The position numbers and the translations under genes were made by a program. The notes under the pieces are model-generated. The model had not been told where the DNA came from. It ran no database searches and was given only the letters and a program-made list of their open reading frames with translations. Shown one piece after another: positions 1-64,000 of a stretch of 64,000 nt of DNA. The DNA lies in the NCBI GenBank assembly GCA_965242965.1, contig OZ251518.1:1760001-1824000 (forward strand). Reading direction: 5' to 3'. Source of the DNA: Candidatus Poribacteria bacterium. GTDB taxonomy: Bacteria; Poribacteria; WGA-4E; WGA-3G. Within the stretch, counting starts at the first letter, position 1; every line of letters begins with the position of its first letter.

Positions 1-235
1 GGAGGGAAACACACATCGTGACGATGGAGATCGCGGGGGACAGGCCCCCGCGCTACGATAAAAAACGCCGCCCCCTCACCGTAGGGCGAGGGCCCTCGCA
101 TGCCACACGCGCATGCGAGAGGGTTTCCCTCGCCAGTGCTCGCGCACTCCAACGCTCGCGGGGGACAGGCCCCCGCGCTACGATAAAAAACGCTGCCCTC
201 TCACCGTAGGGCGAGGGCCTGTCCTTCGCCATCAA
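1..235. repeat. Cluster of REP-like palindromes (CGCGGGGGACAGGCCCCCGCGCTAC and GTAGGGCGAGGGCCTGTCCCTCGCC families)
   Basis: The same palindromes recur in many intergenic regions of the window. Confidence 0.85.
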
Positions 236-240
236 CGGGT

Positions 241-1050
241 CTAACCGACCTCTTCGCCGTCCAATTTGCCAACGTGCAGGTCGATCTCGTCACGAGACTC
301 TATTTTATCCACCTTGCCATCTGCCATGTGAAAAATCCGGTCGGAGACATCCAACATCTTGTGATCATGCGTTGCAGTGATGATCGTCACGCCGTTCTCA
401 GCGTTGAGACGACGCAAGAGCGCGATAATCTCCAGCCCGGTTTTGGTATCCAAATTCCCCGTCGGTTCATCAGCGAGGACAATGGCCGGGTCATTTGCCA
501 GCGAGCGCGCAATAGCGACGCGCTGCTGTTGTCCACCGGAGAGTTCTAACGGCTTGTGTTGAACCCGGTCTCCGAGGCCAACAAGGGAGAGGAGTTCCAC
601 CCCGTGCTCTCGGCTATCGTCGGCACTCGTCCCGGCGAAAATCATCGGGAGAGAGACGTTCTCCAACGCCGTCATGACAGGAATCAGGTTGAAGGATTGA
701 AAGATATAGCCGATTTTGCGGCAGCGAAGCCACGCGAGTTCATACGCATCCAACTGCGCGATGTCCACTTCGTCGATATAGACTCTGCCTTCGGTGGGTT
801 TGTCTAAACCGCCAATCATGTTGAAAAGCGTTGACTTCCCGGAGCCGGAGGGGCCCATAATCGAGATGTATTCGCCGCGCTGGATCTGGAAATTTACCCC
901 GCGCAGGGCATCGACGGTAGTCGTGCCCATCTCATAACGCTTGATCAGGTTCCGGACGCGCACGGTATTCTCCTTCGGCAGGATGCGCTGGAGGCGTTCC
1001 GGTGTTTCAGCGAGGTTCGGTTGCATATCGCCATTGCCTTGCATGTTCAT
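241..1050 (-). CDS. ABC transporter ATP-binding protein, MacB/LolD type
   Basis: Walker [19 protein letters not shown], signature [13 protein letters not shown], Walker [12 protein letters not shown]-loop ATHD; AGGA RBS upstream of ATG 1050. Confidence 0.95.
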
Positions 1051-1096
1051 TTTTTTGTATTCCTAGCGGTTGTTCCGCTTCATCTAAGCAGAGAGA

Positions 1097-1564
1097 TTAC
1101 CGACGTTTGGGTAAAAATCCGAAACGTTTCTGGGGTTCCAATTCTTGCGTTACGGGCGCGTTCGCGTTGGTGTCCGTCGGGATTGCGAACCCGATGAAAT
1201 TCCGCTTGCCGAGTTGCTGCATGAACGTAAAAAGCGAGGTCTCGGCTTCCTTCCGGGTCAGCTGGTGTTGCTTTTGGATACCCTTGATGATCTGCGCGAT
1301 CGTATGCTTGCCATCGCACATCTGCCAGACAAAGGTGCCCATCGCATCCAGCACGATGACGCGTTTATTCGGGAGCATGAAAAGTTTGCTTGCGAGCCGC
1401 ACCCACAACTTGTCCTTTTGTGGCACGACAAGGGATGCTTCACCTTTGTCGTCCACCTCCCACGTGATGAGTTGATTCCGAACGGGGAACGCCTTCATGA
1501 TGCGCCCCCGCGCCATGTCAGGCCGTTTCTTCAGTTTGAGAGCATATAGCAGTCTATTTAGCAT
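1097..1564 (-). CDS. PqqD-family / RiPP recognition element (RRE)-like protein
   Basis: LDAMGTFVWQMCDGKHTIAQII...FMQQLGKRNFI fits the PqqD winged-helix consensus; ATG 1564 follows AAGGAA. Confidence 0.8.
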   Translation of the reverse strand: MLNRLLYALKLKKRPDMARGRIMKAFPVRNQLITWEVDDKGEASLVVPQKDKLWVRLASKLFMLPNKRVIVLDAMGTFVWQMCDGKHTIAQIIKGIQKQHQLTRKEAETSLFTFMQQLGKRNFIGFAIPTDTNANAPVTQELEPQKRFGFLPKRR

Positions 1565-1603
1565 TTTTTCGTTCCTTAGGTGCGCACTTTGTGGCAAACG
1601 ATG

Positions 1604-2599
1604 TTAATGGCATTGAATACTCGCTGCCACCTGCTTCACCGTGCCCTCGGCATCCACGCCGCCCACAGATTGGATGACGTAGATGCGGTTAGAATGATGG
1701 CACCGCCACAAGTGAAACACCAGCGTTGCGCGTTTTGACACCTTGTCAAGTGCCAGCACCGGCGAGAACGGCACGCTGTCGTAGAGCCGCGTCTGTTGCC
1801 CGATGAGCGTGAGTTGTTCATCATCGGCATCGGGGTGAGAGGTTACCTCAAATCCGTAGCCGCGAATCGCTTTGGCATATTTCGCGCGAAACCACGCCTC
1901 TAACGGGTTCGGTTCTGCCTTAAAATCGCCGAGCATTACCTCAGCCGGTCCGTAGCGTTCAACGCTGAGCCGCTGTTGCTCGGCAAGGATAGGCACACCT
2001 TTCGCCGCCGGGATGACATGCCGCAGCCTTGAACGTTTCACAACAAAGGCGAACAACAAATAGCCGCTCAGCAGTTTCTGCCGTTCCAATTTGTATTCGC
2101 TTGGGACAGCGAGCGCGAGGCCGTAAGCACTCCACAACGTATTCGGCGCATTGTGCTGCGTGGAAATAGAACGGAAGATGCGCAGCACAGTCGGCCGCCA
2201 ATTCTCTTTCAACCGTCCCATGACTTGGACGATGGTAATCCGTTTGCCGGCGTGTAAAATGAGTCCATTGGCGCGGATGCTCCCCTTCCAACTGAACCCG
2301 ATGACGGTGCGCCCTTTAAAGAATTCGGGTTCCTTGATAAGGGTGACATTCCGGCGGAAGGAGAGTTCCTTACCCTTTTTGTAACTCTTGCGGATGAGCT
2401 TGAAGTATTCGTCAAGCGTTGCGTGCAAGTCAGGTTTTTTCTTCCGCGTGTGCGCCCATTTGAGCTCAAGGCGTGGCATTTCCGCATCGTCAAGGCGGAG
2501 ATATCCGGTCTTCTCATCGCCACTGAGCCCGCTCAGTTCCCACTCTTTTGGAATTTCTAGTTGCGTGCCTGCCCATCCGAAAACAGTCCAGTCGTCCAT
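1604..2599 (-). CDS. Hypothetical protein with two similar halves
   Basis: 331-aa ORF with RBS, co-oriented in the operon; FGWAGTQLEIPKEW..GYL resembles WSAYGLALAVPSEY..GYL. Confidence 0.8.
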   Translation of the reverse strand: MDDWTVFGWAGTQLEIPKEWELSGLSGDEKTGYLRLDDAEMPRLELKWAHTRKKKPDLHATLDEYFKLIRKSYKKGKELSFRRNVTLIKEPEFFKGRTVIGFSWKGSIRANGLILHAGKRITIVQVMGRLKENWRPTVLRIFRSISTQHNAPNTLWSAYGLALAVPSEYKLERQKLLSGYLLFAFVVKRSRLRHVIPAAKGVPILAEQQRLSVERYGPAEVMLGDFKAEPNPLEAWFRAKYAKAIRGYGFEVTSHPDADDEQLTLIGQQTRLYDSVPFSPVLALDKVSKRATLVFHLWRCHHSNRIYVIQSVGGVDAEGTVKQVAASIQCH

Positions 2600-2669
2600 T
2601 TTTCTGTTGTTCCTAGCGGTTGTTTTCGCTTGCCTCGTCTCTTCTTGCAGGCATTAGCTAGATTTATCT

Positions 2670-2936
2670 GAGGATGTTTCATAAATCCGTTTCAATAGTT
2701 ATCCCCCCTTGGGGCAGGGCGACTACCGAAAGGCATCGGGCCCACCTCTGTAGTTCGGGATCGCCTGATCCCGAACGGGTCAGGATCAGGCGATCCTGAA
2801 CTACAGGGGGGATGCAGTCCGACAGCCAAACGCATGGCGAGGGCCTGTCCCTCGCCCTACGTGAAGGGGCGGCGTTTTTTTCACCGCAGCGCGGGGGCCT
2901 GTCACCGCGACGTTGAGCGATTTATGAAACACCCTC
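2670..2936. mobile_element. MITE-like element, copy 1
   Basis: TIRs GAGGATGTTTCATA / TATGAAACACCCTC; flanks ATTTATCT / ATTTATCC; REP-like palindromes inside. Confidence 0.75.
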
Positions 2937-3002
2937 ATTTATCCAGATTTATTCCGTAGGCGCGGTTTCAAACCGCGCCTACGGAATTTCTATATCCGCC
3001 TG

Positions 3003-4991
3003 CTAAAACGGTTTGACAATCACGGCTTTGGAGACGAGCGCGATTGCCACCGTGCCCATGCCGATTAAGCCGACACCGCAGGCGAATCCCGCCGCCAGCA
3101 CCGGGTTGAACATATACCACCGACGCATACCGAACCGTTTGATCATGTAGAACCGGCCGATAACCGCACCGAGCAGACGCGCTACCATGCTACCCGGGTC
3201 AGCCAGGGCACCACCTGCGATGCCGTAAAACCACATCGAGGGGAGTTTGAACACCCAGAGCAACCCATAAAGCGCGAGCATTGAGGTAAAGCCGGCGGAG
3301 ACATAATCGCCGCGAATTGCCTGAAGCATTTCGCTATTCCCATCCCTAAGCGACGTTTTCCACAGACATTCGTTCGTGGCGTTGATGGGCCACATCATCT
3401 GGGCAAACGGATATTGCGCGCTCGGAATTGGCGCGATCTTCCAGATAAAATGCATCACGACAATGCCGCTAACGAGCAAAATCGGCATAATCAGCAACGT
3501 GCCGGCGAGGTTTGACGTGAATGTCGTGCCGGTAAGTTCCAGCACACGCCAGCCTTGCGTGCCTCTACCGTAGTCTTCGTCGGGAAGCGGCGCGAACCAA
3601 ATGTCCACCTCTTCATATCGGCTCAAAATAAAGGTAATCTCATGCAGATACGGGATTTCAAAAAGGTCGCGGCCCAGCACACCGAACGTTCGTGCCGTGA
3701 TATACGAATTAATCGGTGTATACAGGAACGCATACCCGAGCAGGAAACTGAGTGGGAAGTTCGGCACCATCCAGTGGATAAGCCAGACGAAGCCTCCCAT
3801 GCCGATGAGCCACATCGCGCCCATGAGCCAGATCGGGAAATCACCGCGATTCGGCGGCGTTGCGAATGAACCGCGTTCGCCAGCCTTTTTGCGCGCTTTC
3901 TGCATCTTAAACAGCATCGGAATAGAGGCCGCCATCCCCACAACTGCGAAGCTGAACGATTTGCCCATCCCGAAACTCATCTCAAAGTCAAGGCTGTTGA
4001 ACAAATTAGTTGCCCGCACGTCAAGTCCCGGATTCCATTGATACAAGATTTCAGCCGGGTAAAGAATCTGCGGTTTTAAGATAAATTGCGATACCATCGC
4101 CGCGATGAACTCCGACATCATAATCGGGAACGGCATGACGAACCCGATCAGCATCTGTCCGAAGTCCGTGCGGAGCGCGAACACGCCGGTCGGCGCGAAC
4201 CCTTCGATACTCTGCGTGAAATCTATCCACGGAATCTTCAGAATCTCAATCGGCTGGCTCATCATCACGCCGGAAAGAGCCGGAACGCCGATATAGAGGA
4301 AACCCCATATCAGGCCCGCCATGGAGCCGATGGAAAAGACGCGCCACCGCCAGGTCTCCTCCTTACCGGTAGTTTCCGCGAGTGCCGTCGCGCCTTGCGC
4401 GCTAATCGGTGCCATCGGATACGGAAGCCGTTCCAGGTCTGCCGTGAGCCGGAACAAGATATACTGGCCACTCACAAACCGCAGCGTGCCGAGTAGTTTG
4501 CCAGCGAGGTAGATTGCAATCGGCAGGAACCAGTCAGGGTGCAAGAGGGTCCGCGTCAGCACCGCGGCAGAATCGCCGGCTGGCACAATCCATGCCGGAA
4601 TCTTATCGGCGATTTCATAAGAAGCCGCCTGCGGCGTATTCACGAAGTAGGCATACCAGATGAAGTTGCGGTATTGCATCCCGCTTCCGACAGCAGCACC
4701 CGTGAGGCCGAGGAGCATATAGAGCTCCTGCCGCCGGGCTGTCGTAAAGGAACGCCGCGCGAGTTCAGTAAACAGAATCACTGCTACCCACGGTGCCGCT
4801 TCCGCGCCGGATTGGCCGGATACATAACTGAGATAGATGGAGCCGGGCATCATCAGCAGCCCTACAAAGAGCGCGCCGATGAAGACTTTGACGGTGAGAC
4901 CGGACTCAAAGGTGCGGATGCCGCCTTCGATGTCGTATCGTTTCGCCCAAGCTTGCCATTCATCTGCTTGTGATACTCTTTCTCTCGCCAA
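3003..4991 (-). CDS. OPT-like (oligopeptide transporter-related) polytopic membrane protein
   Basis: 662 aa with many hydrophobic segments; ERLPYPMAPI resembles the OPT LxFP motif; TTG start after AGGAG. Confidence 0.7.
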   Translation of the reverse strand: MARERVSQADEWQAWAKRYDIEGGIRTFESGLTVKVFIGALFVGLLMMPGSIYLSYVSGQSGAEAAPWVAVILFTELARRSFTTARRQELYMLLGLTGAAVGSGMQYRNFIWYAYFVNTPQAASYEIADKIPAWIVPAGDSAAVLTRTLLHPDWFLPIAIYLAGKLLGTLRFVSGQYILFRLTADLERLPYPMAPISAQGATALAETTGKEETWRWRVFSIGSMAGLIWGFLYIGVPALSGVMMSQPIEILKIPWIDFTQSIEGFAPTGVFALRTDFGQMLIGFVMPFPIMMSEFIAAMVSQFILKPQILYPAEILYQWNPGLDVRATNLFNSLDFEMSFGMGKSFSFAVVGMAASIPMLFKMQKARKKAGERGSFATPPNRGDFPIWLMGAMWLIGMGGFVWLIHWMVPNFPLSFLLGYAFLYTPINSYITARTFGVLGRDLFEIPYLHEITFILSRYEEVDIWFAPLPDEDYGRGTQGWRVLELTGTTFTSNLAGTLLIMPILLVSGIVVMHFIWKIAPIPSAQYPFAQMMWPINATNECLWKTSLRDGNSEMLQAIRGDYVSAGFTSMLALYGLLWVFKLPSMWFYGIAGGALADPGSMVARLLGAVIGRFYMIKRFGMRRWYMFNPVLAAGFACGVGLIGMGTVAIALVSKAVIVKPF

Positions 4992-5069
4992 ATTATGTTT
5001 CTCCTATTTTTTATGTCGCAAGGCGTTGGAACAAATTATCAGACGCTTTGCGAACCGGGGGACCGCGCC

Positions 5070-5276
5070 TTACTCCCCCGACGTACCCCCGTCTCCGGAA
5101 TCGTGTTCTTCGTCTCCAGAATCTTGAAACTCTTCCCAAAAATGGGCACAGAAGATGCCGACTGTCAGCACGAGCGCGGACAACATCTGCCATTGCCAAC
5201 GGCCCTCAAGCGCGAAAATGCTGAACAGCCATAAAGCTGTGCCGAGAATAATGATAAGACTCGCTATTTTTTCCAT
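5070..5276 (-). CDS. Small two-TM protein with acidic tail
   Basis: 68 aa, AGAGGA RBS, two hydrophobic helices, then EEFQDSGDEEHDSGDGGTSGE; lies inside the operon. Confidence 0.7.
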   Translation of the reverse strand: MEKIASLIIILGTALWLFSIFALEGRWQWQMLSALVLTVGIFCAHFWEEFQDSGDEEHDSGDGGTSGE

Positions 5277-5324
5277 GCTAATTCCTCTTTTTCAGTGCGC
5301 GCCGCCCCATCGGCGAAAGCACCC

Positions 5325-5530
5325 CGTAGGCGAGACCTCCTGGTCTCGATGCATCGGTTTCGGGACTCGCCATGCGTTTGGCTGGCAGACCGCATCACCC
5401 CTGTAGATCAGGATCGCCTGATCCTGATCTGTTCGAGATCGGGCGATCTCGAACTACAAAGGTGGGTCCGATACTCATCGCATTGCCGCGTGAGAATCCT
5501 ATCGCTGCACTCCCGAACTACAAAGGTGGG
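5325..5530. repeat. REP-like palindromes (GTAGGCGAGACCTCCTGGTCTCGAT; GTAGATCAGGATCGCCTGATCCTG)
   Basis: Match families seen elsewhere in the window. Confidence 0.75.
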
Positions 5531-5583
5531 CCCAATGCCTCTTCCGCCGAGCCTGAGCGATAGGATAAACGACATGCGGCCGA

Positions 5584-8500
5584 CTAACCCGCTGACGTTA
5601 CCGCCGGTTCTAACCGCGGTGCCTCGCCTGCTTCCTCTTCGTCCGGGACAGCATTTTCGGTTCTGCCGCGTTCGTGGAACTCGGCACGGATATCAACGCT
5701 GAATGTCCGCCAGATAAGGAGCTGCTTCCGCAGCAGATTGAGGAACCGTCGGTTCACACGCTTCCACGACGCAATCTCGCCACTTTCGCGATGCACCTCT
5801 AACGTGATTTTGTAGAGGTCCTCCTCCTCGCCGCCGACTGGCGAAGTGACAAACTTGATGGACTGGCTCACGCCTAAGTCGTAAGGTGCCAGCCATACCA
5901 TCATGCCGATCTGGTAAGACTCCTCGTCTGCTTCGCTGAATGCCACCTGGTCTGTGTAGAAATCGCTCGCCGATTCGTCTGCGTGCGCCTCAAAATAGTC
6001 GCGCATGAAGACGTTCAAGCCGAGTGCTTCCTCCTCCAGCACGGTGAACGGCAGGTTGAAATGCCACACGTCGCCTTCCGGTTCTGGCAGTTTCCACTTC
6101 CGTTCGATATCCGGCACCGCCATCCGTGATGCCTTCAGCGCGGGATACAGCGTGCTGAGCAACACGACTACCATGACGACAATCGTGGCGACGACGGTGG
6201 ACATTGACGAGTAGTTCAACGTCAACCCCGCGAGCCAACCGAAGTTCACCAAGGTCGTCGCAATAGCCTGTCCCATCAGATACCCTAGCACTGCGCCGAC
6301 GATGGCGTAGACGCACGCCTCCGCAAGGAACAGGAACGCGATATGCACCGGCGCAAGCCCGACAGAACTGTAAATGCTTATCTCGCGCACGCGCTCGTAA
6401 ACGGCACCGAGCATCGTGTTTAACACAATCAGCGCGGCGATGAGAATCGGCACAAACAGATTGCCCATCCCACTGAAACTCGTCATCCCGATACTGCTGT
6501 AGAGATAGGTATCCTTGTCGCGCCCGACAAAGAAGTCCAACGCGATCCGGTTCATCAGCGGTGCCATAATCAGGTCCAACTTGTCAATCGCACCGAGTAA
6601 CTGCGGATCATCGGCTCGCGGCTCCATATTCACAGCCACGCTTCGGAGAGTGCCGCCTTGATTCATGACTACCTCGTAAGGCAGAATAGCGACGCTGTCC
6701 GGGGTGAGATGCAGATATTTCTGCAGTTCGCCTTCCAGTGTTTCGTCACCGGTTGCCCCGCGGCTCCGTTGCTGTTGCATGAGTTGGTAATCAACCGGGG
6801 TGAGTTCCTCACCATCGTTATCGGTGAGGTCCTTGAAGCCGATGCCTAGCACCCCGACGACGGTGAAGTCTGCACCGTAAACCGAGACGGTGGCTTTGCC
6901 CATATCACTTTCAGTGATTTTGAGCAGTTCCGCCATCCCTTTCGGCAGCACGATGGCATAGGGCCATTCTGTCGGCCAGGCATCCGAATCGCCCGGCTCA
7001 AACCACTTGCCGTATTGGAGGTATCTGTCAATGCCGCTGACACCGGGTTCCTGTTCATTCATACCGACGAGCATGTTCGCGGCGAAGGTTAACGCCTCAC
7101 CGGTGAGGGGATGCGTCGGCGGCACCGGGTCTGACGGATTTTGGGTGCGTGTCAATTGGACAAAGGACTGATCGCCTGTCCCAGACGACTGATACCACGC
7201 CCGCGGTGCGACAACGTTCTGCACGGTGAGAACGGGTTCTTCGTCAACCTTCTCAACAAAGCCGTCCTGCTCCAATGAAGCGAGGGCTGCCGCTGTATCA
7301 ATCGGCTGCTGCCCCTGTTTCGCCAACAGTTCGCTTTTGCGTTGAAGCAACCGTTCCAGCGCGTCCAACGTAATCTGCGTTTTCTGCATATCGTTTAGCA
7401 CAGAAGTAAGCACAGGTTCTTCCAAGGGCCGCCAGTACTGGTCCCGGATGAGGAGCCCCGTGTAGCGCGGCGTGACTTGCGGAAGGCTGGTGCGGTTCGG
7501 ATGCATGAACGTCCGCACCGATGTAAACGAGATGACGGTGAACGTCAGAATGACAAGCGTGCAACAGGTGAGGATAGTGCGTCCTTTCCGTTTCCGCATG
7601 TTGGAAATGCCGAGGCTAAACGCCGCCGCGCTAGCACTCAGCCTGCCGACATCTGCCTTGTAGACATTGCTGCCCTCTTGTCGGATTTTCTCCAATTGCT
7701 CCTCGAACTTCCGCACGATAATGCTGATGACGATTACCGTGAGCGCGAGCACAACGAACGCAATCAGGATAATCACGGGTGTCGTCGTGATTTGGAACGC
7801 GGGATGCACCTGACTTAAGAAGAAGAAGACAAGCAGGAAGATACCGAACGCACCGAGGATCTGCTTGTGGATGTTCGGAAAACCGAAGATGAGCCGTTCC
7901 ATGAAGTAGGCGAACGGCATCAGCAGCGCGAGGTAGAACATCACACCGTTGACGACATCATTTCCTGTCTGCTTGACATCCGGATAGGCGCGCGATTCAT
8001 ACCCCCACGCCGCACGCGCCAATTTCAAAGCCTGCTGATAATCGTTTTGCAGGAGTTCGGTTTCGGCTCTATCCAGATATTCGTTGGCAAATTGGTGCAG
8101 TTTATCCAGTCTGTCGCTGGAGATACCGAACCGTTTATAGAGACGGGAACGGTTTTCATCAAGCCACCACATATCACGGACAACGACGTAAGGCGTGAGG
8201 CGGATTTGCCCGTTCTCCCGAACGACGAACCCCTCACCCGTGTAAAGCGTCGGGTTTTTCATGCCGCTCTTTGTCGCTTTGATGAGGAGCAATCGCTTCC
8301 CGATTTGCCCGTATGCCATTCCCACTTTGATGCGGGTTTCCGGTTCGCTGTAAACGAGCGCGATAGGTTCAGCGGCGGAAACGCCTTCCTGTTGCCACGG
8401 TTTAGACATCCCGAACTTTTCAGGCGGACTATCCGTGAGCGCATCGTAAACCTCCAATTCGCGCAAAGTTCGCAGATACCGCTGATCTACCAGATCATAG

Positions 8501-11500
8501 ATAGTTGTTGATACACACGGGAAGGTGACAACGCGACAGCCGCGTCGGCGCGTATTGATAGGTATCTTATTCGGAAGCAACTTCGCGCCGTAATTCCCTA
8601 AATCGGGCGCGTAGACGATGTCGCCAGAATCCGCATCCAAAATGTATGCCTCCACCTCTTGCACACCGCCGAGTCTGCGCGTGGCTCTGCCTTCCATGGC
8701 GAGCCCCGCCATTTCAAAGTTGCCTTTGTTATCTCCCATGACAAACAGATCGCCGCGCACCCCCATCATCGTCTTATTCTTGCGGCGCAGCGTCAAAATA
8801 GGATAGGGGACAGGCTTATTCGGCAGTGCCGATTCGCGCGCGTCAAACTCAACGACATCGCCGAAGAGGTTGCAATAAAAATTGCCGACGCGGGCCGCCG
8901 TGGGCATCTCCTCATCTCGCAGCGCTTGGAGGAGAAGCGATGCCAGCGTCTGTGCCTGTTGGTGAAGGTTGCCGCCCTCACGCAAATCCACTCTATCAAT
9001 GGTATCCAACGGGGTATCAGTTAAGACGCGCGCGTCCTCAATCGTGGCGAACGCGATGCCGGTTTTTCCGACAAGCGTGGCGACTTCACTGTCAAACGCA
9101 ATCTTGCCCGGAATGTAGGTTTTCCACGTTTTCCCGCCGCTAGCAGAAATGGCGTTGACGAAGTTCGACGCGCCGCCGAGCCCCGCGATGCCGATAAGGG
9201 TTTTGATGTCATCAATCTCCTCCTCGGTGAAAGTATCCGGGTCTTCGTGACGGAGCCGCAACATCGCGTCCAGCTGCTCGCGGGTGCGGATATTATTCTT
9301 GCGGTTTTTCTTCGCCGTGCGGACATCGTTTCGGATGAACCGTTCAACTTCCTTCCGGACGTAGTCCATATCCTTCAGCATATCCTCAGAGGGTTCACCG
9401 CGGTTTCGCCACTGCTCAAACTGCATTTTCATCAGCCGACTTACGCCGCTGAGCCCTGTCAGTTTGCCGTAATGAGAGCTGAGCAGCGTCTCCAGCGTTT
9501 TGCCTTCCAGCGCGGCTTTATCGGAGATGCCGCTTGCGACACCCCACTGCCGCGCCATGACTGCCTGACGGATCTGGTCATCGCTCCACTGCCACAACTT
9601 CCGCACACGCACGCCGAAATCGGCATCCTCGGCGTAAGAAGCAAGTTTATTACCGATGCTGGCAAATTCGCGGCGTAACACAAACTCCGGCTGCTGATCA
9701 TAGAACCAGCCTTTATTAAATACGCCGAATTGATTGGACTGTGAAGACAAGTCGATGCTGACATAGAGGGAGGTATAGTAGCGGTTAAAAAGGTCCTGCA
9801 GCGCAATCGCCGAATCAATTTGCGCAAGTTTTCGGCTATACTCGTCCGCGTCAATCCGTATCATCTTTTCAACACGGCTTTGGATGTTGCGGAAACGTGC
9901 GTTCCGGAGAGTCAATAGGTTATCGCGCAGTAGCACCTTCGTCTCCTCATCAAGATCGGTGTTTAAGGTAGGGAGCCGCTCGATGAGGTTATCAAGCGCG
10001 ACGATATCCGACGCTGCACGCCGTTTGACGATTGCCAAGAGTTTTTCCTCTGTCATGTGCGCGGCAACGATGGAACGCATCCGAAGGCCCTCTGCCATCT
10101 CATCGGCGGAAAGGTAATTTTTGAGGATGAGTTGTTCCTCGTCCAGATACCCCCTGTCCAACGTGGCGTGCGTCGCCAGCAGGTGTTGGATGCGGGTTCG
10201 TTCCAAGCGCGCGTTCCGCAGCGCGATTTCGAAGATACTCTGCTTATCCTTGAGCAAATCAGCGATGAGGATGGCAGAATCGCTCGTGTCATCGGATTCG
10301 GTTAACCGCTGTTTGAGTTGCGCATCAATGGTGCTCAGCCGTTCAAGTCCTGCTGCCGATAGATACTGCCCATCGTAAACCACGCTGGTGGCGATTTGCG
10401 CCATGCCGATATCCTTAAGTTTTCGGATGCTCGTCTTGATTTCGTTTTCAACCTGCTCGCTGTCCCTGATTTGGGACAAGACCTTTTGCAGGAGTTCCTT
10501 TTCCCGCTGAATGGCTGTTCCGCGCGATGCGTTTGCGTCGCCGAGGACTTTCCGTGCATCTTTGACGCGGTTGAGTGCGTGAAGATCGAGATGCCGGTCC
10601 AGAATTTTTTCCGGTGTCCACATCAGTGCGAATTTCCGCTTGTCGCTCATCTCCCAGTCGGCAAGCGTCTGGTTCAGCATCTCAATTTCTGCCGTCAATT
10701 CTGGCGGCAAGTCAGCCGGCACAGGGATATCCCATCCATCTTCCCGTTCTTCAGGGAGAAGATAAGCGTCATTCGGGTGCGCGCTGTATCGGGATTGCGT
10801 GGCGTTTTCAACGCTGCTGATGAGTTTATCAACTGCCCAAGTATCCAAGCGTGCTATCGGCAGTGCCAACGTTTCAATGAGTTCTCGTTGCGCGACGCGG
10901 CTCGTATCTAACGCCACCGTGCGCACTTGTGCTAAGCGTTGGACGATGTCGCGGAGGAAGTGCGTCGTCTGTAAAGCCTCCTTCTTGGAACGCGCGAGGT
11001 TGGCCAACAGCAGACTTTTCTCCTCATCGGTGAACCCTTGCTTCTCGCGTTTTCTATTCCGGTCCGCCTGTTTTTTCTGGCGTTCAGAGAAATCGCGCTG
11101 TTTCGTATTCAAGTCTTCGATTTGCGAGCGCGTTTCTGCGAGGCCGTCTAGGGTTATCGCGAGGGAATCCAGGTCAGATTTGATAGCGTGGATACCGAAA
11201 AAGAAGTCGCCGGGCAAATCAACAAGCACGCTTCTGTCAATAGAAAGCAGCAATCGCCTGCCGAGTTCCTCGAATTCAATAATATCGGTAGAGAGCCCGC
11301 GGCGGAGTCCGTGCATCGTCGGCGTGCCGGGGGAATCGGTGTCTGAACCGACGATGTCCTGTCCGATACCTTCCATAAAGGCGCGCATGCCGGCGAGCCC
11401 CTGGAAATGTGCATCCACAGCAACAAAAAGGACAGAGCGGCCCGGACGGTATTCCGGTTGACTGAAGAGGCGTGCGAGTTCCATCAACACAGCGATACCG

Positions 11501-12915
11501 CACGTTGGATCTGCCCCGGGAGCCAGTGCCGGCACGACAGACATTGAATCGTAATAAGCAGTCAACACGACGAGTTCGTCGCGGAGCGTCGGATCACCGC
11601 CTTCCAAAAAGCCGCGGATATTCTGTCCGATGCCGCGCTCCCACGTCATCTTTCCTCTCATACGAACGTTCACATCGATACCGGTATCTGTCTCTAACAT
11701 TTCCCTTAACGCCGCGCCGTCCGCCTTGGATATCCAGAAGCGTGGGATGTTTGCGGGGACGGTGCCGAATTTATTCTCCGCCTCGCCACGAATCGTGGTT
11801 TCCGGTTCAACGAAGATAACGGCAGTGCCGCCGAGCATCGCGGCGTTGATGTAGCGGGTGCTAGAATTGAAATCGAGCAGGACTATCGCGCCTTTCGGAA
11901 TGAAGATGTGTGCTTCACTCGCGGCGACAAATTCGCCGGATTCGTCAATTTCGCCGTCCCTATTGTTATCAATGCCATCTGTTTCATCGCCGGGGATTTC
12001 ATCGGTTGCGCCATCGGCATCATTGTCAATACCGTCGGTTGCCCATCCGCGGATTTCGGATAAGAGCGGAATCTCGCCGTATTCGTCCACGGTGCCATCT
12101 TCGTCATTGTCAATCCCATCAGATGCCTTTTGGAGGTGTCCGTTGAGCACATCGTCGGTGATGCTTGCTTCGGTGATGCGGTTGCGCCGGGCAAGGGAGG
12201 TGAGGGTATCGCCATCCTGCAGTTCATACCAATAGCCGCCGATGTTCGTGCCGTTGAAGTCGGCGAGCTCCGCATCGTCGCCGTAAAGGAGCGGACCGGA
12301 CAACCCACCTGTCGGAATAAAGACGGTGCTGCCTTCAACAACAGGGGTTGCGATGAATTTGTTCTTTTCATGCGCGCGGATAATATCGGCGGAGACCTGG
12401 TAGCTATCAGCGATTTCCTGAAGCGTTTCGCCGGGGAGAACGGTGTGTTTAATGCCATCTGCCAGCAGCGAGGTGCGCACGAGGTTGGGCCAAAACGGTG
12501 TCAGTTTAAAGGTGTGCAGCACGGTCCCCTCAGCGGAAAGCACCTCAATGACACTACCCCCCCGGGCGTTCGGGAAAGTCCCGTGGTCGACTGGGACAGT
12601 GACGGTGAACTCACGACTCTCTACGTTTTGCAAACCGATTTCAACGAACCGGTCGAAGATGTATTTGCTGCCGCTCGCGGCTTGCGGGTAGCCGGTGACG
12701 CGACTCTCTAGGCTGGATAGCCGCGCGATGTCCTTCCGGAGGTTGCCGATGGACAAATCGTCTCGGATTTGAATAGCCGCGGTTTTCATCCCTACGGCTG
12801 TCTCTGCCTCTTCAACAATTTGCTGTGCATTGACACGTTCAAACGGCGTGGCAACGAAGCAAAGGCCGAGGCAGAATAGCAGAAGCAGTATCTGCACGTT
12901 ATAGCTGCGTTTCAT
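5584..12915 (-). CDS. Giant envelope protein: signal peptide, 2 LysM-like domains, DGIDND repeats, degenerate M28 peptidase-like domain with coiled-coil insert, C-terminal FtsX/MacB-type permease
   Basis: N-terminal hydrophobic signal; HTVLPGETLQEIADSY and YELQDGDTLTSLARR; 3x DGIDN[DN]xDGxxDE; LTAYYDS..APGAD..GIAVLMELAR; LNTMLGAVYERVREISIYSSVGLAP...FLAEA (FtsX permease motif). Confidence 0.85.
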   Translation of the reverse strand: MKRSYNVQILLLLFCLGLCFVATPFERVNAQQIVEEAETAVGMKTAAIQIRDDLSIGNLRKDIARLSSLESRVTGYPQAASGSKYIFDRFVEIGLQNVESREFTVTVPVDHGTFPNARGGSVIEVLSAEGTVLHTFKLTPFWPNLVRTSLLADGIKHTVLPGETLQEIADSYQVSADIIRAHEKNKFIATPVVEGSTVFIPTGGLSGPLLYGDDAELADFNGTNIGGYWYELQDGDTLTSLARRNRITEASITDDVLNGHLQKASDGIDNDEDGTVDEYGEIPLLSEIRGWATDGIDNDADGATDEIPGDETDGIDNNRDGEIDESGEFVAASEAHIFIPKGAIVLLDFNSSTRYINAAMLGGTAVIFVEPETTIRGEAENKFGTVPANIPRFWISKADGAALREMLETDTGIDVNVRMRGKMTWERGIGQNIRGFLEGGDPTLRDELVVLTAYYDSMSVVPALAPGADPTCGIAVLMELARLFSQPEYRPGRSVLFVAVDAHFQGLAGMRAFMEGIGQDIVGSDTDSPGTPTMHGLRRGLSTDIIEFEELGRRLLLSIDRSVLVDLPGDFFFGIHAIKSDLDSLAITLDGLAETRSQIEDLNTKQRDFSERQKKQADRNRKREKQGFTDEEKSLLLANLARSKKEALQTTHFLRDIVQRLAQVRTVALDTSRVAQRELIETLALPIARLDTWAVDKLISSVENATQSRYSAHPNDAYLLPEEREDGWDIPVPADLPPELTAEIEMLNQTLADWEMSDKRKFALMWTPEKILDRHLDLHALNRVKDARKVLGDANASRGTAIQREKELLQKVLSQIRDSEQVENEIKTSIRKLKDIGMAQIATSVVYDGQYLSAAGLERLSTIDAQLKQRLTESDDTSDSAILIADLLKDKQSIFEIALRNARLERTRIQHLLATHATLDRGYLDEEQLILKNYLSADEMAEGLRMRSIVAAHMTEEKLLAIVKRRAASDIVALDNLIERLPTLNTDLDEETKVLLRDNLLTLRNARFRNIQSRVEKMIRIDADEYSRKLAQIDSAIALQDLFNRYYTSLYVSIDLSSQSNQFGVFNKGWFYDQQPEFVLRREFASIGNKLASYAEDADFGVRVRKLWQWSDDQIRQAVMARQWGVASGISDKAALEGKTLETLLSSHYGKLTGLSGVSRLMKMQFEQWRNRGEPSEDMLKDMDYVRKEVERFIRNDVRTAKKNRKNNIRTREQLDAMLRLRHEDPDTFTEEEIDDIKTLIGIAGLGGASNFVNAISASGGKTWKTYIPGKIAFDSEVATLVGKTGIAFATIEDARVLTDTPLDTIDRVDLREGGNLHQQAQTLASLLLQALRDEEMPTAARVGNFYCNLFGDVVEFDARESALPNKPVPYPILTLRRKNKTMMGVRGDLFVMGDNKGNFEMAGLAMEGRATRRLGGVQEVEAYILDADSGDIVYAPDLGNYGAKLLPNKIPINTRRRGCRVVTFPCVSTTIYDLVDQRYLRTLRELEVYDALTDSPPEKFGMSKPWQQEGVSAAEPIALVYSEPETRIKVGMAYGQIGKRLLLIKATKSGMKNPTLYTGEGFVVRENGQIRLTPYVVVRDMWWLDENRSRLYKRFGISSDRLDKLHQFANEYLDRAETELLQNDYQQALKLARAAWGYESRAYPDVKQTGNDVVNGVMFYLALLMPFAYFMERLIFGFPNIHKQILGAFGIFLLVFFFLSQVHPAFQITTTPVIILIAFVVLALTVIVISIIVRKFEEQLEKIRQEGSNVYKADVGRLSASAAAFSLGISNMRKRKGRTILTCCTLVILTFTVISFTSVRTFMHPNRTSLPQVTPRYTGLLIRDQYWRPLEEPVLTSVLNDMQKTQITLDALERLLQRKSELLAKQGQQPIDTAAALASLEQDGFVEKVDEEPVLTVQNVVAPRAWYQSSGTGDQSFVQLTRTQNPSDPVPPTHPLTGEALTFAANMLVGMNEQEPGVSGIDRYLQYGKWFEPGDSDAWPTEWPYAIVLPKGMAELLKITESDMGKATVSVYGADFTVVGVLGIGFKDLTDNDGEELTPVDYQLMQQQRSRGATGDETLEGELQKYLHLTPDSVAILPYEVVMNQGGTLRSVAVNMEPRADDPQLLGAIDKLDLIMAPLMNRIALDFFVGRDKDTYLYSSIGMTSFSGMGNLFVPILIAALIVLNTMLGAVYERVREISIYSSVGLAPVHIAFLFLAEACVYAIVGAVLGYLMGQAIATTLVNFGWLAGLTLNYSSMSTVVATIVVMVVVLLSTLYPALKASRMAVPDIERKWKLPEPEGDVWHFNLPFTVLEEEALGLNVFMRDYFEAHADESASDFYTDQVAFSEADEESYQIGMMVWLAPYDLGVSQSIKFVTSPVGGEEEDLYKITLEVHRESGEIASWKRVNRRFLNLLRKQLLIWRTFSVDIRAEFHERGRTENAVPDEEEAGEAPRLEPAVTSAG

Positions 12916-13047
12916 AAGGTTCTCCTTTCAGCACGACAGGTGCCATCTTTTTCAGGCGACGCAAAACCGCCGCGTTTCCCCTATTTCTGGTGGCACAATG
13001 TTTGTATTTCGGGTTTTTATTTCGGCGTTTTCGGTGCATTTAAACGT

Positions 13048-13076
13048 ATTATAGCAAAATTGCAACTTTTTGTCAA
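13048..13076 (-). promoter_or_regulatory. Sigma70 promoter of the giant operon
   Basis: TTGACA-17 bp-TATAAT on the minus strand, about 130 bp upstream of ATG 12915. Confidence 0.8.
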
Positions 13077-13096
13077 CATTAAATTTGCATTTAATC

Positions 13097-13551
13097 GAGA
13101 ATGTTTCATAAATTCCCGTAGGAGAGACTTCCTAGTCTTGATGCAATAGGACGGTGCGCCTACCGGGGCCGCGGCGGCAGAAGGTCTCCCCTTCATCGTA
13201 GGGCGAGGGCCTGTCCCTCGCCGTGCGTTTGGCTGTCAGACCTCCTCACCTCTGTAGGTCAGGATCGCCTGATCCTGACCTGTTTGTGATCAGGCGATCA
13301 CAAACTACAGAGGTGGAAACACACATCGTGACGATGGAGATCGCGGGGGACAGGCCCCCGCGCTACGGTGAAAAAAAACGCCACCCTGTCACCGCAGGGC
13401 GAGGGCCTGTCCCTCGCCATCGTCCGCGCAATCTAACGCTCGCGGGGGCCTGTCCCGCGCTACGGGAACATCGAGACCAGGAGGTCTCTCCTACCGGAAA
13501 TCGAGCCCCGAGGTCTCTCCTACTGAACACATCGAAATATGAAACACCCTC
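13097..13551. mobile_element. MITE-like element, copy 2
   Basis: TIRs GAGAATGTTTCATA / TATGAAACACCCTC; exact 8-bp flanking duplication ATTTAATC (13089-13096, 13552-13559). Confidence 0.85.
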
Positions 13552-13593
13552 ATTTAATCAATCAGGAAGGCCGCAAATGCATCATTTTCCTTG

Positions 13594-14712
13594 CTACAAT
13601 TCCGGCACGAGGCACACTTTGCCGAAATTTTGGCGGTTTTCCAACAACGTATGCGCTTCGCTGGCACGCCGCAACGGCAGAACACTGTCAATAATCGGTT
13701 CCAACTTTCCCTTTCCGGCGAGATGGATGAGTTTGCGGAGTTCTGCGCGAGTGCCGAGCGCGGAACCCATCAACGTCAATTCTTTCTGATACATCTTTCG
13801 GATGTCAATCTCGCCGATGTTGCCTGTCGTCACACCGCAGGAGACAAGCCGTCCGTTTTTGGCGAGACTGGCGATGCTCTGTCCCCAGGTCGCCGCACCG
13901 ACATGTTCTAAAACCACGTCAACGCCGCGGCCATCTGTCTCTTCTAGCACCGCTTCCGAGAAATCTCTCTCTGTGTAATGGATCACGACATCTGCGCCGA
14001 GTTCGCGTGCGCGCGCGCATTTTTCCGTGGTGCTTGCCGTGGCGAAAATCCGCGCGCCGGCCAGTTTCGCAATCTGCAATCCCGCGCTACCGACGCTGCC
14101 ACCGGCACCGAGGATTAAGATGTCTTCGCCGGGACGAAGCTGCGCGCGCGTCATCAGCATGTGCCACGCCGTTAAGTAGGCGATGGGCATCGCAGCGGCG
14201 TTGACAAACGACAACGAATCGGGTATCGGAATCGCGTTTTGCGCCGGTGCTTTGACATATTCCGCGTATCCGCCGTTTGTCTGGAAACCGATGAGTTGTT
14301 GCGTCGCGCATAAATTTTCGGCACCGCGATGGCAATCGCTACAAACTTCGCACGGAATGCAAGGCGCGAGGACAACCCGTTCGCCTACAGTAGGCGAGAC
14401 CTCCTGGTCTCGATGCAATATCCCGGTAGGCGAGACCTCCCGGTCTCGATTTCTTCCGGTAGGCGAGCCCTCCCGGTCTTGATGCTCAACGACGACACCT
14501 GCGATATCCGAGCCGAGAATATGCGGCGTATCGCCACGGCGAAGTTTCTCAGCGATTTCGGGACGGTTACGGCGTGCATGGATATCCAGATAATTCACGG
14601 CGCATGCCTCTACCTTCACGAGGACATCGGTTGCGTCTAGCGGCGGTTTGGGGACATCTGTCCAGCGCAACACCTCGGGGCCGCCTTGTTCTGAGAAGAC
14701 AACTGCTTTCAT
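13594..14712 (-). CDS. Zinc-binding alcohol dehydrogenase / quinone oxidoreductase (MDR family) with in-frame repeat insertion
   Basis: MKAV start, ACAVNYLD, ILGSDIAG, structural Zn CxxCxxCx7C, GAGGSVG, NFGKVCL. Confidence 0.9.
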   Translation of the reverse strand: MKAVVFSEQGGPEVLRWTDVPKPPLDATDVLVKVEACAVNYLDIHARRNRPEIAEKLRRGDTPHILGSDIAGVVVEHQDREGSPTGRNRDREVSPTGILHRDQEVSPTVGERVVLAPCIPCEVCSDCHRGAENLCATQQLIGFQTNGGYAEYVKAPAQNAIPIPDSLSFVNAAAMPIAYLTAWHMLMTRAQLRPGEDILILGAGGSVGSAGLQIAKLAGARIFATASTTEKCARARELGADVVIHYTERDFSEAVLEETDGRGVDVVLEHVGAATWGQSIASLAKNGRLVSCGVTTGNIGEIDIRKMYQKELTLMGSALGTRAELRKLIHLAGKGKLEPIIDSVLPLRRASEAHTLLENRQNFGKVCLVPEL

Positions 14713-14749
14713 ATTCTTTCGTCCTTTGCACCGGTAGGAGGGCCCTCTT

Positions 14750-15062
14750 GGCATGGCGAGGGACAGGCCCTCGCCCTACGATGAAGGGGTCGTTTTTTAT
14801 CGTAGCGCGGGGGCCTGTCCCCCGCGATCGTTGCATGGCGAGGGACAGGCCCTCGCCCTACGATGAAGGGAATCGTTTTTTCCCGTAGCGCGGGGGCCCT
14901 CGGATGCCATCCGCGCATCCGAGCGGGTTTCCCCCGCGATCGTTGCATGGCGAGGGACAGGCCCTCGCCCTACGATGAAGGGAGGCGGCCTTGACATCCG
15001 TAGCGCGGGGGCCTGTCCCCCGCGAGCGTTGCATGGCGAGGGACAGGCCCTCGCCCTACGAC
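14750..15062. repeat. Tandem array of alternating REP-like palindromes
   Basis: Repeated GCATGGCGAGGGACAGGCCCTCGCCCTACG ... GTAGCGCGGGGGCCTGTCCCCCGCG units. Confidence 0.85.
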
Positions 15063-15073
15063 TGCGGCCTCAT

Positions 15074-15883
15074 TTAACCGTAAGCACCGTGATTAAGAAA
15101 CCCTAGCAACCGACGCAACCGGGGATTCGCATCCTTGTAAACAGACATCGGCATCGAATAGTTCATAAACGGATAATACTTGTGCCCCACGAGACGGCGC
15201 GCATACGTAACCTGCGTGATATAGCGCGTCCGCTGACTCTGATTCGGACCGCCGCGATGCCAGACCTGGTTGTTGAACATCACCACGCTACCCGCTTTGC
15301 CGAGGTTATACCGGATCTTGTCGGCCCATTCCGATTCTTCCAACGCTTTCGGCGGCGACGCGCCGACGAGATGTGAGCCCGGAATCACCTCTGTCCCTCC
15401 GTGTTCAACTTCGGTGACATCGGTGAGGTAATAATTCGCCGTGAACAGCAGGACAGGCAGGCGCACGTTCGTCGGCGGTTTCCCATCAGTCACGATGTAA
15501 TGTGGGGCATCGTCTTGGTGCCACGTCGTAATCCCGCCGCCGGGGTAAGTCTGGAACGAATTGTTATGGATAACGTGGCAATTTTCGGCGACGAGTGCTT
15601 CCGCAAAGGTGACGATGGGCTCCATGTCAAACAGTCGGCGATTCGCCTCGCTGTGCTCAAACATCCGATGGCTCAGGTGCATGCGTCCACCGGGGTTGCC
15701 GCTGTTTAAGCCGTTAGGATTGTTTTCAAGGGCCCATTCCAGATCTTGGCGAAGTTGCGCGCACCAATCGGGTGGCAAAACGTCCTGCAGGAAGAGGAAG
15801 CCTTGCCGATGGAAAGTCTCCACCCATTCCTGAATTTGCGCGTCCTTGACAGTTTGATGTGCCAAGTAAGTTGTTTGTGCCAT
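15074..15883 (-). CDS. Phytanoyl-CoA dioxygenase (PhyH) family 2OG-Fe(II) oxygenase
   Basis: FHRQGFL, WHQD, GGTEVIPGSH, AGSVVMFN..WHRGGPN. Confidence 0.9.
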   Translation of the reverse strand: MAQTTYLAHQTVKDAQIQEWVETFHRQGFLFLQDVLPPDWCAQLRQDLEWALENNPNGLNSGNPGGRMHLSHRMFEHSEANRRLFDMEPIVTFAEALVAENCHVIHNNSFQTYPGGGITTWHQDDAPHYIVTDGKPPTNVRLPVLLFTANYYLTDVTEVEHGGTEVIPGSHLVGASPPKALEESEWADKIRYNLGKAGSVVMFNNQVWHRGGPNQSQRTRYITQVTYARRLVGHKYYPFMNYSMPMSVYKDANPRLRRLLGFLNHGAYG

Positions 15884-15894
15884 GTTGTTTCGTC

Positions 15895-16135
15895 CTTGTC
15901 TGAATCAGGATTTGTAAGATGAGATGATTTAAAAAGCCTCAAATTCGCGGGGGACAGGCCCCCGCGCTACGGTAGGAGAGACCTCCCAGTCTCGATGCAT
16001 GCCTAGGACAGGCCCCCGCGCTGCGAGGACAGCAGCACTCGCGGGGGACAGGCCCCCGCGCTACGGTAGGCGAGACCTCCCGGTCTCGATGCACCACCGT
16101 AGGAGAGACCTCCCGGTCTCGATGCCTCCCTAGGA
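15895..16135. repeat. REP-like palindrome cluster
   Basis: GTAGGAGAGACCTCCCGGTCTCGAT and CGCGGGGGACAGGCCCCCGCG copies. Confidence 0.8.
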
Positions 16136-16141
16136 CTCCGA

Positions 16142-16480
16142 TTAGCCGCCCATTGCTGCAGCGACGATGATGCCGAGTGCAATTAAGACCCCGGCCACGG
16201 CGACACCCGCAGCGGTGTTGTTTTCCTCGGCGATTTGGCGGTTCAAATCGTAAGGTGTAGCCCAATCGAAAACTTTGTAGCCTATCATCAGCACGATCAA
16301 GCCGACGACGCTGAAGACGACTCCCTCAATGATGAGTCCCGCGAGGACTTTGAAGTTAATCATCGGTCCCTCTTCCGGCACGGCGGCATTTTGGGCATGC
16401 GCATGCGTCCCCAAAAGCGTCACCGCAACGAGCGAGACGATGACGAGACAGAACGTAGTTGATACAATTTTCTTAGCCAT
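16142..16480 (-). CDS. DUF350-family membrane protein
   Basis: VFDWATPYDLNRQIAEENNTAAGVAVAGVLIALGIIVAAAM; AGGAG RBS. Confidence 0.8.
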   Translation of the reverse strand: MAKKIVSTTFCLVIVSLVAVTLLGTHAHAQNAAVPEEGPMINFKVLAGLIIEGVVFSVVGLIVLMIGYKVFDWATPYDLNRQIAEENNTAAGVAVAGVLIALGIIVAAAMGG

Positions 16481-16509
16481 TTCGTTTTCTCCTATGTTGA
16501 TTACTGTCC

Positions 16510-16775
16510 CCGTAGGCGAGACCTCCCGGTCTCGATTTCTGACAGGCCCCCGCGCTACGGTATTTGATTACGATTGACAGTCGCGGGGGAAACCCGCTCG
16601 GATGCGCGTATGGCATCCGAGGGCCCCCGCGCTACGGTGTTTGAGACGATTGACATCGCGGGGACAGGCCCCCGCGCTACGGTGTTTGAGACGATTGACA
16701 TCGCGGGGGACAGGCCCCCGCGCTACGGTGTTTGAGACGATTGATACTCGCGGGGGACAGGCCCCCGCGCTACGA
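16510..16775. repeat. About 50-bp tandem repeat built on the GACAGGCCCCCGCGCTACGG palindrome
   Basis: GCCCCCGCGCTACGGTGTTTGAGACGATTGA three times plus variants. Confidence 0.85.
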
Positions 16776-16787
16776 TGTCGTGACGGT

Positions 16788-19700
16788 TCAGATGAAAAAC
16801 TCAAATTGCACATCCGCAGTGGGATGCAGATGTTTGATGAGGAGTGTATCCTTATCAGCGAGATAGAGCCACCCGGAGCCGGTGTCACCGGATTCTTTTT
16901 CCAGCGATTTCACGGCAGGGAGCTCGGTTTCAATGTCAAGGCTTCGGACGCGAATGCCTTGCGGCGGACGGCCGTAACCTGCGATAAGCGTCCAACTGGT
17001 TTCGTTTTCGGCGTAACTGAGATTCCACGTCAGTTTGCCACCCTTGGCGAGTTTAACCCCTTCCACTTTAGCACCGGAACTGATATGGATTTTGCCGGTG
17101 ATAACGGTTTTCACACCCGGGTCCAACCCGCGAAGCGCGTAGACGTTCGCCATAATATCCTCTGGGTTGAGATGCGGTCCGCGGCCTTCGGTGCAGAACT
17201 CATAAAGTCCATCGGGATACGTGCCTTTGCGCTCACTCTCCGTCCACTGTTGATACATCGCACTGACGGTGATGCCTTCCGCAATCTTTTCCCACTGAGC
17301 ACTGTCCTGAACACTGTCTGCAGTCGCGTTTTTCACCCGCGCCAAATGCTGCAGATAATAGGCGAACACCAAGCCGTTCCACTGCACCGGCACGCCGAAC
17401 CACGGGTGCGTATAGAACGTCGTCCCGAAGACAGGAATGGAAGCAAAATGCATACTCGGCCGGTCTGGGAGATGCCAATGATAGAGGAACGGCATCCCTG
17501 CCTTCGCCCAATATTCGGCGCGCTTGAGATACGCCTTTTCGCCCGTGATTTCATACGCCTCAACATACGCGCCGAGTGCATAGGCGGCAGCAAGCAGGTC
17601 TGGTTGATACATCGGGCATTCCCACAATTGCGCGCCGCGCGGCACAGTGAACCGGTTCATGAATCCGAGTGCCTCCAGTCCCGCCTCTCGCGAAGTCATA
17701 TCACCGGTGATTCTGGCGTGTTTGAGGAGCGTCAGCGCGGCATTGGCGCACGTGCCGAGCACTGCATCGCCGGCGTTACCGAGTTTCGCGGTTTTATCGC
17801 TTGTCGGCTGCCACCGCCAACTGCCATCAGGTTCTTGTTCGCTGATGAGCCGCAATGTCTCAGTCTTCATGAAGTCTAACGCCGCCGCAAGGTAACCGAC
17901 GTAGAACGGAAATTCCCATCGCAAGATATGGCAGGTGCCGCGTGCAGCGAGACTGCCTTCCCCGGACTCATCGCGTGTGCTTTTGAGAATGTGCTGAACG
18001 CGTTCCTTCACATCGGCATCTTCGGTTGCGAGGTAATCATACCAGAGCAGCGTGCCGATGCCGGGTTCGTTGTGTGCTTGCCAATCGATGCAGTGCCGCG
18101 ATTTTTGCGTCTCGGTATCCCACGTAGTGTGCATAAAGCCGTGCCGCGAAAGCAGCAACTCTTCTACGTCACCTCGCGGCGGTTCGAGCGGTTCAGGTGT
18201 CCCGTAGGCATCGCACCAATGCGTTACTGCATCCAAAACCGTGGCGTTCCCCGCTGCGATGAGTTCGGTTTTGATGGAGACGGCTTGTCCCGATTTGAGG
18301 CGATAGGCGTTCGTCGCAAGCGTCTGGTTTTCCGTTACCCATTCAGGCACCGTCGGCAAGAACACGCCCATCAACGTGTTTCGCTGATGATGGAGCCAAT
18401 TTGGAGACGCAAAGATGGCAGAGAGATTATGATTGTCGCCATCCCATGTCTCCAACGGGTGCCAAATTATGCCGACGACGCACTTCTGGACTTCCACCGC
18501 CATCACCGGCACGGTAATCTTATACGGGTGCGGCACGAGGCGGTTGTCGTGTGGCGGCGCGGCATCGCGCGGGTTTGAGGAACGCTCAGCTCCATCTAAA
18601 AATTCCAGTCCAGGGAACAGAGCACCCGTCTTCTTCTCGCGATTGCGTCCTTGGCGCGAGGCGTAAAGCATCGGCCCGTGGAAAGCGAGGAGCTCTCTGT
18701 CTTGCTCTGCCTCCAAGCGCGTCTCGTTCCGAATGCGGGTGGCGTTTTCGCCGAGCACCCACTCACTCCGATACTGCCACGTCACCCCATCGGCATCGGT
18801 GTGTTCGCCCATCACATAGACGATGGACTCGCCGCTGTTATTCCCGGCGAGCTGGTATTCGGATGGGGTGATGCGGAACGTGTGCTGCGTCTCGGTTTTG
18901 CTATCCCTGTAGGTAACCTCGGACAGCGCGGGACAAACGGCAACCTGATGGTATGTGCCGGTCTTCACCGCAAACAGCGCGTAGTATTCAAACCCGCTAG
19001 CACCCCGAACAAAAACGATGCGGAGGTGCTTATTTCCCATGACGAGGTGTCCATCTTGCGAGTAAGTGTGCAGCTCTTTTACCGCTTTCGCGGCAAGTTT
19101 CGGGAGCGGGGGCCGCATGTCCACACTGCCGGAAGCCGTGTAGCGCGTATCGCCTGTAGCCGTTTGGCATCGCAGCACGGCAGATGCCTTAGGCGAGTGC
19201 GAGGAACGGCGCACAAGCCACGAAACGGCGACTTTCTCCCCCGGTGCAACGTTTTTTATGTTTTGCGTAGGGCGGCCGCGCCACAATCTTACACCGCTAA
19301 GAGTGACACGCGCGTTATCCGCCTTGCCGAGTGGCGCGTCACCCACATTCTGGACGGTGCATTGTATCTCAAAATCCTCACCGGTGGTGACGACAGCGGC
19401 AGTGGGAGCGATGCTCACAATTTCAAGTTTCGGTTGCGCGGCGTATAGCGTCAATGTTTGCAATGATGACGTTTCAGTCTCGCACTGCGCGCGGAATGCC
19501 GCTATAACCTGAGAAACACGGGTTGAAACGTCGGTATCAAATTCAAACAGCCGCTGGCTTTCATCAGCGAATTGCGCGAGGGCAGTGCATCCGAAGACTT
19601 CAGGTTCCGCGTCCCCTTTCGCCTTCCGAAAGGAACATTGTGTGAGTTTAAGCAACCGCGGTTTTCCCCAGAGTGCCCAAGCGTAGTTGCTATTGCCTTC

Positions 19701-20396
19701 TACGTTACAACGCGTCAGGAAAGAGACGCGTATCTCTTGCCCGGCGTATCCGGTAAGTTCTACGGCGTGTTCATCCCAGCGGCATTCGGTTGCAACCGCC
19801 TCAAAGTCAGATACCTCCTGTCGATAAGCCTGTCGGGAGCGGGAGGGCGCGCCTATCGCATCAATTTCAATGCAGAATTGCACGCCGCCGGGTTGCCGCG
19901 CGGTGTCGTTAAACACGACACCGTCCCGCAAACCGATGCAGAAATGCAGAAAGAGTTTTTCGTCATCCGCAACGTCCGGAAGCGAGAGTGTGTAGGCAAT
20001 CCGCGCTGCGTCCATCGGCGTTGGGTGCGCGAAAAGCGCAGGCTTCGTTACACCGCCGACAGTATCCGAACTGCTAGCGGATGCATGTTCTGTCCCGAAT
20101 ACCTCGCCTTCTTCAAACATGGCGACGAAGTCATACAGCACTTCGCGCACACCGAGGGCTGGCGGTTCTTGGAGAGAGGATGCTTCTTCAATCTTATCCG
20201 AAGAGACATCTGTCTCCGCTTCTGGGGTGGCATCGGTTTCGCTTGCCGCATCGTCAGTTTCAGGTTGCGACTCCTCTTCGCGGACAGCAGCATCCGCGCC
20301 CTGGGTATTCTCAGCGTCGGGCGGCGCGGGTTCTGGCTGCGTCTCGGCAGTTTCGTCTGCATCCGTAGCCGGGAGCCGTTCAAAAACAGTCACCAT
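16788..20396 (-). CDS. Large hypothetical protein: acidic N-terminal tail, CARDB/Ig-like module, C-terminal alpha/alpha-barrel-like region (possible carbohydrate-active enzyme)
   Basis: 1202-aa ORF, AAGGA RBS; FEIQCTVQNVGDAP (Ig-like); QEPDGSW, YEITGEKAYLKRAEYWA (helical-barrel-like); function inferred. Confidence 0.7.
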   Translation of the reverse strand: MVTVFERLPATDADETAETQPEPAPPDAENTQGADAAVREEESQPETDDAASETDATPEAETDVSSDKIEEASSLQEPPALGVREVLYDFVAMFEEGEVFGTEHASASSSDTVGGVTKPALFAHPTPMDAARIAYTLSLPDVADDEKLFLHFCIGLRDGVVFNDTARQPGGVQFCIEIDAIGAPSRSRQAYRQEVSDFEAVATECRWDEHAVELTGYAGQEIRVSFLTRCNVEGNSNYAWALWGKPRLLKLTQCSFRKAKGDAEPEVFGCTALAQFADESQRLFEFDTDVSTRVSQVIAAFRAQCETETSSLQTLTLYAAQPKLEIVSIAPTAAVVTTGEDFEIQCTVQNVGDAPLGKADNARVTLSGVRLWRGRPTQNIKNVAPGEKVAVSWLVRRSSHSPKASAVLRCQTATGDTRYTASGSVDMRPPLPKLAAKAVKELHTYSQDGHLVMGNKHLRIVFVRGASGFEYYALFAVKTGTYHQVAVCPALSEVTYRDSKTETQHTFRITPSEYQLAGNNSGESIVYVMGEHTDADGVTWQYRSEWVLGENATRIRNETRLEAEQDRELLAFHGPMLYASRQGRNREKKTGALFPGLEFLDGAERSSNPRDAAPPHDNRLVPHPYKITVPVMAVEVQKCVVGIIWHPLETWDGDNHNLSAIFASPNWLHHQRNTLMGVFLPTVPEWVTENQTLATNAYRLKSGQAVSIKTELIAAGNATVLDAVTHWCDAYGTPEPLEPPRGDVEELLLSRHGFMHTTWDTETQKSRHCIDWQAHNEPGIGTLLWYDYLATEDADVKERVQHILKSTRDESGEGSLAARGTCHILRWEFPFYVGYLAAALDFMKTETLRLISEQEPDGSWRWQPTSDKTAKLGNAGDAVLGTCANAALTLLKHARITGDMTSREAGLEALGFMNRFTVPRGAQLWECPMYQPDLLAAAYALGAYVEAYEITGEKAYLKRAEYWAKAGMPFLYHWHLPDRPSMHFASIPVFGTTFYTHPWFGVPVQWNGLVFAYYLQHLARVKNATADSVQDSAQWEKIAEGITVSAMYQQWTESERKGTYPDGLYEFCTEGRGPHLNPEDIMANVYALRGLDPGVKTVITGKIHISSGAKVEGVKLAKGGKLTWNLSYAENETSWTLIAGYGRPPQGIRVRSLDIETELPAVKSLEKESGDTGSGWLYLADKDTLLIKHLHPTADVQFEFFI

Positions 20397-20421
20397 TTAT
20401 TCCTTTTCACTCCATTCTATT

Positions 20422-21600
20422 TCATCGACTGCGATAAAAGCCTCTTCGGGGAGCCCATCGATAGAGGGCATTTTCACGCCATGCCTGTTTCATCGCCTGC
20501 ATCTCTGCGTTCAATTCGGGGACAGGTGCCGCGTCCTGCATCTGCCACGCGCCCGATGCATCCTTCCGAACCGGCTGCCGTTGCGCAGCAGGCACAATGC
20601 CAAACGGACGGTGCGGCTCAACCTGATACCAATAAGCGACAGATGACATCTCATTGCTGAGGTGGTTACCGTGGCCGTGCTCAATTGTCACCCGAATTTC
20701 CTCCGCAAAACGGACAGGATTTTCGAGATGATAAACGTAGGATGTCTGGTATCCATCGGTATCGTCTTCGTGGATAGACGAACCGTTGTGCGCGAACGCA
20801 TTCTTTTGCATGCCCCACGCCTGATTCAGGTAATCTTCAGCACCTGTGCCGTGCAAATCGGGAGGCCACTTGTAGCCATCAATCCAAATCATATCGTCGC
20901 CTTCGCCCCACCACGTGTCTTGGAAGTTGGTAACAGAGAGATTGCAGCCGATGTAATGCCCCCTGCCTTCGGCGGACAAGATGAGGTAGTTATTCTCCCA
21001 CGCGAGGCGTTCAGCGTTGACGATATTCGACTCTGACGAGTTGACGCGGATTTCGTGCCCCCATCCATCGCACGGATTTTCGCGCAGGAACTGCGCATGG
21101 AAATACGCGACATCGTCGCCGTGCGGCGCAGGATACTGCTCGTAGTCAACGTAGAAGTATTGGCGGTGCGGCGTATCGCCTTCGTTGACAAGTTCGATGC
21201 GGGCAGCGCGGTTAAACGGCATTTGCAGATAGCAATTAAGCGCGCAACCAACGTTAAACGCGTTGTTCTGTCCTGTCGACGCGGAGAACGGAATAGAGTC
21301 ATAAGAGTTGACGATTTCGTTGCCGAGCCCGAAGAAGTCACCCAACGGGCACAACACACTCGGATGCTCCTCATCGTCCCAGAACATCTGAATCAGCACG
21401 TCCCGATAGCCGTTCGGCTGCGTCATCCAAATGTGGTTGATACTGCCGGGGCCTTGGATATCGGCGAGCACGCGCGTTTCACCGGGCGCGATGTCCCATG
21501 CATCGTTATTGCGTCCCGTGGTATCCCACGAGGAAGCGCGTCCAGAGCGCGCATTTTTCACACGCGTCAGCGATGATAAAAGTCCTTCAAGGTATGCCAT
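20422..21600 (-). CDS. DUF2961 / GH172-like protein
   Basis: SSWDTTGRNND, GPGSINHIW, PLGDFFG, WWGEGDD, HGTGAEDY, IEHGHGN, SSVAYWYQ. Confidence 0.88.
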   Translation of the reverse strand: MAYLEGLLSSLTRVKNARSGRASSWDTTGRNNDAWDIAPGETRVLADIQGPGSINHIWMTQPNGYRDVLIQMFWDDEEHPSVLCPLGDFFGLGNEIVNSYDSIPFSASTGQNNAFNVGCALNCYLQMPFNRAARIELVNEGDTPHRQYFYVDYEQYPAPHGDDVAYFHAQFLRENPCDGWGHEIRVNSSESNIVNAERLAWENNYLILSAEGRGHYIGCNLSVTNFQDTWWGEGDDMIWIDGYKWPPDLHGTGAEDYLNQAWGMQKNAFAHNGSSIHEDDTDGYQTSYVYHLENPVRFAEEIRVTIEHGHGNHLSNEMSSVAYWYQVEPHRPFGIVPAAQRQPVRKDASGAWQMQDAAPVPELNAEMQAMKQAWRENALYRWAPRRGFYRSR

Positions 21601-21663
21601 GTAGTTTTCATTCCTCTGTTTTCTGCTATTATAGCACACTTCGGTTAGAAAGCAAGCCTTTTT

Positions 21664-22476
21664 TTAGCCTGCTATTACCGCCTTCATTTTTTCCAAACCG
21701 ATGCGCGCCACTTCCCTCGGGTCTTCCGCCCAGTACGCCGGGTTGAACAACTCCAGTGAGATAACGCCGTGATACCCTGCGTCTTCTAAGATGGCAAGCA
21801 TTTGCCCGAGGTCCAAAATGCCATCGCCGGGATAGACTCTGTCAGCATCGGTTTGCTCTTCGCGCGCGGGGTGCGCGGGCGCGTCATTGAAATGGAACAC
21901 AGCGATTTTATCGGCGGGAATCCCACGCATATCGTCAATCTCCCCACCGCCGCGATAGAGATGAAACGGATCCAGCACAATGGTGCTATCGGGATGGTTT
22001 GCCACGCGCATCACCTCCCACGCGTGCTTGACTTTGTTGACACCGTCAACGAATCCGAGGAATTCCATTGCTGGTTTTACGCCAAATTCACGTCCAATTT
22101 CCAGCAGTTCGCGATAGTTTTCGCCGCCTAACTGCAGTTCTGCCACCTCGCGCGGGGGACTGGCGATGATGTAAGTCGCACCGATAGCGGCGGCTTGCGC
22201 CATGCGCCGTTTTGCTTCTTCGATGGCCTGCTGATGTTCGGCTCCGGTTGTATTGAGCCACCCGTGCAAAGCGATGACTGTAGGGACAGAAAGCCCCTGG
22301 TCCTCCAACGCGCTTTTGACATCGGCGAGGGAGCCGCCCTGTTCCTCGTGAGCGGTGAGATCATCGTTCCAGAGCTCAATCGCCGAGTAGCCAACTTCGC
22401 CTGCGATGCGGATTTTATCCATTAAACTCGCAGGACGAATGGTGCTGGTATTAAATCCTAACTGAAATTGTGCCAT
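21664..22476 (-). CDS. Sugar phosphate isomerase/epimerase (xylose-isomerase-like TIM barrel)
   Basis: AMEFLG, LDPFH, FHFND, RVYPGDG, SLELFN. Confidence 0.9.
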   Translation of the reverse strand: MAQFQLGFNTSTIRPASLMDKIRIAGEVGYSAIELWNDDLTAHEEQGGSLADVKSALEDQGLSVPTVIALHGWLNTTGAEHQQAIEEAKRRMAQAAAIGATYIIASPPREVAELQLGGENYRELLEIGREFGVKPAMEFLGFVDGVNKVKHAWEVMRVANHPDSTIVLDPFHLYRGGGEIDDMRGIPADKIAVFHFNDAPAHPAREEQTDADRVYPGDGILDLGQMLAILEDAGYHGVISLELFNPAYWAEDPREVARIGLEKMKAVIAG

Positions 22477-22544
22477 TTTATTCCTATTACCGGTAGGGAC
22501 GGTTTGAAACCGCGCCTACCGGGGGAGTTCTGCGTTGTGTTCAT

Positions 22545-23345
22545 CTATTTTTCCATCAATGCGCGAATGAAGCGGACATCGATGCGCGCCAGATCAATGA
22601 CACTCTCCACCGGTTCACCGCTGTATTCGCTATGGAAACTGATGGGGCCGGAAAAGTTCATCGCTGTCAGCGTATTCACGGCGGTTTCCCAATCAACGAA
22701 GCCTTTGCCCATGCGGACAACCGCGCCGCCCCGCATCCCCGGCGAACGCGCCAAGTCTTTGAATGCCATCACGGCGAGGTGCGATTTGACAATATCAAGT
22801 GCCATGTTAATCGGTTCTCCGACGATGGAGAGGTGCCCTGTGTCCGCAAAAACGCCGACGTGTTGCGCGTCAAACCCTTTGACGAGGTTCATCACGGCGC
22901 AAGAGTTGAGCCCCATGGAGGTTCCGGAGTGATTATGAATGCAGGTGCGCGGCCCGTATTTCTCCGAAAGTTTCGCGAAACCGTCCAATTGGCTGCGGAT
23001 AAAATCGACTTGGCTCCAATAGCCGTCATTCTCCGCGTGCCAGTGCCAATATCCAAGTTTGATATTTTCGACACCGGCTTCGCCTGCGGCGGCATAGACA
23101 CGAATCGTCTCCGCGTCGGTAGGTTCGAGAAAATCGCCGGGTGTCGTAATCAGCGGAATAGACAGTCCTTCAGCAGCGAACTGTTTTGCCGCTGCAGGCA
23201 GTGCTGTCGTCGCGTTTTCCGGGGTAACTGGATAGCCGGGGCGCACACAAAGATCTGCCCCTTGGACACCTACGGAGTGGAGTGCCTTGATGATATCCGG
23301 GACATCCAAACCTTGTAGGTGTTTGGTAAACATAATAAATTTCAT
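22545..23345 (-). CDS. Sugar phosphate isomerase/epimerase (TIM barrel)
   Basis: IHNHSG, DTGH, AFKD, GKGFVDW, SFHSEY. Confidence 0.88.
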   Translation of the reverse strand: MKFIMFTKHLQGLDVPDIIKALHSVGVQGADLCVRPGYPVTPENATTALPAAAKQFAAEGLSIPLITTPGDFLEPTDAETIRVYAAAGEAGVENIKLGYWHWHAENDGYWSQVDFIRSQLDGFAKLSEKYGPRTCIHNHSGTSMGLNSCAVMNLVKGFDAQHVGVFADTGHLSIVGEPINMALDIVKSHLAVMAFKDLARSPGMRGGAVVRMGKGFVDWETAVNTLTAMNFSGPISFHSEYSGEPVESVIDLARIDVRFIRALMEK

Positions 23346-23357
23346 GCGAAAACTCTC

Positions 23358-24461
23358 CTACCAATCAACGACAGCCCCATCGTCGGGATGGAATGTCTCT
23401 GGATTCCGCCAATCGTGGTAGATTTTGTCCTCAAGCGCGTCTTCATCAAGCTCGATGCCCAAACCGGGTCCCGTCGGTAATTCCACAAACCCATCTTTGA
23501 AGACAAACGGATTCTTTAAATACCCCTCGCCTAACGTGGTGTGCTCCTGCATCAAGAAATTCGGGATAGAGGCATCAAGTTGGATGCACGCCGCCAGCGA
23601 GATGGGCCCGAGGGGGTTGTGCGGGGCAATGCCGCCGTAATATGCCTCCGCCATGCCAGCGATGATGCGGACTTCGTTGATACCACCGGCGTGACACAGA
23701 TCTGGCTGCAGGATGCTCGCTGCTTGCTTCTCAAGGATTTCACGGAATCCCCACTTTGTGAACACGCGTTCGCCGGTAGCGATAGGCAAATGCGTGCCGC
23801 GCGCAATCTCCGCCAGCACATCCACGTTTTGGCACTGAATCGGCTCCTCCACGAACATCGGTTGATACGGTTCCAACGCTTTAATGAGCAACTTCGCCGT
23901 TTGCGGGCTAATCGCGCCGTGAAAGTCAATAGCAAGATCGACCTCGGGGCCGGCGGCTTCGCGCAGTGCGGCGAAATGATTCACGGCTTTGTCAACGAAC
24001 GCTTTGTTCTCAATGATACGCGCAGGCCGCCCGCCTGCGACACCGGTTTTAAAGGCGGTAAACCCTTTGTCAATCCATTCCTGAATGCCGGCCGGATCTC
24101 CACCACCTTTGTAAAGTCGGATTTTGTCGCGAGTCGGGCCACCGAAAAGTTGGTAGACAGGCACGCCGAGCGACTTTCCAGCCAGATCCCAGAGTGCTTG
24201 CTCAACGCCGCTGAGCGCGCTTGTCAGAATGGGGCCGCCGCGGTAGAAGGCGTGTCGATACATCGCCTGCCAGTGGTGGACGACGCGCCTCGGGTCTTCG
24301 CCGATGAGGTAAGGCGCGAGTTCATCGACTGCCTGCGCGCACGTTTTGGCGCGCCCCTCCAAAATCGGTTCCCCGAGCCCGACTAACCCTTCGTCCGTGT
24401 GGATTTTGAGAAAGAGCCAGCGCGGCTGCACCAGGAACGTTTCCAATTTAGTAATCTTCAT
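23358..24461 (-). CDS. dgoD: Galactonate dehydratase (enolase superfamily)
   Basis: MKITKLETF..PRWLFLKI.TDEG, FYRGGPILTSALSG, DFHG, EEP, ATGER, QPDLCHAGGI, APHNPLGP. Confidence 0.85.
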   Translation of the reverse strand: MKITKLETFLVQPRWLFLKIHTDEGLVGLGEPILEGRAKTCAQAVDELAPYLIGEDPRRVVHHWQAMYRHAFYRGGPILTSALSGVEQALWDLAGKSLGVPVYQLFGGPTRDKIRLYKGGGDPAGIQEWIDKGFTAFKTGVAGGRPARIIENKAFVDKAVNHFAALREAAGPEVDLAIDFHGAISPQTAKLLIKALEPYQPMFVEEPIQCQNVDVLAEIARGTHLPIATGERVFTKWGFREILEKQAASILQPDLCHAGGINEVRIIAGMAEAYYGGIAPHNPLGPISLAACIQLDASIPNFLMQEHTTLGEGYLKNPFVFKDGFVELPTGPGLGIELDEDALEDKIYHDWRNPETFHPDDGAVVDW

Positions 24462-24490
24462 GGAGTTCCTCAGTTTTAGGTTTATGTTTT

Positions 24491-24520
24491 ATCTTACCAT
24501 TCCTGTCACAATTTTGTCAA
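24491..24520 (-). promoter_or_regulatory. Probable sigma70 promoter of the dgoD operon
   Basis: TTGACA-18-TAAGAT on the minus strand. Confidence 0.55.
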
Positions 24521-24568
24521 TAGATTTTTTTGAAAAAAGTTGCCATTCGCAAACAAACCGAAATAACC

Positions 24569-25292
24569 GAGGGGGTTTCATATCTCGATTTCTTCCCGGT
24601 AGGAGAGACCTCGGGTCTCAATGCACACCCGTAGGAGAGACCTCCCGGTCTCGATGTTCCCGTACTCCCCTCTCTGTAGTTTGTGATCGCCTGATCACAA
24701 ACGGGTCAGGATCAGGCGATCCTGAACTACAGGGCCTGGCGCGCGGACGATGGCGAGGGACAGGCCCTCGCCCTACGGTGAGGGATGGCGTTTTTTTCGT
24801 AGCGCGGGGGCCCTCGGATGCCATACGCGCATCCGAGCGGGTTTCTCCCGCGATGGCTCAAGAACCGTTTTTTCATCGTAGCGCGGGGGACAGGCCCCCG
24901 CGATCGTTGGAGTGCGCGGACGATGGCGAGGGACAGGCCCTCGCCCTACGATGAAGGGGTGGCGTTTTTTTCCGTAGCGCGGGGGGCTCGGATGCCCCAC
25001 GCGCATCCGAGCGGGTTTCCCCCGCGATGGCTCAAGAACCGTTTTTTCATCGTAGCGTGGGGGCCTGTCCCCCGCGATCTCCATCGTCAAGAGGGAGCGT
25101 TTTAGGTCCTACGGACTCCCCTCTCTGTAGTTTGTGATCGCCTGATCACAAACGGGTCAGGATCAGGCGATCCTGACCTACAGGGCCTGGTGCGCGGACG
25201 ATGGCGAGGGCCTGTCCCTCGCCCTACGATGAAGGGGGCTTTCTCCCGCTGCCCCCGGAAGTCTCTCCTACACAGATTTATGAAACACCCCG
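24569..25292. mobile_element. MITE-like element, copy 3
   Basis: TIRs GAGGGGGTTTCATA / TATGAAACACCCCG; flanking duplication AAATAACC (24561-24568, 25293-25300); interior is a REP mosaic with internal duplications. Confidence 0.8.
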
Positions 25293-25314
25293 AAATAACC
25301 CAACTGCGCTATCC

Positions 25315-26643
25315 TCACACATACTTCCGCAAATGCACCAGCGTGCGCGCCACTGCCCCCAAATTCTCCGCTATCACCTGCTTCCCACGTTCTCCCGCCG
25401 CCGTTCGCGACTCTTCATCAGACAGCCATTCGGCAATGGCATCTGCCAACTGCGCCGCGTTCTGCACCATTTTCGCGGCACCCCTTTCTAGCAGCAGAAA
25501 CGCTTCCGCCGCGTTATGAATAGTCGGCCCGAACAAAACAGGCTTCGCCATCGCCGCGGGCTCCATCACGTTATGCACGCTGCCGTGAAAACTGCCGCCG
25601 ACGAACGCAATATCTGCTAACCGGTAAAGTTTGGCGAGATGCCCCACTGCATCGATTACAATTGTATTGACTTGTGACAAATTCGTCCCAGTTTCAAGTT
25701 CCGAAAAACAGACGTGCGTCAGTTCCCGCTCATCCAATTTGGCGCGAATTTCTGCTATCCGTTCCAGTGTCGGTTCATGCGGGACCAGAATCAGGTGTGG
25801 GACAGGCGCGCTTGCCGAGCGCGCTTGTTCCCGCAGCAGCGGATACGCCTCCAATAACACCGCTTCTTCCTCTGAATAAGTGCTACCGGCGATGAGAATC
25901 GGGCTCCTCAGCGAGGCTTGTCCGGGGAAAAATTCAGCATCGGGTTTTACCGCCATAGCACGCAGGCACACCTGTTCGTAACGGGTATCCCCAGTGACGA
26001 CAATCTGGTTTTTCGGAGGAGCGTGTTTTCCGATCGCGCACAACCGCTCAAACCGTGCCGCGTCTTCATCAGAAATAGCGCAATGTAGCGTAATATGCCG
26101 ATGCACACTTCTAAAAAACGGCTTCGCGAACGGAGTTAACCGCTTCGATTTGGCGTGCAATGTCCCTGCCACGACGACAATAGGAACGCTGCATTCGGAT
26201 GCCTTCCACACCAGATTGGGCCAAATATCGAATTTAGAAAACACGATGACAGAGGGTGTAATGAGCCGAATCAGGCGTTCCGCATTTGCAGCGGTGTCAA
26301 AAGGGAGATAAACGGCGGCATCGGCGTGCGGGTATCTGCTCACATTCGGCGCGACAGAGGGTGAGAAGAACGTTAAAACAATTCGCGTCTCGGCGTAAAT
26401 CGCCTCAATGAGCGGTTTCGCCTGTTCAAACTCACCGACAGAGGTGAAGTGAAACCATGCGGTGTGCGTGAGGTTCCGCGCGGAACGGAGTTGCGTCTCC
26501 AATTGCTCAAAGACACCTCTCCGTCCGCTGATACCTTCCCGAATTTTCGGGTTGCAATACCCCGCGGCATGAAAACCGACGAACATTGCCGGAATAGCGA
26601 GGGTGTTGTAGATAAATTGCCAGAACACGGTGTTTATGGACAT
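25315..26643 (-). CDS. waaA: 3-deoxy-D-manno-octulosonic acid (Kdo) transferase
   Basis: WFHFTSVGEFEQ, YLPFD, VTGDTRY, IAGSTY, ILVPHEP, AFVGGSF, HNVMEPA. Confidence 0.9.
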   Translation of the reverse strand: MSINTVFWQFIYNTLAIPAMFVGFHAAGYCNPKIREGISGRRGVFEQLETQLRSARNLTHTAWFHFTSVGEFEQAKPLIEAIYAETRIVLTFFSPSVAPNVSRYPHADAAVYLPFDTAANAERLIRLITPSVIVFSKFDIWPNLVWKASECSVPIVVVAGTLHAKSKRLTPFAKPFFRSVHRHITLHCAISDEDAARFERLCAIGKHAPPKNQIVVTGDTRYEQVCLRAMAVKPDAEFFPGQASLRSPILIAGSTYSEEEAVLLEAYPLLREQARSASAPVPHLILVPHEPTLERIAEIRAKLDERELTHVCFSELETGTNLSQVNTIVIDAVGHLAKLYRLADIAFVGGSFHGSVHNVMEPAAMAKPVLFGPTIHNAAEAFLLLERGAAKMVQNAAQLADAIAEWLSDEESRTAAGERGKQVIAENLGAVARTLVHLRKYV

Positions 26644-26695
26644 GACGTAGGCGAGAACTCCCGGTCTCGATGGCTCCCCGTCTAAAATGGCCGCA

Positions 26696-26743
26696 AGGAC
26701 TTACGCGGAAACGGTTCGCGGAACCCGAATCCGCGTAAGTCCT
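26696..26743. repeat. Perfect 14-bp inverted repeat (hairpin or MITE remnant)
   Basis: AGGACTTACGCGGA ... TCCGCGTAAGTCCT between trxA and waaA. Confidence 0.75.
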
Positions 26744-26750
26744 GAAGGGA

Positions 26751-27077
26751 TTAGAGCGCGTCTAAGATTTTCTCTTTCAGCGGCTCTTTCTGCATCGCGC
26801 CGACAATCTGCCCCGCCACCTTCCCGTCTTTGAAGACGAGGAGCGTCGGGATGCTCCGCACGCCGTATTGCATCGCCGACTGGCGGTTTTCATCAACGTT
26901 GAGTTTGCCGACTTTGAAGGTGTCCGCGTTTTCGGCTGCGAGCTCCTCCAAAACCGGTGCAATCATTTTGCACGGGCCGCACCATTCCGCCCAAAAGTCA
27001 ACAACGATAGGCGTGTCTGACGTAAGCACCATGCCTTCAAAGGTGTCATCCGTGATTTCAAACGTATTGGCTGACAT
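26751..27077 (-). CDS. trxA: Thioredoxin
   Basis: DFWAEWCGPCK, YGVRSIPTL. Confidence 0.97.
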   Translation of the reverse strand: MSANTFEITDDTFEGMVLTSDTPIVVDFWAEWCGPCKMIAPVLEELAAENADTFKVGKLNVDENRQSAMQYGVRSIPTLLVFKDGKVAGQIVGAMQKEPLKEKILDAL

Positions 27078-27291
27078 GAAAATTCTCCTATTTCAGTAGA
27101 CAGAATCGATTTTTAGGTGTCATCACAGCAGCGCAAGTGCTACTGAATAATACCACATTGTGTCCATTTGTCCGGACAGGTTTCTAGTTTCTGTCCGAGA
27201 AACGCGGCATCGGTTTCCAAAAACGTGGATTTCCGTTTCCGCGCGTCCATTAATTAGGATACCCTATTCCAAAAATAATTTCCACAAAAAA

Positions 27292-27320
27292 TTGACATCT
27301 AAATTATTTTGTGGTATTCT
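27292..27320 (+). promoter_or_regulatory. Sigma70-like promoter upstream of the repeat cluster
   Basis: TTGACA-17-TATTCT with an AT-rich upstream tract. Confidence 0.55.
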
Positions 27321-27328
27321 TAAGTGAG

Positions 27329-28388
27329 CGATCGCGAGGGACAGGCCCTCGCGCTACGGTAATCGGGGGATGGTTTGCTGCCCGCGAGGGACAGGCCCTC
27401 GCGCCACGTAGAAAAAACGCCGTCCCTTTACGTAGGGCGAGGGCCTGTCCCTCGCCATGCTGCGGTCTATCAAACCGCTCTTCTAGGTCCGTAGGACCTT
27501 AATGTCTATAGTTCCTCGCCCCGCGAAGACTCTTAAGGTCTGTAGGACCTTAATGTGCAGCCGCACCTCGTGGCTCGCATCCTATTAAGGACCTAAAGGA
27601 CCTTGAAAACGGGCCGACACGTGTTGCTATAGACATGCAGGACCTAAAGGACCTGAAGAGCCATTTTTTTCAAAAGAGGTTTCACCGCCGCGCGGGAGAG
27701 AATCCTGCGGATCCTATAATCTTGTGAATCCTGATTCAGACAGCTAGAGGCATCGCGAGGGACAGGCCCCCGCGCTACGGGAACCGGACGGTTTCTTCAT
27801 GCTCGCGGGGGACAGGCCCCCGCGCTACGGTATCGGAACATTTTCTTCACAAAACGGCCCCCTTCATCGTAGGGCGAGGGCCTGTCCCTCGCCATGCTGC
27901 GGGCTACCGAATGCTCGCGGGGGCCTGTCCCCCGCGCTACGGGAACGGGACGGTGTTTCATAACTCTGTAGTTCGGGAGCGCCAGATCCCGAACGGGTCA
28001 GGATCTGGCGCTCCTGAACTACAGAGGTGAGGAGGTCTGACTCTCCTACGGTTCGCCATCGGACGTTCGCGGGGGAATCGAGACCAGGAGGTCTCTCCTA
28101 CAGGACGATCGCGGGGGACAGGCCCCCGCGCTACGGTAACCGGACATCTTCTTCACAAAACGGCCCCTTTCACCGTAGGGCGAGGGCCTGTCCCTCGCCA
28201 TGCTGCGGTCTAACAAACCGCTCTTTTAGGTCCGTAAGACCTTAATGTCTATAGCAAAACGTGCTGCACCCTAGCAAGGTCCGTAGGACCTGAATGTTGC
28301 ATCGAGACCAGGAGGTCTCTCCTACCGGAAGAAATCGAGACCGGGAGGTCTCTCCTACGGGGAAGACATTAAGATATAAAACCCTCTC
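27329..28388. repeat. 1.06-kb mosaic of REP-like palindromes, the AGGTCC/GGACCT module and a degenerate MITE end
   Basis: Several families; ends in TATAAAACCCTCTC, resembling the MITE TIR. Confidence 0.85.
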
Positions 28389-28485
28389 AATTGGTTACCC
28401 CGCGAACGAAACCCCGATGCTGGCAAATTTTTGCTGGACAAAAAAATTTAAACATGATAAACTATCCGAAAAAAGGAGGACAATC

Positions 28486-29136
28486 ATGGACGATAAAAAG
28501 CAGCACGCGTCCGAGAAACCAGAGAAAACCACTATCTCGCGGCGGAATTTCTTGAAAGGGGTAGGCACCGGCACCGTCGCCGCGGCTGTCGCCCCGACGG
28601 TTCTCATCGGCGCAGAGACAGCGGCGGAAGCGCAAGCCGGTGAAGCGATTACCAGCGCGACGATTCAACTTGACATCAACGCGAAGATGTATGAGGTAGA
28701 AGTTGAATCACGCACCACATTGTTGACAGTGTTGCGCGACAGTAGCGACACCCGTGGCAACCGCGTCGATCTGACCGGGGCGAAACTTATCTGTGACCGG
28801 GGCGAATGCGGCGGTTGCACGGTGATGGTGGACAACAAACCGGTTTACGCCTGCATGATGCTAGCGATTGACGCGCAAGGGAAGCAAATAACGACTGTCG
28901 AGGGGCTCGCCGATGGCGATACCCTGCATCCCGTGCAAGAGGCGTTCATCCAACACGACGCGATGATGTGCGGTTTCTGCACGCCCGGCTTTATCGTATC
29001 AGCGGCATCGCTGCTGAGCGAAAATAAGAAACCGACGCTGGAAGAGATTAAGGTAGGGTTGTCAGGCAACACCTGTCGCTGCGGGACTTATCCGTTCATC
29101 TTCGACGCGGTGGAAACGGCTGCCCGAAAGATGTAA
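28486..29136 (+). CDS. (2Fe-2S) subunit of a xanthine-dehydrogenase-family aldehyde oxidoreductase, Tat signal (PaoA/YagT-like)
   Basis: SRRNFLK Tat motif; CDRGECGGCTV; CGFCTPG; NTCRCG; AGGAGG RBS. Confidence 0.92.
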   Translation: MDDKKQHASEKPEKTTISRRNFLKGVGTGTVAAAVAPTVLIGAETAAEAQAGEAITSATIQLDINAKMYEVEVESRTTLLTVLRDSSDTRGNRVDLTGAKLICDRGECGGCTVMVDNKPVYACMMLAIDAQGKQITTVEGLADGDTLHPVQEAFIQHDAMMCGFCTPGFIVSAASLLSENKKPTLEEIKVGLSGNTCRCGTYPFIFDAVETAARKM

Positions 29137-29169
29137 CGCATCTTACCCGCTTAGGGAAGGAGGTTAACG

Positions 29170-31290
29170 ATGGCATCATGGGGAGAAGCAAGTGAATCTC
29201 GCCTCATCGGCAAGCGGATACCTCGTTTGTCCGGTAAGGATAAAGTTACAGGCAAAGCGAAGTATACCTTTGACATCAATCGGCCGGGGATGCTTTATGG
29301 ACGCATCTTGCGTTCCGAGGTCCCGCATGCTACCGTCAACGGCATCGATGTGAGTGCCGCCGCGGCACTGCCCGGTGTCCAAGCGGTAATTCCGTTGATT
29401 GAAGTCGGGAAGAAACTTCGCTATCAGGGACAGGAAATCGCCGCTGTTGCAGCGGAAACCGACGACATCGCGAAGGACGCGCTCCGTCTCATCGAAGTAG
29501 ACGTGGAGGAATTGCCCTTCGTCGTCACGGAAGCGGACGCGATGGAGGCAGGCGCGCCGCAAATCCGCGACGATTGGAACGGTAATCAGAGCAACCCGAA
29601 TATCCGCGAGGAAGGTGAACTTGAGGCAGGTTTCAAGGAAGCCGCCGTTGTGGTGGAAGCTACCTACCACGCGCCTGTCCAAACGCATGTCTGCTTAGAG
29701 ACGCATGGACATGTCACCGAATGGGAAGACGAACAGCACCTGACGGTGTGGGCATCAACGCAAGCGGTTTTCGGCACGCGTAACGATTTCGCACAGCACT
29801 TTGAGCTGCCCGCCAACCAAGTCCACGTCATCACCGAGCACATGGGCGGCGGCTTCGGCAGCAAATTCGGACCGGGGTTGGAAGGACACGCCGCGGCGGA
29901 ACTCTCACGTATCACCGGGAAAGCGGTAAAACTGATGCTGACGCGGAAAGATGAGCATCTCGTTGCGGGCAATCGGCCCTCAATGACACAGCACGTGCGC
30001 GCCGGTGCGACAAGCGATGGACGACTCATCGCCTACGATATGCGCGGTTACGGAACCGGCGGCATCTCTAGCGGCGCGGGGTTTCAAGCACCCTACGTGT
30101 ATCACGTCCCGAATTTCCGCACGGAAAAGGTGAACGTCGCTGTCAACGCCGGCAATCAACGCGCGATGCGCGCGCCAGGGCATCCGCAAGGCGCGTTCGC
30201 TATGGACTGCTTGATGGATGAACTCGCCGAGAAATTGGGGATGAATCCGTTGGAGTTCCGACGTATCAACGACACGAGTGAAATCCGCCAAGCGCAATAC
30301 ACGCTCGGTGCACAAGAGATTGGCTGGCATCGCCGGAATAGCGTGCCGGGCTCTGGTACCGACAGCAAGAAACGCGGCATGGGACTCGGCAGTGGACGCT
30401 GGGGCGGCGGCGGTGGACGCGGCACGGAAGCGCGCGTTACCATCAATGCCGATGGCACCGTGGAGGCAGTCACCGGCACACAGGATATCGGCACCGGCAT
30501 CCGAACGGCTATCGCGATTATTGTCGCAGAAGAGTTCGGACTGGCACCGACTGATATTATTGTCAAGGTTGGCGACAGCAGACCGGGGTTACCCTCCGGC
30601 GGTAGCGGCGGAAGTCAGACGACTGCATCGGTAGCACCGGTTATCAAGACTGCCGCAGCAGCGGCGAAGCAGAAACTGTTTGAACGCATCGCACCGCTGC
30701 TAGAAGCACCCGCAGAAGAACTGCGCGTCGGCACTGGCACCATCTACGTCGTCTCCGACCGGACGAAGACGCTCACCTGGGCACAAGCGACTGGACAACT
30801 TGGCATGGAGAGTATTAGCGAAGGCGGCCAGTGGGACGAAGAACTCCGCCAAGGTGGTGTCGCAGGCACGCAATTCGCGGAAGTGGAAGTGGATACGGAA
30901 ACGGGAGCCGTCAAGGTTATTAAAATTGTCGCCGTGCAAGATTGCGGTTTGGCCATCAACAGGCTGACGACAGAGAGTCAGATTAACGGCGGCGTGATTA
31001 TGGGGCTCGGGCAGACGCTGCTCGAAGAACGCTTCATGGACGCGCAAACCGGTAGGATGATGAACGCGAACCTTGAGGACTACAAAGTTCCCGGCACTTT
31101 TGAGATACCGGAGATTAAATCGATTGTTTTCGATACGCACCGGAAGGTGACAGGTATCGGCGAACCGCCGTGTATTCCTACGCTCGGTGCCATCGCCAAC
31201 GCGGTTTACAACGCCATCGGCGTGCGCATCCGCTCACTGCCGTTGACACCGGACAAGGTGCTCGCCGCGCTTGCTGAGCAGAAGGCATAA
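29170..31290 (+). CDS. Molybdopterin-binding subunit (PaoC/YagR-like)
   Basis: KVTGKAKYTFD, MGGGFGSK, AMRAPG, DIGTG, FAEVEVDTETG, GIGEPP. Confidence 0.92.
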   Translation: MASWGEASESRLIGKRIPRLSGKDKVTGKAKYTFDINRPGMLYGRILRSEVPHATVNGIDVSAAAALPGVQAVIPLIEVGKKLRYQGQEIAAVAAETDDIAKDALRLIEVDVEELPFVVTEADAMEAGAPQIRDDWNGNQSNPNIREEGELEAGFKEAAVVVEATYHAPVQTHVCLETHGHVTEWEDEQHLTVWASTQAVFGTRNDFAQHFELPANQVHVITEHMGGGFGSKFGPGLEGHAAAELSRITGKAVKLMLTRKDEHLVAGNRPSMTQHVRAGATSDGRLIAYDMRGYGTGGISSGAGFQAPYVYHVPNFRTEKVNVAVNAGNQRAMRAPGHPQGAFAMDCLMDELAEKLGMNPLEFRRINDTSEIRQAQYTLGAQEIGWHRRNSVPGSGTDSKKRGMGLGSGRWGGGGGRGTEARVTINADGTVEAVTGTQDIGTGIRTAIAIIVAEEFGLAPTDIIVKVGDSRPGLPSGGSGGSQTTASVAPVIKTAAAAAKQKLFERIAPLLEAPAEELRVGTGTIYVVSDRTKTLTWAQATGQLGMESISEGGQWDEELRQGGVAGTQFAEVEVDTETGAVKVIKIVAVQDCGLAINRLTTESQINGGVIMGLGQTLLEERFMDAQTGRMMNANLEDYKVPGTFEIPEIKSIVFDTHRKVTGIGEPPCIPTLGAIANAVYNAIGVRIRSLPLTPDKVLAALAEQKA

Positions 31291-31302
31291 AGGAGAGACG
31301 CA

Positions 31303-32286
31303 ATGGAAAAATTTAGTTACGTCAACGCGACGAGCCTTGAGCAGGTCACCTCTCTGCTGAACGCCAGCGGTTGGGGGGAGGTGATGCTAATCGCTGGCGG
31401 CACAGACCTGCTCGGCGAGCTCAAGGAGTATGTTGAAACCCCTAAGACGCTGGTGAACCTGAAGACGTTGCCGGGGATGGACACTATTTCAGCCGATGCT
31501 ACCGGCCTGAAAATCGGTGCGTTGGCCACCGTCGCCGATATCGCGGCGCACCCGACGATTCAGCATCACTACACCGTGCTGGCGCAGGCGGCGGCATCCG
31601 TCGCCACACCGCAGATTCGGAACGTCGGCACCCTCGGCGGCAACCTCTGTCAACGCCCGCGCTGCTGGTATTACCGCGACGAAACCGTTAACTGCCTCAA
31701 GAAGGGCGGCGAACTCTGCTATGCCGTTGAAGGGTTGAACAAATACCACGCCATTCTCGGCGGAGACCCGGTTTATATCGTGCATCCCTCTGACATCGCA
31801 CCGGCGTTAATCGCCTTGGGCGCGACGATGAACATTGTCGGCCCCGAAGGCGAGAAGACGATGGCGGTTGAGGAATTTTTCACGTTACCTGCAACGAATC
31901 CGTTCCGCGAGAACGTGCTTGAGCCTAACGAGCTCGTCGTTGAGGTGCAGGTGCCGCAGCCGAAATCGCACACGAAGAGCCTATATCTGAAAGCGCGCGA
32001 GAAAGGCGCGCCGGATTTCGCATTAGCGAGTGTCGCGGGCGTGTTTGAGATGTCAGGTAGCACCTGCAAAACTGCCAGCATCGTTCTTGGCGGTGTTGCG
32101 CCTGCGCCGTGGCGTTCCAAAGAGGCGGAAGCCGCGCTCACCGGCAAGCAGATTACCGAAGCCGTCAGCAAGCAGGCGGGGGCAGACGCAGTCAAGGACG
32201 CGCAACCGTTGAACGACAACGAATATAAGGTAGTGTTAACCCAGAATCTCATCAGTCGTGCCGCAATGATGGCGGCGGACGCATAG
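31303..32286 (+). CDS. FAD-binding subunit with 4Fe-4S insert (PaoB/YagS-like)
   Basis: IAGGTDL, QIRNVGTLGGNLCQRPRCWYYR..C.KKGG..C, HPSD, DFAL. Confidence 0.92.
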   Translation: MEKFSYVNATSLEQVTSLLNASGWGEVMLIAGGTDLLGELKEYVETPKTLVNLKTLPGMDTISADATGLKIGALATVADIAAHPTIQHHYTVLAQAAASVATPQIRNVGTLGGNLCQRPRCWYYRDETVNCLKKGGELCYAVEGLNKYHAILGGDPVYIVHPSDIAPALIALGATMNIVGPEGEKTMAVEEFFTLPATNPFRENVLEPNELVVEVQVPQPKSHTKSLYLKAREKGAPDFALASVAGVFEMSGSTCKTASIVLGGVAPAPWRSKEAEAALTGKQITEAVSKQAGADAVKDAQPLNDNEYKVVLTQNLISRAAMMAADA

Positions 32287-32295
32287 GAGGCAGCC

Positions 32296-32535
32296 ATGAC
32301 TCAAGCCAAACCTTTGCCCCTTTTCAGTCGCCCGATATGCCAGTATCTCCGGACGAAGGCGATTTACATTCCTGGGGGCAACTTACAGAATTTAGTGGAA
32401 ACGAATCCGGAATCGCACTATTGGTGCAATTGCACGATGCAGGTGGTCGGCCCGGATGACAGGTTTGTTGCGCCGGATGCTTGCAAGCAATCGCGCGCCT
32501 GTTTCACACCAGTCGGCGGAAAACCGGTTGTCTAG
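32296..32535 (+). CDS. Small Cys-rich hypothetical protein
   Basis: 79 aa, GGAGG RBS, 9 bp after the FAD subunit; CQYLRTK..YWCNCT..GPD..C...RACF. Confidence 0.8.
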   Translation: MTQAKPLPLFSRPICQYLRTKAIYIPGGNLQNLVETNPESHYWCNCTMQVVGPDDRFVAPDACKQSRACFTPVGGKPVV

Positions 32536-32564
32536 AAACCTATCCGCGGCACTGTGTTTTTTCA

Positions 32565-32745
32565 CCGTAGGGCGAGGGCCTGTCCCTCGCCACCTTCACA
32601 CTAGGCCAAATCGTAGGGCGAGGGCCTGTCCCTCGCCGTGCCTTCTTCTACGATTCTTTTCACCGTAGGGCGAGGGAAACCTGTCCCTCGCCATGTCCGC
32701 TGCGTATTTTTTTCACCGTAGGGCGAGGGCCTGTCCCTCGCCATT
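32565..32745. repeat. Four tandem GTAGGGCGAGGGCCTGTCCCTCGCC palindromes
   Basis: Direct reading. Confidence 0.85.
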
Positions 32746-32763
32746 TTCACCTCAACACAAAAG

Positions 32764-33219
32764 ATGCCCCTCCTAAAATCGTTGATACAATGGTTACACG
32801 TTGGTTCTGTCGTCCTGATGATAGGCGGGTTTTTCTTCTTTCGCGTCATCTTAATACCAATTGCGAACCGCTTGCCAGATCCGACAACATTCATCACTTC
32901 AGCACTGCGCCGTTTCAGCGGCATCGTCTGGTGCGCGCTGCTCACCGTCCTCATTTCAGGACTCTACAACTTCATCACCTTTTTCCTCGCAGCACGCGGC
33001 GTTGCGGCTGCAGAGATGCCCTATTTTTCGCTCTATATCCTCGTTATCGGCATCAAACTCTTCATCGTCTTTCTCATCTACACGCTTGCAATTATGCTGA
33101 CGTTCCCCTATCCCGTGTTTGGGATATTTCAGAAAAAGCCTGCGCCGTGGCTGAACCTCACCGTGATTCTAGGGTTAATTGTTATTTTTCTATCTGCCTT
33201 CTTGCGTCGCTTAGCGTGA
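32764..33219 (+). CDS. Four-TM membrane protein (CopD-like / unknown)
   Basis: WLHVGSVVLMIGG, RRFSGIVW, ISGLYN, GIKL. Confidence 0.7.
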   Translation: MPLLKSLIQWLHVGSVVLMIGGFFFFRVILIPIANRLPDPTTFITSALRRFSGIVWCALLTVLISGLYNFITFFLAARGVAAAEMPYFSLYILVIGIKLFIVFLIYTLAIMLTFPYPVFGIFQKKPAPWLNLTVILGLIVIFLSAFLRRLA

Positions 33220-33385
33220 AAACCCCCGATAGGCGCGGTTTGAAACCGCGTTACCTTCAGAATGTGCGGGCAAACCGTCCAGATACCCCCAGGCTCTGGC
33301 GAGCCTTCCCTACAGAGAGGAGTCTGTTCATAGTTTTCCCTGATGGTAAAAAACCAAATGCCCCTGGTCTGCCCTATTGTCCGAC

Positions 33386-33414
33386 TTGACATTTCGCGTG
33401 AGATAGGGTATAAT
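33386..33414 (+). promoter_or_regulatory. Consensus sigma70 promoter
   Basis: TTGACA-17-TATAAT. Confidence 0.8.
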
Positions 33415-33437
33415 GTTTATACGTTATTTCAGTTTTA

Positions 33438-33971
33438 TTGAAATTGAAGGAATTTCAGTTGAAAGAAGAACAAGAAAATCAAGAAGTGAACGCCGAACAA
33501 CACGGTGACAGGGTCTCCAATTTTCTGGGTGAGATTCCCGAGGCATGGCAACGCCGTGCGCGAGCCGCCTTTGGCTATACGTTTTGTGTGGTGATGCTCA
33601 TCGCTATTCCGTGTGTGATCGCTGCCGAGATTTTCCCGGCGGTGACGTGGTTATCCATCGTCTTGAGGGTGTTTGGGCAGATTGGGAGTCTCCTCTACCA
33701 CTATGGTGTGGGTTTAACGTTCGGTATTGCTGCGCCGTGTTTGGCGTGGGAGGGTATCATGTATTTACGAGAAAAGCGCCGCCGTGAAAAGGCGGAGGCA
33801 TTCGCGGCCGCTGTCAATGAGGAGCTCCAACGTGCCCGTGAGGAAGCGGAAGCTGTCGTAGCGCAACTCCAAGAACGGATTAACGTGTTGGAAACCGAAG
33901 TCACGCAACTGCGCAGCGAATTAAACGGATCGAATGCACGTTCGCAGTCATCCGACGATGCAGCGGATTAG
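33438..33971 (+). CDS. Membrane protein with C-terminal coiled coil (paralog 1; start uncertain)
   Basis: Hydrophobic segments then heptads; near-identical to 34118..34672. Confidence 0.75.
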   Translation: MKLKEFQLKEEQENQEVNAEQHGDRVSNFLGEIPEAWQRRARAAFGYTFCVVMLIAIPCVIAAEIFPAVTWLSIVLRVFGQIGSLLYHYGVGLTFGIAAPCLAWEGIMYLREKRRREKAEAFAAAVNEELQRAREEAEAVVAQLQERINVLETEVTQLRSELNGSNARSQSSDDAAD

Positions 33972-34044
33972 CACCGCCGCAAAACCAACCGGGGTGGGCG
34001 CGGTTTGAAACCGCGCCCACTGCACTTGAGAGACAAAATTGCAC

Positions 34045-34073
34045 GTGACATTTGTCATGAGATAGGGTATAAT
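34045..34073 (+). promoter_or_regulatory. Duplicated promoter
   Basis: GTGACA-17-TATAAT, sharing GAGATAGGGTATAAT with the 33386 promoter. Confidence 0.7.
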
Positions 34074-34117
34074 AATGGTTATAGACTGTCTCAGTTCGAT
34101 CGAAGGAATCTATCCAT

Positions 34118-34672
34118 TTGAAAGAAGAACAAGAACCTAAAGAAGAAAACGCTGAACACCGCAGTGGCAAGTCCCCCAATTTCCTAGGTGAGATTCCGGA
34201 GGCGTGGCAACGCCGTGCGCGCGCCGCCTTTGGCTATACGTTTTGTGTGGTGATGCTCATCGCTATTCCGTGCGTGATTGCTGCCCGGATTTTCCCGGCG
34301 GTGATATGGTTATCCATCGTCTTGGAAGTGCTTGGGCAAATTGGGAGTTTCCTCTACCACTATGGTGTCGGTTTAACGTTCGGGATTGCTGCGCCGTGTT
34401 TGGCGTGGGAGGGTATTATGTATTTACGAGAAAAACGCCGTCGCGAAAAGGCGGAGGCATTCGCGGCCGCTGTCAATGAGGAACTCCAACGTGCCCGTGA
34501 GGAAGCGGAAGCTGTCGTAGCACAACTCCAACGTGCGCGTGAGGAAGCAGAAGCTGTCAATGCGCAACTCCAAGAACGAGTGAACGCGTTGGAAACCGAA
34601 GTCACGCAACTGCGCAGCGAATTAAACGGATCGAATGCACGTTCGCAGTCATCCGACGATGCAGCGGATTAG
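34118..34672 (+). CDS. Membrane protein with C-terminal coiled coil (paralog 2)
   Basis: TTG start after AAGGA; extra 14-aa LQRAREEAEAVxAQ unit. Confidence 0.75.
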   Translation: MKEEQEPKEENAEHRSGKSPNFLGEIPEAWQRRARAAFGYTFCVVMLIAIPCVIAARIFPAVIWLSIVLEVLGQIGSFLYHYGVGLTFGIAAPCLAWEGIMYLREKRRREKAEAFAAAVNEELQRAREEAEAVVAQLQRAREEAEAVNAQLQERVNALETEVTQLRSELNGSNARSQSSDDAAD

Positions 34673-34739
34673 CACCGCCGCAAAACAACCGGGGGAGGCG
34701 CGGTTTCAAACCGCGCCTATTCTCATGAAAGCGCGCCTG

Positions 34740-35747
34740 CTAACCGCGCGTCACGCGCCCAAGCACCGGATACGCCGGATCGTTGTAACCTTTCCCCGTA
34801 TGCTCACCGGGCGGCACCAACGCATCGATTGCAGCCTCATCCGCTGCACTCAGCGTGCAATCCAGACAGCCGAGGTTATCCTCCAACTGCTCCATCGTCC
34901 GCGGCCCAATAATCGCCGAAGTGATAAGCGGATTCGCCAGCACCCATGCCAATGCAAATTGCGTGAGCGTTTTGTCGTGCGCGTCAGCCAACGGCTTCAG
35001 TTGCCGCGCAACTTCGTAACTCTCCTCGCGGAGTTCGGTTTGCAAAATGCGCCTATCTTTTCGCGCAGCCCGAGAACCCTTCGGCGGTTCTTGTCCGATA
35101 AGATACTTCCCCGACAGCACGCCGCGCGCTAACGGACTATAAGGCACAACCCCTACGCCATATTTTTCACAAAACGGCAGCAACTCCACCTCAGCATCGC
35201 GGTTGACGATGTTATAGAGGGGTTGAACGCACACAAATTCCTCCAAACCGAGTTTCTCGCTTGTCCACAACGCTTCGCAGACGCGCCACGCCTCAAAATT
35301 AGAGCAGGCGATATAGCGAACTTTCCCCAGCCGAACGCAATCGTCCAATGCCCGCAGCGATTCCGCAATGCGCGTCGATGCATCCCAACGATGCAGGTAA
35401 TACACGTCAATATAATCCGTGCCGAGACGCTTGAGGCTTGCCTCCACCGCCGACATGATATGCACCCGATGCGAGCCGCTTTGATTCACATCGTCTCCCA
35501 TCGAACCGTGGACTTTCGTGGCGATAACCCACTTCTCCCGGTTTGAACGAACCGCCTTTCCGATGACGCGTTCCGACTCACCGTCGTTATAGACGTTGGC
35601 GGTGTCCATGAAGTTAATGCCTGCGTCTAGCGCGCGGTGGATGATGCGGATAGAATCCTTCTCATTCGTCGGCCCGCCGAACATCATCGTGCCGAGGCAC
35701 AGCGGCGATACCTTCACGCCTGCGCGCCCGAGTGTTTTGTATTCCAT
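34740..35747 (-). CDS. Aldo/keto reductase
   Basis: LCLGTMMFG, DTANVY, IATK, YYLH, PYSPLARG, IIGPRT. Confidence 0.93.
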   Translation of the reverse strand: MEYKTLGRAGVKVSPLCLGTMMFGGPTNEKDSIRIIHRALDAGINFMDTANVYNDGESERVIGKAVRSNREKWVIATKVHGSMGDDVNQSGSHRVHIMSAVEASLKRLGTDYIDVYYLHRWDASTRIAESLRALDDCVRLGKVRYIACSNFEAWRVCEALWTSEKLGLEEFVCVQPLYNIVNRDAEVELLPFCEKYGVGVVPYSPLARGVLSGKYLIGQEPPKGSRAARKDRRILQTELREESYEVARQLKPLADAHDKTLTQFALAWVLANPLITSAIIGPRTMEQLEDNLGCLDCTLSAADEAAIDALVPPGEHTGKGYNDPAYPVLGRVTRG

Positions 35748-35799
35748 GATTAGACTCCTTTCTACGTTGGTCCCTGCGGAACATTTTCGTCACTTCGCA

Positions 35800-36531
35800 T
35801 TACGCCATTCGTATGCCACCGTTGACATCAAGCGTTGCCCCGGTAAGATAACGTCCCTCTTCCGAAGCAAGAAAGAGAATGGCACTCGCAATTTCCGAGG
35901 CATCGGCAACGCGGCCAAGCGGAATCTGGTCCGTCATATCCGGATGGTTTTTCGCCATCTCCGTCGCGGCGACACCCGGCGCGATGGAGTTCACCGTAAT
36001 CCCGTATTCGCCGAGCACCCGCGCCAACGATTTCGTTAAACACATCACTCCCGCTTTTGAAGCGGAATAAGGAGCAGACGCAACGATGCCGCCCACCTGT
36101 CCCGCTAACGAACCGAGATTGATAATCCTGCCAGCCCGCTGTGTTTTCATCGTCTCCATCACCGCTTGCGCGCAGAGGAAAGGGCCTTTGAGGTTGACAG
36201 CCATCATCCGGTCCCATTCTTCTTCGGTGCAAGCATCGATGCGCGTATAACTGAAAATACCGGCGTTGTTGACAAGGATATCGATGCGCCCAAATGCCTC
36301 AAGCGTCTGGCGCACCATCGCTCGCACTGATTCGCCGTTGGAGACATCCGTTTCAATGACTTTGCACTTCCTGCCGAGTGCCTGAATCTCGGCGGCGGCC
36401 GCTTCGGCGTTAGCGATATTCACTTCGGGGATGACAATATCCGCGCCTTCCCGTGCGAACGTGAGGCATGTCGCTTTTCCAATGCCTCCCCCGCCGCCTG
36501 TTACGATAGCTACCTGTCCTTCCAATCGCAT
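35800..36531 (-). CDS. SDR oxidoreductase (FabG-like)
   Basis: TGGGGGIG, NNAG, YSASK, NSIAPG, VNGG. Confidence 0.93.
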   Translation of the reverse strand: MRLEGQVAIVTGGGGGIGKATCLTFAREGADIVIPEVNIANAEAAAAEIQALGRKCKVIETDVSNGESVRAMVRQTLEAFGRIDILVNNAGIFSYTRIDACTEEEWDRMMAVNLKGPFLCAQAVMETMKTQRAGRIINLGSLAGQVGGIVASAPYSASKAGVMCLTKSLARVLGEYGITVNSIAPGVAATEMAKNHPDMTDQIPLGRVADASEIASAILFLASEEGRYLTGATLDVNGGIRMA

Positions 36532-36587
36532 ATCTGTTTCTCCTTTCAATCAGAACGGTTCAGTTCTCAATGGCAACGGTATTCTAC

Positions 36588-36856
36588 CGGTAGGAGGGAC
36601 ATCACGCCTTACATCATCGAGACCGGGAGGTCTCTCCTACCGGTAGGAGGGACATCCTTGTCCCGATAAACTGAAACCGGTAAGAGGAATATCCTTGTCC
36701 CGATATCCCTATCCCGGTAGGAGGGACATCCCTGTCCCGATACCTTCTTCGGTAGGAGGGACATCCTTGTCCCGATAGATTGAAAATTGAGACCGGGAAG
36801 TCTCTCCTACTGCGTCCCGATGGATTGAAAATCGAGGCCAGGAGGTCTCTCCTACT
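36588..36856. repeat. Tandem GTAGGAGGGACATCCTTGTCCCGAT palindromes plus GAGACC-family units
   Basis: About five copies of GTAGGAGGGACATC with TGTCCCGAT arms. Confidence 0.85.
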
Positions 36857-36987
36857 GCAGAAAATGAAATCGTCCTGCCTTTCAATTTTTTTTCTTGAAA
36901 AATTACGCTGAATTTGGTAACATATTAACTATTATGACACGAATTTTGTAAAAAGTCAAACACCTACTAAAAAGGAGATTGCGGATT

Positions 36988-37797
36988 ATGAAACATCCCG
37001 AATTTTCGCGCTGGCTGATACTCGCGCTGGTGTTCACGCTGGCGGGTCCCGTCGCAGCGCAAAACTATTATCCTGCCACTATCGGCAATACATGGATTTT
37101 AGAGAGTGACACCGGCGAAGACCGGCGCACTTACACCCTCGAGGGACCCGAAACCGTTGATGGCAAAGAACTTACCATCCTTAAAATCGAGACAGTGGGC
37201 CCAGACCTCGACACTCCCGACATCGACAGGTATTTTGTGAGTGTCGGCGACGAAGAAATCGGGTTGCACAAAACCATTTTGGACGAGGGCACCCTCGGCA
37301 TCATAACGGCTGTTTTGGAGCCGGCCGCCACTTTCTTCCGATTACGGTTAGAGGTAGGCGATACGTGGGAAATCTCAGCGGAACTCAAACTAGCTGTCCT
37401 AGGCAGAGAGATCGACTTGGAAAACGCCACCGACGTAGAAGTCGTTGCAATTGAGACGGTAGAAACGCCGGCAGGCACCTTTGAAAACTGCGCCAAGGTT
37501 AAATTGCAGCAGCGCGTCACATCCACGTTCCTGAATCTGGATTCGACCTCGTATCAATGGCTGGCACCCGATGTCGGGCCCGTCAAATATCTCAACAGCG
37601 ATGGGATTGACTATAACCTTGTCAGTTTCAAAATAGGACTGCCTTATGACGTAAACGGTGATGGCACTGTCAACGTCTTGGATCTGGTGTTCGTAGCCTC
37701 GCGCTTCGGGCAGACAGATGCGGCTGCAGACCTGAACGGCGACGGAGTGGTTAACATTCTGGATCTGACGCTCATCGCCGGGAATTTTGGGAATTAA
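36988..37797 (+). CDS. Secreted protein (NYYP/AGTF domain, DUF3108/TapB-like) with C-terminal dockerin-like domain
   Basis: Signal peptide; ETPAGTFENCAKV, WLAPDVGPVK; DVNGDGTVNVLDL and DLNGDGVVNILDL. Confidence 0.8.
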   Translation: MKHPEFSRWLILALVFTLAGPVAAQNYYPATIGNTWILESDTGEDRRTYTLEGPETVDGKELTILKIETVGPDLDTPDIDRYFVSVGDEEIGLHKTILDEGTLGIITAVLEPAATFFRLRLEVGDTWEISAELKLAVLGREIDLENATDVEVVAIETVETPAGTFENCAKVKLQQRVTSTFLNLDSTSYQWLAPDVGPVKYLNSDGIDYNLVSFKIGLPYDVNGDGTVNVLDLVFVASRFGQTDAAADLNGDGVVNILDLTLIAGNFGN

Positions 37798-37840
37798 CCT
37801 TGCCTATCCACACGCAATAGTGTAAAATAAAAAGGACACC

Positions 37841-38110
37841 ATGGTAACATGGAAATTGGCGTTAGCCGTTATCATCATCGCCATTCTGCTGATTCTCACC
37901 GGGATGTGGTTTGGATACCGCTACGTGAGACAGCAAGAGGACATCTCGCCGGAGGCGAGAACGTTCAGTTTACCCGTAATTGCGGGACATATTCGTCCCA
38001 GTTGGGACGCTAACGTCGGGAGAGGTTTGATACCGAGCCCGACATCAATTTCATGGAACGGAAGCAGAACAAGCCCTGTAAGCGCGGTTGCAAACCGCAC
38101 CTACCGGTAG
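37841..38110 (+). CDS. Small single-TM hypothetical protein
   Basis: AAGGA RBS, upstream TTGCCT-17-TAAAAT, N-terminal TM. Confidence 0.55.
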   Translation: MVTWKLALAVIIIAILLILTGMWFGYRYVRQQEDISPEARTFSLPVIAGHIRPSWDANVGRGLIPSPTSISWNGSRTSPVSAVANRTYR

Positions 38111-38159
38111 GGTTTCTGGCATTTGCGTCCGTTCTATTCCAAAAAAGGAGATTTAACTG

Positions 38160-40127
38160 ATGAAAAATACGACATGCATGCGTTGGCTACTGCCTATCCT
38201 GGTCCTAGGCCTGGTGTGCAGCTTCACTTTGACAGCGGCGGCGCAGAACTATTATCCAGCGGCTATTGGCAATGTGTGGACATTAACCAGCACCGATGGC
38301 ACAGAGGAACGCACCTACTCGCTCGAAGAACCCGACATTGAAGTTGATGCCGGGGTCGTCCTCCTCAAAATCGCAACGGCAGTCGTCGGCACCGAAGCGG
38401 TGGACATTGATAACTACTATGTCACCGTCGATGCTGAAGGGATAAAACTGCACCAAAGTGCTACGGATGAAGGCACGTTCGGCATCGCTAAAGCGCAGTT
38501 CGATCCGCCGGCATCTTTCTTCCCACTGCCGCTAGTTTTAGGCGACGCGTGGGAAATTGTTGCAGAAACAGAACTGAAACTAGTCGGCGCAACCACTAGC
38601 ACCACCAGTGCCGAAGTTGTCGCTCTTGAGACAATCACAACGTCAGCGGGCACCTTTGATAACTGTGTCAAGATTCAGTTGAAACGAAGGGTTGTCACGC
38701 GGCTCGTCACCACACGTTCGACCTCTTACCAGTGGTTGGCACCCGATGTCGGGCCTGTCAAATACGAAAATGACCAGGGTGTTGTCTACGAATTGATGGA
38801 TTACACCGTCCTTCCCGATGCACCGGCAGAGCCAGAAATGCCTGTAGCAGACGAACCTGCTGTCGATGAACCGGTGATGCCAGCAGGCCACAGTTTCGCT
38901 CTCGCGCTGGAACCGGGCTTGAACCTGATTTCCGTTCCGCTGATGCCAGCCGAACCTTACACGGCAAAATCGCTCGCCGATATGTTAGGTGCAACGGTTG
39001 TCATTCAATTGGATGCAATGACTAAGGAATTCGTCGCCTACTCTGTTGCGGAAGGTGATGCAGGCTTTGGTATCAGCGGCGACCGCGGCTATATCGTCAA
39101 TACGCCGGCTGGTGGCATGGTGACGTTCACAGGACAAGCGTGGGCGAATCCGCCTGCGGAAGAGCCCGACGTTGAGGAACCAGTTGTTCCAGAGGAACCT
39201 GCAACTGAAGAACCAGTTGTCACCGAGGAATCCACTGACGATGAACCCGCTGAAGACGAAGGCGATGCACCTGTCGTTGCTGAAACGCCAGAGGCACCCG
39301 CAGAAGGTGAAATGCCTGCTGAAGGTGAAGGCGATGCACCTGTCGTTGCTGAAATGCCTGAAACACCTGCGGAGGATGACATGCCTGCCGAAGAGGAAAC
39401 ACCAGAGGCACCTGCTGCAGGCGAAGGCGATGCACCCGTTGTTGCTGAAACACCAGAGGCACCCGCAGAAGGTGAAGGTGAAGACGAGGCACCCGCTGCC
39501 CCGGCTCTCCGCACCTACAACGGCACGTGGGCGTTCGTCGTCACCAGCGATTTGCAGGGAATTGAAGCCGGCGCGTCTTACGTTGTCGTCGCCGAAAACC
39601 TGCGCACTGGCATTGTCACGACAAAACAGGTCAGTGGTGATGCGCAGCGCATCTCCGCCGCTTGGGCAGATATGAATCGCAAGAGTGTCGTGGAAGCCGG
39701 TGATAAATTGGAAGTCGCGCTCTATGATGCGCGTGGTGTCATCGTCTCTGGGCCCTTCCAGCGCACAGTGACTACCACGGATATCCGCAACGCCTACCTC
39801 ACACTGCAACTGCGAGTCGGCGATGTGCAGCCGAAGGATACTCTCCTCGCGCAAAACTTCCCGAATCCGTTCAACCCGGAAACCTGGATCCCCTATCAGT
39901 TGAGCAAATCCACTGAAGTCACGCTCCAGATTTACGACATTTCCGGCCGTTTGGTTCGGACATTGGACTTGGGATGGAAGCCGACCGGCTCCTATATGAC
40001 GCAGTCTAGTGCGGCGTATTGGGATGGCAGAAACAGTGTCGGTGAACGCGTCGCGAGCGGCCCGTATTTCTATACGCTCCAAACGCGAGACTTCGCCGCC
40101 ACTCGCCGAATGGTGATTCTCAAGTAG
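38160..40127 (+). CDS. Secreted protein: NYYP/AGTF domain, acidic Pro/Glu/Ala linker, FlgD-Ig/T9SS-like C-terminal domain
   Basis: Signal peptide; EGDAPVVAE x3; LAQNFPNPFNPETWIPYQL...WDGRN..GERVASG.YFY...ATRRMVILK. Confidence 0.85.
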   Translation: MKNTTCMRWLLPILVLGLVCSFTLTAAAQNYYPAAIGNVWTLTSTDGTEERTYSLEEPDIEVDAGVVLLKIATAVVGTEAVDIDNYYVTVDAEGIKLHQSATDEGTFGIAKAQFDPPASFFPLPLVLGDAWEIVAETELKLVGATTSTTSAEVVALETITTSAGTFDNCVKIQLKRRVVTRLVTTRSTSYQWLAPDVGPVKYENDQGVVYELMDYTVLPDAPAEPEMPVADEPAVDEPVMPAGHSFALALEPGLNLISVPLMPAEPYTAKSLADMLGATVVIQLDAMTKEFVAYSVAEGDAGFGISGDRGYIVNTPAGGMVTFTGQAWANPPAEEPDVEEPVVPEEPATEEPVVTEESTDDEPAEDEGDAPVVAETPEAPAEGEMPAEGEGDAPVVAEMPETPAEDDMPAEEETPEAPAAGEGDAPVVAETPEAPAEGEGEDEAPAAPALRTYNGTWAFVVTSDLQGIEAGASYVVVAENLRTGIVTTKQVSGDAQRISAAWADMNRKSVVEAGDKLEVALYDARGVIVSGPFQRTVTTTDIRNAYLTLQLRVGDVQPKDTLLAQNFPNPFNPETWIPYQLSKSTEVTLQIYDISGRLVRTLDLGWKPTGSYMTQSSAAYWDGRNSVGERVASGPYFYTLQTRDFAATRRMVILK

Positions 40128-40139
40128 GCACCATCACAA

Positions 40140-40186
40140 TAAAACGCTCCGATTCACCGGCACGCCGTTGATTTGGAGCGTTTTTT
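40140..40186. terminator. Probable intrinsic terminator
   Basis: TAAAACGCTCC...GGAGCGTTTTTT just after the stop. Confidence 0.6.
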
Positions 40187-40259
40187 ATGCTAATGCGGCT
40201 GCAAGGCGGATTTCTATATCCGTCCACACAGTGCAAAAGAAAAATGCAAAGGAAATCAG

Positions 40260-41042
40260 ATGCGCGCAAACACCACCCTTCTGTCACTACTCTGGGGCTT
40301 GCTCACGAGTAGCCTTGCGATGGCAGCATCAAATTATTATCCCATGGATATCGGCAACGTGTGGGTTTTAGAGAGTCAAGATGGCGCGGAACGAAGCACC
40401 TATACCGTTGAAGCAACTGGCGAACCAGTTCGTCTCCTCAAAATGACGACAGAAACGCTAGGGACAGACGTTGTCTCAACAAACCGCGCTTTCGTAGAGG
40501 TTGCCGAAGATGGACTCAAACTGCACAAAATCGTATCAGAGCTCGGTTCAGTGTTCGGCGTAGCAAACGTTGAATTTTCGCCGCCTGCCACCTTTTTCCC
40601 CACGCCGATGAAACTCGGCACTTCGTGGGAACTTGAGGCAACCACAGATGTCACCCTCCTCGGCCCCGTGAAGATCACCACAACCGCTGAAGTTATCGCA
40701 TTAGAAGATGTGGTAACCCCGGCGGGGACGTTCAAACACTGCTTCAAAATTCGGATGCGAAGTAAAACGCGTTCCGCGTTAATAACGAGCCGCTCTACTC
40801 TTTACCAATGGCTGGCACCGGACATCGGTCCCGTGAAACTTGAAACCGATCAGGATATTGTGTTTGAGCTCATCTATTCCAATCTGATTTATGACGTAAC
40901 CGGCGATGGCATTATTAACATTTTGGACCTAACGTTTGTGGCATCGCGCCTCGGACAAACCGCGCCAGAGGCAGATGTCAACGGCGATGGCGTTGTGAAT
41001 ATTTTAGATTTAGTGCTTATCGCGCGGCATGTTGGAAATTAA
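40260..41042 (+). CDS. Secreted NYYP/AGTF-domain protein with dockerin-like domain
   Basis: Paralog of 36988; DVTGDGIINILDL, DVNGDGVVNILDL. Confidence 0.8.
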   Translation: MRANTTLLSLLWGLLTSSLAMAASNYYPMDIGNVWVLESQDGAERSTYTVEATGEPVRLLKMTTETLGTDVVSTNRAFVEVAEDGLKLHKIVSELGSVFGVANVEFSPPATFFPTPMKLGTSWELEATTDVTLLGPVKITTTAEVIALEDVVTPAGTFKHCFKIRMRSKTRSALITSRSTLYQWLAPDIGPVKLETDQDIVFELIYSNLIYDVTGDGIINILDLTFVASRLGQTAPEADVNGDGVVNILDLVLIARHVGN

Positions 41043-41059
41043 TTTTTGGAAGTCAAAAA

Positions 41060-41970
41060 CTATCCCTTCATCGTCGCGCGGGGGCCTGATCTGTAGTTTG
41101 GGCTCGCCTGATTCCGAACAAGCGTCGCCGCCTGAACGTAGCGCGGGGGCCTGTCCCCCGCGAGCCCTCCTTTGTCTGAAGCAGGATTTGCAGGATTAAC
41201 AGGATTTGCAGGATTAGGTATCCTTGTCGATGCAAAACTTCTTTTCACCGTAGTGCGGGGCCTGATTTGTAGTTCGGGCTCGCCTGATTCCAAACAAGCG
41301 TCGCCGCCTGAACGTAGCGCGGGGGCCTGTCCCCCGCGATCTACCGACCTAAACGAAAACCGTCCGCAGTCCAGAGACTACGGACGGTTTCTGTGACGAA
41401 CGAGGCACGGCGAGGGAAACCCGCTCGGATGCGCGTGTGGCATCCGAGGGACCTCGCCCTACGGTGCGGCTGCGCGGTTTGGATAGCCGAAAAAGAAAAA
41501 GCATATTAAGGTCCTACAGACCTTGGCCATCTTCGCGGCGCACCACTCTATAGACATTAAGGTCTTACAGACCTAAAGAGACGTTTTATCGCGATAAAAC
41601 CCCCTAATCTTGCTAATCCGGAGCAGGATTACCACGATTATCACGATTATCACGATTATAGGTTCTGATGTACCAACACCCCGTGGCCTACCACAACCGC
41701 GCCGGCGTACCAGAGCTCTAATCCTGTGAAATCCTGGAAATCTTGGAAATCCTGCTCATATCTTGCTAATCCTGCTCCAGACAAATGAGATCGCGAGGGA
41801 CAGGCCCTCGCGCTACGGTGAAGGGGACGATTTTGGCACGGCGAGAGACAGGCCCTCGCGTTACGGTGAAGGGGACGATTTTGGCATGGCGAGAGACAGG
41901 TTTCCCTCGCCCTACGGTGGAAGGAACGATCGATGCATGGCGAGGGACAGGCCCTCGCCCTACGATAACG
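41060..41970. repeat. Mosaic of REP-like palindromes and 9-bp periodic (CAGGATTTA-like) repeats
   Basis: Direct reading. Confidence 0.85.
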
Positions 41971-42002
41971 GAAAATCATCGATGCCGAAGATGAATTCCA
42001 TA

Positions 42003-43565
42003 TTAAACCCGCAACACACGCGACTCACCTGCATCCAACGTCAAATGACTCCACATCGCATCCTGCAATTGCCAAGAAAACGTAATCGGCGAATCGCCGC
42101 CGTTGTAGAAAACCACTTCCGCGCCGGGCTCTGCGCCAATGATAGGCCGGACCAGAGAAAGGAGTTCTGCAGGCAAACGCGATTCGCCGCCCTGCGGTTT
42201 GACATTCAGCATCGGCACAACCTCACTCTGAATCTCACGCGTGCCGAGTAAAAGCGGTCCGTAGCAAGCCGTGACCGATCCTTGTCCCCAGTTGCGTCCA
42301 TGTCCGGCGGCGACAGAACAAACCGCGCCGCCCATATCGGCGTGCTCCCTTCCACCGCGCAACACACGCCGGGCAATCTTCAGACGCGTCGCTGCACTTT
42401 GCAACGCCCGCGCAGCAAAGGATACGTCACCTGTCACCTGATAGGCAAGCGTCAACGTCGCAGTGGAAGGTTCCTGAATCGGTTTGACAGAACCGTCATC
42501 TGTCCATTCTCCCCAGTATGCCATATCGGCGCGTTTTCCAACGCCGGGTTCGCGACGGCGAATCTCCTGCGGAAACACGAGCGCGAGCAATTCCGGTGGA
42601 GAATGTGGAAATTTCGCCACTTCCGCGCGGATGTCGGCATCGAAAGTGGTATCGTTAAACGTCCAGCGATAATAGCTGAGCGCGGCGGCAGCCGGATCGT
42701 TGTAAGCGTCGTGGAGGGAAGCCGCCAGCGGTTGGACGATGCGTTTCGCTGCCGTTTGGAAAATGCTGTCACCGGATAAGCGATGAAGATCGCCGAACGT
42801 ATAGATGGCACCGGAGGCGAGGAGGACTTCAATGCCGGCACTCGGGTCATTCGGGATATGGTGCGTGCTTGCGACAAGCCGATGTAAATTCTTGGCATTG
42901 ACATCCGTCTCGCTGAGCCCATTTCCGTCCAAATCCCAGAGGAGCGGCATCGGTTCTGGCGCGGCCATAATGCGTTCAGCCCGCTTCTCACCGTAGCGTA
43001 ACGCCCACTCCAGATAGCGGTTCTCACCCGTGACGCGATATGCGGCGAGAGCGATGTGGATAAATCGGAAGTGCTCCGCCAATTCATACGCGTCCTTTTC
43101 CTCGTTTTCCACAAAACGGGTGCCGATGTTGTAGCCGATGAAAGTATCGCGTTTGTAATCATACCACGGCGGAATTTCCTGCACCCAATTTCCGATGTGC
43201 TCGGCGGCATCCGTTAACAACTTAACTGCCTCCGTGTCTTCAGGCACTAATCCGATATAACGCGGCAAGAAGAGGAGAAAGGGTTCAGGTCCGTGATGCG
43301 CCTCCGCCTTCGGTTCGTATCCGTGGTGGCAATCGCGTTCTACCCATCCTGCCAGCGCGGTTTTGAGGGCATCAAAGTGTTGCAGGACGGTTGCGTCGCC
43401 AGTAATGAGATAGTGCGGAAACCACGCGAGCGCGTAGTTTGCCTCGTCTTCGCCGCCATCGTTCGGCCCGGGCGGATCCAACAGCATGCTCTGTTTGAGC
43501 CACCGTCCCATTTCAGTCCTGAGCGCGGTGTAAGAGGCATAGCATTCGTGGATAAGATTTTTCAT
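42003..43565 (-). CDS. Hypothetical protein, probable alpha/alpha-barrel fold
   Basis: 520 aa, AGGAG RBS; AYRVTGENRYLEWA, AYQVTGDVSFA helical-barrel-like repeats. Confidence 0.7.
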   Translation of the reverse strand: MKNLIHECYASYTALRTEMGRWLKQSMLLDPPGPNDGGEDEANYALAWFPHYLITGDATVLQHFDALKTALAGWVERDCHHGYEPKAEAHHGPEPFLLFLPRYIGLVPEDTEAVKLLTDAAEHIGNWVQEIPPWYDYKRDTFIGYNIGTRFVENEEKDAYELAEHFRFIHIALAAYRVTGENRYLEWALRYGEKRAERIMAAPEPMPLLWDLDGNGLSETDVNAKNLHRLVASTHHIPNDPSAGIEVLLASGAIYTFGDLHRLSGDSIFQTAAKRIVQPLAASLHDAYNDPAAAALSYYRWTFNDTTFDADIRAEVAKFPHSPPELLALVFPQEIRRREPGVGKRADMAYWGEWTDDGSVKPIQEPSTATLTLAYQVTGDVSFAARALQSAATRLKIARRVLRGGREHADMGGAVCSVAAGHGRNWGQGSVTACYGPLLLGTREIQSEVVPMLNVKPQGGESRLPAELLSLVRPIIGAEPGAEVVFYNGGDSPITFSWQLQDAMWSHLTLDAGESRVLRV

Positions 43566-43774
43566 CAGTTTGCTCCTATTTGCATCAAAATGTCACTTTT
43601 TTCATCAGGAGGTGTTCAAAAAATAGACAATCTCTCCCGAAAATCGCCGTAAATCAACGATTTGCGGTTGGCATAGAATTTGCTTATACGTTTGATTAAG
43701 CCTCCTTGGGTGAGCCGGCACCACACAACCTTGAAGATGATATGATTGGGGAGACGTGGTTTCCGGCTCTTTTT

Positions 43775-45220
43775 TTACGAAATGAATTTCCTGACAGTTC
43801 TGACCAGAGTGCCTTCCGAGAACCATTTCCTCGCAATGCGCCATACACTGCTCGAAAACGTCGGATAGACGTGAATCATCTCGCTTAACTTCCGGAGTGA
43901 AATTCCCTGTTGCATTGCCAGGACGTATTCATGGATAATTTCGCCGGCATTCGCGCTGACGAGGTGAACGCCCAATATTTTTCCGCGCCATCGGCTCGCG
44001 ATGACTTTGGTGAAACCGCGCGTCTCGCCTTCAGCGATTGCCCTATCCACATCTGCCTGCGGCAGCGTGAAGACATCAACATCGCCATGTTTCTCACGCG
44101 CCTCCGCTTCTGTCAAACCGCAACGCGCGACTTCGGGCTCACAGAACGTCGTCCATGGCACGACAGCATAGTCGATCGTTTTGGAGAGTGGGAAGAAGAT
44201 ATTTCGCAAGATGAGTTGCGCTTGAAAATCGGCGACGTGTGTGAAGAGATAATGCCCGATGACATCGCCAGCGGCATAGATATTTTTCACGTTCGTCTGC
44301 AGTTTGTTGTTAACCTCAATGCCGCGTTTGCTGACATTCACGCCGATTTCCTCAAGTCCTAAACCTTCCACATTCGGCGCGCGCCCAGAGGCAATCAAGA
44401 TTTTGTCGAATTGTTCTTCGATGCTGTTTGCGCCGTTGCGGAACGTTACGTGATGCCCATTGATGCGCGTAATCTGTGTATTCAGGCGAATAGTGATTCC
44501 CTCTTCGCGGAGGCAGTCTAGCAGACATGTGGAGACATCGGCATCCTCCTTCGTCAAAATCCGGTCGCTTCGTTGCGCAAGAGTCACTGCCGCGCCGAGT
44601 CGACGAAACGCCTGTCCTAATTCAACTCCGAGCGGTCCCGCGCCAACGACGAGCAGTCGCTTGGGCAATTCTTCCAATTCCCAGAGCGTCTCACTATCAA
44701 GGTAATCGCAGGTTTCTATTCCAGGAATCGACGGCACAGCGGGACGCGAACCGGTGCTGATGACAAACTTTTTGCTGGTGAGGGTTCGCGTTTGTCCGCT
44801 TTCGACTGTCCCTCCCTGGTCTCCCGCGCCATTCACAACGAACGTCTGCGGCGACGTAAAATGCCCACTGCCGAAGATGACATCAACTCCCATCTCCCGA
44901 AACCGCTCAGGGTTGTCGTGTTCCTCCTCAATTTTCTGTTGCGTGCTGCGCACATACGCCATCGCTTTCGGGAAATCGGGCGCGCGGTTGAAAACTTCGC
45001 CTCCAAGGAAGAACCCGTATTTTTCCGCATGCTGAATTTCATTTGCAACCTTCGCGACTTTGAGAAGTGCTTTGGAAGGCACACACCCTGTCCAAAGGCA
45101 ATCGCCGCCGATGCGGTGCTTTTCTATCAACGCGGTTTTTTTTCCTAACTTCGCACCGGCGACAGCAAGCACCAATCCCGCGCTGCCACCGCCGATAATT
45201 GTCAAATCGTATTCTGTCAC
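43775..45220 (-). CDS. Pyridine nucleotide-disulfide oxidoreductase (mercuric-reductase-like subfamily, no C-terminal CC)
   Basis: GGGSAG, GGDCLWTGCVPSK, GAGPLG, YAAGD, HVYPT. Confidence 0.88.
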   Translation of the reverse strand: MTEYDLTIIGGGSAGLVLAVAGAKLGKKTALIEKHRIGGDCLWTGCVPSKALLKVAKVANEIQHAEKYGFFLGGEVFNRAPDFPKAMAYVRSTQQKIEEEHDNPERFREMGVDVIFGSGHFTSPQTFVVNGAGDQGGTVESGQTRTLTSKKFVISTGSRPAVPSIPGIETCDYLDSETLWELEELPKRLLVVGAGPLGVELGQAFRRLGAAVTLAQRSDRILTKEDADVSTCLLDCLREEGITIRLNTQITRINGHHVTFRNGANSIEEQFDKILIASGRAPNVEGLGLEEIGVNVSKRGIEVNNKLQTNVKNIYAAGDVIGHYLFTHVADFQAQLILRNIFFPLSKTIDYAVVPWTTFCEPEVARCGLTEAEAREKHGDVDVFTLPQADVDRAIAEGETRGFTKVIASRWRGKILGVHLVSANAGEIIHEYVLAMQQGISLRKLSEMIHVYPTFSSSVWRIARKWFSEGTLVRTVRKFIS

Positions 45221-45226
45221 AGCCTT

Positions 45227-46774
45227 TTACCTTTTCATCCGCAGCACGCGCCCCGGGAGCTGCCCCGTCGCATTTCCCTCTGCAATAACAGGAGTGCCAT
45301 TAACGAACACCCACTCCACACCGACAGGGAGTTGAACCGGAGCAGCCCAGGTAGACAGGGCTGCCACAGTATCCGCATCGAAAATAACAATGTCCGCGGC
45401 GAGCCCATTGGCAATTCTACCTCTGTCGGCGAGACGAAAGCGTTCCGCCGGGAACCCGCTCATTTTATAGACAGCTTCCTTCAGAGAGACGAGTTTTCGT
45501 TCGCGCACAAACTTGCCGAGATACTGCACAAAACAGCCGTAACTACGCGGGTGCGGATGCGGAATATTGTAAACGCCATCGCTGGCAATCATCATGCGCG
45601 GATGCGCCGCCGTTTGGTTTAAAATCCGTTCGTTTTCTTCCGGTGATGTCGCCCACGGCATCACAAAGGTTTCGATTTCAGCCTCTTCACGAATCAGATC
45701 GAACCCGAATTCGGCATAGGACTTGCCTTCACTTTTCGCCGCCTCGGCGAGTGTCATTCCGATAAAGCGTCCGGAACGAGTGTAACCCACAATCTGATTG
45801 CCTTCACCTAGTTCTTCCTGCAGATACGCAATCGACTTCTGGCGGACATCCGGCTTCTCCAAGTTTGCCAACATATCCGCCGGGGCTCCTGTCTGAAATT
45901 CCATCGGCAGCATCATCGCGAGATGCGTCATGCCCGCGGGATAGAGGTAAGATTCAAACGTCAGATCGATATCCTCTTTGTCAATCCGCTCAAGCACTTC
46001 AGATGCCTCTGCATCCACCCGTTCGTGCGAAATATGGACAGGAATTTCGGCATGCTGCGCGATGGCAATAGTCTCCTCCCACGCGCGTCTTCTACCGAGG
46101 ATACGGTAGCGGATATGCGCCGCATAAATGGCATCATAAGCCGCAGCGATTTTCGAGAGAAACACCAATTCGCGCAAATCGGCATTAGCAGAAGGTTGAT
46201 AGTCAAGTCCCAAACAGAGACAGCATGCCCCCGCTTCTAACCACTCGCGCGTAGTGCGTTCCATCGCCTTCAATTCGTCATCGGTAGCCGGGCGTGCATC
46301 CCATCCCATCGCGCCGAGGCGCACGGCACAATGCGGCACCTGTGGATAAAGATTCGCTGGAATGCGGCCGTGGAAAATGTCCAGATACGCATCCGGCGTT
46401 TGCCAATCCAGAGCCAATTTTGCATCGCCGTATGCAAATTGCGTATAGTGCCACAATTCGCCAGCGAGCTGTGGGGACAGAGGGGCCCAGCCGAAGCCAT
46501 CCGGGGCGGCCAAGTGCGTCGTCACGCCTTGACTGACAGCGGCGAGCTGGTCGCGGCCGCCAAGCAGCGCAATCTCGGAGTGGACATGCACATCGATGAA
46601 TCCCGGACAAACGACGCTATCCTTCGCAGCAATCCGATGCGCCGTTTCTGCATCCCCAAGCGCGCCGATAGCGGCAATGGTGTCGCCTTGAATGCCGATA
46701 TCCGCAACGAACGGTTCTCGCTGTCCTGTGCCATCAACGATGCTTCCTCCTTCAATAATCACATCAAATTCCAT
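45227..46774 (-). CDS. N-acyl-D-amino-acid deacylase (D-aminoacylase) family amidohydrolase
   Basis: PGFIDVHVH, GVTT, AHIR, HISH, IASDG, PHPRSYG. Confidence 0.88.
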   Translation of the reverse strand: MEFDVIIEGGSIVDGTGQREPFVADIGIQGDTIAAIGALGDAETAHRIAAKDSVVCPGFIDVHVHSEIALLGGRDQLAAVSQGVTTHLAAPDGFGWAPLSPQLAGELWHYTQFAYGDAKLALDWQTPDAYLDIFHGRIPANLYPQVPHCAVRLGAMGWDARPATDDELKAMERTTREWLEAGACCLCLGLDYQPSANADLRELVFLSKIAAAYDAIYAAHIRYRILGRRRAWEETIAIAQHAEIPVHISHERVDAEASEVLERIDKEDIDLTFESYLYPAGMTHLAMMLPMEFQTGAPADMLANLEKPDVRQKSIAYLQEELGEGNQIVGYTRSGRFIGMTLAEAAKSEGKSYAEFGFDLIREEAEIETFVMPWATSPEENERILNQTAAHPRMMIASDGVYNIPHPHPRSYGCFVQYLGKFVRERKLVSLKEAVYKMSGFPAERFRLADRGRIANGLAADIVIFDADTVAALSTWAAPVQLPVGVEWVFVNGTPVIAEGNATGQLPGRVLRMKR

Positions 46775-46879
46775 GATATTCACCTCTTTTGTGAAGAATT
46801 TAGCATAAAAAGCGAAAGGTGTCAAGGAGAAAAAGTGCGTGTCAGGAGCAGGATTCACCAGATTATCACGATTTCCAAC

Positions 46880-47469
46880 CAGTAGGAGAGACCTCCTGGT
46901 CTCGATTGAAATCTCACCTACATCGTAGGGCGGGGGCCTGTCCCCCGCGATGGCTCAAGAACCGTTTTTTCATCGTAGCGCGGTTGCCTGTCCCCCGCGA
47001 TGTCCATCGTCAAGCGGTGACGTTTTAGGTCCGTTAGGACCTACATGTCTATAGATACACGTGTCGTGCCATTTTCAAGGTCCGTTAGGACCTTAATAAA
47101 AACACGCGTGGCCCTGGCAAAAACTATTAAGGACCTAAAGGACCTTAGGGTTTTTCGCAGCGCGCGTGCTATAGACATTAAGGTCCTGCGGACCTAAGAG
47201 AACAAGAGACGTTTTTTCGTTCTCCCCTCTCTGTAGTTTGTGATCGCCTGATCACAACGACTCAGGATCCGGCGATCCTGCCCTACAGGGCCTGGCGCAC
47301 GAACGATGGCGAGGGAAACCCGCTCGGATGCGCGTGTGGCATCCGAGGGCCCAAGCCCTACGATGAAGGGGGGCCCTTCTGCCGCCGTGGCCCCGATAGG
47401 CGCGCCGTCCTATTGCATCGAGACCAGGAGGTCTCGCCTACACGGGAAAACGAATTATGAAACACCCTC
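46880..47469. repeat. REP mosaic ending in an orphan MITE end
   Basis: TATGAAACACCCTC at 47456-47469; the preceding ~100 bp is the approximate reverse complement of the left end of MITE copy 2. Confidence 0.8.
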
Positions 47470-47479
47470 AATTATTTTC

Positions 47480-47508
47480 TTGACAAAAAAGATTGGTTAT
47501 GATAGACT
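47480..47508 (+). promoter_or_regulatory. Sigma70-like promoter
   Basis: TTGACA-17-TAGACT. Confidence 0.65.
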
Positions 47509-47545
47509 AAATAGACAATTCATCACCTTTTCAGGAGGAATACGC

Positions 47546-47995
47546 ATGCGTTTAGTGCCCGCCACAATTTTACTTTTCGTGATGATTGCACTCGGCTTGA
47601 ACGGCTGTGGAGAGAGCTCTTCCGGCGGCAGCGGCCTCACCGATGTCGGAAGAGGCGAACCGATTATTGTGGACTCTGTCATGGCCATCAGCGTCTTTGA
47701 AGAACGCCCGGACGGCATCACCGACACGTTCAACGCCGATGTCAACGAACAAATCTTTTTGTGGATTTTATGGAACAATATCGAGGAACAACACACGGTT
47801 GAAGTGTCATGGTTCTCACCCGCCGATGACTTGGAGGATCCGCCGTTCTGGGAGGAATCACAGACGTTTACTTCAACAACCGGCGAGAAAATTACGTGGT
47901 TCTACATTGACACGCCATCGGATACCGGCGAGTGGTTCGTGGAAATCTACCTTGATGGACTTTTTGAACGGAGTCACATATTCTGGGTGGAATAG
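47546..47995 (+). CDS. Lipoprotein, probable Ig-like fold
   Basis: AGGAGG RBS; lipobox LNGC; GEWFVEIYLDG. Confidence 0.8.
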   Translation: MRLVPATILLFVMIALGLNGCGESSSGGSGLTDVGRGEPIIVDSVMAISVFEERPDGITDTFNADVNEQIFLWILWNNIEEQHTVEVSWFSPADDLEDPPFWEESQTFTSTTGEKITWFYIDTPSDTGEWFVEIYLDGLFERSHIFWVE

Positions 47996-48112
47996 GATAA
48001 CCGGGTAGTTTCAAACCGCGCAATGTAACGGCAACGGCTCAGGAGATTGCGGGGGACAGGCCCCCGCACTACGAGAGGTAAACCCAGTTTCAAACAACGC
48101 AAGGAGAACCTC

Positions 48113-49198
48113 ATGGATAAACTCAAAATCGCGCACATCGGCACAGGCAGACGCGGTGCCGGCACTTATCTTCCCATCATCGCGAAATTGACGGAAGCCC
48201 TTGAACTCGTCGCTGTCTGCGATGCACGCGAGGACAGCGTCACCGAACAAGGCGCGAAATACAACGTCCCGGCTTACACCGACACCGAACGGATGCTGGA
48301 TGAAGTGAAGCCGGATATCTGTGCCATCGTGATTACACCGAGCAACAACCACATTCCGGGGCTCCTCTGCTCCGAACGTGGGGTGAGTTATTGCACAGAA
48401 ACCCCGATTGACACAGACCTGGGTTGGGCAGACAAGATGATAGCATCCGCGCAAGCGAACGGCACCAAACTTGAGGTGAACGAAAACTATTATCGCGTTC
48501 CGACAGAACGGATAAAACGGGAGATGATTCTCGCCGGTGTCTTTGGCAAAGTCAACACTGCCTATAACGATTTCCGCGGGCACGGCTACCACGGCATCGG
48601 GCTTATTCGGAGTTACGTCGGTTTTGAGAATGAACCGATTCGCGTCTACGGCTTTCGGAAAAATTACGAGGTGCAGGATCACGTCTGGCGGAAAGGGCAA
48701 CCGCCGCGCAATACCGAAGATTGGCAACACGCTATCATTGAGTTTGAAGACGGCGCAGTGGGGATTTTCAACTTCAGTAGCCTTTCTTACGGTTCGCCGT
48801 TGCGTGGGTTCAACGGTTCCAAGTTTTACGCCGAACGCGGGATGTGCTTCCGAAACGAAGCAGTCATCCTCAACGAAACGGCTGACGAACAGCGCGTCGT
48901 AACCATCACCCGCCGAACCAATAACGTTGGCGGTTATGAGACGCTCGCCGCGCTCGTCGCGGACACGGAGCCCGAAGTCGTTTGGGAGAATCCGTTGCAG
49001 CATTATCCGCTCAGCGATGGCGAAATCACCGTCGCATCGGAATTGATGAGTCTCGTCAATGCTGTCCAAAACGATACGGAACCGGAATATGGGGCATACA
49101 ATGGACGAAAGGACAGGGAAATTGACGTAGCGATGGCACGTTCATGGGCAAACAACGGCGCGCCTGTTCCCTTTCCGTTGACGTATGAAAGCCGATAA
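48113..49198 (+). CDS. Gfo/Idh/MocA-family oxidoreductase
   Basis: IAHIGTGRRG, LVAVCD, PDI, CTETPI (EKP-like). Confidence 0.88.
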   Translation: MDKLKIAHIGTGRRGAGTYLPIIAKLTEALELVAVCDAREDSVTEQGAKYNVPAYTDTERMLDEVKPDICAIVITPSNNHIPGLLCSERGVSYCTETPIDTDLGWADKMIASAQANGTKLEVNENYYRVPTERIKREMILAGVFGKVNTAYNDFRGHGYHGIGLIRSYVGFENEPIRVYGFRKNYEVQDHVWRKGQPPRNTEDWQHAIIEFEDGAVGIFNFSSLSYGSPLRGFNGSKFYAERGMCFRNEAVILNETADEQRVVTITRRTNNVGGYETLAALVADTEPEVVWENPLQHYPLSDGEITVASELMSLVNAVQNDTEPEYGAYNGRKDREIDVAMARSWANNGAPVPFPLTYESR

Positions 49199-49218
49199 TC
49201 TGCCGCTAGTGATTTTCC

Positions 49219-49247
49219 TTGACATTCGCAAGAAAATTCTGTATAAT
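49219..49247 (+). promoter_or_regulatory. Consensus sigma70 promoter
   Basis: TTGACA-17-TATAAT. Confidence 0.8.
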
Positions 49248-49292
49248 TGAATTGTACTCGCAGAAAAACAACGAAAATCGGAGGAATCTTCC

Positions 49293-50195
49293 ATGTTAAA
49301 ACCGTTTCGCTTCATGTTCACGCTCCTATTTGTCTTCAGTTTCAGCGCGACGCTGATGGGCAATGAGTGGGCAAACTACTATTTCCCCGACGCGCTGGAA
49401 AGCTACTGGCACTACGAAGACCAGGATGGCAACGAACTCACGCGCTATGCTGTGGAGCCGGAGGACATTGATGGCGAAACGTATCGTGCCTTCAGCTACG
49501 CCCCGCGACTTGAAGACTGGAAGGATTACCAGTATTACGTGCATCCCTATTTTTACAGCGTCGGTGACGAATGGGTGGCGTTTTTCGTCGGTGAAGATGT
49601 CGAAAACGCAATAAAAGCCACCACAGCGCAACAGTGGGACGAGGTTATCGCCGTAATGCGGCAGCAGATGAATAGCCAACTCCCGCCCGGGGTGAACGTT
49701 GACATAAACGTAACATACGAACTAGAGGTGGAAGCGCAGGACTACTTCTACTTTCTGCCGACTCCCGCAACCTTCAACGAGGAGTGGGAAGCCATGCGGG
49801 CTGACATCAAAATGGACCTCAATATCGGCATCCAGAGCGATATGGCGGGATTTCCAGCCTTCAACCAGAACATCATGATGTATCTCACCGTTGTGGAAAC
49901 AGGGAACGTCGTGGACACTGAAACCGTGGAGACAGAAGCCGGCACCTTTGAGGATTGCCTGAAAATTGAATACCGCGCGGATGCAACGATGGAAACGTCA
50001 CCCCCGATGGAAGACGCAGAATCGCTGTTTTCAAACGCATACGGCGAAACCTTGACGACGCTCTGGTTAGCACCCAACGTCGGTATCGTCAAATTCTCCC
50101 TAGAATCCGAGGCTTTACATTTGGAGAAGACCTTGGAGTTAACGCGGTTTGAGGTGAAATCTGCCGAATCTGGAAGTGACAGCAGCAACCAATAG
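49293..50195 (+). CDS. Secreted acidic NYY/AGTF-domain protein
   Basis: Signal peptide; [15 protein letters not shown]; [10 protein letters not shown]. Confidence 0.8.
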   Translation: MLKPFRFMFTLLFVFSFSATLMGNEWANYYFPDALESYWHYEDQDGNELTRYAVEPEDIDGETYRAFSYAPRLEDWKDYQYYVHPYFYSVGDEWVAFFVGEDVENAIKATTAQQWDEVIAVMRQQMNSQLPPGVNVDINVTYELEVEAQDYFYFLPTPATFNEEWEAMRADIKMDLNIGIQSDMAGFPAFNQNIMMYLTVVETGNVVDTETVETEAGTFEDCLKIEYRADATMETSPPMEDAESLFSNAYGETLTTLWLAPNVGIVKFSLESEALHLEKTLELTRFEVKSAESGSDSSNQ

Positions 50196-50207
50196 GAGGA
50201 ACCCCTC

Positions 50208-51137
50208 ATGCACAAATTGATTTGCCTGCTGCTAAGTGTCTTGCTCATTTTCACCTGCAGCGCGACGCTGATGGGAAATGAGTGGGCGAACTACTATTTT
50301 CCCGATACACTCGGAAACTACTGGGTTTACGAAGACGAAAACGGGGACGAACTCACCCGCTACGCCGTGGAACCCGAAGAGGTTGATGGTGAAACCTATC
50401 GCGCCTTCAACTATGAACCTGCCTTAGAAGATTGGGCAGATTATCTTTATCATGCTGCACCCTATTACTACCTCGTCGGTGACGAGTGGGTTGCCGCCTT
50501 GGCCGGCGAATACGTCAAAAACGCATTCACGGCACGGATAACCGAAGAATTGGAAACACTCCGCGCGATGGGCGAACAAGAGATGGCGCAACAAAGCGAC
50601 CTGCCCGGCGTTCACATCTCGCTGCGTTATGATGTCAGCGTTGAGGCACCAGACTACTTCTATCTGCTCCCGACACCCGCCACCTTTGACGAAGAATGGG
50701 AGGCAATGCAGATAAATGTCGAAATTACCTTGGGGGTTGACGTAGAGGGAGATCCTTCTGTGTTTCGTGAGGAGACACCAGATCTCAAACTTTATTTTAC
50801 TATTGTTGAAACAGGGAACGTCACCGAAACCGAAACTGTGGAAACGGACGCAGGCACGTTTGAGGACTGTCTGAAAATCGAATACCGCACCAAAACGACT
50901 GTCACTGCCTCGGAACCGATGGAAGGCGGTCCGCCGCCAGTCCCCGGGGAATCCTTCACCACGATTTGGTTGGCACCGAACGTTGGCATTGTGAAGTTCG
51001 CGCAGGAATCTCAGGCAGTTGTGTTAACAATGATAGGACCGGTAGAAATTCAGGCACCTGTCACTGAGAGAAGCCTGGAATTAACGCAGTATGAAATCAA
51101 ACCGCCTGAGGCAGGAGAGACTTCGAGTCCTGAATAA
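50208..51137 (+). CDS. Secreted acidic NYY/AGTF-domain protein (paralog of 49293)
   Basis: Shared [16 protein letters not shown] and YFY.LPTPATF.EEWEAM. Confidence 0.8.
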
Positions 51138-52117
51138 TGAACACGTTTTCAGTTTACCGCCCGCGGCGGCTCCGTGCAAATGAAAACCTGCGACGGCTCG
51201 TTCGCGAGACGAAATTATCCATCGATGACCTAATTTATCCAATGTTCGTCGTGCATGGCAGGAACGTTGCAACCGAAATTTCATCAATGCCGGGATGCTA
51301 CCACTACTCGGTAGACACTCTCGTCACCGCGGCGAAAGAGTTGGCATCTCTCGGCATCCCCGGCACCATCTTGTTCGGCATTCCGGCGGAGAAGGACGCA
51401 TTCGGTTCCGAGGCATACGCCGATGACGGTATTATCCAACAGGCTGTTCGCGCAATCAAAGATGCTGTGCCAGGCCTGCTCGTCATCACGGATGTCTGTC
51501 TCTGCGAATATACCGAACACGGGCATTGCGGCATTGTTGCAGAAGGAGACGTTCAAAATGACCGGACGGTGGAACTGCTCGTCAAGGAGAGTCTCTCACA
51601 TGCGCATGCCGGTGCCGATGTCATCGCACCGTCGGATATGATGGACGGCCGCGTCGGCGCGATTCGCGAGGCGTTGGACATGGAGGGATACGAACATATC
51701 CCGATTATGGCGTATTCTGCGAAATACGCGTCCGCTTTTTACGGGCCGTTTCGCGAAGCCGCCGAATCCGCACCCCAATTTGGCGACAGACGCTCTTATC
51801 AGATGGATGCCGCGAACGCTGAAGAGGCACTCAAGGAAGTGGCGTTAGACATTGAGGAAGGCGCGGATATTTTGATGGTGAAACCCGCGCTCGCCTATCT
51901 TGATGTCATCTACCGCGTGAAGACAACGTTTCAGGTGCCGGTAGCCGCGTATAACGTCAGTGGCGAGTATGCGATGATTAAGGCAGCGGCGCAAAACGGC
52001 TGGGTTGACGAACAGCGCGTCGCATTGGAGGCGTTAACCAGCATCAAACGCGCCGGGGCCGATATGATTTTAACCTATTTCGCAAAATCTGTCGTCACCT
52101 GGTTATCATCCGTTTAA
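51137..52117 (+). CDS. hemB: Porphobilinogen synthase (Zn-type)
   Basis: [53 protein letters not shown]. Confidence 0.97.
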
Positions 52118-52135
52118 AGGAGGACATACAAACAA

Positions 52136-53419
52136 TTGGAATACAGCAAATCCGTAGCCGCATGGCGAAAATCACAACAATTTATACCCGGCGGTGTCAA
52201 CAGCCCTGTCCGCAATTTCAGCAAAGTGGAAGGCACCCCGCGTTTTATGGAACGCGGCGAAGGCTCGAAAGTTTATGACATTGATGGGAACGCATATATC
52301 GACTACCTTGCCTCCTGGGGTCCGCTCATTTTAGGGCATGCGCATCCGAGTGTTGTCACGCAGATTACCCAGGCCGCTCGCAACGGCACCAGTTTCGGCG
52401 CGCCGACAACGCTGGAGACTGAACTCGCTGAGGCGATTGTCAACGCCGTGCCTTCTATTGAACAGGTGCGCCTCGTTAATTCCGGCACGGAGGCAACAAT
52501 GAGCGCGATTCGTGTGGCGCGAGGCTATACCGGCCGGAACAAAATCGTCAAAATTGACGGGTGTTACCACGGGCACGTCGACTATCTGCTTGCGAAAGCT
52601 GGCTCCGGGGTTGCGACGTTTGGGCTGTCCGATAGCGGCGGTGTCCCGGAAGATTTCGCCCGCAATACGCTCACCGTGCCGTTCAACAATGCCGATGCAG
52701 TGCGAGAGACTATTGATGCAAACCGCGATGAAATTGCGTGCCTTATTCTTGAGCCGATTATGGGCAACATGGGCATTATTCCGCCGCGTGATGGGTATCT
52801 CCAAGAACTCCGTGACATCACGGCGGCGCACGGTATCGTCCTCATCTTTGACGAGGTAATCACTGGGTTTCGGGTGGCGTATGGCGGCGCGCAAACCTAC
52901 TATAACGTTACGCCTGACATGTCCTGCCTCGGCAAAATCATCGGCGGCGGTTTGCCTGTCGGTGCTTACGGTGGGAAGCGCGAGATTATGCGCTGCGTCG
53001 CGCCGGAAGGCGATGTCTATCAGGCAGGCACGCTCTCCGGAAACCCGTTGGCTGTCACCGCGGGCATCGCGACGCTGAAATGCCTCGCCGAGCCGGGGGT
53101 TTACGAACAACTTGAAAACAGTGCCGCCGCGCTTGCAGATGGACTCGCCGAGGCAACCAAAAGCCAGGGGATTGACGCGTGGCACAGCCGAGTCGGCTCC
53201 ATGCTGATGCTCTATTTTACGCCAGAAACGGTTACGGATGCCGATGGCGCGCGCACAGCAGATACTGAACGTTACCGTCACTACTTCTGGGGATTGCTGG
53301 AACGCGGAGTCTATGTCGCGCCATCGCAATTTGAGGCGGGATTCGTCTCCTTAGTCCACTCGGAAGAGGATATTGCCACCACCGTGAACGCCGCAACACA
53401 GGTATTGGCGAAACTCTAA
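52136..53419 (+). CDS. hemL: Glutamate-1-semialdehyde 2,1-aminomutase
   Basis: PGGVNSPVR, NSGTEAT, FDEVITGFR, GKIIGGGLP, QAGTLSGNP, PSQFE. Confidence 0.97.
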   Translation: MEYSKSVAAWRKSQQFIPGGVNSPVRNFSKVEGTPRFMERGEGSKVYDIDGNAYIDYLASWGPLILGHAHPSVVTQITQAARNGTSFGAPTTLETELAEAIVNAVPSIEQVRLVNSGTEATMSAIRVARGYTGRNKIVKIDGCYHGHVDYLLAKAGSGVATFGLSDSGGVPEDFARNTLTVPFNNADAVRETIDANRDEIACLILEPIMGNMGIIPPRDGYLQELRDITAAHGIVLIFDEVITGFRVAYGGAQTYYNVTPDMSCLGKIIGGGLPVGAYGGKREIMRCVAPEGDVYQAGTLSGNPLAVTAGIATLKCLAEPGVYEQLENSAAALADGLAEATKSQGIDAWHSRVGSMLMLYFTPETVTDADGARTADTERYRHYFWGLLERGVYVAPSQFEAGFVSLVHSEEDIATTVNAATQVLAKL

Positions 53420-53548
53420 AAGACAGAGCAAATCTGGTAGGCGCGGTTTAACTTCTCACAGTTGTGGGCGCATGCATGATGCTGCATGGTTGAAAACCGC
53501 GCCGACAGGGTTCGTGCTGCGTTAGTCCTAAGACAACTCATTTTTAAA

Positions 53549-54529
53549 ATGCCACATTTTGATCAGATTGTCCAATTCATAGCCGATGACCTTGGTGCCG
53601 TTGAGGCGAAACTCACCGAACAAACGGCAAGCGAGTATAGTTTTGTCGACATGGCAGTCCAGCACGTCGTTGAAGGCGGCGGCAAACGGCTTCGCCCCAT
53701 CCTCGTCGTGCTTTCGGCGAAAACGTGCGGCTACGAAGGCCCCGATGCGCACACCCTCGCCGCTGTCGTGGAACTCATTCACGTCGCCTCCCTCGTGCAT
53801 GACGATGTCCTTGACGAGGCGAGCATCCGGCGCGGCCGCGAAACGCTACAGACGAAATGGGGCAACAAGGTTGCGGTGCTTGTCGGCGATTACCTGCACG
53901 CGCGTGTGCTCTCAATGCTGGTATCCCGTCGCGCCGATGATCCGGCCATGGAGATTCTTGCCGATACCACGCAGGCGATGTGCGAAGGCGAAGTCATACA
54001 CGCCTATAAAAGCGGCGATTTTGACATTACCGAGGAAGAGTATCTCAAAATTATCAGTTTCAAAACTGGGAAGTTGATTGCGGCATCTTGCACCCTCGGC
54101 GCGCATCTCGGCACAACAGATGAACAGCAGATTGCAGCACTCACGACATACGGACAACAAATCGGGACAGCCTTCCAAATCATCGATGACCTGCTCGATT
54201 TCGTAGAGGCTCCGGAGAAACTGGGCAAAAACGCATTCGGTGACCTGCGCGAAGGCAAACTCACCTTTCCTATCATCGCGGCCCGCTCCCGCTGCAACGA
54301 TGCCGAGAAGGCGAAACTGGAACAGGTGCTCAACCCGCATACCGATGAGGCTGAAGCGATAGCCTTCGTGCAATCCCTGTTTCAGCAGTATGAGGTTGAA
54401 CCGCACTGTTTGACAGTTGCGCAAACCTACGCGGACCGCGCCAAATCCGCGCTAGCGGTATTACCACAGTCCGCTGCGCGCACTGCATTAGAACAACTCG
54501 CGAATTACGTCGTCTCGCGAGATTCGTGA
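53549..54529 (+). CDS. Long-chain polyprenyl diphosphate synthase (IspB/HepT-like)
   Basis: GGKRLRP, HDDVLD..RRG, KT, FQIIDDLLD, DLREGKLT. Confidence 0.93.
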   Translation: MPHFDQIVQFIADDLGAVEAKLTEQTASEYSFVDMAVQHVVEGGGKRLRPILVVLSAKTCGYEGPDAHTLAAVVELIHVASLVHDDVLDEASIRRGRETLQTKWGNKVAVLVGDYLHARVLSMLVSRRADDPAMEILADTTQAMCEGEVIHAYKSGDFDITEEEYLKIISFKTGKLIAASCTLGAHLGTTDEQQIAALTTYGQQIGTAFQIIDDLLDFVEAPEKLGKNAFGDLREGKLTFPIIAARSRCNDAEKAKLEQVLNPHTDEAEAIAFVQSLFQQYEVEPHCLTVAQTYADRAKSALAVLPQSAARTALEQLANYVVSRDS

Positions 54530-54553
54530 TACGAAAACAACGGAGGTTTTAAG

Positions 54554-54982
54554 ATGGGTTTAACTTGGTTCAGTTTAACCATAGTCGATGTTGGCGTGCT
54601 TAGCATTAGCCTTATCGGGCTTGTGTGGATGTATAGGGCACTTAAAAAGGCAAACGAGAAACTCCAGCAACAGGTGGAGGAAGTTCTAGCCGAGAACGCC
54701 GAACTGAAGCAACAGAACGAGGAATTGAAGCAACAGCTACAGGAAGTTCTAGTCGAGAACGCCGAACTGAAGCAACAATTCCGCGAATTCCAGAGCACCG
54801 CCGATCGCCGCTATAACGCGCTGCAGGAAAAATACGAAAACCTGCGGCAGGAAAACGAGGCACTTCGCAGGGAACTGGACGAAGTCAAACGCGACAACCA
54901 GGCCCTACGGAACGGTTTTAACCAGATGATGGGCAGATACAAAGAAATCAAAGGGTTGATTCTGTCCGGCAGGCTGAAGTAG
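54554..54982 (+). CDS. Single-TM coiled-coil protein
   Basis: GGAGG RBS; TM then heptads with duplicated EVLxENAELKQQ. Confidence 0.8.
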   Translation: MGLTWFSLTIVDVGVLSISLIGLVWMYRALKKANEKLQQQVEEVLAENAELKQQNEELKQQLQEVLVENAELKQQFREFQSTADRRYNALQEKYENLRQENEALRRELDEVKRDNQALRNGFNQMMGRYKEIKGLILSGRLK

Positions 54983-55040
54983 CCCTCCGCTTGTGGCGAC
55001 ATGCCTATCGGTTTTATAGGAAAAATAGGAGGAAACATTC

Positions 55041-55448
55041 ATGATGTTCCTTATCGTGACAATTATCGTCGTCTTGGGTATCATCTTGGATTTCGCGAGA
55101 TATCCGTGGATTGCGTCAGTCGTCTATCTCATCGCCTTTGCCGTCATCGGGGTGCTGTCAAGGGCCGGCAAATCACCGAGTTACATCAACGCCGAATTTG
55201 AGGAAATGCGTGCAGAGATTGTCGGGATGCGGGTGGAGCACGATGAAACGAACGCCGAGCTCGGCAAACTCAGAGTCATGCACGAAGAAACGAAAGCCGG
55301 TGTATCCCTCATGTCCGAGGAATACCGGATAGTCCAAGAGAGAGCCGGACGCCTCGCTGTTGAAAATGCTAGGCTCCTCGTCGAATTGGAGAAAGAGCGG
55401 ACTAAGGTTAAGCAATATGAAGCGAACCTTCCTTCGCGAACGGAGTGA
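55041..55448 (+). CDS. Two-TM coiled-coil protein
   Basis: AGGAGG RBS; two hydrophobic helices then heptads. Confidence 0.75.
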   Translation: MMFLIVTIIVVLGIILDFARYPWIASVVYLIAFAVIGVLSRAGKSPSYINAEFEEMRAEIVGMRVEHDETNAELGKLRVMHEETKAGVSLMSEEYRIVQERAGRLAVENARLLVELEKERTKVKQYEANLPSRTE

Positions 55449-55458
55449 CAACTAGCCG

Positions 55459-56556
55459 ATGTTCTATCCCGCGTTCCTCAACCTCCAGGACCGAAAATGC
55501 CTCGTTGTCGGAGGCGGCACTGTCGCCGAACGCAAAGTCGTTTCGCTGCTCCTCAGCGGCGGCGAAGTTACGGTGATTAGCCCCGAGGCAACCGAACTGC
55601 TCAAGTTCCTCGCGCACACAGGGCAAATAGTCTTGCACAACCGGCGATTCGCAACCGGTGATGCATCCGGCTACTTTCTCGTCTGTGCTGCCACCGATGA
55701 GTCGGCGATGAACACCGCCATTTTCACGGAGGCGCACGAAGCAAATCGGATTCGCTTAGTCAACGTCGTTGACGTTATCCCGCAATGCACGTTCGCCGCT
55801 GCATCCATCGTGACAGATGGCGAGCTCACGCTCAGCATCTCCACCAGCGGCAAGAGCCCTGCGACGAGCCGCCGCATTCGCGAGTTCCTTGAGGCGAAAC
55901 TCGGGGCAAACTCGCTCTACACGCTTGGGTATCAGAACGGAAAACCTGAGCGCATTCAGAACCAACGGCTTCCCTATCCGGTTTATCTGCTCGTGGAAAA
56001 TCGCCGGTGCGCTGTCTTGTATCGCGAGAAAACGCCTGAAATCAAAAGTCGTATCTCGCTGTTACGCCAATGCGGTGCGGACGTTGTGGAGAATCCGAAA
56101 AACATTGCGGATGCGTTTCTCGTCATCGCCGAGTTCGGGAATCCGCCGCATCCCCTCACGGAGTCCATCGCACAATCGGATGCCGGCACATTCCAAACCC
56201 CGCGGCTCATCACCGATAACAACCTGATTATCGGCATCTCTTCTCGCAAAGGCGAGGACACCGGTGACGCGGCGAGCCTGCAGCAAGCACTCGCAACACA
56301 GTTTGAAAATAACGGCTACGGCGCGTTTATTGAATTTCTCGGAACGATTCGTCCCGATGTCCTGAAAGCGTTTCAGACTTCAAAAGCACGCGCGGATTTT
56401 TTTGAGACACTGATTAACTATCAAACTGAGGCACAACCGTGCTGTTTAAGACTCACCGATGCGACGTGTTCCGCCGAGTGCCTCTTCAATTGGATTCGGC
56501 GCGGTGAAGTGGAACGCGCCAAGCATCTCGTATCAACCTTACTCACCATTCGGTAG
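55459..56556 (+). CDS. Precorrin-2 dehydrogenase / sirohydrochlorin ferrochelatase (SirC/CysG-N-like) with internal duplication
   Basis: YPAFLNL..CLVVGGGTVAERK, AATD, VNVVD..CTF, ISTSGKSP. Confidence 0.88.
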   Translation: MFYPAFLNLQDRKCLVVGGGTVAERKVVSLLLSGGEVTVISPEATELLKFLAHTGQIVLHNRRFATGDASGYFLVCAATDESAMNTAIFTEAHEANRIRLVNVVDVIPQCTFAAASIVTDGELTLSISTSGKSPATSRRIREFLEAKLGANSLYTLGYQNGKPERIQNQRLPYPVYLLVENRRCAVLYREKTPEIKSRISLLRQCGADVVENPKNIADAFLVIAEFGNPPHPLTESIAQSDAGTFQTPRLITDNNLIIGISSRKGEDTGDAASLQQALATQFENNGYGAFIEFLGTIRPDVLKAFQTSKARADFFETLINYQTEAQPCCLRLTDATCSAECLFNWIRRGEVERAKHLVSTLLTIR

Positions 56557-56593
56557 GCGCGGTTGAAAAGCGCGCCTCGGCAAACGTGGATTT

Positions 56594-57433
56594 ATGAACT
56601 TTCTATTTCTCGTCACGCTTCTGATATACTTAGCGGCAAGCATTTTTCAGGCAATCGCTTTCGCCATAGGCAATCGTTCTGAGGCATCAACCCTTCGGCC
56701 GACGATTGAGCACCTCGCCTTTTGGGGAACTACCATCGGCTTCGCCTGCCTGACGCTTTTCATCGCGCTCTGGTGGTTCCAGCAGGGGCACTTCCCGATG
56801 ACGCACTGGACAGACTCAACTGCCTTCGTCGCCTGGGCCATCACGCTCATCTACCTTATCATCGTTCGCTTGACGCGTCTTCGCGCCCTCGGCAGTTTTG
56901 TCGTGCCAGTCGCGTTCCTCGCGATACTCATCTCCTATAGTTTCGCCAGAAATACCTCAACATTGCCGGAACAGTTGCAAACCTATTGGCTCGTTGCACA
57001 CACGTCGCTGATTTTTCTGGCGTATGCCGCCTTCATCGCCGCCTTCGGGTTTGGACTCATGTACCTCATCGCCGAAAAGAAAATCCGCGCGAAGACAGAT
57101 ACGCTCTTCTCTAACTGGCTCCCGGCACTTGGAAATTCTGATGAATTCGGCTATCGATGCACCTTCATCGGTGTCATTCTGCTCTCCATGGGCATCCTCG
57201 TCGGCAGTTTATGGACGCAATATATCCAAGAACTCCCGTGGAAATGGCTTGACGCGAAGATTATCTTCACCCTGCTCACGTGGTTTATCTATGTCGCGCA
57301 AATCACCATCCGTCAACTCTGGGGATGGCGAGGCCGCAAAGCCGCCTATTCTGCCATCATCGGCTTCGTCGCGCTGCTATGCACCTATGCCGGTGTGAAC
57401 CTGTTTTTAGACAGCATCCACGCGTGGCGGTGA
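56594..57433 (+). CDS. ccsA: Cytochrome c biogenesis CcsA / HemX-like membrane protein
   Basis: YWLVAH, GSLW...W..D.K, WRGRKAAY, YAGVN; position before hemA. Confidence 0.8.
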   Translation: MNFLFLVTLLIYLAASIFQAIAFAIGNRSEASTLRPTIEHLAFWGTTIGFACLTLFIALWWFQQGHFPMTHWTDSTAFVAWAITLIYLIIVRLTRLRALGSFVVPVAFLAILISYSFARNTSTLPEQLQTYWLVAHTSLIFLAYAAFIAAFGFGLMYLIAEKKIRAKTDTLFSNWLPALGNSDEFGYRCTFIGVILLSMGILVGSLWTQYIQELPWKWLDAKIIFTLLTWFIYVAQITIRQLWGWRGRKAAYSAIIGFVALLCTYAGVNLFLDSIHAWR

Positions 57434-57460
57434 AAATCTGCAGGACGATTCAGAATTTTC

Positions 57461-57489
57461 TTGACATGCCTCCCGAAATAGTGTATAAT
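57461..57489 (+). promoter_or_regulatory. Internal consensus sigma70 promoter for hemA-hemC-cobA/hemD
   Basis: TTGACA-17-TATAAT. Confidence 0.8.
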
Positions 57490-57511
57490 TAAAGGCAGAG
57501 GCAAAAGAGCA

Positions 57512-58912
57512 ATGGAAAACTTCATGGAAACATACCCCGGGCCGCAGCACAACACATATCTTGACGCTGAATCCGTGCCCACATGCGATATCCAGTGTGA
57601 ATCCCGCATGCAACATACGAACCAGCTGGTTTCTGTCGGAACGAGCCATCACGTCGCGCCGATTGCGTTCCGGGAAAAATTGGCATTTTCCGAGGAACAA
57701 CTCGTCCACTCGCTGCAACATCTATGTGAATCGCAGCAGGTGCAGGAGGCCGTCATCCTCTCCACCTGCAACCGGGTAGAAATTTACGCAGTGCCAAACG
57801 CGCGAAGCAATGCTGAGGCATCTGTTATCCATCTGCTTGAATTCCTCGCGCGCTACCATCGTGTCGGCATGGAGGCTCTCAAGAAGTTCAGTTATAGCCA
57901 CGACGGACTTGAGGCAATCCAACACCTCTTCCGGGTTACCGCCAGTCTTGATTCTATGGTAATCGGGGAGGCGCAAATCTTGGGGCAGGTGAAATCTGCT
58001 TATGAAGATTCTCGCGCCGCTGGTGGTGCGGGCACTATCCTCAATCGTCTTTTTACTAAAGCGTTCAGCGTCGGTAAACGCATCCGCACTGAGACGACTA
58101 TCGCTACCGGTGCTGTATCTATCAGCTACGCCGCCGTTGAACTCGCCAAGAAAATTTTTAACACTTTAGAGGGAAAAACCGTCGCGATTATCGGCGCGGG
58201 CGAAATGAGCGAATTAACGGCGAAGCACCTCGTCGCCAACGGCGTTTCTAACGTTATCGTGGCGAACCGAACCTACGAACGCGCTGTCAGAATCGCCGAA
58301 AAATTCAGGGGGACACCCATCGCTTACCAGAGCAACCTCGGCTTTCTTATCGATGCCGACATTGTCATCAGTTCCACCGATGCACCGCAGTATCTCATCA
58401 CCCCGCGTCCCCTCGCCGATGTCATGCGGAAACGGAAGCACCGCTACATGTTCCTCATTGACATCGCGGTGCCGCGCGACATCGATGCTGATGTCAATCA
58501 CATCGACGGCGTGTTCCTCTATAATATCGATGACCTCGAGGCAGTTGTCGCTTCCAACCTCAAGGAGCGGCGACACGAAGCCACACGCGCAGAACAGATT
58601 GTCGCCGAAGAAGCGAAACAGTTCCATGCCCAATTGCAAATCTTTGAAGTGAGCCCGACGATTAAGGCACTGCACCAACAGTTCCAACAAATCGTTGAGG
58701 CAGAGCGCACCGCCTGTTTTGACAAGGCAAACCTGTCAGACAAACAGCAAGCCGCCGTCGCCTCCATGACGCAGGCGATTGTCAAAAAACTTCTCCATCA
58801 CCCCGTCAAGAATTTACGGCAAGCCGTGAACGATGACGAGTCAGACCACGGGCAATACGTCCATGCCTTGCAGGCCCTGTTCGCGTTAGATGCAAATGTA
58901 GAGGAAAAATGA
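57512..58912 (+). CDS. hemA: Glutamyl-tRNA reductase (start uncertain; could be 57608)
   Basis: ILSTCNRVEIY, SLDSMVIGEAQILGQVK, GAGEM, NRT, DIAVPRDI. Confidence 0.96.
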   Translation: MENFMETYPGPQHNTYLDAESVPTCDIQCESRMQHTNQLVSVGTSHHVAPIAFREKLAFSEEQLVHSLQHLCESQQVQEAVILSTCNRVEIYAVPNARSNAEASVIHLLEFLARYHRVGMEALKKFSYSHDGLEAIQHLFRVTASLDSMVIGEAQILGQVKSAYEDSRAAGGAGTILNRLFTKAFSVGKRIRTETTIATGAVSISYAAVELAKKIFNTLEGKTVAIIGAGEMSELTAKHLVANGVSNVIVANRTYERAVRIAEKFRGTPIAYQSNLGFLIDADIVISSTDAPQYLITPRPLADVMRKRKHRYMFLIDIAVPRDIDADVNHIDGVFLYNIDDLEAVVASNLKERRHEATRAEQIVAEEAKQFHAQLQIFEVSPTIKALHQQFQQIVEAERTACFDKANLSDKQQAAVASMTQAIVKKLLHHPVKNLRQAVNDDESDHGQYVHALQALFALDANVEEK

Positions 58913-59883
58913 ATCCATCACTTACCATCGGCACGCGAGGCAGCCAACTCGCACTCTGGCAGGCACGCTTTGTCCAAAAACAGGTGAACGGGCACTTTCC
59001 AGAGGTGACGGTATCCCTCAAAATCATCAAAACCACCGGCGATGCTGTCCAGAACCGTTCACTGCTTGGACTCGGAAAAGGCGTGTTTACCAAGGAGATC
59101 GAAGCCGCGCTGCTAACAGGTGAAATCGATCTGGCTGTGCATAGCCTCAAAGATTTGCCTACGGCACTTCCCGATGGGCTCCACATCACCGCAATTCCGG
59201 CGCGGGAAGATGCACGCGATGTGCTGATTACGTGCTCAGGGATGACATTGACGCAACTGCCAAAGAATGCCACAATCGGCACGACGAGCCCCCGGCGGAA
59301 GGCGCAACTCCTCCTCGCGCGGCCAGACTTGCGCGTTGTTGATGTGCGCGGTAATATTGATACGCGCTTACGCAAACTGCACGAAACCGATTTAGATGGA
59401 ATCATCCTCGCCGCCGCTGGGATTAAACGCCTTTATGATTATAGTCCGGGCTCGCCTGAGCCCAAAAAGGACAGATTGCCCTATCTGCCCGATAACGCGC
59501 TCCAGTTTTTTGATACCGAAACCATGGTGCCGGCTGTCGGACAAGGCGCGCTTGCCATTGAAGCGCGCGCAGATGATAACACCGTTGCCAAACTCATCGT
59601 GCCGCTTAACGATGCACGCGCAGCAGCGGAAGTCACCGCCGAGAGAACCGTTTTGGAGCGTCTCGGTGGCGGATGTCACGTGCCTATCGGCGCGAACGCG
59701 ATGCATCGCAACGATGAACTCTACCTCATCGCAGCTGTCTGTCATCCCGAAGGCACGTCGCGCATCGTGGAGAGAGTAAAAGGCGCGCCGGACAACGCGC
59801 AAGGCTTAGGGGAGGTTGTTGCGGAAAAACTTCTTCGCAGTGGGGCAGCAGAACTTCTCATATCAAATTCCCTTGGCACGTAG
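58909..59883 (+). CDS. hemC: Porphobilinogen deaminase
   Basis: IGTRGSQLALWQ, GKGVFTKEIE, AVHSLKD, RGNIDTRL, PAVGQGAL, GGCHVP. Confidence 0.97.
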   Translation: MNPSLTIGTRGSQLALWQARFVQKQVNGHFPEVTVSLKIIKTTGDAVQNRSLLGLGKGVFTKEIEAALLTGEIDLAVHSLKDLPTALPDGLHITAIPAREDARDVLITCSGMTLTQLPKNATIGTTSPRRKAQLLLARPDLRVVDVRGNIDTRLRKLHETDLDGIILAAAGIKRLYDYSPGSPEPKKDRLPYLPDNALQFFDTETMVPAVGQGALAIEARADDNTVAKLIVPLNDARAAAEVTAERTVLERLGGGCHVPIGANAMHRNDELYLIAAVCHPEGTSRIVERVKGAPDNAQGLGEVVAEKLLRSGAAELLISNSLGT

Positions 59884-59992
59884 CGCGTGGGCCTGTCGGC
59901 ACGTAGCGCGTGGGCCTGTCCCCCGCGATCGTGGCCTACAAGCCCACGCCCGACGAAGAAAGCCCGATTGAATGCTGAAACTTCATCCGATT

Positions 59993-61498
59993 ATGAACAA
60001 CCACGGAATCGTCTACATTGTCGGCGCGGGGCCCGGCGATAGAAAACTCATCACCCTCAAAGCGGTTGAATGCCTGCAGCGCGCCGATGTCGTCATCTAT
60101 GATTTACTCCTGAACGATGCGCTACTCGACTATTGTCCGCCTCATACCGAGAAAATTCAGGCACCAGACCCGCGTGTCCGGACGACACGCCAAACTGAAC
60201 TGAATCAACAGCTAGTCCAGCACGCGAAGGCAGGGAAAACCGTCGTCCGTTTGAAAGGCGGAGATCCTTATGTTTTCGGGCGCGGCGGCGAGGAAGCACT
60301 CGCACTCACCGAAGCCGACATTCCGTTTGAGGTGGTGCCCGGCATTACCGCCGCTATCGCCGCGACAGCATACGCGGGTATCCCTGTCACGCATCGCGAC
60401 TACGCCTCGTCGGTTGCGTTCGTCACTGGGCATTCCGCCGCGCTGCGCCCCAATTCAAACATCAACTGGGAGCACCTCGCCACCGCCGTGGATACGCTCG
60501 TCGTTTACATGGGTGTTGCGCACCTCGCGCAAATTGTGGACAGGTTAACAACGCACGGCAGAAATCCGAAAACGCCTGTGAGTCTTATCCGCGTCGGCAC
60601 GACACCGCAGCAGCGCGTCATCCAAGGCACCCTTGCCGACATCGTCCAAAAAGTGGTGGATGCGCAACTCAACAGTCCCGCCGTTATCGTCGTCGGCGAG
60701 GTAAACCAATTGCGCCAACATTTGTGCTGGTTTGATACCAAACCGCTTTTCGGTAAACGGGTGCTTGTCACGCGCGCCCGCGCGCAGGCGAGTGAATTCG
60801 CTGCACTGCTGGAAGCGAACGGTGCCGAGGTTATCCAATATCCCACGATAACGATTCAGCCGATGCGAGAAAATCCGCGCCTTGCCGCCGCCATCGGCGC
60901 GCTGTCTCAATACGGATGGGTGATTTTCACGAGTGTCAATGCCGTTGAGATTTTCTATGAACGTCTCCGAGAAAATGGCAAGGACGCGCGCGCTTTCGGG
61001 ACAAGCAAAATTTGCGCTGTCGGCAAGAAAACGGTTGCGGCATTAAACCGCATCGGCATCCATCCCGATTTTGTTCCAACGCAGTCGCGAGGCAGTGCTA
61101 TCGCCGCCGAGTTAAACGATGTCGCCGATGAAAAAATTCTCCTGCCACGCGCCAAAGTTGCTTCCGCCGAACTGCCCGACAGCTTGCGAGCGAAAGCCGC
61201 CCAAGTTGACGACATCCCACTCTATGAAACGCTTACAGTGGCGAACGCAAACCGCGATGCCATAGCGAAACAACTCTTAAACGGCACCATTGACATCGTG
61301 ACGTTCACCAGTTCCTCTACGGTGACGAATTTTTTGGAGATGTTTCCGGCGGAGGCATTAGCGAACGTTCGCGTTGCTGTCATCGGCCCCGCAACGCAGG
61401 CGACAACGGTAACGCACGGCGTGCATGTTGACATCGTCGCGCGCGAGGCAACGATAGAGCGTCTTGTGGAGGCAATTGTCGCGGCGGACAGGACTTAA
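59993..61498 (+). CDS. cobA: Uroporphyrinogen-III C-methyltransferase / uroporphyrinogen-III synthase fusion
   Basis: VGAGPGD, RLKGGDP.FGRGGEE, PGITA; C-terminal VLVTRA, FTSVNAV, FTSSSTV (HemD). Confidence 0.95.
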   Translation: MNNHGIVYIVGAGPGDRKLITLKAVECLQRADVVIYDLLLNDALLDYCPPHTEKIQAPDPRVRTTRQTELNQQLVQHAKAGKTVVRLKGGDPYVFGRGGEEALALTEADIPFEVVPGITAAIAATAYAGIPVTHRDYASSVAFVTGHSAALRPNSNINWEHLATAVDTLVVYMGVAHLAQIVDRLTTHGRNPKTPVSLIRVGTTPQQRVIQGTLADIVQKVVDAQLNSPAVIVVGEVNQLRQHLCWFDTKPLFGKRVLVTRARAQASEFAALLEANGAEVIQYPTITIQPMRENPRLAAAIGALSQYGWVIFTSVNAVEIFYERLRENGKDARAFGTSKICAVGKKTVAALNRIGIHPDFVPTQSRGSAIAAELNDVADEKILLPRAKVASAELPDSLRAKAAQVDDIPLYETLTVANANRDAIAKQLLNGTIDIVTFTSSSTVTNFLEMFPAEALANVRVAVIGPATQATTVTHGVHVDIVAREATIERLVEAIVAADRT

Positions 61499-61501
61499 TT
61501 A

Positions 61502-62340
61502 CCGTAGCGCGGGGGCCTGTCCCCCGCGAGCGTTCAGTTGTCTGAAGCAGGATTTACAAGATTTATAGGATTAGCAAGATTAGGGGCTCTTGTCAACGCG
61601 AATTTCCTATTGCCCGTAGCGCGGGGGCCTGTCCCCCGCGAGCGTTCAGTTGTCTGAAGCAGGATTTACAAGATTTATAGGATTAGCAAGATTAGGGGCT
61701 CTTGTCAACGCGAATTTCCTCTTTACCGTAGCGCGGGGGCCTGTCCCCCGCGATCTCTCATTTGTTTGAAGCCGGATTAACCTAAGTAGTTCGGGATCGC
61801 CTGATCCCGAACAGGTCAAGATCGGGCGATCTTACCCTACAGAGACGAGACAAATTATCTGTCCCCCGCGATGTTAACTGTCTGGAGCAGGAGTTACAAG
61901 ATTTATAGGATTAGCAAGATTATCTCTCGCGCAACGAGCATTCTTTTCGCAATAGATGCCTCTTCAGGTCCTTTAGGACCTGCATGTCTATAGAAAAACG
62001 GACATGCCACCGTTTTCAAGGTCCGTTAGGACCTTAATGGAATGGCAGCCAAGCGAGTCAAGGCACATTAAGGACCTAAAGGACCTTAGGGTGCTCTGCG
62101 ATGCAGGATGCTATAGACATTAAGGTCTTACAGACCTAAAGCCCCGAGCGGAAACGCCACGGTTACCGTAGCGCGGGGGCCTGTCCCCCGCGATCTGCGA
62201 CCGAAACGAGAAACGTCCGCATCTTAGAGGCCACGGACGTTTGCTGTCACGACCGACGCATGGCGAGGGACAGGCCCTCGCCCTACGGTATAGAAGGAGG
62301 GCTTGAGGCATGGCGAGGGACAGGCCCTCGCCCTACGGTG
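61502..62340. repeat. REP mosaic with a ~113-bp tandem duplication, 9-bp periodic repeats and the AGGTCC module
   Basis: Duplicated GTAGCGCGGGGGCCTGTCCCCCGCGAGCGTTCAGTTGTCTGAAGCAGGATTTACAAG... unit. Confidence 0.85.
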
Positions 62341-62355
62341 AACGGAGACGGTTTC

Positions 62356-63966
62356 CTACTTCCGAATCACCATCTTGCGCGTTGCGGAGAAATCACCCGC
62401 GGTCAACGTATAGAAATACACGCCGCTTGCAACGGGTTCTCCTTGTGCATTGCGGCCGTTCCAATAGGCGGCGCGAGAACGGTTTTGATAGATGCCCGCC
62501 GGGACCTGACCGAGTTTCAGCTCGCGGACGAGTTTTCCGTCTGCCGAATAGATGGAGACCTGGACTTCGGCTGCTTCTGCCAACTGATACGGTATCCATG
62601 TCTCCGGGTTAAACGGGTTTGGATAATTCGCAAGCAGGACAGTCTCTTTCGGGACCGGGAGGTCTCTCCTATTGAGTGCAGTCAGCAGCCGTTCCAGCGC
62701 GGCGATGCTGGCCGGGTCTGCGTTTGCTTCCTTCGCATCGCGAATCCACCGCTGCACATCCGCTGCCTGTAGATCCCCGGTCTCAATGACTTCGCCTTGT
62801 AGGAGAGACCTCCCGGTCTCGATTGCAGGCGCGGCCGCCGCATCCACCGCTTCTATCACGGCGAGGATGTCATCAACATCAACCTTCCCATCGCCGTTGA
62901 CATCCGCCTTGCGGTTTGCACCGGCACCGACAGTTTTGCCGTAGTTCCTTGCCACCTCTACGAGGTCATTGACGTTGACTTTACCATTCCCTGTCACATC
63001 CACCGTGAGCAACCGATGCAAAAGGATGGTTCAACTACCTCTACCGGGATTACTGGCGAGAATCTGCCCATTCGGCGAAAATGCTACGGGGCGGTTTCCC
63101 GTGAGCGCGGCTTTGAGGGCACCGGTGCTCGGATTCCAAAGGCGGGTGGTGCCGCTCCCAGTCCCACTCGCCAGGGTCTGCCCGTTCGGGTGGAACACTA
63201 ACGAAACAACATTGCCTGTATGTCCCCGCAGCACGCGCAGGGTGACGTGCGTATCCGGATCCCAGAGACGGGCGGTGTCGTCGTAACTCCCACTCGCCAG
63301 GATGCGACCATCCGGACTCCACGCCACGCGGACGGCTGCCTCCGTATGCCCCCGCAGCACGGCGAAGTTGATGCCGTTGTTCGGATTCCACAACCGCACT
63401 GTACCATCATGACTCCCACTCGCCAGCGTCCTACCATCCGGACTCCACGCAACCGAGGAGACCCAAGACGTATGCCCCCGCAGCGTGCGCACATGCCGCA
63501 GGTTGTTTCTGTCACCCACATCCCAGATGCGGATGGTATTGTCAGCACTCGCACTCGCCAGCAGATAACTGTTCGGCTTGAAGGCGAGTCTCCCGACTCT
63601 CTCTGTATGCCCCACCACTTTGCCGCGCCAGTCGCCATCCTCGCTATAGCGCATCCGAATGTCAGTATTCCCAGGCCCACCATAGGCGATGAAGTGGGGG
63701 TCATGCGAAGGGAGCGCAACGGCCCAGACATTATCGCCGACATCCTGCTCCCAGCGTTGTGTGCCGGTGGTGACATCCCAGGCGCGGAGGGTGTTGTCAA
63801 TACTCCCACTGATAAGCGTCCCGTTACCCTTGAAGGCTATCCCAGTGACAGAACTCGTGTGTCCAGTCAGGGTGTCGGTGTGGACGTATTGTTGTGCGGT
63901 GGCGGTCGTCACTGCCATCGCGGCTATTAACGCTAGCGTTAAGGTTAAAAGCGTTAATGTTTTCAT
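62356..63966 (-). pseudogene. Secreted WD40 + dockerin + FlgD-Ig/T9SS-like CTD protein interrupted by one in-frame TGA (63031-63033)
   Basis: Signal peptide, GHT..V..VAWSPDG..LASGS.D repeats; reads ...GRGS-TGA-TILLHRLLTVDVTGNG... in one frame to NYPNPFNPETWIPYQL...ATRKMVIRK. Confidence 0.75.
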
Positions 63967-64000
63967 TTCGGTTTCTCCTATTCGTAAACGTTCGCGGGGG

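Follow-up and report, generated by a model that had tools for sequence, protein, structure and literature searches.

The window, a stretch of 64,000 nt from the genome of a poribacterial sponge symbiont, carries six open reading frames between positions 241 and 12915, all on the minus strand (Table 1), as the sequence-only reading of this DNA had described. In the direction of transcription, they encode a giant permease, a small membrane peptide, an OPT-like membrane protein, a soluble protein that is termed u331 here, a PqqD-like protein and an ABC ATPase. A promoter-like site that fits the single consensus sigma-70 promoter proposed for these genes is also found. This site (13076-13048 on the minus strand) matches the consensus at 12 of 12 positions, has the extended -10 TG, and is the sole perfect one among the 10 promoter-like sites at positions 1-14000. 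It is the only site that stands out, since the number of such sites in the whole region does not exceed that in shuffled sequences (10 vs. 7.8 ± 2.3). Likewise, the two widest gaps between the genes (2600-3002 and 5277-5583) both contain dispersed palindromic repeats as reported, and these repeats recur outside the putative operon at 1-240 and 13160-13500.

Table 1. Positions of the genes and other features of the locus within the window.
Feature	Position	Strand	Basis or remark
Promoter-like sigma-70-type site	13048-13076	-	TTGACA, 17 nt, TATAAT, TG extension; ~130 nt 5′ of the giant gene
Giant permease, 2443 aa	5584-12915	-	ORF, Pfam, structure prediction
Dispersed palindromic repeat copies, giant/68-aa gap	5323-5540		D1 reference copy 5366-5465; D11; I2, I7, I9
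68-aa membrane peptide, acidic C-terminal tail	5070-5276	-	ORF, hydropathy
OPT-like polytopic membrane protein, 662 aa	3003-4991	-	ORF, Pfam matches of homologues
Dispersed palindromic repeat copies, OPT-like/u331 gap	2713-2906		Families D1, D2; inverted pairs I1, I2, I4, I8
u331, soluble, 331 aa	1604-2599	-	ORF, AF2 and Foldseek
PqqD-like (RRE-type) small protein, 166 aa	1097-1597	-	PF05402
ABC ATPase, MacB/LolD/FtsE-type, 269 aa	241-1050	-	Pfam, NCBIfam
Two terminator-like hairpins with T-runs	89-68, 212-195	-	Within repeat copies, 3′ of the ATPase gene

Domains and folds of the encoded proteins

The domains named earlier (LysM, pseudo-M28, FtsX, OPT-like, PqqD/RRE and ABC ATPase) are all borne out by Pfam, homologue and fold matches. 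The giant permease begins with a signal or anchor TM (residues 7-25), followed by a LysM domain (157-180; 29 bits in Pfam), three acidic DGIDN-type repeats and a PA/M28-like domain at ~340-515. The Pfam match to Peptidase_M28 (36.2 bits, residues 432-515) covers profile positions 1-78 of 193 only, while those to PA (21 bits) and MacB_PCD (15.3 bits) are both under the Pfam cut-offs. The PA and M28-like ectodomain matches Nicalin, GCPII/III and the transferrin receptor, and resembles the inactive M28-like receptors of this group in that the canonical residues are replaced: the metal and catalytic residues are changed, and all of the 28 sequences have a non-canonical site. It differs from them in its short alignment to the M28 profile and in a His, invariant in all 28, at the position of the aminopeptidase's catalytic Glu, because of which the site may be altered rather than dead.

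The remainder of the giant consists of a charged insert (~560-1245), a conserved beta-rich ectodomain (~1345-1545), three extra TMs (1654-1733), a MacB-type module (TM1 at 1780-1798, a periplasmic domain, and three FtsX TMs at 2154-2256) and a C-terminal cytoplasmic alpha/beta domain (2270-2443). Only one FtsX module is detectable (47.7 bits in Pfam, residues 2155-2265); the three extra TMs show no FtsX resemblance (hhalign probability 0.1%). The core matches MacB (5lil, E 5.9e-16). Foldseek, proposed previously as a check, returned MacB, LolC/E, YtrF, HrtB, YbbP and BceB for an AF2 model of residues 1245-2443 (pLDDT 74.3), i.e. a MacB/LolC/E-type fold. Among the loci compared, both the LysM domain and the charged insert are restricted to Poribacteria, and the LysM domain is a poribacterial addition outside the conserved core.

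The cluster ATPase has the full set of usual ABC motifs (ABC_tran, E 5.3e-35). Its best NCBIfam match is LolD (TIGR02211, E 4.8e-70), at 235.5 bits below the cut-off of 307.75, and it also matches DarD (E 2.9e-64) and FtsE (TIGR02673, E 1.2e-62).

The 662-aa protein belongs to the OPT superfamily as a remote member and is probably the dedicated partner of the giant permease. It shares with the OPT family (PF03169/TC 2.A.67) a polytopic build of ~660 aa, and PF03169 is matched by 3 of its 16 aligned homologues (best E 7.2e-8), some of which NCBI labels ‘peptide transporter’. The window's protein itself, however, misses the Pfam model entirely; it has no match in Pfam or NCBIfam and no PDB relative by sequence profile. 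Of 41 related genomes, 40 encode it, at 72-100% identity. The 68-aa peptide has one segment above the hydropathy threshold followed by a second hydrophobic stretch. Its gene is present at 40 of 44 poribacterial loci, being missing from the basal ones (L049-L051 and L053), and at 0 of 35 loci of other phyla. Thus, the peptide is a lineage-specific accessory, a poribacterial addition and not a core part.

u331 has no Pfam or NCBIfam match, belongs to no named sequence family and has no PDB relative, and neither a signal peptide nor a TM segment is predicted for it. Its N- and C-terminal halves align to each other with an hhalign probability of 96.8%. The AF2 model (pLDDT 89.1, pTM 0.86) matches Tli4/TplEi (E 1.5e-5), PsbP (target-normalised TM 0.50-0.59) and Mog1p in Foldseek. 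On this model, u331 is a tandem duplication of a PsbP/Mog1-like domain, similar to the two-domain T6SS immunity protein Tli4/TplEi, although identity to the Foldseek matches is only 9-17%. PsbP/Mog1-like domains are known as modules that bind proteins or peptides rather than as enzymes. No catalytic signature or fold was found in u331, nor any invariant Ser, Cys, His, Asp or Glu. In most homologues a pattern of CxxC plus C...CH is present, of which the CxxC is lost in this genus.

The PqqD-like protein matches PF05402 over its cut-off (42.4 bits), and its family profile matches PqqD (3g2b, E 6.9e-7) and the lasso protein TbiB1 (5v1u, E 1.4e-6) in the PDB. The true start of the gene is probably Met12 at position 1564, giving a protein of 155 aa, because the majority of poribacterial orthologues begin there. 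Compared with the PqqD and B1 proteins of RiPP pathways, it has an N-terminal extension of ~60 residues and is encoded in a transporter operon, flanked by u331 and a permease gene, with neither a partner maturase nor a precursor gene.

Conservation, linkage and copy number

A gene set with the same parts occurs in at least six bacterial phyla. Co-location of the homologues across phyla, the absence of which had been named as a possible refutation of the proposed machine, was thus observed. At 27 of 35 non-poribacterial loci and at all poribacterial loci of sufficient reach, the giant gene immediately precedes that of the OPT-like protein. At 8 loci, the OPT-like gene is followed by u331, PqqD, a small FtsX gene and the ATPase gene, and at 5 loci the order is small FtsX-ATPase-giant-OPT.

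The small FtsX protein, which has 4 TMs, is a sixth conserved component. Its gene is within the cluster in other phyla; 16 loci, which represent at least five phyla, have it in the cluster or in an operon with u331, PqqD and ATPase genes (the ‘engine’ operon). The small FtsX gene of the present genome lies 1.28 Mb from the cluster beside a second ATPase gene, and 40 of 41 poribacterial relatives have a single copy of it. The cluster ATPase shares 65-74% identity with its counterparts in the clusters of other phyla and 62% with this paralogue. Outside Poribacteria, a single ATPase gene is present for both permeases. The PqqD and small FtsX genes form a single open frame at one locus only (L078); no such fusion appears among the 120 best matches or in a search for longer forms, and the database has the identical L078 sequence as a 211-aa protein.

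The engine operon of four genes stands alone in one Gemmatimonadota, one Latescibacterota and one Brocadiia genome. SecA and RecN-like housekeeping genes adjoin the engine in two phyla. Conversely, the OPT-like gene has no nearby giant at 7 of 35 loci; in two such genomes that were examined, giants are located elsewhere in a number equal to that of the OPT-like genes. The parts therefore do not form one six-gene unit, as had been proposed, and instead fall into two modules, an engine and a giant/OPT cassette.

The modules differ in copy number. Giant, OPT-like and u331 genes are present at 1:1:1, 2:2:1, 4:4:1 and 3:3:1 in four of five genomes checked; the fifth has one giant, one full OPT-like gene with a contig-edge fragment, and one u331. 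Among 61 Armatimonadota genomes sampled, which are related and hence not independent samples, 46 have u331, OPT-like protein and giant core together and the other 15 have none of the three, and the giant count equals the OPT-like count in all 46 carriers (split fragments merged). A matching six-leaf clade with an SH-like support of 1.0 is found in the giant and OPT-like trees, and adjacent pairs have identical topology in both, while the third paralogue pair is placed differently. Of 151 Poribacteria genomes, 146 have u331. The clusters examined contained no gene for a membrane-fusion protein or an outer-membrane duct, and no conserved small ORF that might be a substrate or precursor was found at 24 loci.

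A proposed two-module ABC machine and its alternatives

We propose, at a probability of about 0.5, that the cluster belongs to a conserved ABC machine of type VII (MacB/FtsX-type), which is built from two modules and has a favoured outward direction. The single-copy engine would consist of the small FtsX, the LolD-like ATPase, the PqqD-like peptide-binding protein and u331. The cassettes, 1-4 per genome, would each consist of a giant permease and an OPT-superfamily protein, one-to-one. The physical contacts, substrate and direction that we infer would be as follows. The giant and the small FtsX likely form a hetero-pair of two different FtsX proteins, by analogy with LolC/LolE, giving an 8-TM type VII core that would bind two ATPase subunits (in Poribacteria, the cluster ATPase and its paralogue). 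ATP binding and hydrolysis would act by mechanotransmission on the periplasmic domain and pseudo-peptidase ectodomain of the giant. Type VII ABC permeases are not known to offer a transmembrane path; therefore, a peptide-like substrate would cross by way of the OPT-like partner. On the cytoplasmic side, PqqD and u331 would serve as a peptide-recognition or chaperone-like adaptor. Family resemblances point to a peptide or glycopeptide as the substrate, and the machine probably handles peptides at the cell envelope.

As to direction, we lean towards outward: PqqD/u331 would recognize a peptide or polypeptide in the cytoplasm, the OPT-like protein would let it through, and the ectodomain, which in Poribacteria bears LysM, would then pull it or deliver it at the wall. 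To our knowledge, all characterized OPT-family members are importers, of peptides, which counts against this direction. The same machine run in reverse is the most serious competitor, somewhat doubtful as we judge it. Peptides, or muropeptides derived from the wall, would be captured by the dead-peptidase/PA ectodomain (with LysM in Poribacteria) and handed to an OPT-like importer; gating or resetting of the receptor would fall to the ABC engine, and PqqD/u331 would receive or sense the peptide as it enters. This agrees with the OPT membership, with a receptor-like ectodomain that has no canonical catalytic residues, with LysM on this genome's giant, and with cassettes of differing ectodomains on one engine, which recall the specificity modules of nutrient uptake. 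However, the characterized type VII ABC systems that we know of all work outward or on the periplasmic side, and the cytoplasmic RRE-type domain is known to us solely from peptide maturation and export, as in its NCBIfam matches. In addition, LysM is outside the conserved core, and a proton-coupled carrier has no evident need of an ABC motor.

An FtsX domain with an FtsE-like ATPase, and an ectodomain with LysM and a peptidase-like domain, could also belong to an FtsEX-like regulator of wall remodelling. In such a regulator, which would not transport, a wall hydrolase would be under the control of the giant ectodomain, or the latter would itself act directly on peptidoglycan, and the OPT-like protein would only recycle products. 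The charged insert is reminiscent, in composition only, of FtsX coiled-coil partners, and the SecA and RecN-like neighbours of the engine would fit. We consider this unlikely: a full-length FtsX-like gene (300 aa, E 3e-25 to TIGR00439) exists separately in the genome, LysM and the insert are confined to Poribacteria, and the whole system is missing from 15 of the 61 Armatimonadota genomes. It also leaves unexplained the one-to-one co-duplication with OPT-like genes, the up to four cassettes per genome and the cytoplasmic PqqD and u331.

The unlinked small FtsX with its own ATPase in this genome may be a separate transporter, in which case the giant, like the homodimeric MacB, may homodimerize and form a MacB-like pump with the cluster ATPase, the OPT-like protein, PqqD and u331 being independent neighbours. 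Slightly less credit still is due to this explanation, against which stand the linkage of the small FtsX gene to the cluster or engine at 16 loci, the identical presence and absence of three parts over 61 genomes, the equal numbers of giant and OPT-like genes, and the single ATPase that serves two permeases beyond Poribacteria. Finally, a RiPP biosynthesis and export cluster with PqqD as the leader-recognition element is very improbable: the best NCBIfam matches of PqqD are RiPP chaperones, all far under their cut-offs, and a MacB-type exporter (matching e.g. DarD) is present as well, but Pfam and NCBIfam reveal no maturase, be it a radical-SAM enzyme, a cyclase, a protease or another, in the cluster (as stated earlier) or the engine operons, there is no conserved precursor ORF, u331 lacks a catalytic fold and invariant Ser, Cys, His, Asp or Glu residues, and the set is single-copy and near-universal in the phylum, unlike accessory natural-product clusters.

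The proposed two-module machine shares with MacAB-TolC, LolCDE, FtsEX, YbbAP-TesA, HrtBA and BceAB an FtsX permease of TM1, periplasmic domain and TM2-4, and an ATPase of the LolD/MacB/FtsE type. It differs from them in a giant of 1500-2500 aa that has three extra TMs, a cytoplasmic domain at its C terminus and, besides the periplasmic domain, another, larger ectodomain; in a proposed small FtsX partner that has no periplasmic domain; in an obligate OPT-like companion of equal copy number; and in its cytoplasmic PqqD and tandem PsbP-like parts, with one engine for several cassettes. The last arrangement resembles, by analogy only, the single-copy energizing module and interchangeable specificity modules of ECF transporters. 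These are importers with small S-components and show no homology to the present system, whose modules instead each combine a giant FtsX permease with an OPT-like protein. No other OPT protein is known to be tied to an ABC machine.

Taken together, the co-location and co-occurrence of the parts, the lack of a RiPP maturase or precursor, and a full-text literature search that found no characterized pathway with this combination support the earlier idea of an undescribed ATP-driven envelope machine. The list of six parts given for it was short of the small FtsX and the second ATPase, which are encoded elsewhere in the genome; the giant, OPT-like protein, u331, PqqD and ATPase are indeed conserved, unlike LysM and the 68-aa peptide. 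The combination of an FtsX motor with an OPT-like protein would represent an undescribed machine, and a variant of the type VII ABC machinery.

Organization of the predicted operon and the giant permease

The proteins described here form a conserved set of six in two modules, namely: a cassette, made of the giant permease (a LysM/M28-like/FtsX protein) and an OPT-like membrane protein, and an engine, made of the soluble protein u331, a PqqD-like protein, a small four-TM FtsX protein and an ATPase. In the window, six minus-strand open reading frames span 241-12915, which bears out the co-oriented gene run proposed in the sequence-only reading, and the putative sigma-70 promoter placed ahead of them is found as a perfect match, TG extension included, at 13076-13048. 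The ATPase gene has two terminator-like hairpins on its 3′ side.

Genes of the window cluster
Gene	Coordinates	Strand	Product
Giant permease	5584-12915	minus	2443 aa
68-aa peptide	5070-5276	minus	68 aa
OPT-like protein	3003-4991	minus	662 aa
u331	1604-2599	minus	331 aa
PqqD-like protein	1097-1597	minus	166 aa
ABC ATPase	241-1050	minus	269 aa

The two largest gaps were said to hold repeats, and dispersed palindromic repeats are indeed present there as well as outside the operon. These GC-rich, REP/MITE-like families (~30-150 nt) occupy the intergenic spaces at 1-240, 2713-2906, 5323-5540 and 13160-13500, and some copies are terminator-like hairpins. The gaps are hot spots for such elements, since the size of the insert between the giant and OPT-like genes differs by up to ~3 kb among poribacterial loci. 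A search of positions 1-14000 for riboswitches and known RNAs returned a single sub-threshold chance match, on a palindromic repeat. The upstream neighbours on the minus strand encode a zinc-type alcohol dehydrogenase (13594-14754) and a PhyH-family dioxygenase (15074-15883), while a SelA/aminotransferase-like protein and a metallo-beta-lactamase-fold protein are encoded to the left of the window; none of these four recurs beside the system in other phyla.

The FtsX, M28-like, LysM, PqqD and ABC ATPase assignments of the sequence-only reading all stand; its OPT-like assignment has support at the superfamily level only, via homologues. In Pfam searches, the giant matches FtsX (PF02687) at residues 2155-2265 with 47.7 bits against a cut-off of 25.5, and FtsX is also above cut-off in all 4 giants scanned from other phyla. 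Peptidase_M28 is matched at residues 432-515 (36.2 bits), aligning just profile positions 1-78 of 193, and 3 of the 4 non-poribacterial giants share this match. LysM (PF01476) is matched at residues 157-180 with 29 bits against a cut-off of 20.9, covering profile positions 1-24 of 43 only; none of the 4 non-poribacterial giants carries it. Matches to PA and to MacB_PCD (15.3 against a cut-off of 27) are sub-threshold.

The giant begins with a hydrophobic segment (residues 7-25), followed by a very long extracytoplasmic region, three TM segments (1654-1733) and a cytoplasmic linker. The MacB-type module that comes next has TM1 at 1780-1798 and the FtsX TMs at 2154-2256, separated by a periplasmic domain of ~355 aa; a C-terminal domain of ~175 aa ends the protein. 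The model of the core (residues 1245-2443; pLDDT 74.3, pTM 0.63) combines a beta-rich ectodomain and long stalk helices with a periplasmic domain resembling that of MacB and a C-terminal domain of alpha/beta type. Its Foldseek matches are MacB, LolC/E, YtrF, HrtB, YbbP and BceB, those to MacB and LolC/E extending over the whole chain, and the TM-score to the MacB periplasmic domain (3ftj) is 0.47 normalised to the target. By sequence profile, PDB relatives are limited to the FtsX module (MacB 5lil, E 5.9e-16). TM segments, model and Foldseek together give the giant the type VII topology, i.e. TM1, a MacB-like extracytoplasmic domain and TM2-4. A type VII complex is defined by two FtsX modules, in a homo- or heterodimer, and two MacB-type ATPase subunits; the giant has one detectable FtsX module only, and the small FtsX protein co-occurs with it. 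The possibility that it is a duplicated, ADOP-like FtsX permease was rejected, as its extra three TMs align with the FtsX TMs at an hhalign probability of 0.1%.

The M28-like site was assessed in an alignment of 28 sequences, a regular-expression search for the canonical motif having given no match. The reference aminopeptidase residues are His97, Asp117, Glu151 and Glu152. All 28 sequences are non-canonical and lack the combination of zinc ligands and catalytic Glu: the His97 position holds Tyr (23), Phe (4) or Ser (1) and never His; the Asp117 position holds Asp, Glu or Gln; that of the catalytic Glu151 is His throughout; and Phe, His, Tyr, Cys or Gly stands at the Glu152 ligand position. 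Three tandem acidic repeats (DGIDN-x-DG-x-DE) are visible in the DNA as repeat family D6 at 11950-12130, corresponding to giant residues ~262-322. They resemble calcium-binding repeats and are confined to the poribacterial giant.

Proposed partner proteins of the giant permease

The giant core and the small FtsX protein, its proposed partner, have the type VII ABC fold. In Armatimonadota-type loci the small FtsX protein is ~200-250 aa long and matches PF02687 at E 1e-15 to 5.5e-19. Its orthologue in the window's genome is encoded 1.28 Mb away; it has 225 aa, is 43% identical to an Armatimonadota protein (E 1.1e-43) and is single-copy in 40 of 41 poribacterial relatives. At that distant site (G000:C1:3046609-3048047; L098:9610-11048), the small FtsX gene runs into the beginning of the gene for a second MacB-type ATPase (286 aa), after which comes a gene for a 550-aa FRG/TPR protein. 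The second ATPase is 62% identical to the window ATPase and 59% to an Armatimonadota cluster ATPase. These sequence comparisons point to duplication of the ATPase in Poribacteria alone; a hetero-dimeric ATPase is possible. The best NCBIfam matches of the window ATPase are LolD, DevA, DarD, YbbA, MacB and FtsE, every one of them under its curated cut-off.

Two proteins of the set belong to the cytoplasmic side: one has a domain of peptide-binding type, the other a tandem fold of binding type. The former is the PqqD-like protein, which matches PF05402 with 42.4 bits (cut-off 23.4) and whose family profile matches the structures of PqqD and of the lasso-peptide RRE TbiB1. The latter is u331, for which no Pfam or NCBIfam match and no PDB relative by sequence were found. 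Its two halves are tandem duplicates of one another (hhalign probability 96.8%, E 2.9e-10), and Foldseek pairs its model (pLDDT 89.1, pTM 0.86) with PsbP, Mog1p and Tli4/TplEi, a T6SS immunity protein of two domains. PsbP and Tli4/TplEi make up nearly all of the 18 PDB matches at E <= 0.001, and TM-scores of 0.50-0.59 (normalised to target) to single PsbP domains place u331 in the PsbP/Mog1-like fold. In the ESM Atlas, it finds only unnamed clusters of its own family, the next-best structural matches being below TM 0.5. This family numbers 1835 representatives at 50% identity (E <= 0.001), the best 150 of which are all single-domain proteins of ~200-430 aa. Positions that never vary in the family hold Trp, Gly, Pro, Arg or Asn, and they do not make up a catalytic set. 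A complex prediction for u331 and the PqqD-like protein, run without controls, scored 0.01 against a mark of 0.32 and speaks neither for nor against contact.

Most u331 homologues in alignment A2 carry a CxxC motif, a Cys near ‘SNRIY’ and a C-terminal Cys-His, a pattern that, judged from the alignment, could be a metal site. In the window's genus and its close relatives the CxxC is lost and a variable insert is present around residues 186-209. For one genus, the u331 match in many genomes runs across one TAA.

PqqD-like and small FtsX domains share a single 378-aa open frame at one Armatimonadota locus (L078:13367-14503), the C-terminal part of which stands in the protein database, with identical sequence, as a 211-aa protein. 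The frame could represent a rare fusion; the other possibility is an in-frame overlap in which an internal start is used. Fusion as a general feature was rejected, this being the one open frame of its kind: there is none in the best 120 matches and none in a word-limited search for longer proteins with the window's PqqD-like protein.

The OPT-like protein itself matches no Pfam or NCBIfam family. PF03169 is reached by 3 of 16 aligned homologues (best E 7.2e-8) and is carried by 5 of 120 database homologues among the matches listed, which supports a relationship to the OPT family at the superfamily level only. A protein 72-100% identical to it occurs in 40 of 41 related genomes. Two poribacterial genomes of the same genus (G032 and G038) have the gene in two tandem copies with 74-77% identity to the query, and at L054:10001-11990 it is broken into two overlapping ORFs, which may reflect a frameshift or an assembly error.

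Distribution and modular gene order

Within Poribacteria, where the database homologues carry the name Candidatus Poribacteria, 146 of 151 genomes taken from throughout the phylum encode u331 (128 of the 131 high-quality ones), and all 44 loci have an identical gene order as far as the contigs reach. The 68-aa peptide is encoded at 40 of these 44 loci and at none of 35 loci of other phyla, and is therefore a lineage-specific addition.

The 35 non-poribacterial loci were retrieved via the OPT-like protein; their labels, taken from public records, are Armatimonadota (including Abditibacteriaceae, Zipacnadia and Hebobacterum), WS1, Planctomycetota/Brocadiia, Gemmatimonadota, Latescibacterota and others. 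This neighbourhood search, which had been put forward as a check on whether the set is conserved across phyla, finds it co-located: a giant of 1500-1900 aa is directly upstream of the OPT-like gene in 27 loci, the remainder being one locus cut at the OPT-like gene and 7 without a nearby giant. All giants seen whole have both the N-terminal region of the family and the C-terminal core. Eight Armatimonadota-type loci continue with u331, PqqD, small FtsX and ATPase, and five WS1/Zipacnadia loci have the order small FtsX, ATPase, giant, OPT-like gene. In one Gemmatimonadota, one Latescibacterota and one Brocadiia genome, u331-PqqD-small FtsX-ATPase is a stand-alone operon, with the giant and OPT-like genes elsewhere, some adjacent and some not. 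The Gemmatimonadota (L100, G044:C2:156000-172000) and Latescibacterota (L101, G045:C39:120000-136000) engine operons are near genes for SecA and a RecN-like SMC ATPase, the former also near a CDP-alcohol phosphatidyltransferase gene; this housekeeping neighbourhood may be inherited synteny rather than functional linkage.

An OPT-superfamily membrane protein is tied one-to-one to each giant. In four of five genomes, the giant core, the OPT-like protein and u331 are present in copy numbers of 1:1:1, 2:2:1, 4:4:1 and 3:3:1; the fifth has one giant, one OPT-like gene plus a contig-edge fragment, and one u331. Among 61 Armatimonadota genomes, the same 46 carry u331, OPT-like protein and giant core and the same 15 lack all three, with no exception; it should be noted that related genomes are not independent and that the samples are MAG-dominated. 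In these carriers u331 is always single-copy, and the giant count equals the OPT-like count per genome after split fragments are merged.

Trees built with FastTree from 43 giant cores and 54 OPT-like proteins, with duplicates removed, were compared; they are quick, midpoint-rooted trees without bootstrap. Three adjacent giant/OPT-like pairs branch alike in both, and both contain a six-leaf clade (SH-like support 1.0) made of the same adjacent pairs and one unlinked Gemmatimonadota/Latescibacterota pair. The mirroring is only partial, because the third paralogue pair is placed differently in the two trees.

Comparison with known systems and a working model

The system belongs by fold with the type VII ABC machines and would work like them. 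It differs from them in its OPT-fold, RRE-type and tandem PsbP/Mog1-like companions, its minimal FtsX partner and its shared-engine layout. Compared with LolCDE, the window proteins are under the equivalog cut-offs (LolC, 34.6 bits against 473; lolCE, 19.6 against 362; LolD, 235.5 against 307.75), and the genome has a separate LolC/E-like gene (E 1e-69). The curated equivalog test for MacB likewise fails. The first reading knew of no characterised pathway combining these parts; in keeping with this, a search of article full text found no description of the OPT/RRE/PsbP-like/small FtsX combination or of its shared-engine layout.

In the mechanism that we propose, the single FtsX module of the giant would pair with the small FtsX protein, and two ATPase subunits would drive mechanotransmission to the ectodomains. 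The PqqD-like protein and u331 would recognise or hold a peptide-like substrate in the cytoplasm, for which the OPT-like protein may provide the membrane path. We lean towards outward handling of this substrate, because the recognition parts are cytoplasmic and, to our knowledge, all known type VII ABC systems act outward. Import by the same machine retains a substantial share of the probability, since the OPT proteins characterised so far are, as far as we know, importers and no conserved substrate gene was found. In 24 loci, no conserved small ORF was detected outside the large genes, a search that could miss short, fast-evolving peptides; the 14 largest small-ORF clusters consist of shadow ORFs, each lying within a giant, OPT-like or ATPase gene.

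A role as an FtsEX-like regulator of the cell wall fits poorly. The window proteins are below the FtsEX equivalog cut-offs (FtsX_Gneg, 14.7 bits against 255; FtsE, 211.4 against 264.85), another, full-length FtsX-like gene is present in the genome (G000:C1:1697783-1698619), LysM is restricted to Poribacteria, and the giant is co-duplicated with the OPT-like protein. A RiPP cluster, which the RRE-type PqqD-like protein might bring to mind, is also a poor fit: the genes are core and single-copy, no conserved precursor gene was detected in the 24 loci, and no maturase family is present in the cluster, as first claimed, or in the engine operons.

The outward reading can be extended to a modular envelope translocon of a new class, to which we give roughly one chance in five. 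One shared type VII engine with a peptide-recognition unit (the RRE-type PqqD and a tandem PsbP-like chaperone beside small FtsX and ATPase) would energise interchangeable cassettes, each a giant pseudo-peptidase receptor-permease with its own OPT-like channel. Such a machine would move ribosomal peptides or unfolded polypeptides over the inner membrane to the wall, independently of Sec and Tat.

Type VII ABC systems such as Lol, FtsEX and MacAB are central to the building of the bacterial envelope, and we know of only a handful of architectures among them. The type VII-like system described here is tied to an OPT-fold protein, an RRE outside a RiPP pathway and a new tandem PsbP-like protein. 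It is near-universal in Poribacteria and widespread in Armatimonadota, Gemmatimonadota, Latescibacterota, WS1/Zipacnadia and some Planctomycetota, phyla that are mostly uncultured. Should the translocon reading be true, an OPT-fold protein would for the first time be seen to act as an ABC machine's conduit, and modules shared in the manner of ECF transporters would be new to the mechanotransmission ABC systems. If the parts cooperate as proposed, the OPT-fold protein could give the transmembrane path that is absent from MacB-type motors, RRE domains would serve in something other than natural-product biosynthesis, and a functional setting would be available for ~1800 u331-family sequence clusters and several thousand small FtsX proteins.

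Follow-up and report, generated by a model that had tools for sequence, protein, structure and literature searches.

The 2443-residue protein encoded on the minus strand at positions 5584..12915 of the DNA stretch analysed here (64,000 nucleotides, hereafter the window) joins an M28-peptidase fold covalently to a MacB/FtsX-type ABC permease, and a LolD/MacB/FtsE-like ATPase is encoded in the same operon, in agreement with the coupling to an ABC permease suggested in a first-pass annotation of the sequence. The zinc site of the M28 fold is replaced by a different residue set that is conserved family-wide. We propose with moderate confidence that the protein serves as the large permease in a type VII ABC machine and that its M28-fold head has been repurposed, the pocket of the head being most likely a ligand-binding site. 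The basic form of the family, of about 1500 residues, occurs in Armatimonadota, Latescibacteria, and Gemmatimonadota, and the Poribacteria form is enlarged by LysM, three acidic repeats, a 523-residue insert, and a 147-residue helical insert. A literature search, outside which most subscription journals lay, returned no paper on an M28-FtsX fusion or on the family; by the literature found, this widespread family is unstudied.

Overall Architecture

Translation of the frame gives 2443 residues with no internal stop. From the N- to the C-terminus, the order is a signal peptide, a head composed of a PA-like domain and an M28-like domain, two β-sandwiches, a three-helix bundle, three extra transmembrane (TM) helices, a MacB-type permease, and a cytoplasmic tail. 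In a crude hydropathy scan the layout is a signal peptide plus 3 + 4 TM helices, and the ectodomain is predicted to be periplasmic. FtsX, Peptidase_M28, and LysM are matched above the Pfam cut-offs and PA below its cut-off; Rfam gave no match in the whole 64-kb window. The features of the protein are as follows.

5584..12915 (-), whole open reading frame, 2443 aa, large permease subunit with a giant ectodomain
12826..12915 (-), predicted signal peptide, residues 1-30 (Kyte-Doolittle peak at residues 3-28; presumed to be cleaved)
12439..12783 (-), M28-like domain segment 1 and start of the PA domain, residues ~45-159 (residues 10-159 are covered by columns 10-130 of the family profile)
12316..12447 (-), LysM 1, inside the PA domain, residues 157-200 (Pfam LysM E 1.1e-6 to 4.1e-9; without counterpart in the family profile)
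12148..12228 (-), LysM 2-like half-motif, residues ~230-256 (Pfam LysM 17.3 bits alone, under the cut-off of 20.9)
11941..12120 (-), three acidic DGIDN[DN]xDGxxDE repeats, residues 266-325 (exact motif positions)
11368..11895 (-), rest of the PA domain and M28 segment 2 with Y454, D456, S459, D469, H503, and F504, residues 341-516 (Pfam, aminopeptidase alignment, conservation)
9799..11367 (-), insert 1, 523 aa, residues 517-1039 (missing from the family profile; all-helical in the AlphaFold model)
9619..9798 (-), M28 segment 3, strand ending at D1055 (IDLSS), residues 1040-1099 (profile columns 327-385; strand 1047-1055 in the AlphaFold model)
9178..9618 (-), insert 2, 147 aa, helical, residues 1100-1246 (family profile mapping; AlphaFold model)
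8905..9177 (-), M28 segment 4 with E1277, R1296, D1300, and D1304, residues 1247-1337 (family profile; alignments to 2ek8 and YwaD)
7960..8904 (-), two β-sandwiches, the first transthyretin-like, and a three-helix bundle, residues 1338-1652 (AlphaFold pLDDT 90.8, pTM 0.88)
7711..7956 (-), three extra TM helices, residues 1654-1735 (hydropathy; invariant E1673, H1704, P1705, A1706)
6121..7578 (-), MacB/FtsX-type permease (TM1, putative periplasmic core domain, TM2-4), residues 1780-2265 (Pfam; PDB sequence matches)
5587..6120 (-), cytoplasmic tail of about 180 aa, residues 2266-2443 (family alignment; invariant P2289, F2290, W2384, R2396, W2402)

The M28-like Head

The AlphaFold model of the head covers residues 131-1330 (pLDDT 82.7; model residue 1200 is residue 1330). 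Its superposition in VIA on 1amp, the Aeromonas aminopeptidase, gave a Z of 16.6 and an rmsd of 2.9 over 198 of 291 residues, with model residues 298..1200 placed against chain residues 73..285; the superposition therefore spans both helical inserts and reassembles one M28 domain. Similar values were obtained for BSAP (Z 17.4) and 2ek8 (Z 16.7), two PA-containing structures whose alignments cover 304-308 residues, and for nicalin (Z 16.6), nicastrin (Z 15.4), and the transferrin receptor (Z 15.4). The top Foldseek matches of the model are PA/M28 proteins only. The M28 fold assumed in the first-pass annotation, which had named superposition on M28 aminopeptidases as its check, is thus upheld.

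In sequence comparison, Pfam Peptidase_M28 (PF04389) matches residues 432-515 with 36.2 bits against a cut-off of 21.3, over profile positions 1-78 of 193 only. The PA domain (PF02225), whose cut-off is 23.9 bits, scores 21.0 bits in this protein and 24.9 bits in the relative P0172. For residues 446-512 the PDB sequence matches are aminopeptidase and nicalin, the latter being second-best (E 3.1e-5). A profile match to 2ek8 has an E of 1.5e-14, and the 2ek8 alignment of relatives begins in the segment equivalent to the N-terminal M28 segment 1. A glutaminyl-cyclase-like reading agrees with the fold (Z 15-15.8) but was rejected, as two of the three ligands of the mono-zinc site, which we take to be Asp, Glu, and His in these cyclases, are replaced.

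A Remodelled and Conserved Active Site

The first-pass annotation had drawn attention to TAYYDS, GADPTCG, and DAHFQG in place of the canonical M28 motifs and to a later IDLSS segment. All four were recovered, at residues 452-457 (nt 11545-11562), 467-473 (nt 11497-11517), 501-506 (nt 11398-11415), and 1054-1058 (nt 9742-9756), respectively. In the alignment to the Aeromonas aminopeptidase, Y454 corresponds to H97, D456 to D99, H503 to E151, and F504 to E152, while D469 aligns with D116 or D117, an assignment that is ambiguous by one column. The fifth ligand position, absent from that annotation, is Asp1300 instead of His and lies in DTPLDT according to alignments to 2ek8 and YwaD. The metal ligands of Aeromonas-type M28 enzymes are, as we assume, His, Asp, Glu, Asp, and His; the five positions are occupied here by Tyr454, Asp469, Phe504, Asp1055, and Asp1300, which is not the canonical set. 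Three of the five zinc ligands are replaced, the two histidines by Tyr454 and Asp1300 and the glutamate by Phe504, and the catalytic general-base glutamate is replaced by His503.

The canonical ligand set occurs in none of 103 relatives. The same relatives retain H503 (102), D456 (102), D1304 (100), R1296 (98), Asp at position 1055 (96), E1277 (92), and D1300 (86), and the invariant columns of the ectodomain in a 46-sequence alignment include D456, S459, and H503. Position 504 is variable (F in 52, C in 11, H in 10, Y in 10, and G in 9), and position 454 is not invariant (Y in 75, H in 8, and F in 7). The rows of locus L059 were left out of alignments A4 and A5, as their stretches contain a stop. 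Because the canonical set is absent throughout while D456, S459, H503, D1055, E1277, R1296, D1300, and D1304 are nearly invariant, the change is a replacement of the site and not its decay.

By equivalence to the aminopeptidase site, the conserved residues probably line one pocket, and no other part of the ectodomain is as well conserved in the family as this substituted pocket. Among PDB entries, the closest sequence match is 2anp, the E151H mutant of the Aeromonas aminopeptidase, which carries at this position the same His-for-Glu change and is called 'functional' in the PDB title. The first-pass annotation had offered "catalytically dead" and "repurposed" as alternatives. The conservation of the pocket, together with the title of the E151H mutant, supports "repurposed" as the better fit; the new residue set is kept family-wide and the di-zinc set is missing. 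A metal site assembled from other ligands could conceivably exist at the pocket.

Inserts, LysM Modules, and Acidic Repeats

Insert 1 lies between the M28 motifs and includes helices at residues 569-618, 630-703, 878-918, and 937-983 among others, the longest in the model having 74 residues; no Pfam or NCBIfam match was obtained for it. The first-pass annotation had described a coiled coil of about 500 residues splitting the M28 site. The split by a long helical region stands, but a canonical heptad coiled coil is unsupported: in our own crude heptad scan, only two short stretches, residues 569-605 and 806-836, exceed the 99th percentile of shuffles. The periplasm-spanning stalk proposed in the same annotation would be one possible role of the insert. 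It is kept in all 18 Poribacteria loci that were mapped. In the most distant orthologues its identity falls to 31-34%, while that of the core is 63-68%, and gaps take up no more than 41 of its 523 columns; it changes faster than the core yet holds its length.

Inserts of at least 100 residues occur at the same junction in 34 of 211 family members, one of them being an F5/8 type C domain, and the junction is a family-wide insertion hot spot. A shared origin of these inserts was unsupported in the one pair compared, the Poribacteria insert 1 and the same-site insert of about 160 residues in an Armatimonadota relative (best BLASTP E 3.5). The M28 domain of this family shows that in nature a catalytic fold can tolerate, at a single loop, inserts as long as about 545 residues. 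Insert 2, a second helical insert that had escaped the first-pass annotation, has no meaningful match in Pfam and none in NCBIfam.

The two LysM-like domains of that annotation fared differently. LysM 1 (residues 157-180; PF01476) passes Pfam with 29-36.7 bits against a cut-off of 20.9, over profile positions 1-24 of 43 only, and LysM 2 falls under the cut-off; the LysM 2 start motif nevertheless occurs in 111 of the 122 Poribacteria forms, against 0 of 209 others. The three acidic repeats that it listed are present at residues 266-278, 294-306, and 313-325 and occur in all 122 Poribacteria forms and in none of the 209 others. Three stretches of them match PF11617, a 'putative metal-binding motif', weakly and under the cut-off (E 0.002-0.004). 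According to homologue alignment and profile mapping, three additions are confined to the Poribacteria lineage: LysM, the acidic repeats, and the long helical insert.

Membrane-proximal and Membrane Regions

In VIA, model residues 11..129 of the sandwich region superpose on 3e8v with a Z of 9.0 and on carboxypeptidase D domain II with a Z of 8.9, the latter at an rmsd of 2.2 over 78 aa. A likeness to pilins or adhesins was discarded as generic sandwich likeness, the Foldseek matches being weak (TMq 0.2-0.32). FtsX (PF02687) matches residues 2155-2265 with 47.7 bits against a cut-off of 25.5. MacB_PCD (PF12704) is weak here, with 15.3 bits against a cut-off of 27, and over the same stretch reaches 28.1 bits in the relative P0123 and 40.1 bits in P0126. 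PDB sequence matches of the C-terminal part are LolC (E 2.1e-9), MacB (E 9.9e-8), YtrF, and LolF. The cytoplasmic tail has no match in Pfam or NCBIfam.

Operon and Candidate Partner Genes

Four genes lie downstream on the same strand of the window.

3003..4991 (-), polytopic membrane protein, weakly OPT-like, 662 aa (downstream in 74 of 80 loci)
1604..2599 (-), family-less 331-aa protein, p331 (syntenic; no Pfam or NCBIfam match)
1097..1597 (-), PqqD-like protein, 166 aa as the ORF is listed (Pfam PqqD; NCBIfam matches; orthologues begin at ORF residue 12)
241..1050 (-), ABC ATPase of LolD/MacB/FtsE type (Pfam ABC_tran, 121 bits)

These four genes follow in the same order in 62 of 80 loci, and the ATPase is syntenic in 67 of 80 (62 + 3 + 1 + 1). 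In locus L067 no gap between the five abutting genes exceeds 39 nt, and the PqqD-family gene is translationally coupled. The best NCBIfam models of the ATPase are LolD (235 bits), DevA, YbbA, MacB, and FtsE, all under their equivalog cut-offs, and it shares 70-74% identity with ATPases that adjoin short-form permeases. The 662-aa protein itself has no match in Pfam or NCBIfam. In the Atlas it scores 0.98 to 'peptide transporter family' clusters, the nearest clusters carrying OPT on 15-33% of their members, and OPT (PF03169) is matched by one of seven orthologues (E 2.4e-5, 23.7 bits against a cut-off of 25.8, positions 134-620 of 623). The PqqD match (PF05402) reaches 42.4 bits against a cut-off of 23.4 over profile positions 4-67 of 67. 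The Atlas clusters of p331 contain Armatimonadota and Poribacteria only.

By tblastn, p331 was found in two and PqqD in one of six non-Poribacteria loci, and these two genes may therefore not belong to the core. A second Poribacteria paralogue group (L043, L044, L046, L073) has no operon partner within 10 kb. In each of the short-form loci (L075-L080), the permease is flanked by a gene for a small FtsX and by the ATPase gene, and an orthologue of this small FtsX with 48% identity is encoded 1.28 Mb away in the genome studied here. Neither a MacA-like adaptor nor a LolA-like partner gene is conserved nearby, and no hydrolase gene is conserved in the operon.

Distribution

Full-length orthologues are present in 172 of 176 Poribacteria genomes as frames of about 2400-2550 residues, many in single-contig assemblies, and family members occur in 120 of 151 sampled Armatimonadota genomes, Fimbriimonas sp. 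being one source listed in that phylum. Homologues of 2378-2474 residues number 120 among the matches listed, and the family profile maps colinearly onto the 2443-residue protein. The sequencing runs containing the sequence are of DNA or of unknown type, several being labelled sponge metagenome; none of the runs listed is RNA.

Proposed Mechanism

As in machines of the MacB, LolCDE, and FtsEX kind, ATP hydrolysis in the cytoplasm would move the periplasmic domains by mechanotransmission, as membership of this permease family suggests. The concept and the four type VII systems of E. coli are described in PMC12646458. The first 1650 residues or so would form a periplasmic tower of PA domain and M28-fold head, two β-sandwiches, and three-helix bundle, anchored by the three extra TM helices ahead of TM1, the periplasmic core domain, and TM2-4, with the 180-residue cytoplasmic tail following. 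The M28 pocket would be no di-zinc peptidase site; it would present the new set D456, S459, D/E469, H503, D1055, E1277, R1296, D1300, and D1304, and the conservation of this set across the whole family argues that the pocket has been repurposed. Its ligand is most likely a peptide or an amino-terminal group, and the ATPase would reposition or open the pocket. Candidate partners in the machine are the operon ATPase, the OPT-like membrane transporter, the 331-aa protein, and the PqqD-like peptide-binding protein, and probably also the small FtsX-only permease encoded at a distance. In Poribacteria, the LysM-like modules and the acidic repeats, which may bind Ca2+, are a likely peptidoglycan tether, and the 523-residue insert may serve as a length-conserved arm or spacer.

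Alternative Explanations

A catalytic site would explain the strong conservation of the polar His, Asp, Ser, Glu, and Arg residues no less well than a binding site would, and it is possible, though we would not expect it, that the head is a new enzyme rather than a receptor. It would then hydrolyse an envelope substrate extracted or presented by the ABC engine, as a fused analogue of YbbAP-TesA, while the OPT-like partner imports peptide products. In one version, Tyr454, Asp/Glu469, Asp1055, and Asp1300 would hold a single metal and His503 would be the general base; in another, Ser459, His503, and Asp456 would work without a metal. The nearly universal His at the general-base position, the invariance of D456 and S459, the E151H mutant, and the position of the OPT-like gene directly downstream in most loci are consistent with such chemistry, as is the pairing of an E. 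coli type VII transporter with a hydrolase (PMC12646458). However, three of the five canonical metal ligands are gone, positions 504 and 454 vary, and activity is known for no member. A true pseudo-enzyme is unlikely; here the head would bind or gate partner proteins, in the manner of the degenerate LytM of EnvC on FtsEX or of nicalin, nicastrin, and the transferrin receptor, and would regulate cell-wall hydrolases in growth or division. The three eukaryotic proteins are among the closest folds, with nicalin the second-best PDB sequence match, the Poribacteria form carries LysM-like modules, and FtsEX-EnvC is an established type VII precedent. Yet all 209 members from outside Poribacteria lack LysM, which means that binding to peptidoglycan does not characterise the family; the operon has no conserved hydrolase gene, and the lost active site of a pseudo-enzyme does not usually retain invariant polar residues.

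A role in the export and maturation of a ribosomal peptide, in which PqqD binds the leader peptide, the ABC system exports, and the M28-like head trims outside, appears quite improbable. A PqqD-family protein is encoded in the operon, with translational coupling in L067, and ABC transporters accompany many peptide-natural-product clusters. Against this, the operon contains neither a maturase gene, such as one for a radical SAM enzyme or a cyclase, nor a gene for a precursor, the gaps in L067 leaving at most 39 nt; PqqD occurs in just one of the six non-Poribacteria loci; a natural-product cluster would not be expected in nearly every genome of a phylum; and MacB-type permeases are not known to move substrates across the inner membrane (PMC12646458). 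That the fusion is an assembly or gene-calling artefact joining separate genes is suggested by nothing except its unusual length, and the chance is negligible given the uninterrupted frames in 172 genomes, many of them single-contig, the 120 listed homologues of comparable length, and the colinear profile mapping.

We return to the large type VII permease with a repurposed head as the preferred reading. A bolder reading, which we regard as doubtful, is that the family constitutes an unrecognised type VII ABC class with a re-invented aminopeptidase site, in which His stands for the catalytic Glu and Tyr and Asp for the zinc histidines, the machine being an ATP-driven periplasmic enzyme or extractor that passes peptide products to a dedicated OPT-like importer. 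Were this so, the near-universal presence in Poribacteria and the presence in about four fifths of sampled Armatimonadota would argue for a core envelope task in both phyla, and the envelope layer or ligand that is reached would be set by what is inserted at the hot spot of the head.

Comparison with Known Systems

Only a small number of type VII ABC systems exist, and every one characterised to date has revealed a new envelope process: efflux, lipoprotein release, control of division hydrolases, or lipid hydrolysis. What is new in this family is an M28-derived head, fused in cis, whose conserved pocket is not of the zinc type. The gene is close to core in two phyla about which little is known, one of them being the dominant uncultured symbionts of sponges. 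Its function is experimentally reachable because cultured Armatimonadota carry the short form.

With MacB, LolCDE, FtsEX-EnvC, and YbbAP-TesA, the protein shares the FtsX-type TM2-4, probably a periplasmic domain between TM1 and TM2, and a LolD/MacB/FtsE-like ATPase in the operon. The small FtsX-type permease that accompanies the short forms recalls the LolC-LolE pairing, and the association of a periplasmic hydrolase-fold module recalls TesA and EnvC (PMC12646458). In contrast to these systems, the accessory module is fused in cis, measures about 1650 residues, and is derived from M28; three extra TM helices and a 180-residue cytoplasmic tail are present, and no MacA-like adaptor or LolA-like partner is conserved nearby. 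In PCATs, a peptidase-fold domain is likewise fused to an ABC transporter subunit. PCATs have a cytoplasmic C39 cysteine peptidase, a different exporter fold, and a fused ATPase, whereas the domain here is M28-fold and extracytoplasmic, the permease is MacB-type, and the ATPase is separate.

The PA-domain M28 aminopeptidases (B. subtilis BSAP/YwaD, 6hc6/6hc7; Aneurinibacillus, 2ek8; Aeromonas/Vibrio, 1amp) share with the head the PA and M28 fold (Z 17.4, 16.7, and 16.6, respectively), the order of the motifs, Asp456, Asp469, Asp1055, and the TPxDT motif. They differ in that three of five zinc ligands and the catalytic Glu are replaced here, the domain is split by the 523- and 147-residue inserts, and the PA domain houses LysM and the acidic repeats; the aminopeptidases are secreted, whereas the present protein is fused to a membrane permease. 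Nicalin of the BOS complex, nicastrin of γ-secretase, and the transferrin receptor match the proposed arrangement, in that an M28/PA fold lacking the zinc set serves as the head of a membrane complex, for binding or gating. The chain B sandwich of the BOS complex also resembles the following β-sandwich here, at a Z of 7.2 that is common for unrelated folds. Their membrane partners are unrelated and eukaryotic, the evidence places common descent no closer than the M28 superfamily, and the replaced residues of the present protein, unlike theirs, form an invariant set of their own. The family would be a bacterial counterpart of nicastrin, nicalin, and the transferrin receptor, whose M28-derived domains lost zinc and turned into binding heads of membrane complexes.

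Domain Organization

The reading frame at 5584..12915 (minus strand) is open over 2443 codons, and all motifs named in the first-pass annotation are present in it at the places assigned to them. Motifs and Pfam matches, by residue, are:

157-180, LysM (Pfam)
266-278, 294-306 and 313-325, three DGIDN[DN]xDGxxDE acidic repeats
340-403, PA (Pfam, slightly under the cut-off)
432-515, Peptidase_M28 (Pfam, profile positions 1-78 of 193 only)
452-457, TAYYDS
467-473, GADPTCG
501-506, DAHFQG
1054-1058, IDLSS
2155-2265, FtsX (Pfam)

Pfam also gives a weak match to the MacB periplasmic core domain, and NCBIfam and PDB sequence searches group the C-terminal part with LolC, MacB, FtsX, YtrF, and LolF. In sequence the protein qualifies as a MacB/FtsX-type permease, which upholds the proposed coupling of the head to an ABC permease. 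A family profile built on 34 short relatives (1440-1530 aa) maps colinearly onto the protein in six pieces, from which the protein is read as a member of a ~1500-aa family with five insertions.

Family profile pieces and insertions along the 2443-aa protein
10-159, profile columns 10-130
about 160-196, insertion, LysM 1
197-227, profile columns 118-148
about 228-340, insertion, LysM 2-like stretch and acidic repeats
341-516, profile columns 147-317
517-1039, insertion (insert 1)
1040-1099, profile columns 327-385
1100-1246, insertion (insert 2)
1247-1849, profile columns 391-984
1850-1898, insertion
1899-2419, profile columns 980-1469

By hydropathy, an N-terminal signal sequence is followed by three transmembrane-like stretches at 1654-1735 and by four FtsX/MacB transmembrane segments (TMs) at about 1780-1800, 2150-2172, 2187-2215, and 2237-2260. 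MacB TM1 is usually oriented with its N-terminus inside; this orientation and a K/R-rich linker ahead of TM1 would place the first 1650 residues in the periplasm and the tail (2266-2443) in the cytoplasm. A Kdo-transferase gene inside the window fits a diderm cell.

Fold of the Ectodomain

The predicted structure of residues 131-1330 (pLDDT 82.7, pTM 0.62) has only PA/M28 proteins as its top Foldseek matches: BSAP/YwaD, nicalin, transferrin receptor, 2ek8, PaAP, GCPII, and nicastrin. VIA-align, used as a second look on this list, superposes 198 of 291 residues on the Aeromonas aminopeptidase 1amp (Z 16.6, rmsd 2.9), and gives Z 17.4 across 304-306 residues for BSAP and Z 16.7 for 2ek8. Since the 1amp alignment extends over model residues 298-1200 (chain residues 73-285), the segments flanking both inserts assemble in the model as a single M28 domain, the fold that the first reading of the sequence had assigned. 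Residues 1338-1652 were predicted with pLDDT 90.8 and pTM 0.88, with beta strands up to about model residue 207 and then helices at 237-258, 264-285, and 289-314. The first beta-sandwich is transthyretin-like (3e8v, Z 9.0; 5aq0, Z 8.6; carboxypeptidase D domain II, Z 8.9, rmsd 2.2 over 78 residues); structural comparison gave no telling match for the second sandwich and helix bundle.

The Remodelled M28 Site

The ligands of the Aeromonas enzyme are H97, D117, E152, D179, and H256, with E151 as the catalytic residue. Sequence alignment pairs H97 with Y454, D99 with D456, E151 with H503, and E152 with F504, while D469 falls on D116 or D117, ambiguous by one column. The third acidic ligand position is D1055, at the end of a strand (1047-1055) present in the predicted structure; the family LDLSS motif here resembles, in kind, the LDM motif that follows the Glu-Glu strand of 2ek8. 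The last His ligand is replaced by D1300, where the family D-T-P-x-D-T aligns to the H-T-P-x-D of 2ek8 and YwaD. By these equivalences two of five ligands are kept and the catalytic Glu has become His503, so that the site is remodelled as first proposed: the ligands and catalytic Glu that define an M28 metallopeptidase are lost and the fold is kept.

The substitutions are conserved. The canonical ligand set is absent from all 103 relatives compared (50%-identity representatives, 1300 aa or longer), and D456, S459, and H503 are among the invariant ectodomain columns of a 46-sequence alignment.

Residues at site positions among 103 relatives
454, Y 75, H 8, F 7
456, D 102
469, E 71, D 16
503, H 102
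504, F 52, C 11, H 10, Y 10, G 9
1055, D 96
1277, E 92
1296, R 98
1300, D 86
1304, D 100

Such near-constant substituted residues rule out decay of the site. The top PDB sequence match of the site stretch is 2anp, titled 'Functional Glutamate 151 to Histidine mutant', and this title and the conserved substitutions support a repurposed M28 pocket, which may hold a metal by way of alternative ligands or be catalytic.

Helical Inserts and N-Terminal Modules

Insert 1 is all-alpha in the predicted structure. Its helices include 534-552 and two long ones, 569-618 (50 aa) and 630-703 (74 aa); next come a small beta element (722-729), a run of short helices (738-835), and helices 854-873, 878-918, 937-983, and 1023-1045, with the strand ending at D1055 after them. 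Helix rise is usually 0.15 nm per residue, which by arithmetic, not by measurement on the model, makes the 74-residue helix ~11 nm long. Of the ~500-aa coiled coil proposed to split the M28 domain, the split stands as a 523-aa helical insert; heptads exceed the 99th percentile of shuffles only at 569-605 and 806-836, and the model is better described as an arm of several helices than as a two-stranded coiled coil. Neither insert matched a Pfam family. Insert 1 is retained at 495-545 aa in all 18 Poribacteria loci mapped, with at most 41 of 523 columns gapped in the orthologue comparison, and in the most distant orthologues its identity is 31-34% versus 63-68% for the core. Steady length with fast-drifting sequence would suit an arm or spacer in which length counts.

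Inserts of at least 100 aa sit at this junction (profile columns about 307-344) in 34 of the 211 family members that reach 1400 aa, and at the second (columns about 377-392) in six. Protein P0208 has 466 aa at the insert 1 junction, and P0126 an F5/8 type C (discoidin) domain (residues 351-459) in the same loop. The ~160-aa insert of an Armatimonadota locus (L076) is unlike the Poribacteria one in sequence (best E 3.5). Some members (P0238, P0246, P0270) have N-terminal extensions of ~1100-1200 aa, and a scan of extended N-termini for Big_5 Ig-like domains found them in P0238 and P0246 only; P0207 has a ~770-aa C-terminal extension with a WCX domain at its end.

The two LysM-like domains of the first-pass annotation are borne out in part: residues 150-345 scanned alone contain two LysM stretches (Pfam, E 4.1e-9), of which the second, scanned as 225-345, scores 17.3 bits, under the cut-off, and neither covers more than the first half of the profile. 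Three matches under the cut-off (E 0.002-0.004) link the acidic repeats to the end of PF11617 ('putative metal-binding motif'), and their Asp/Asn/Gly pattern suggests Ca2+ binding. By regular expression, the repeats occur in all 122 Poribacteria long forms (2-3 copies) and the LysM start motif in 111, a lineage-specific feature; none of the 209 other family members has either. In more distant Poribacteria lineages the repeat number is 1-4.

Family Distribution

A whole-protein search returned 633 proteins at E <= 0.001; among the 120 matches listed, lengths are 2378-2474 aa, identity is at least 70%, and those named are Candidatus Poribacteria. Residues 400-1599 searched against 50%-identity representatives gave 2322 matches at E <= 0.001, 707 at 1e-10, and 190 at 1e-30, mostly of 1450-1700 aa and aligned in 2-4 stretches. 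FtsX was found in all 28 relatives scanned, Peptidase_M28 in 22 (contiguous, profile positions 1-180 or 1-182 of 193, in three), and LysM in one, the Poribacteria-like P0123. The short forms that have names belong to Armatimonadota (Fimbriimonas sp. among them), Latescibacteria, and Gemmatimonadota and are labelled 'M28 family peptidase', 'FtsX-like permease family protein', or 'ABC-type antimicrobial peptide transport system permease'; the databases give the family only automatic names. Counted over genomes within one phylum, which are non-independent observations, residues 131-1330 are matched (E <= 1e-10) in 172 of the 176 genomes from the window's phylum (131 of the 133 rated high-quality, and 30 of 31 genera), and the short-form ectodomain in 120 of 151 evenly sampled Armatimonadota genomes (E <= 1e-30). 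In one family within the window's phylum, each genome has 2-5 matches. Some Poribacteria carry a second paralogue group (L043, L044, L046, L073; ~2560 aa, 61-63% identical) with OPT-like, p331, PqqD, and ATPase genes all absent within 10 kb; L046 shares one contig with locus L042.

The Operon and Its Partners

Four same-strand ORFs lie downstream, encoding a 662-aa polytopic membrane protein, a 331-aa protein (p331), a PqqD-family protein (42.4 bits), and a LolD/MacB/FtsE-type ATPase. All four occur in the same order at 62 of 80 related loci and the 662-aa gene at 74; it is missing from the four loci of the second paralogue group, from L009 (a 2.9-kb contig), and from L077, whose contig ends 221 nt past the permease. 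Spacing is tight at locus L067, where neighbours among the five genes overlap, adjoin, or stand no more than 39 nt apart. Dehydrogenase and PhyH genes upstream recur in close relatives only and lie outside the module. The nearest Atlas clusters of the 662-aa protein are named 'peptide transporter family protein' (0.98), with OPT on 15-33% of members, and one of seven orthologues matches Pfam OPT under the cut-off (E 2.4e-5); the OPT link is a lead that falls short of family membership. For the 331-aa protein, the only similar clusters are unnamed ones from Armatimonadota and Poribacteria.

The large permease of each of the six non-Poribacteria loci (L075-L080) has the ATPase and a small FtsX-only protein (214-316 aa) as neighbours. 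The window's genome has an orthologue of this small protein 1.28 Mb away (48% identity, E 3.2e-42; 225-255 aa, with a tiny periplasmic loop), adjoining a second ATPase:

G000:C1:3046624-3047283 (L081:1486-2163), small FtsX-only permease
L081:2064-2924, adjoining ATPase

The window's ATPase is the module ATPase orthologue (70-74% identity) and the distant one a paralogue (56-64%). In Poribacteria the module seems to be divided between two loci, and the small FtsX beside the large permease elsewhere, together with its orthologue here, makes a LolCE-like heterodimer plausible.

Some further features were observed. The PqqD-like ORF (1097-1597, minus strand) is listed with a TTG start; nine of ten orthologues align from residue 10 or later, most near 12 (that of L079 reaches further), which makes the ATG at residue 12 the probable start. 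Long gaps in and around the operon (1-240, 2600-3002, 4992-5583, 13100-13590, 14750-15075, and ~15945-16000) are packed with short palindromic REP-like repeats of at least three kinds (a GC-rich hairpin in nine copies, a related one in six, a ~100-nt element in three) and are unusually long compared with 25-39 nt in orthologous loci such as L067. At three of the six non-Poribacteria loci (L075:9096-9848, L076:16898-19013, L080:11816-13607), the OPT-like gene is followed by genes with a prepilin-type N-terminal methylation motif and DUF1559; such genes are common in those phyla, and the adjacency may be chance. A candidate 1202-aa ORF (16788-20396, minus strand), with no match in Pfam or NCBIfam, overlaps several plus-strand ORFs of 216-425 aa.

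Proposed Mechanism and Comparison with Known Systems

Type VII ABC systems are described in one account as passing ATP-driven motion to periplasmic domains with no inner-membrane pumping (PMC12646458), and by architecture and family the 2443-aa protein most likely belongs with them. The fused head, with its aminopeptidase-shaped pocket and its own invariant polar residues, would be the working end, the pocket being a predicted ligand-binding site or non-canonical catalytic site that the ABC engine may position or open. Peptides are the putative currency, judging by the names and synteny of the PqqD-family protein and the constant OPT-like neighbour. The Poribacteria forms may anchor to peptidoglycan or reach through it, as suggested by their length-conserved arm and by the LysM and acidic modules that the PA domain bears.

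Other readings carry less weight. That the pocket, with its invariant His503 and Asp456, is a new hydrolase is possible, at about one chance in four; three of the five canonical ligands are gone. A head that is purely a pseudo-enzyme regulating wall hydrolases would suit the LysM modules, has to accommodate a pocket with near-constant polar residues of its own, and seems rather improbable. Peptide export draws on the PqqD-family protein of the operon and is very unlikely; MacB-type permeases are not known to carry substrates over the inner membrane. An artefactual fusion can be practically dismissed, with the frame open throughout and the ectodomain-permease architecture recurring across loci. 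The ABC-driven head with a repurposed pocket is retained as the likeliest reading.

A literature search that covered few subscription journals found nothing on an M28-FtsX-type fusion. By fold, the PA-M28 aminopeptidases are the nearest relatives. By logic, the nearest are YbbAP-TesA and FtsEX-EnvC, in which a type VII engine works with a hydrolase-fold partner, followed closely by the zinc-less M28 heads of the eukaryotic nicalin, nicastrin, and transferrin receptor.
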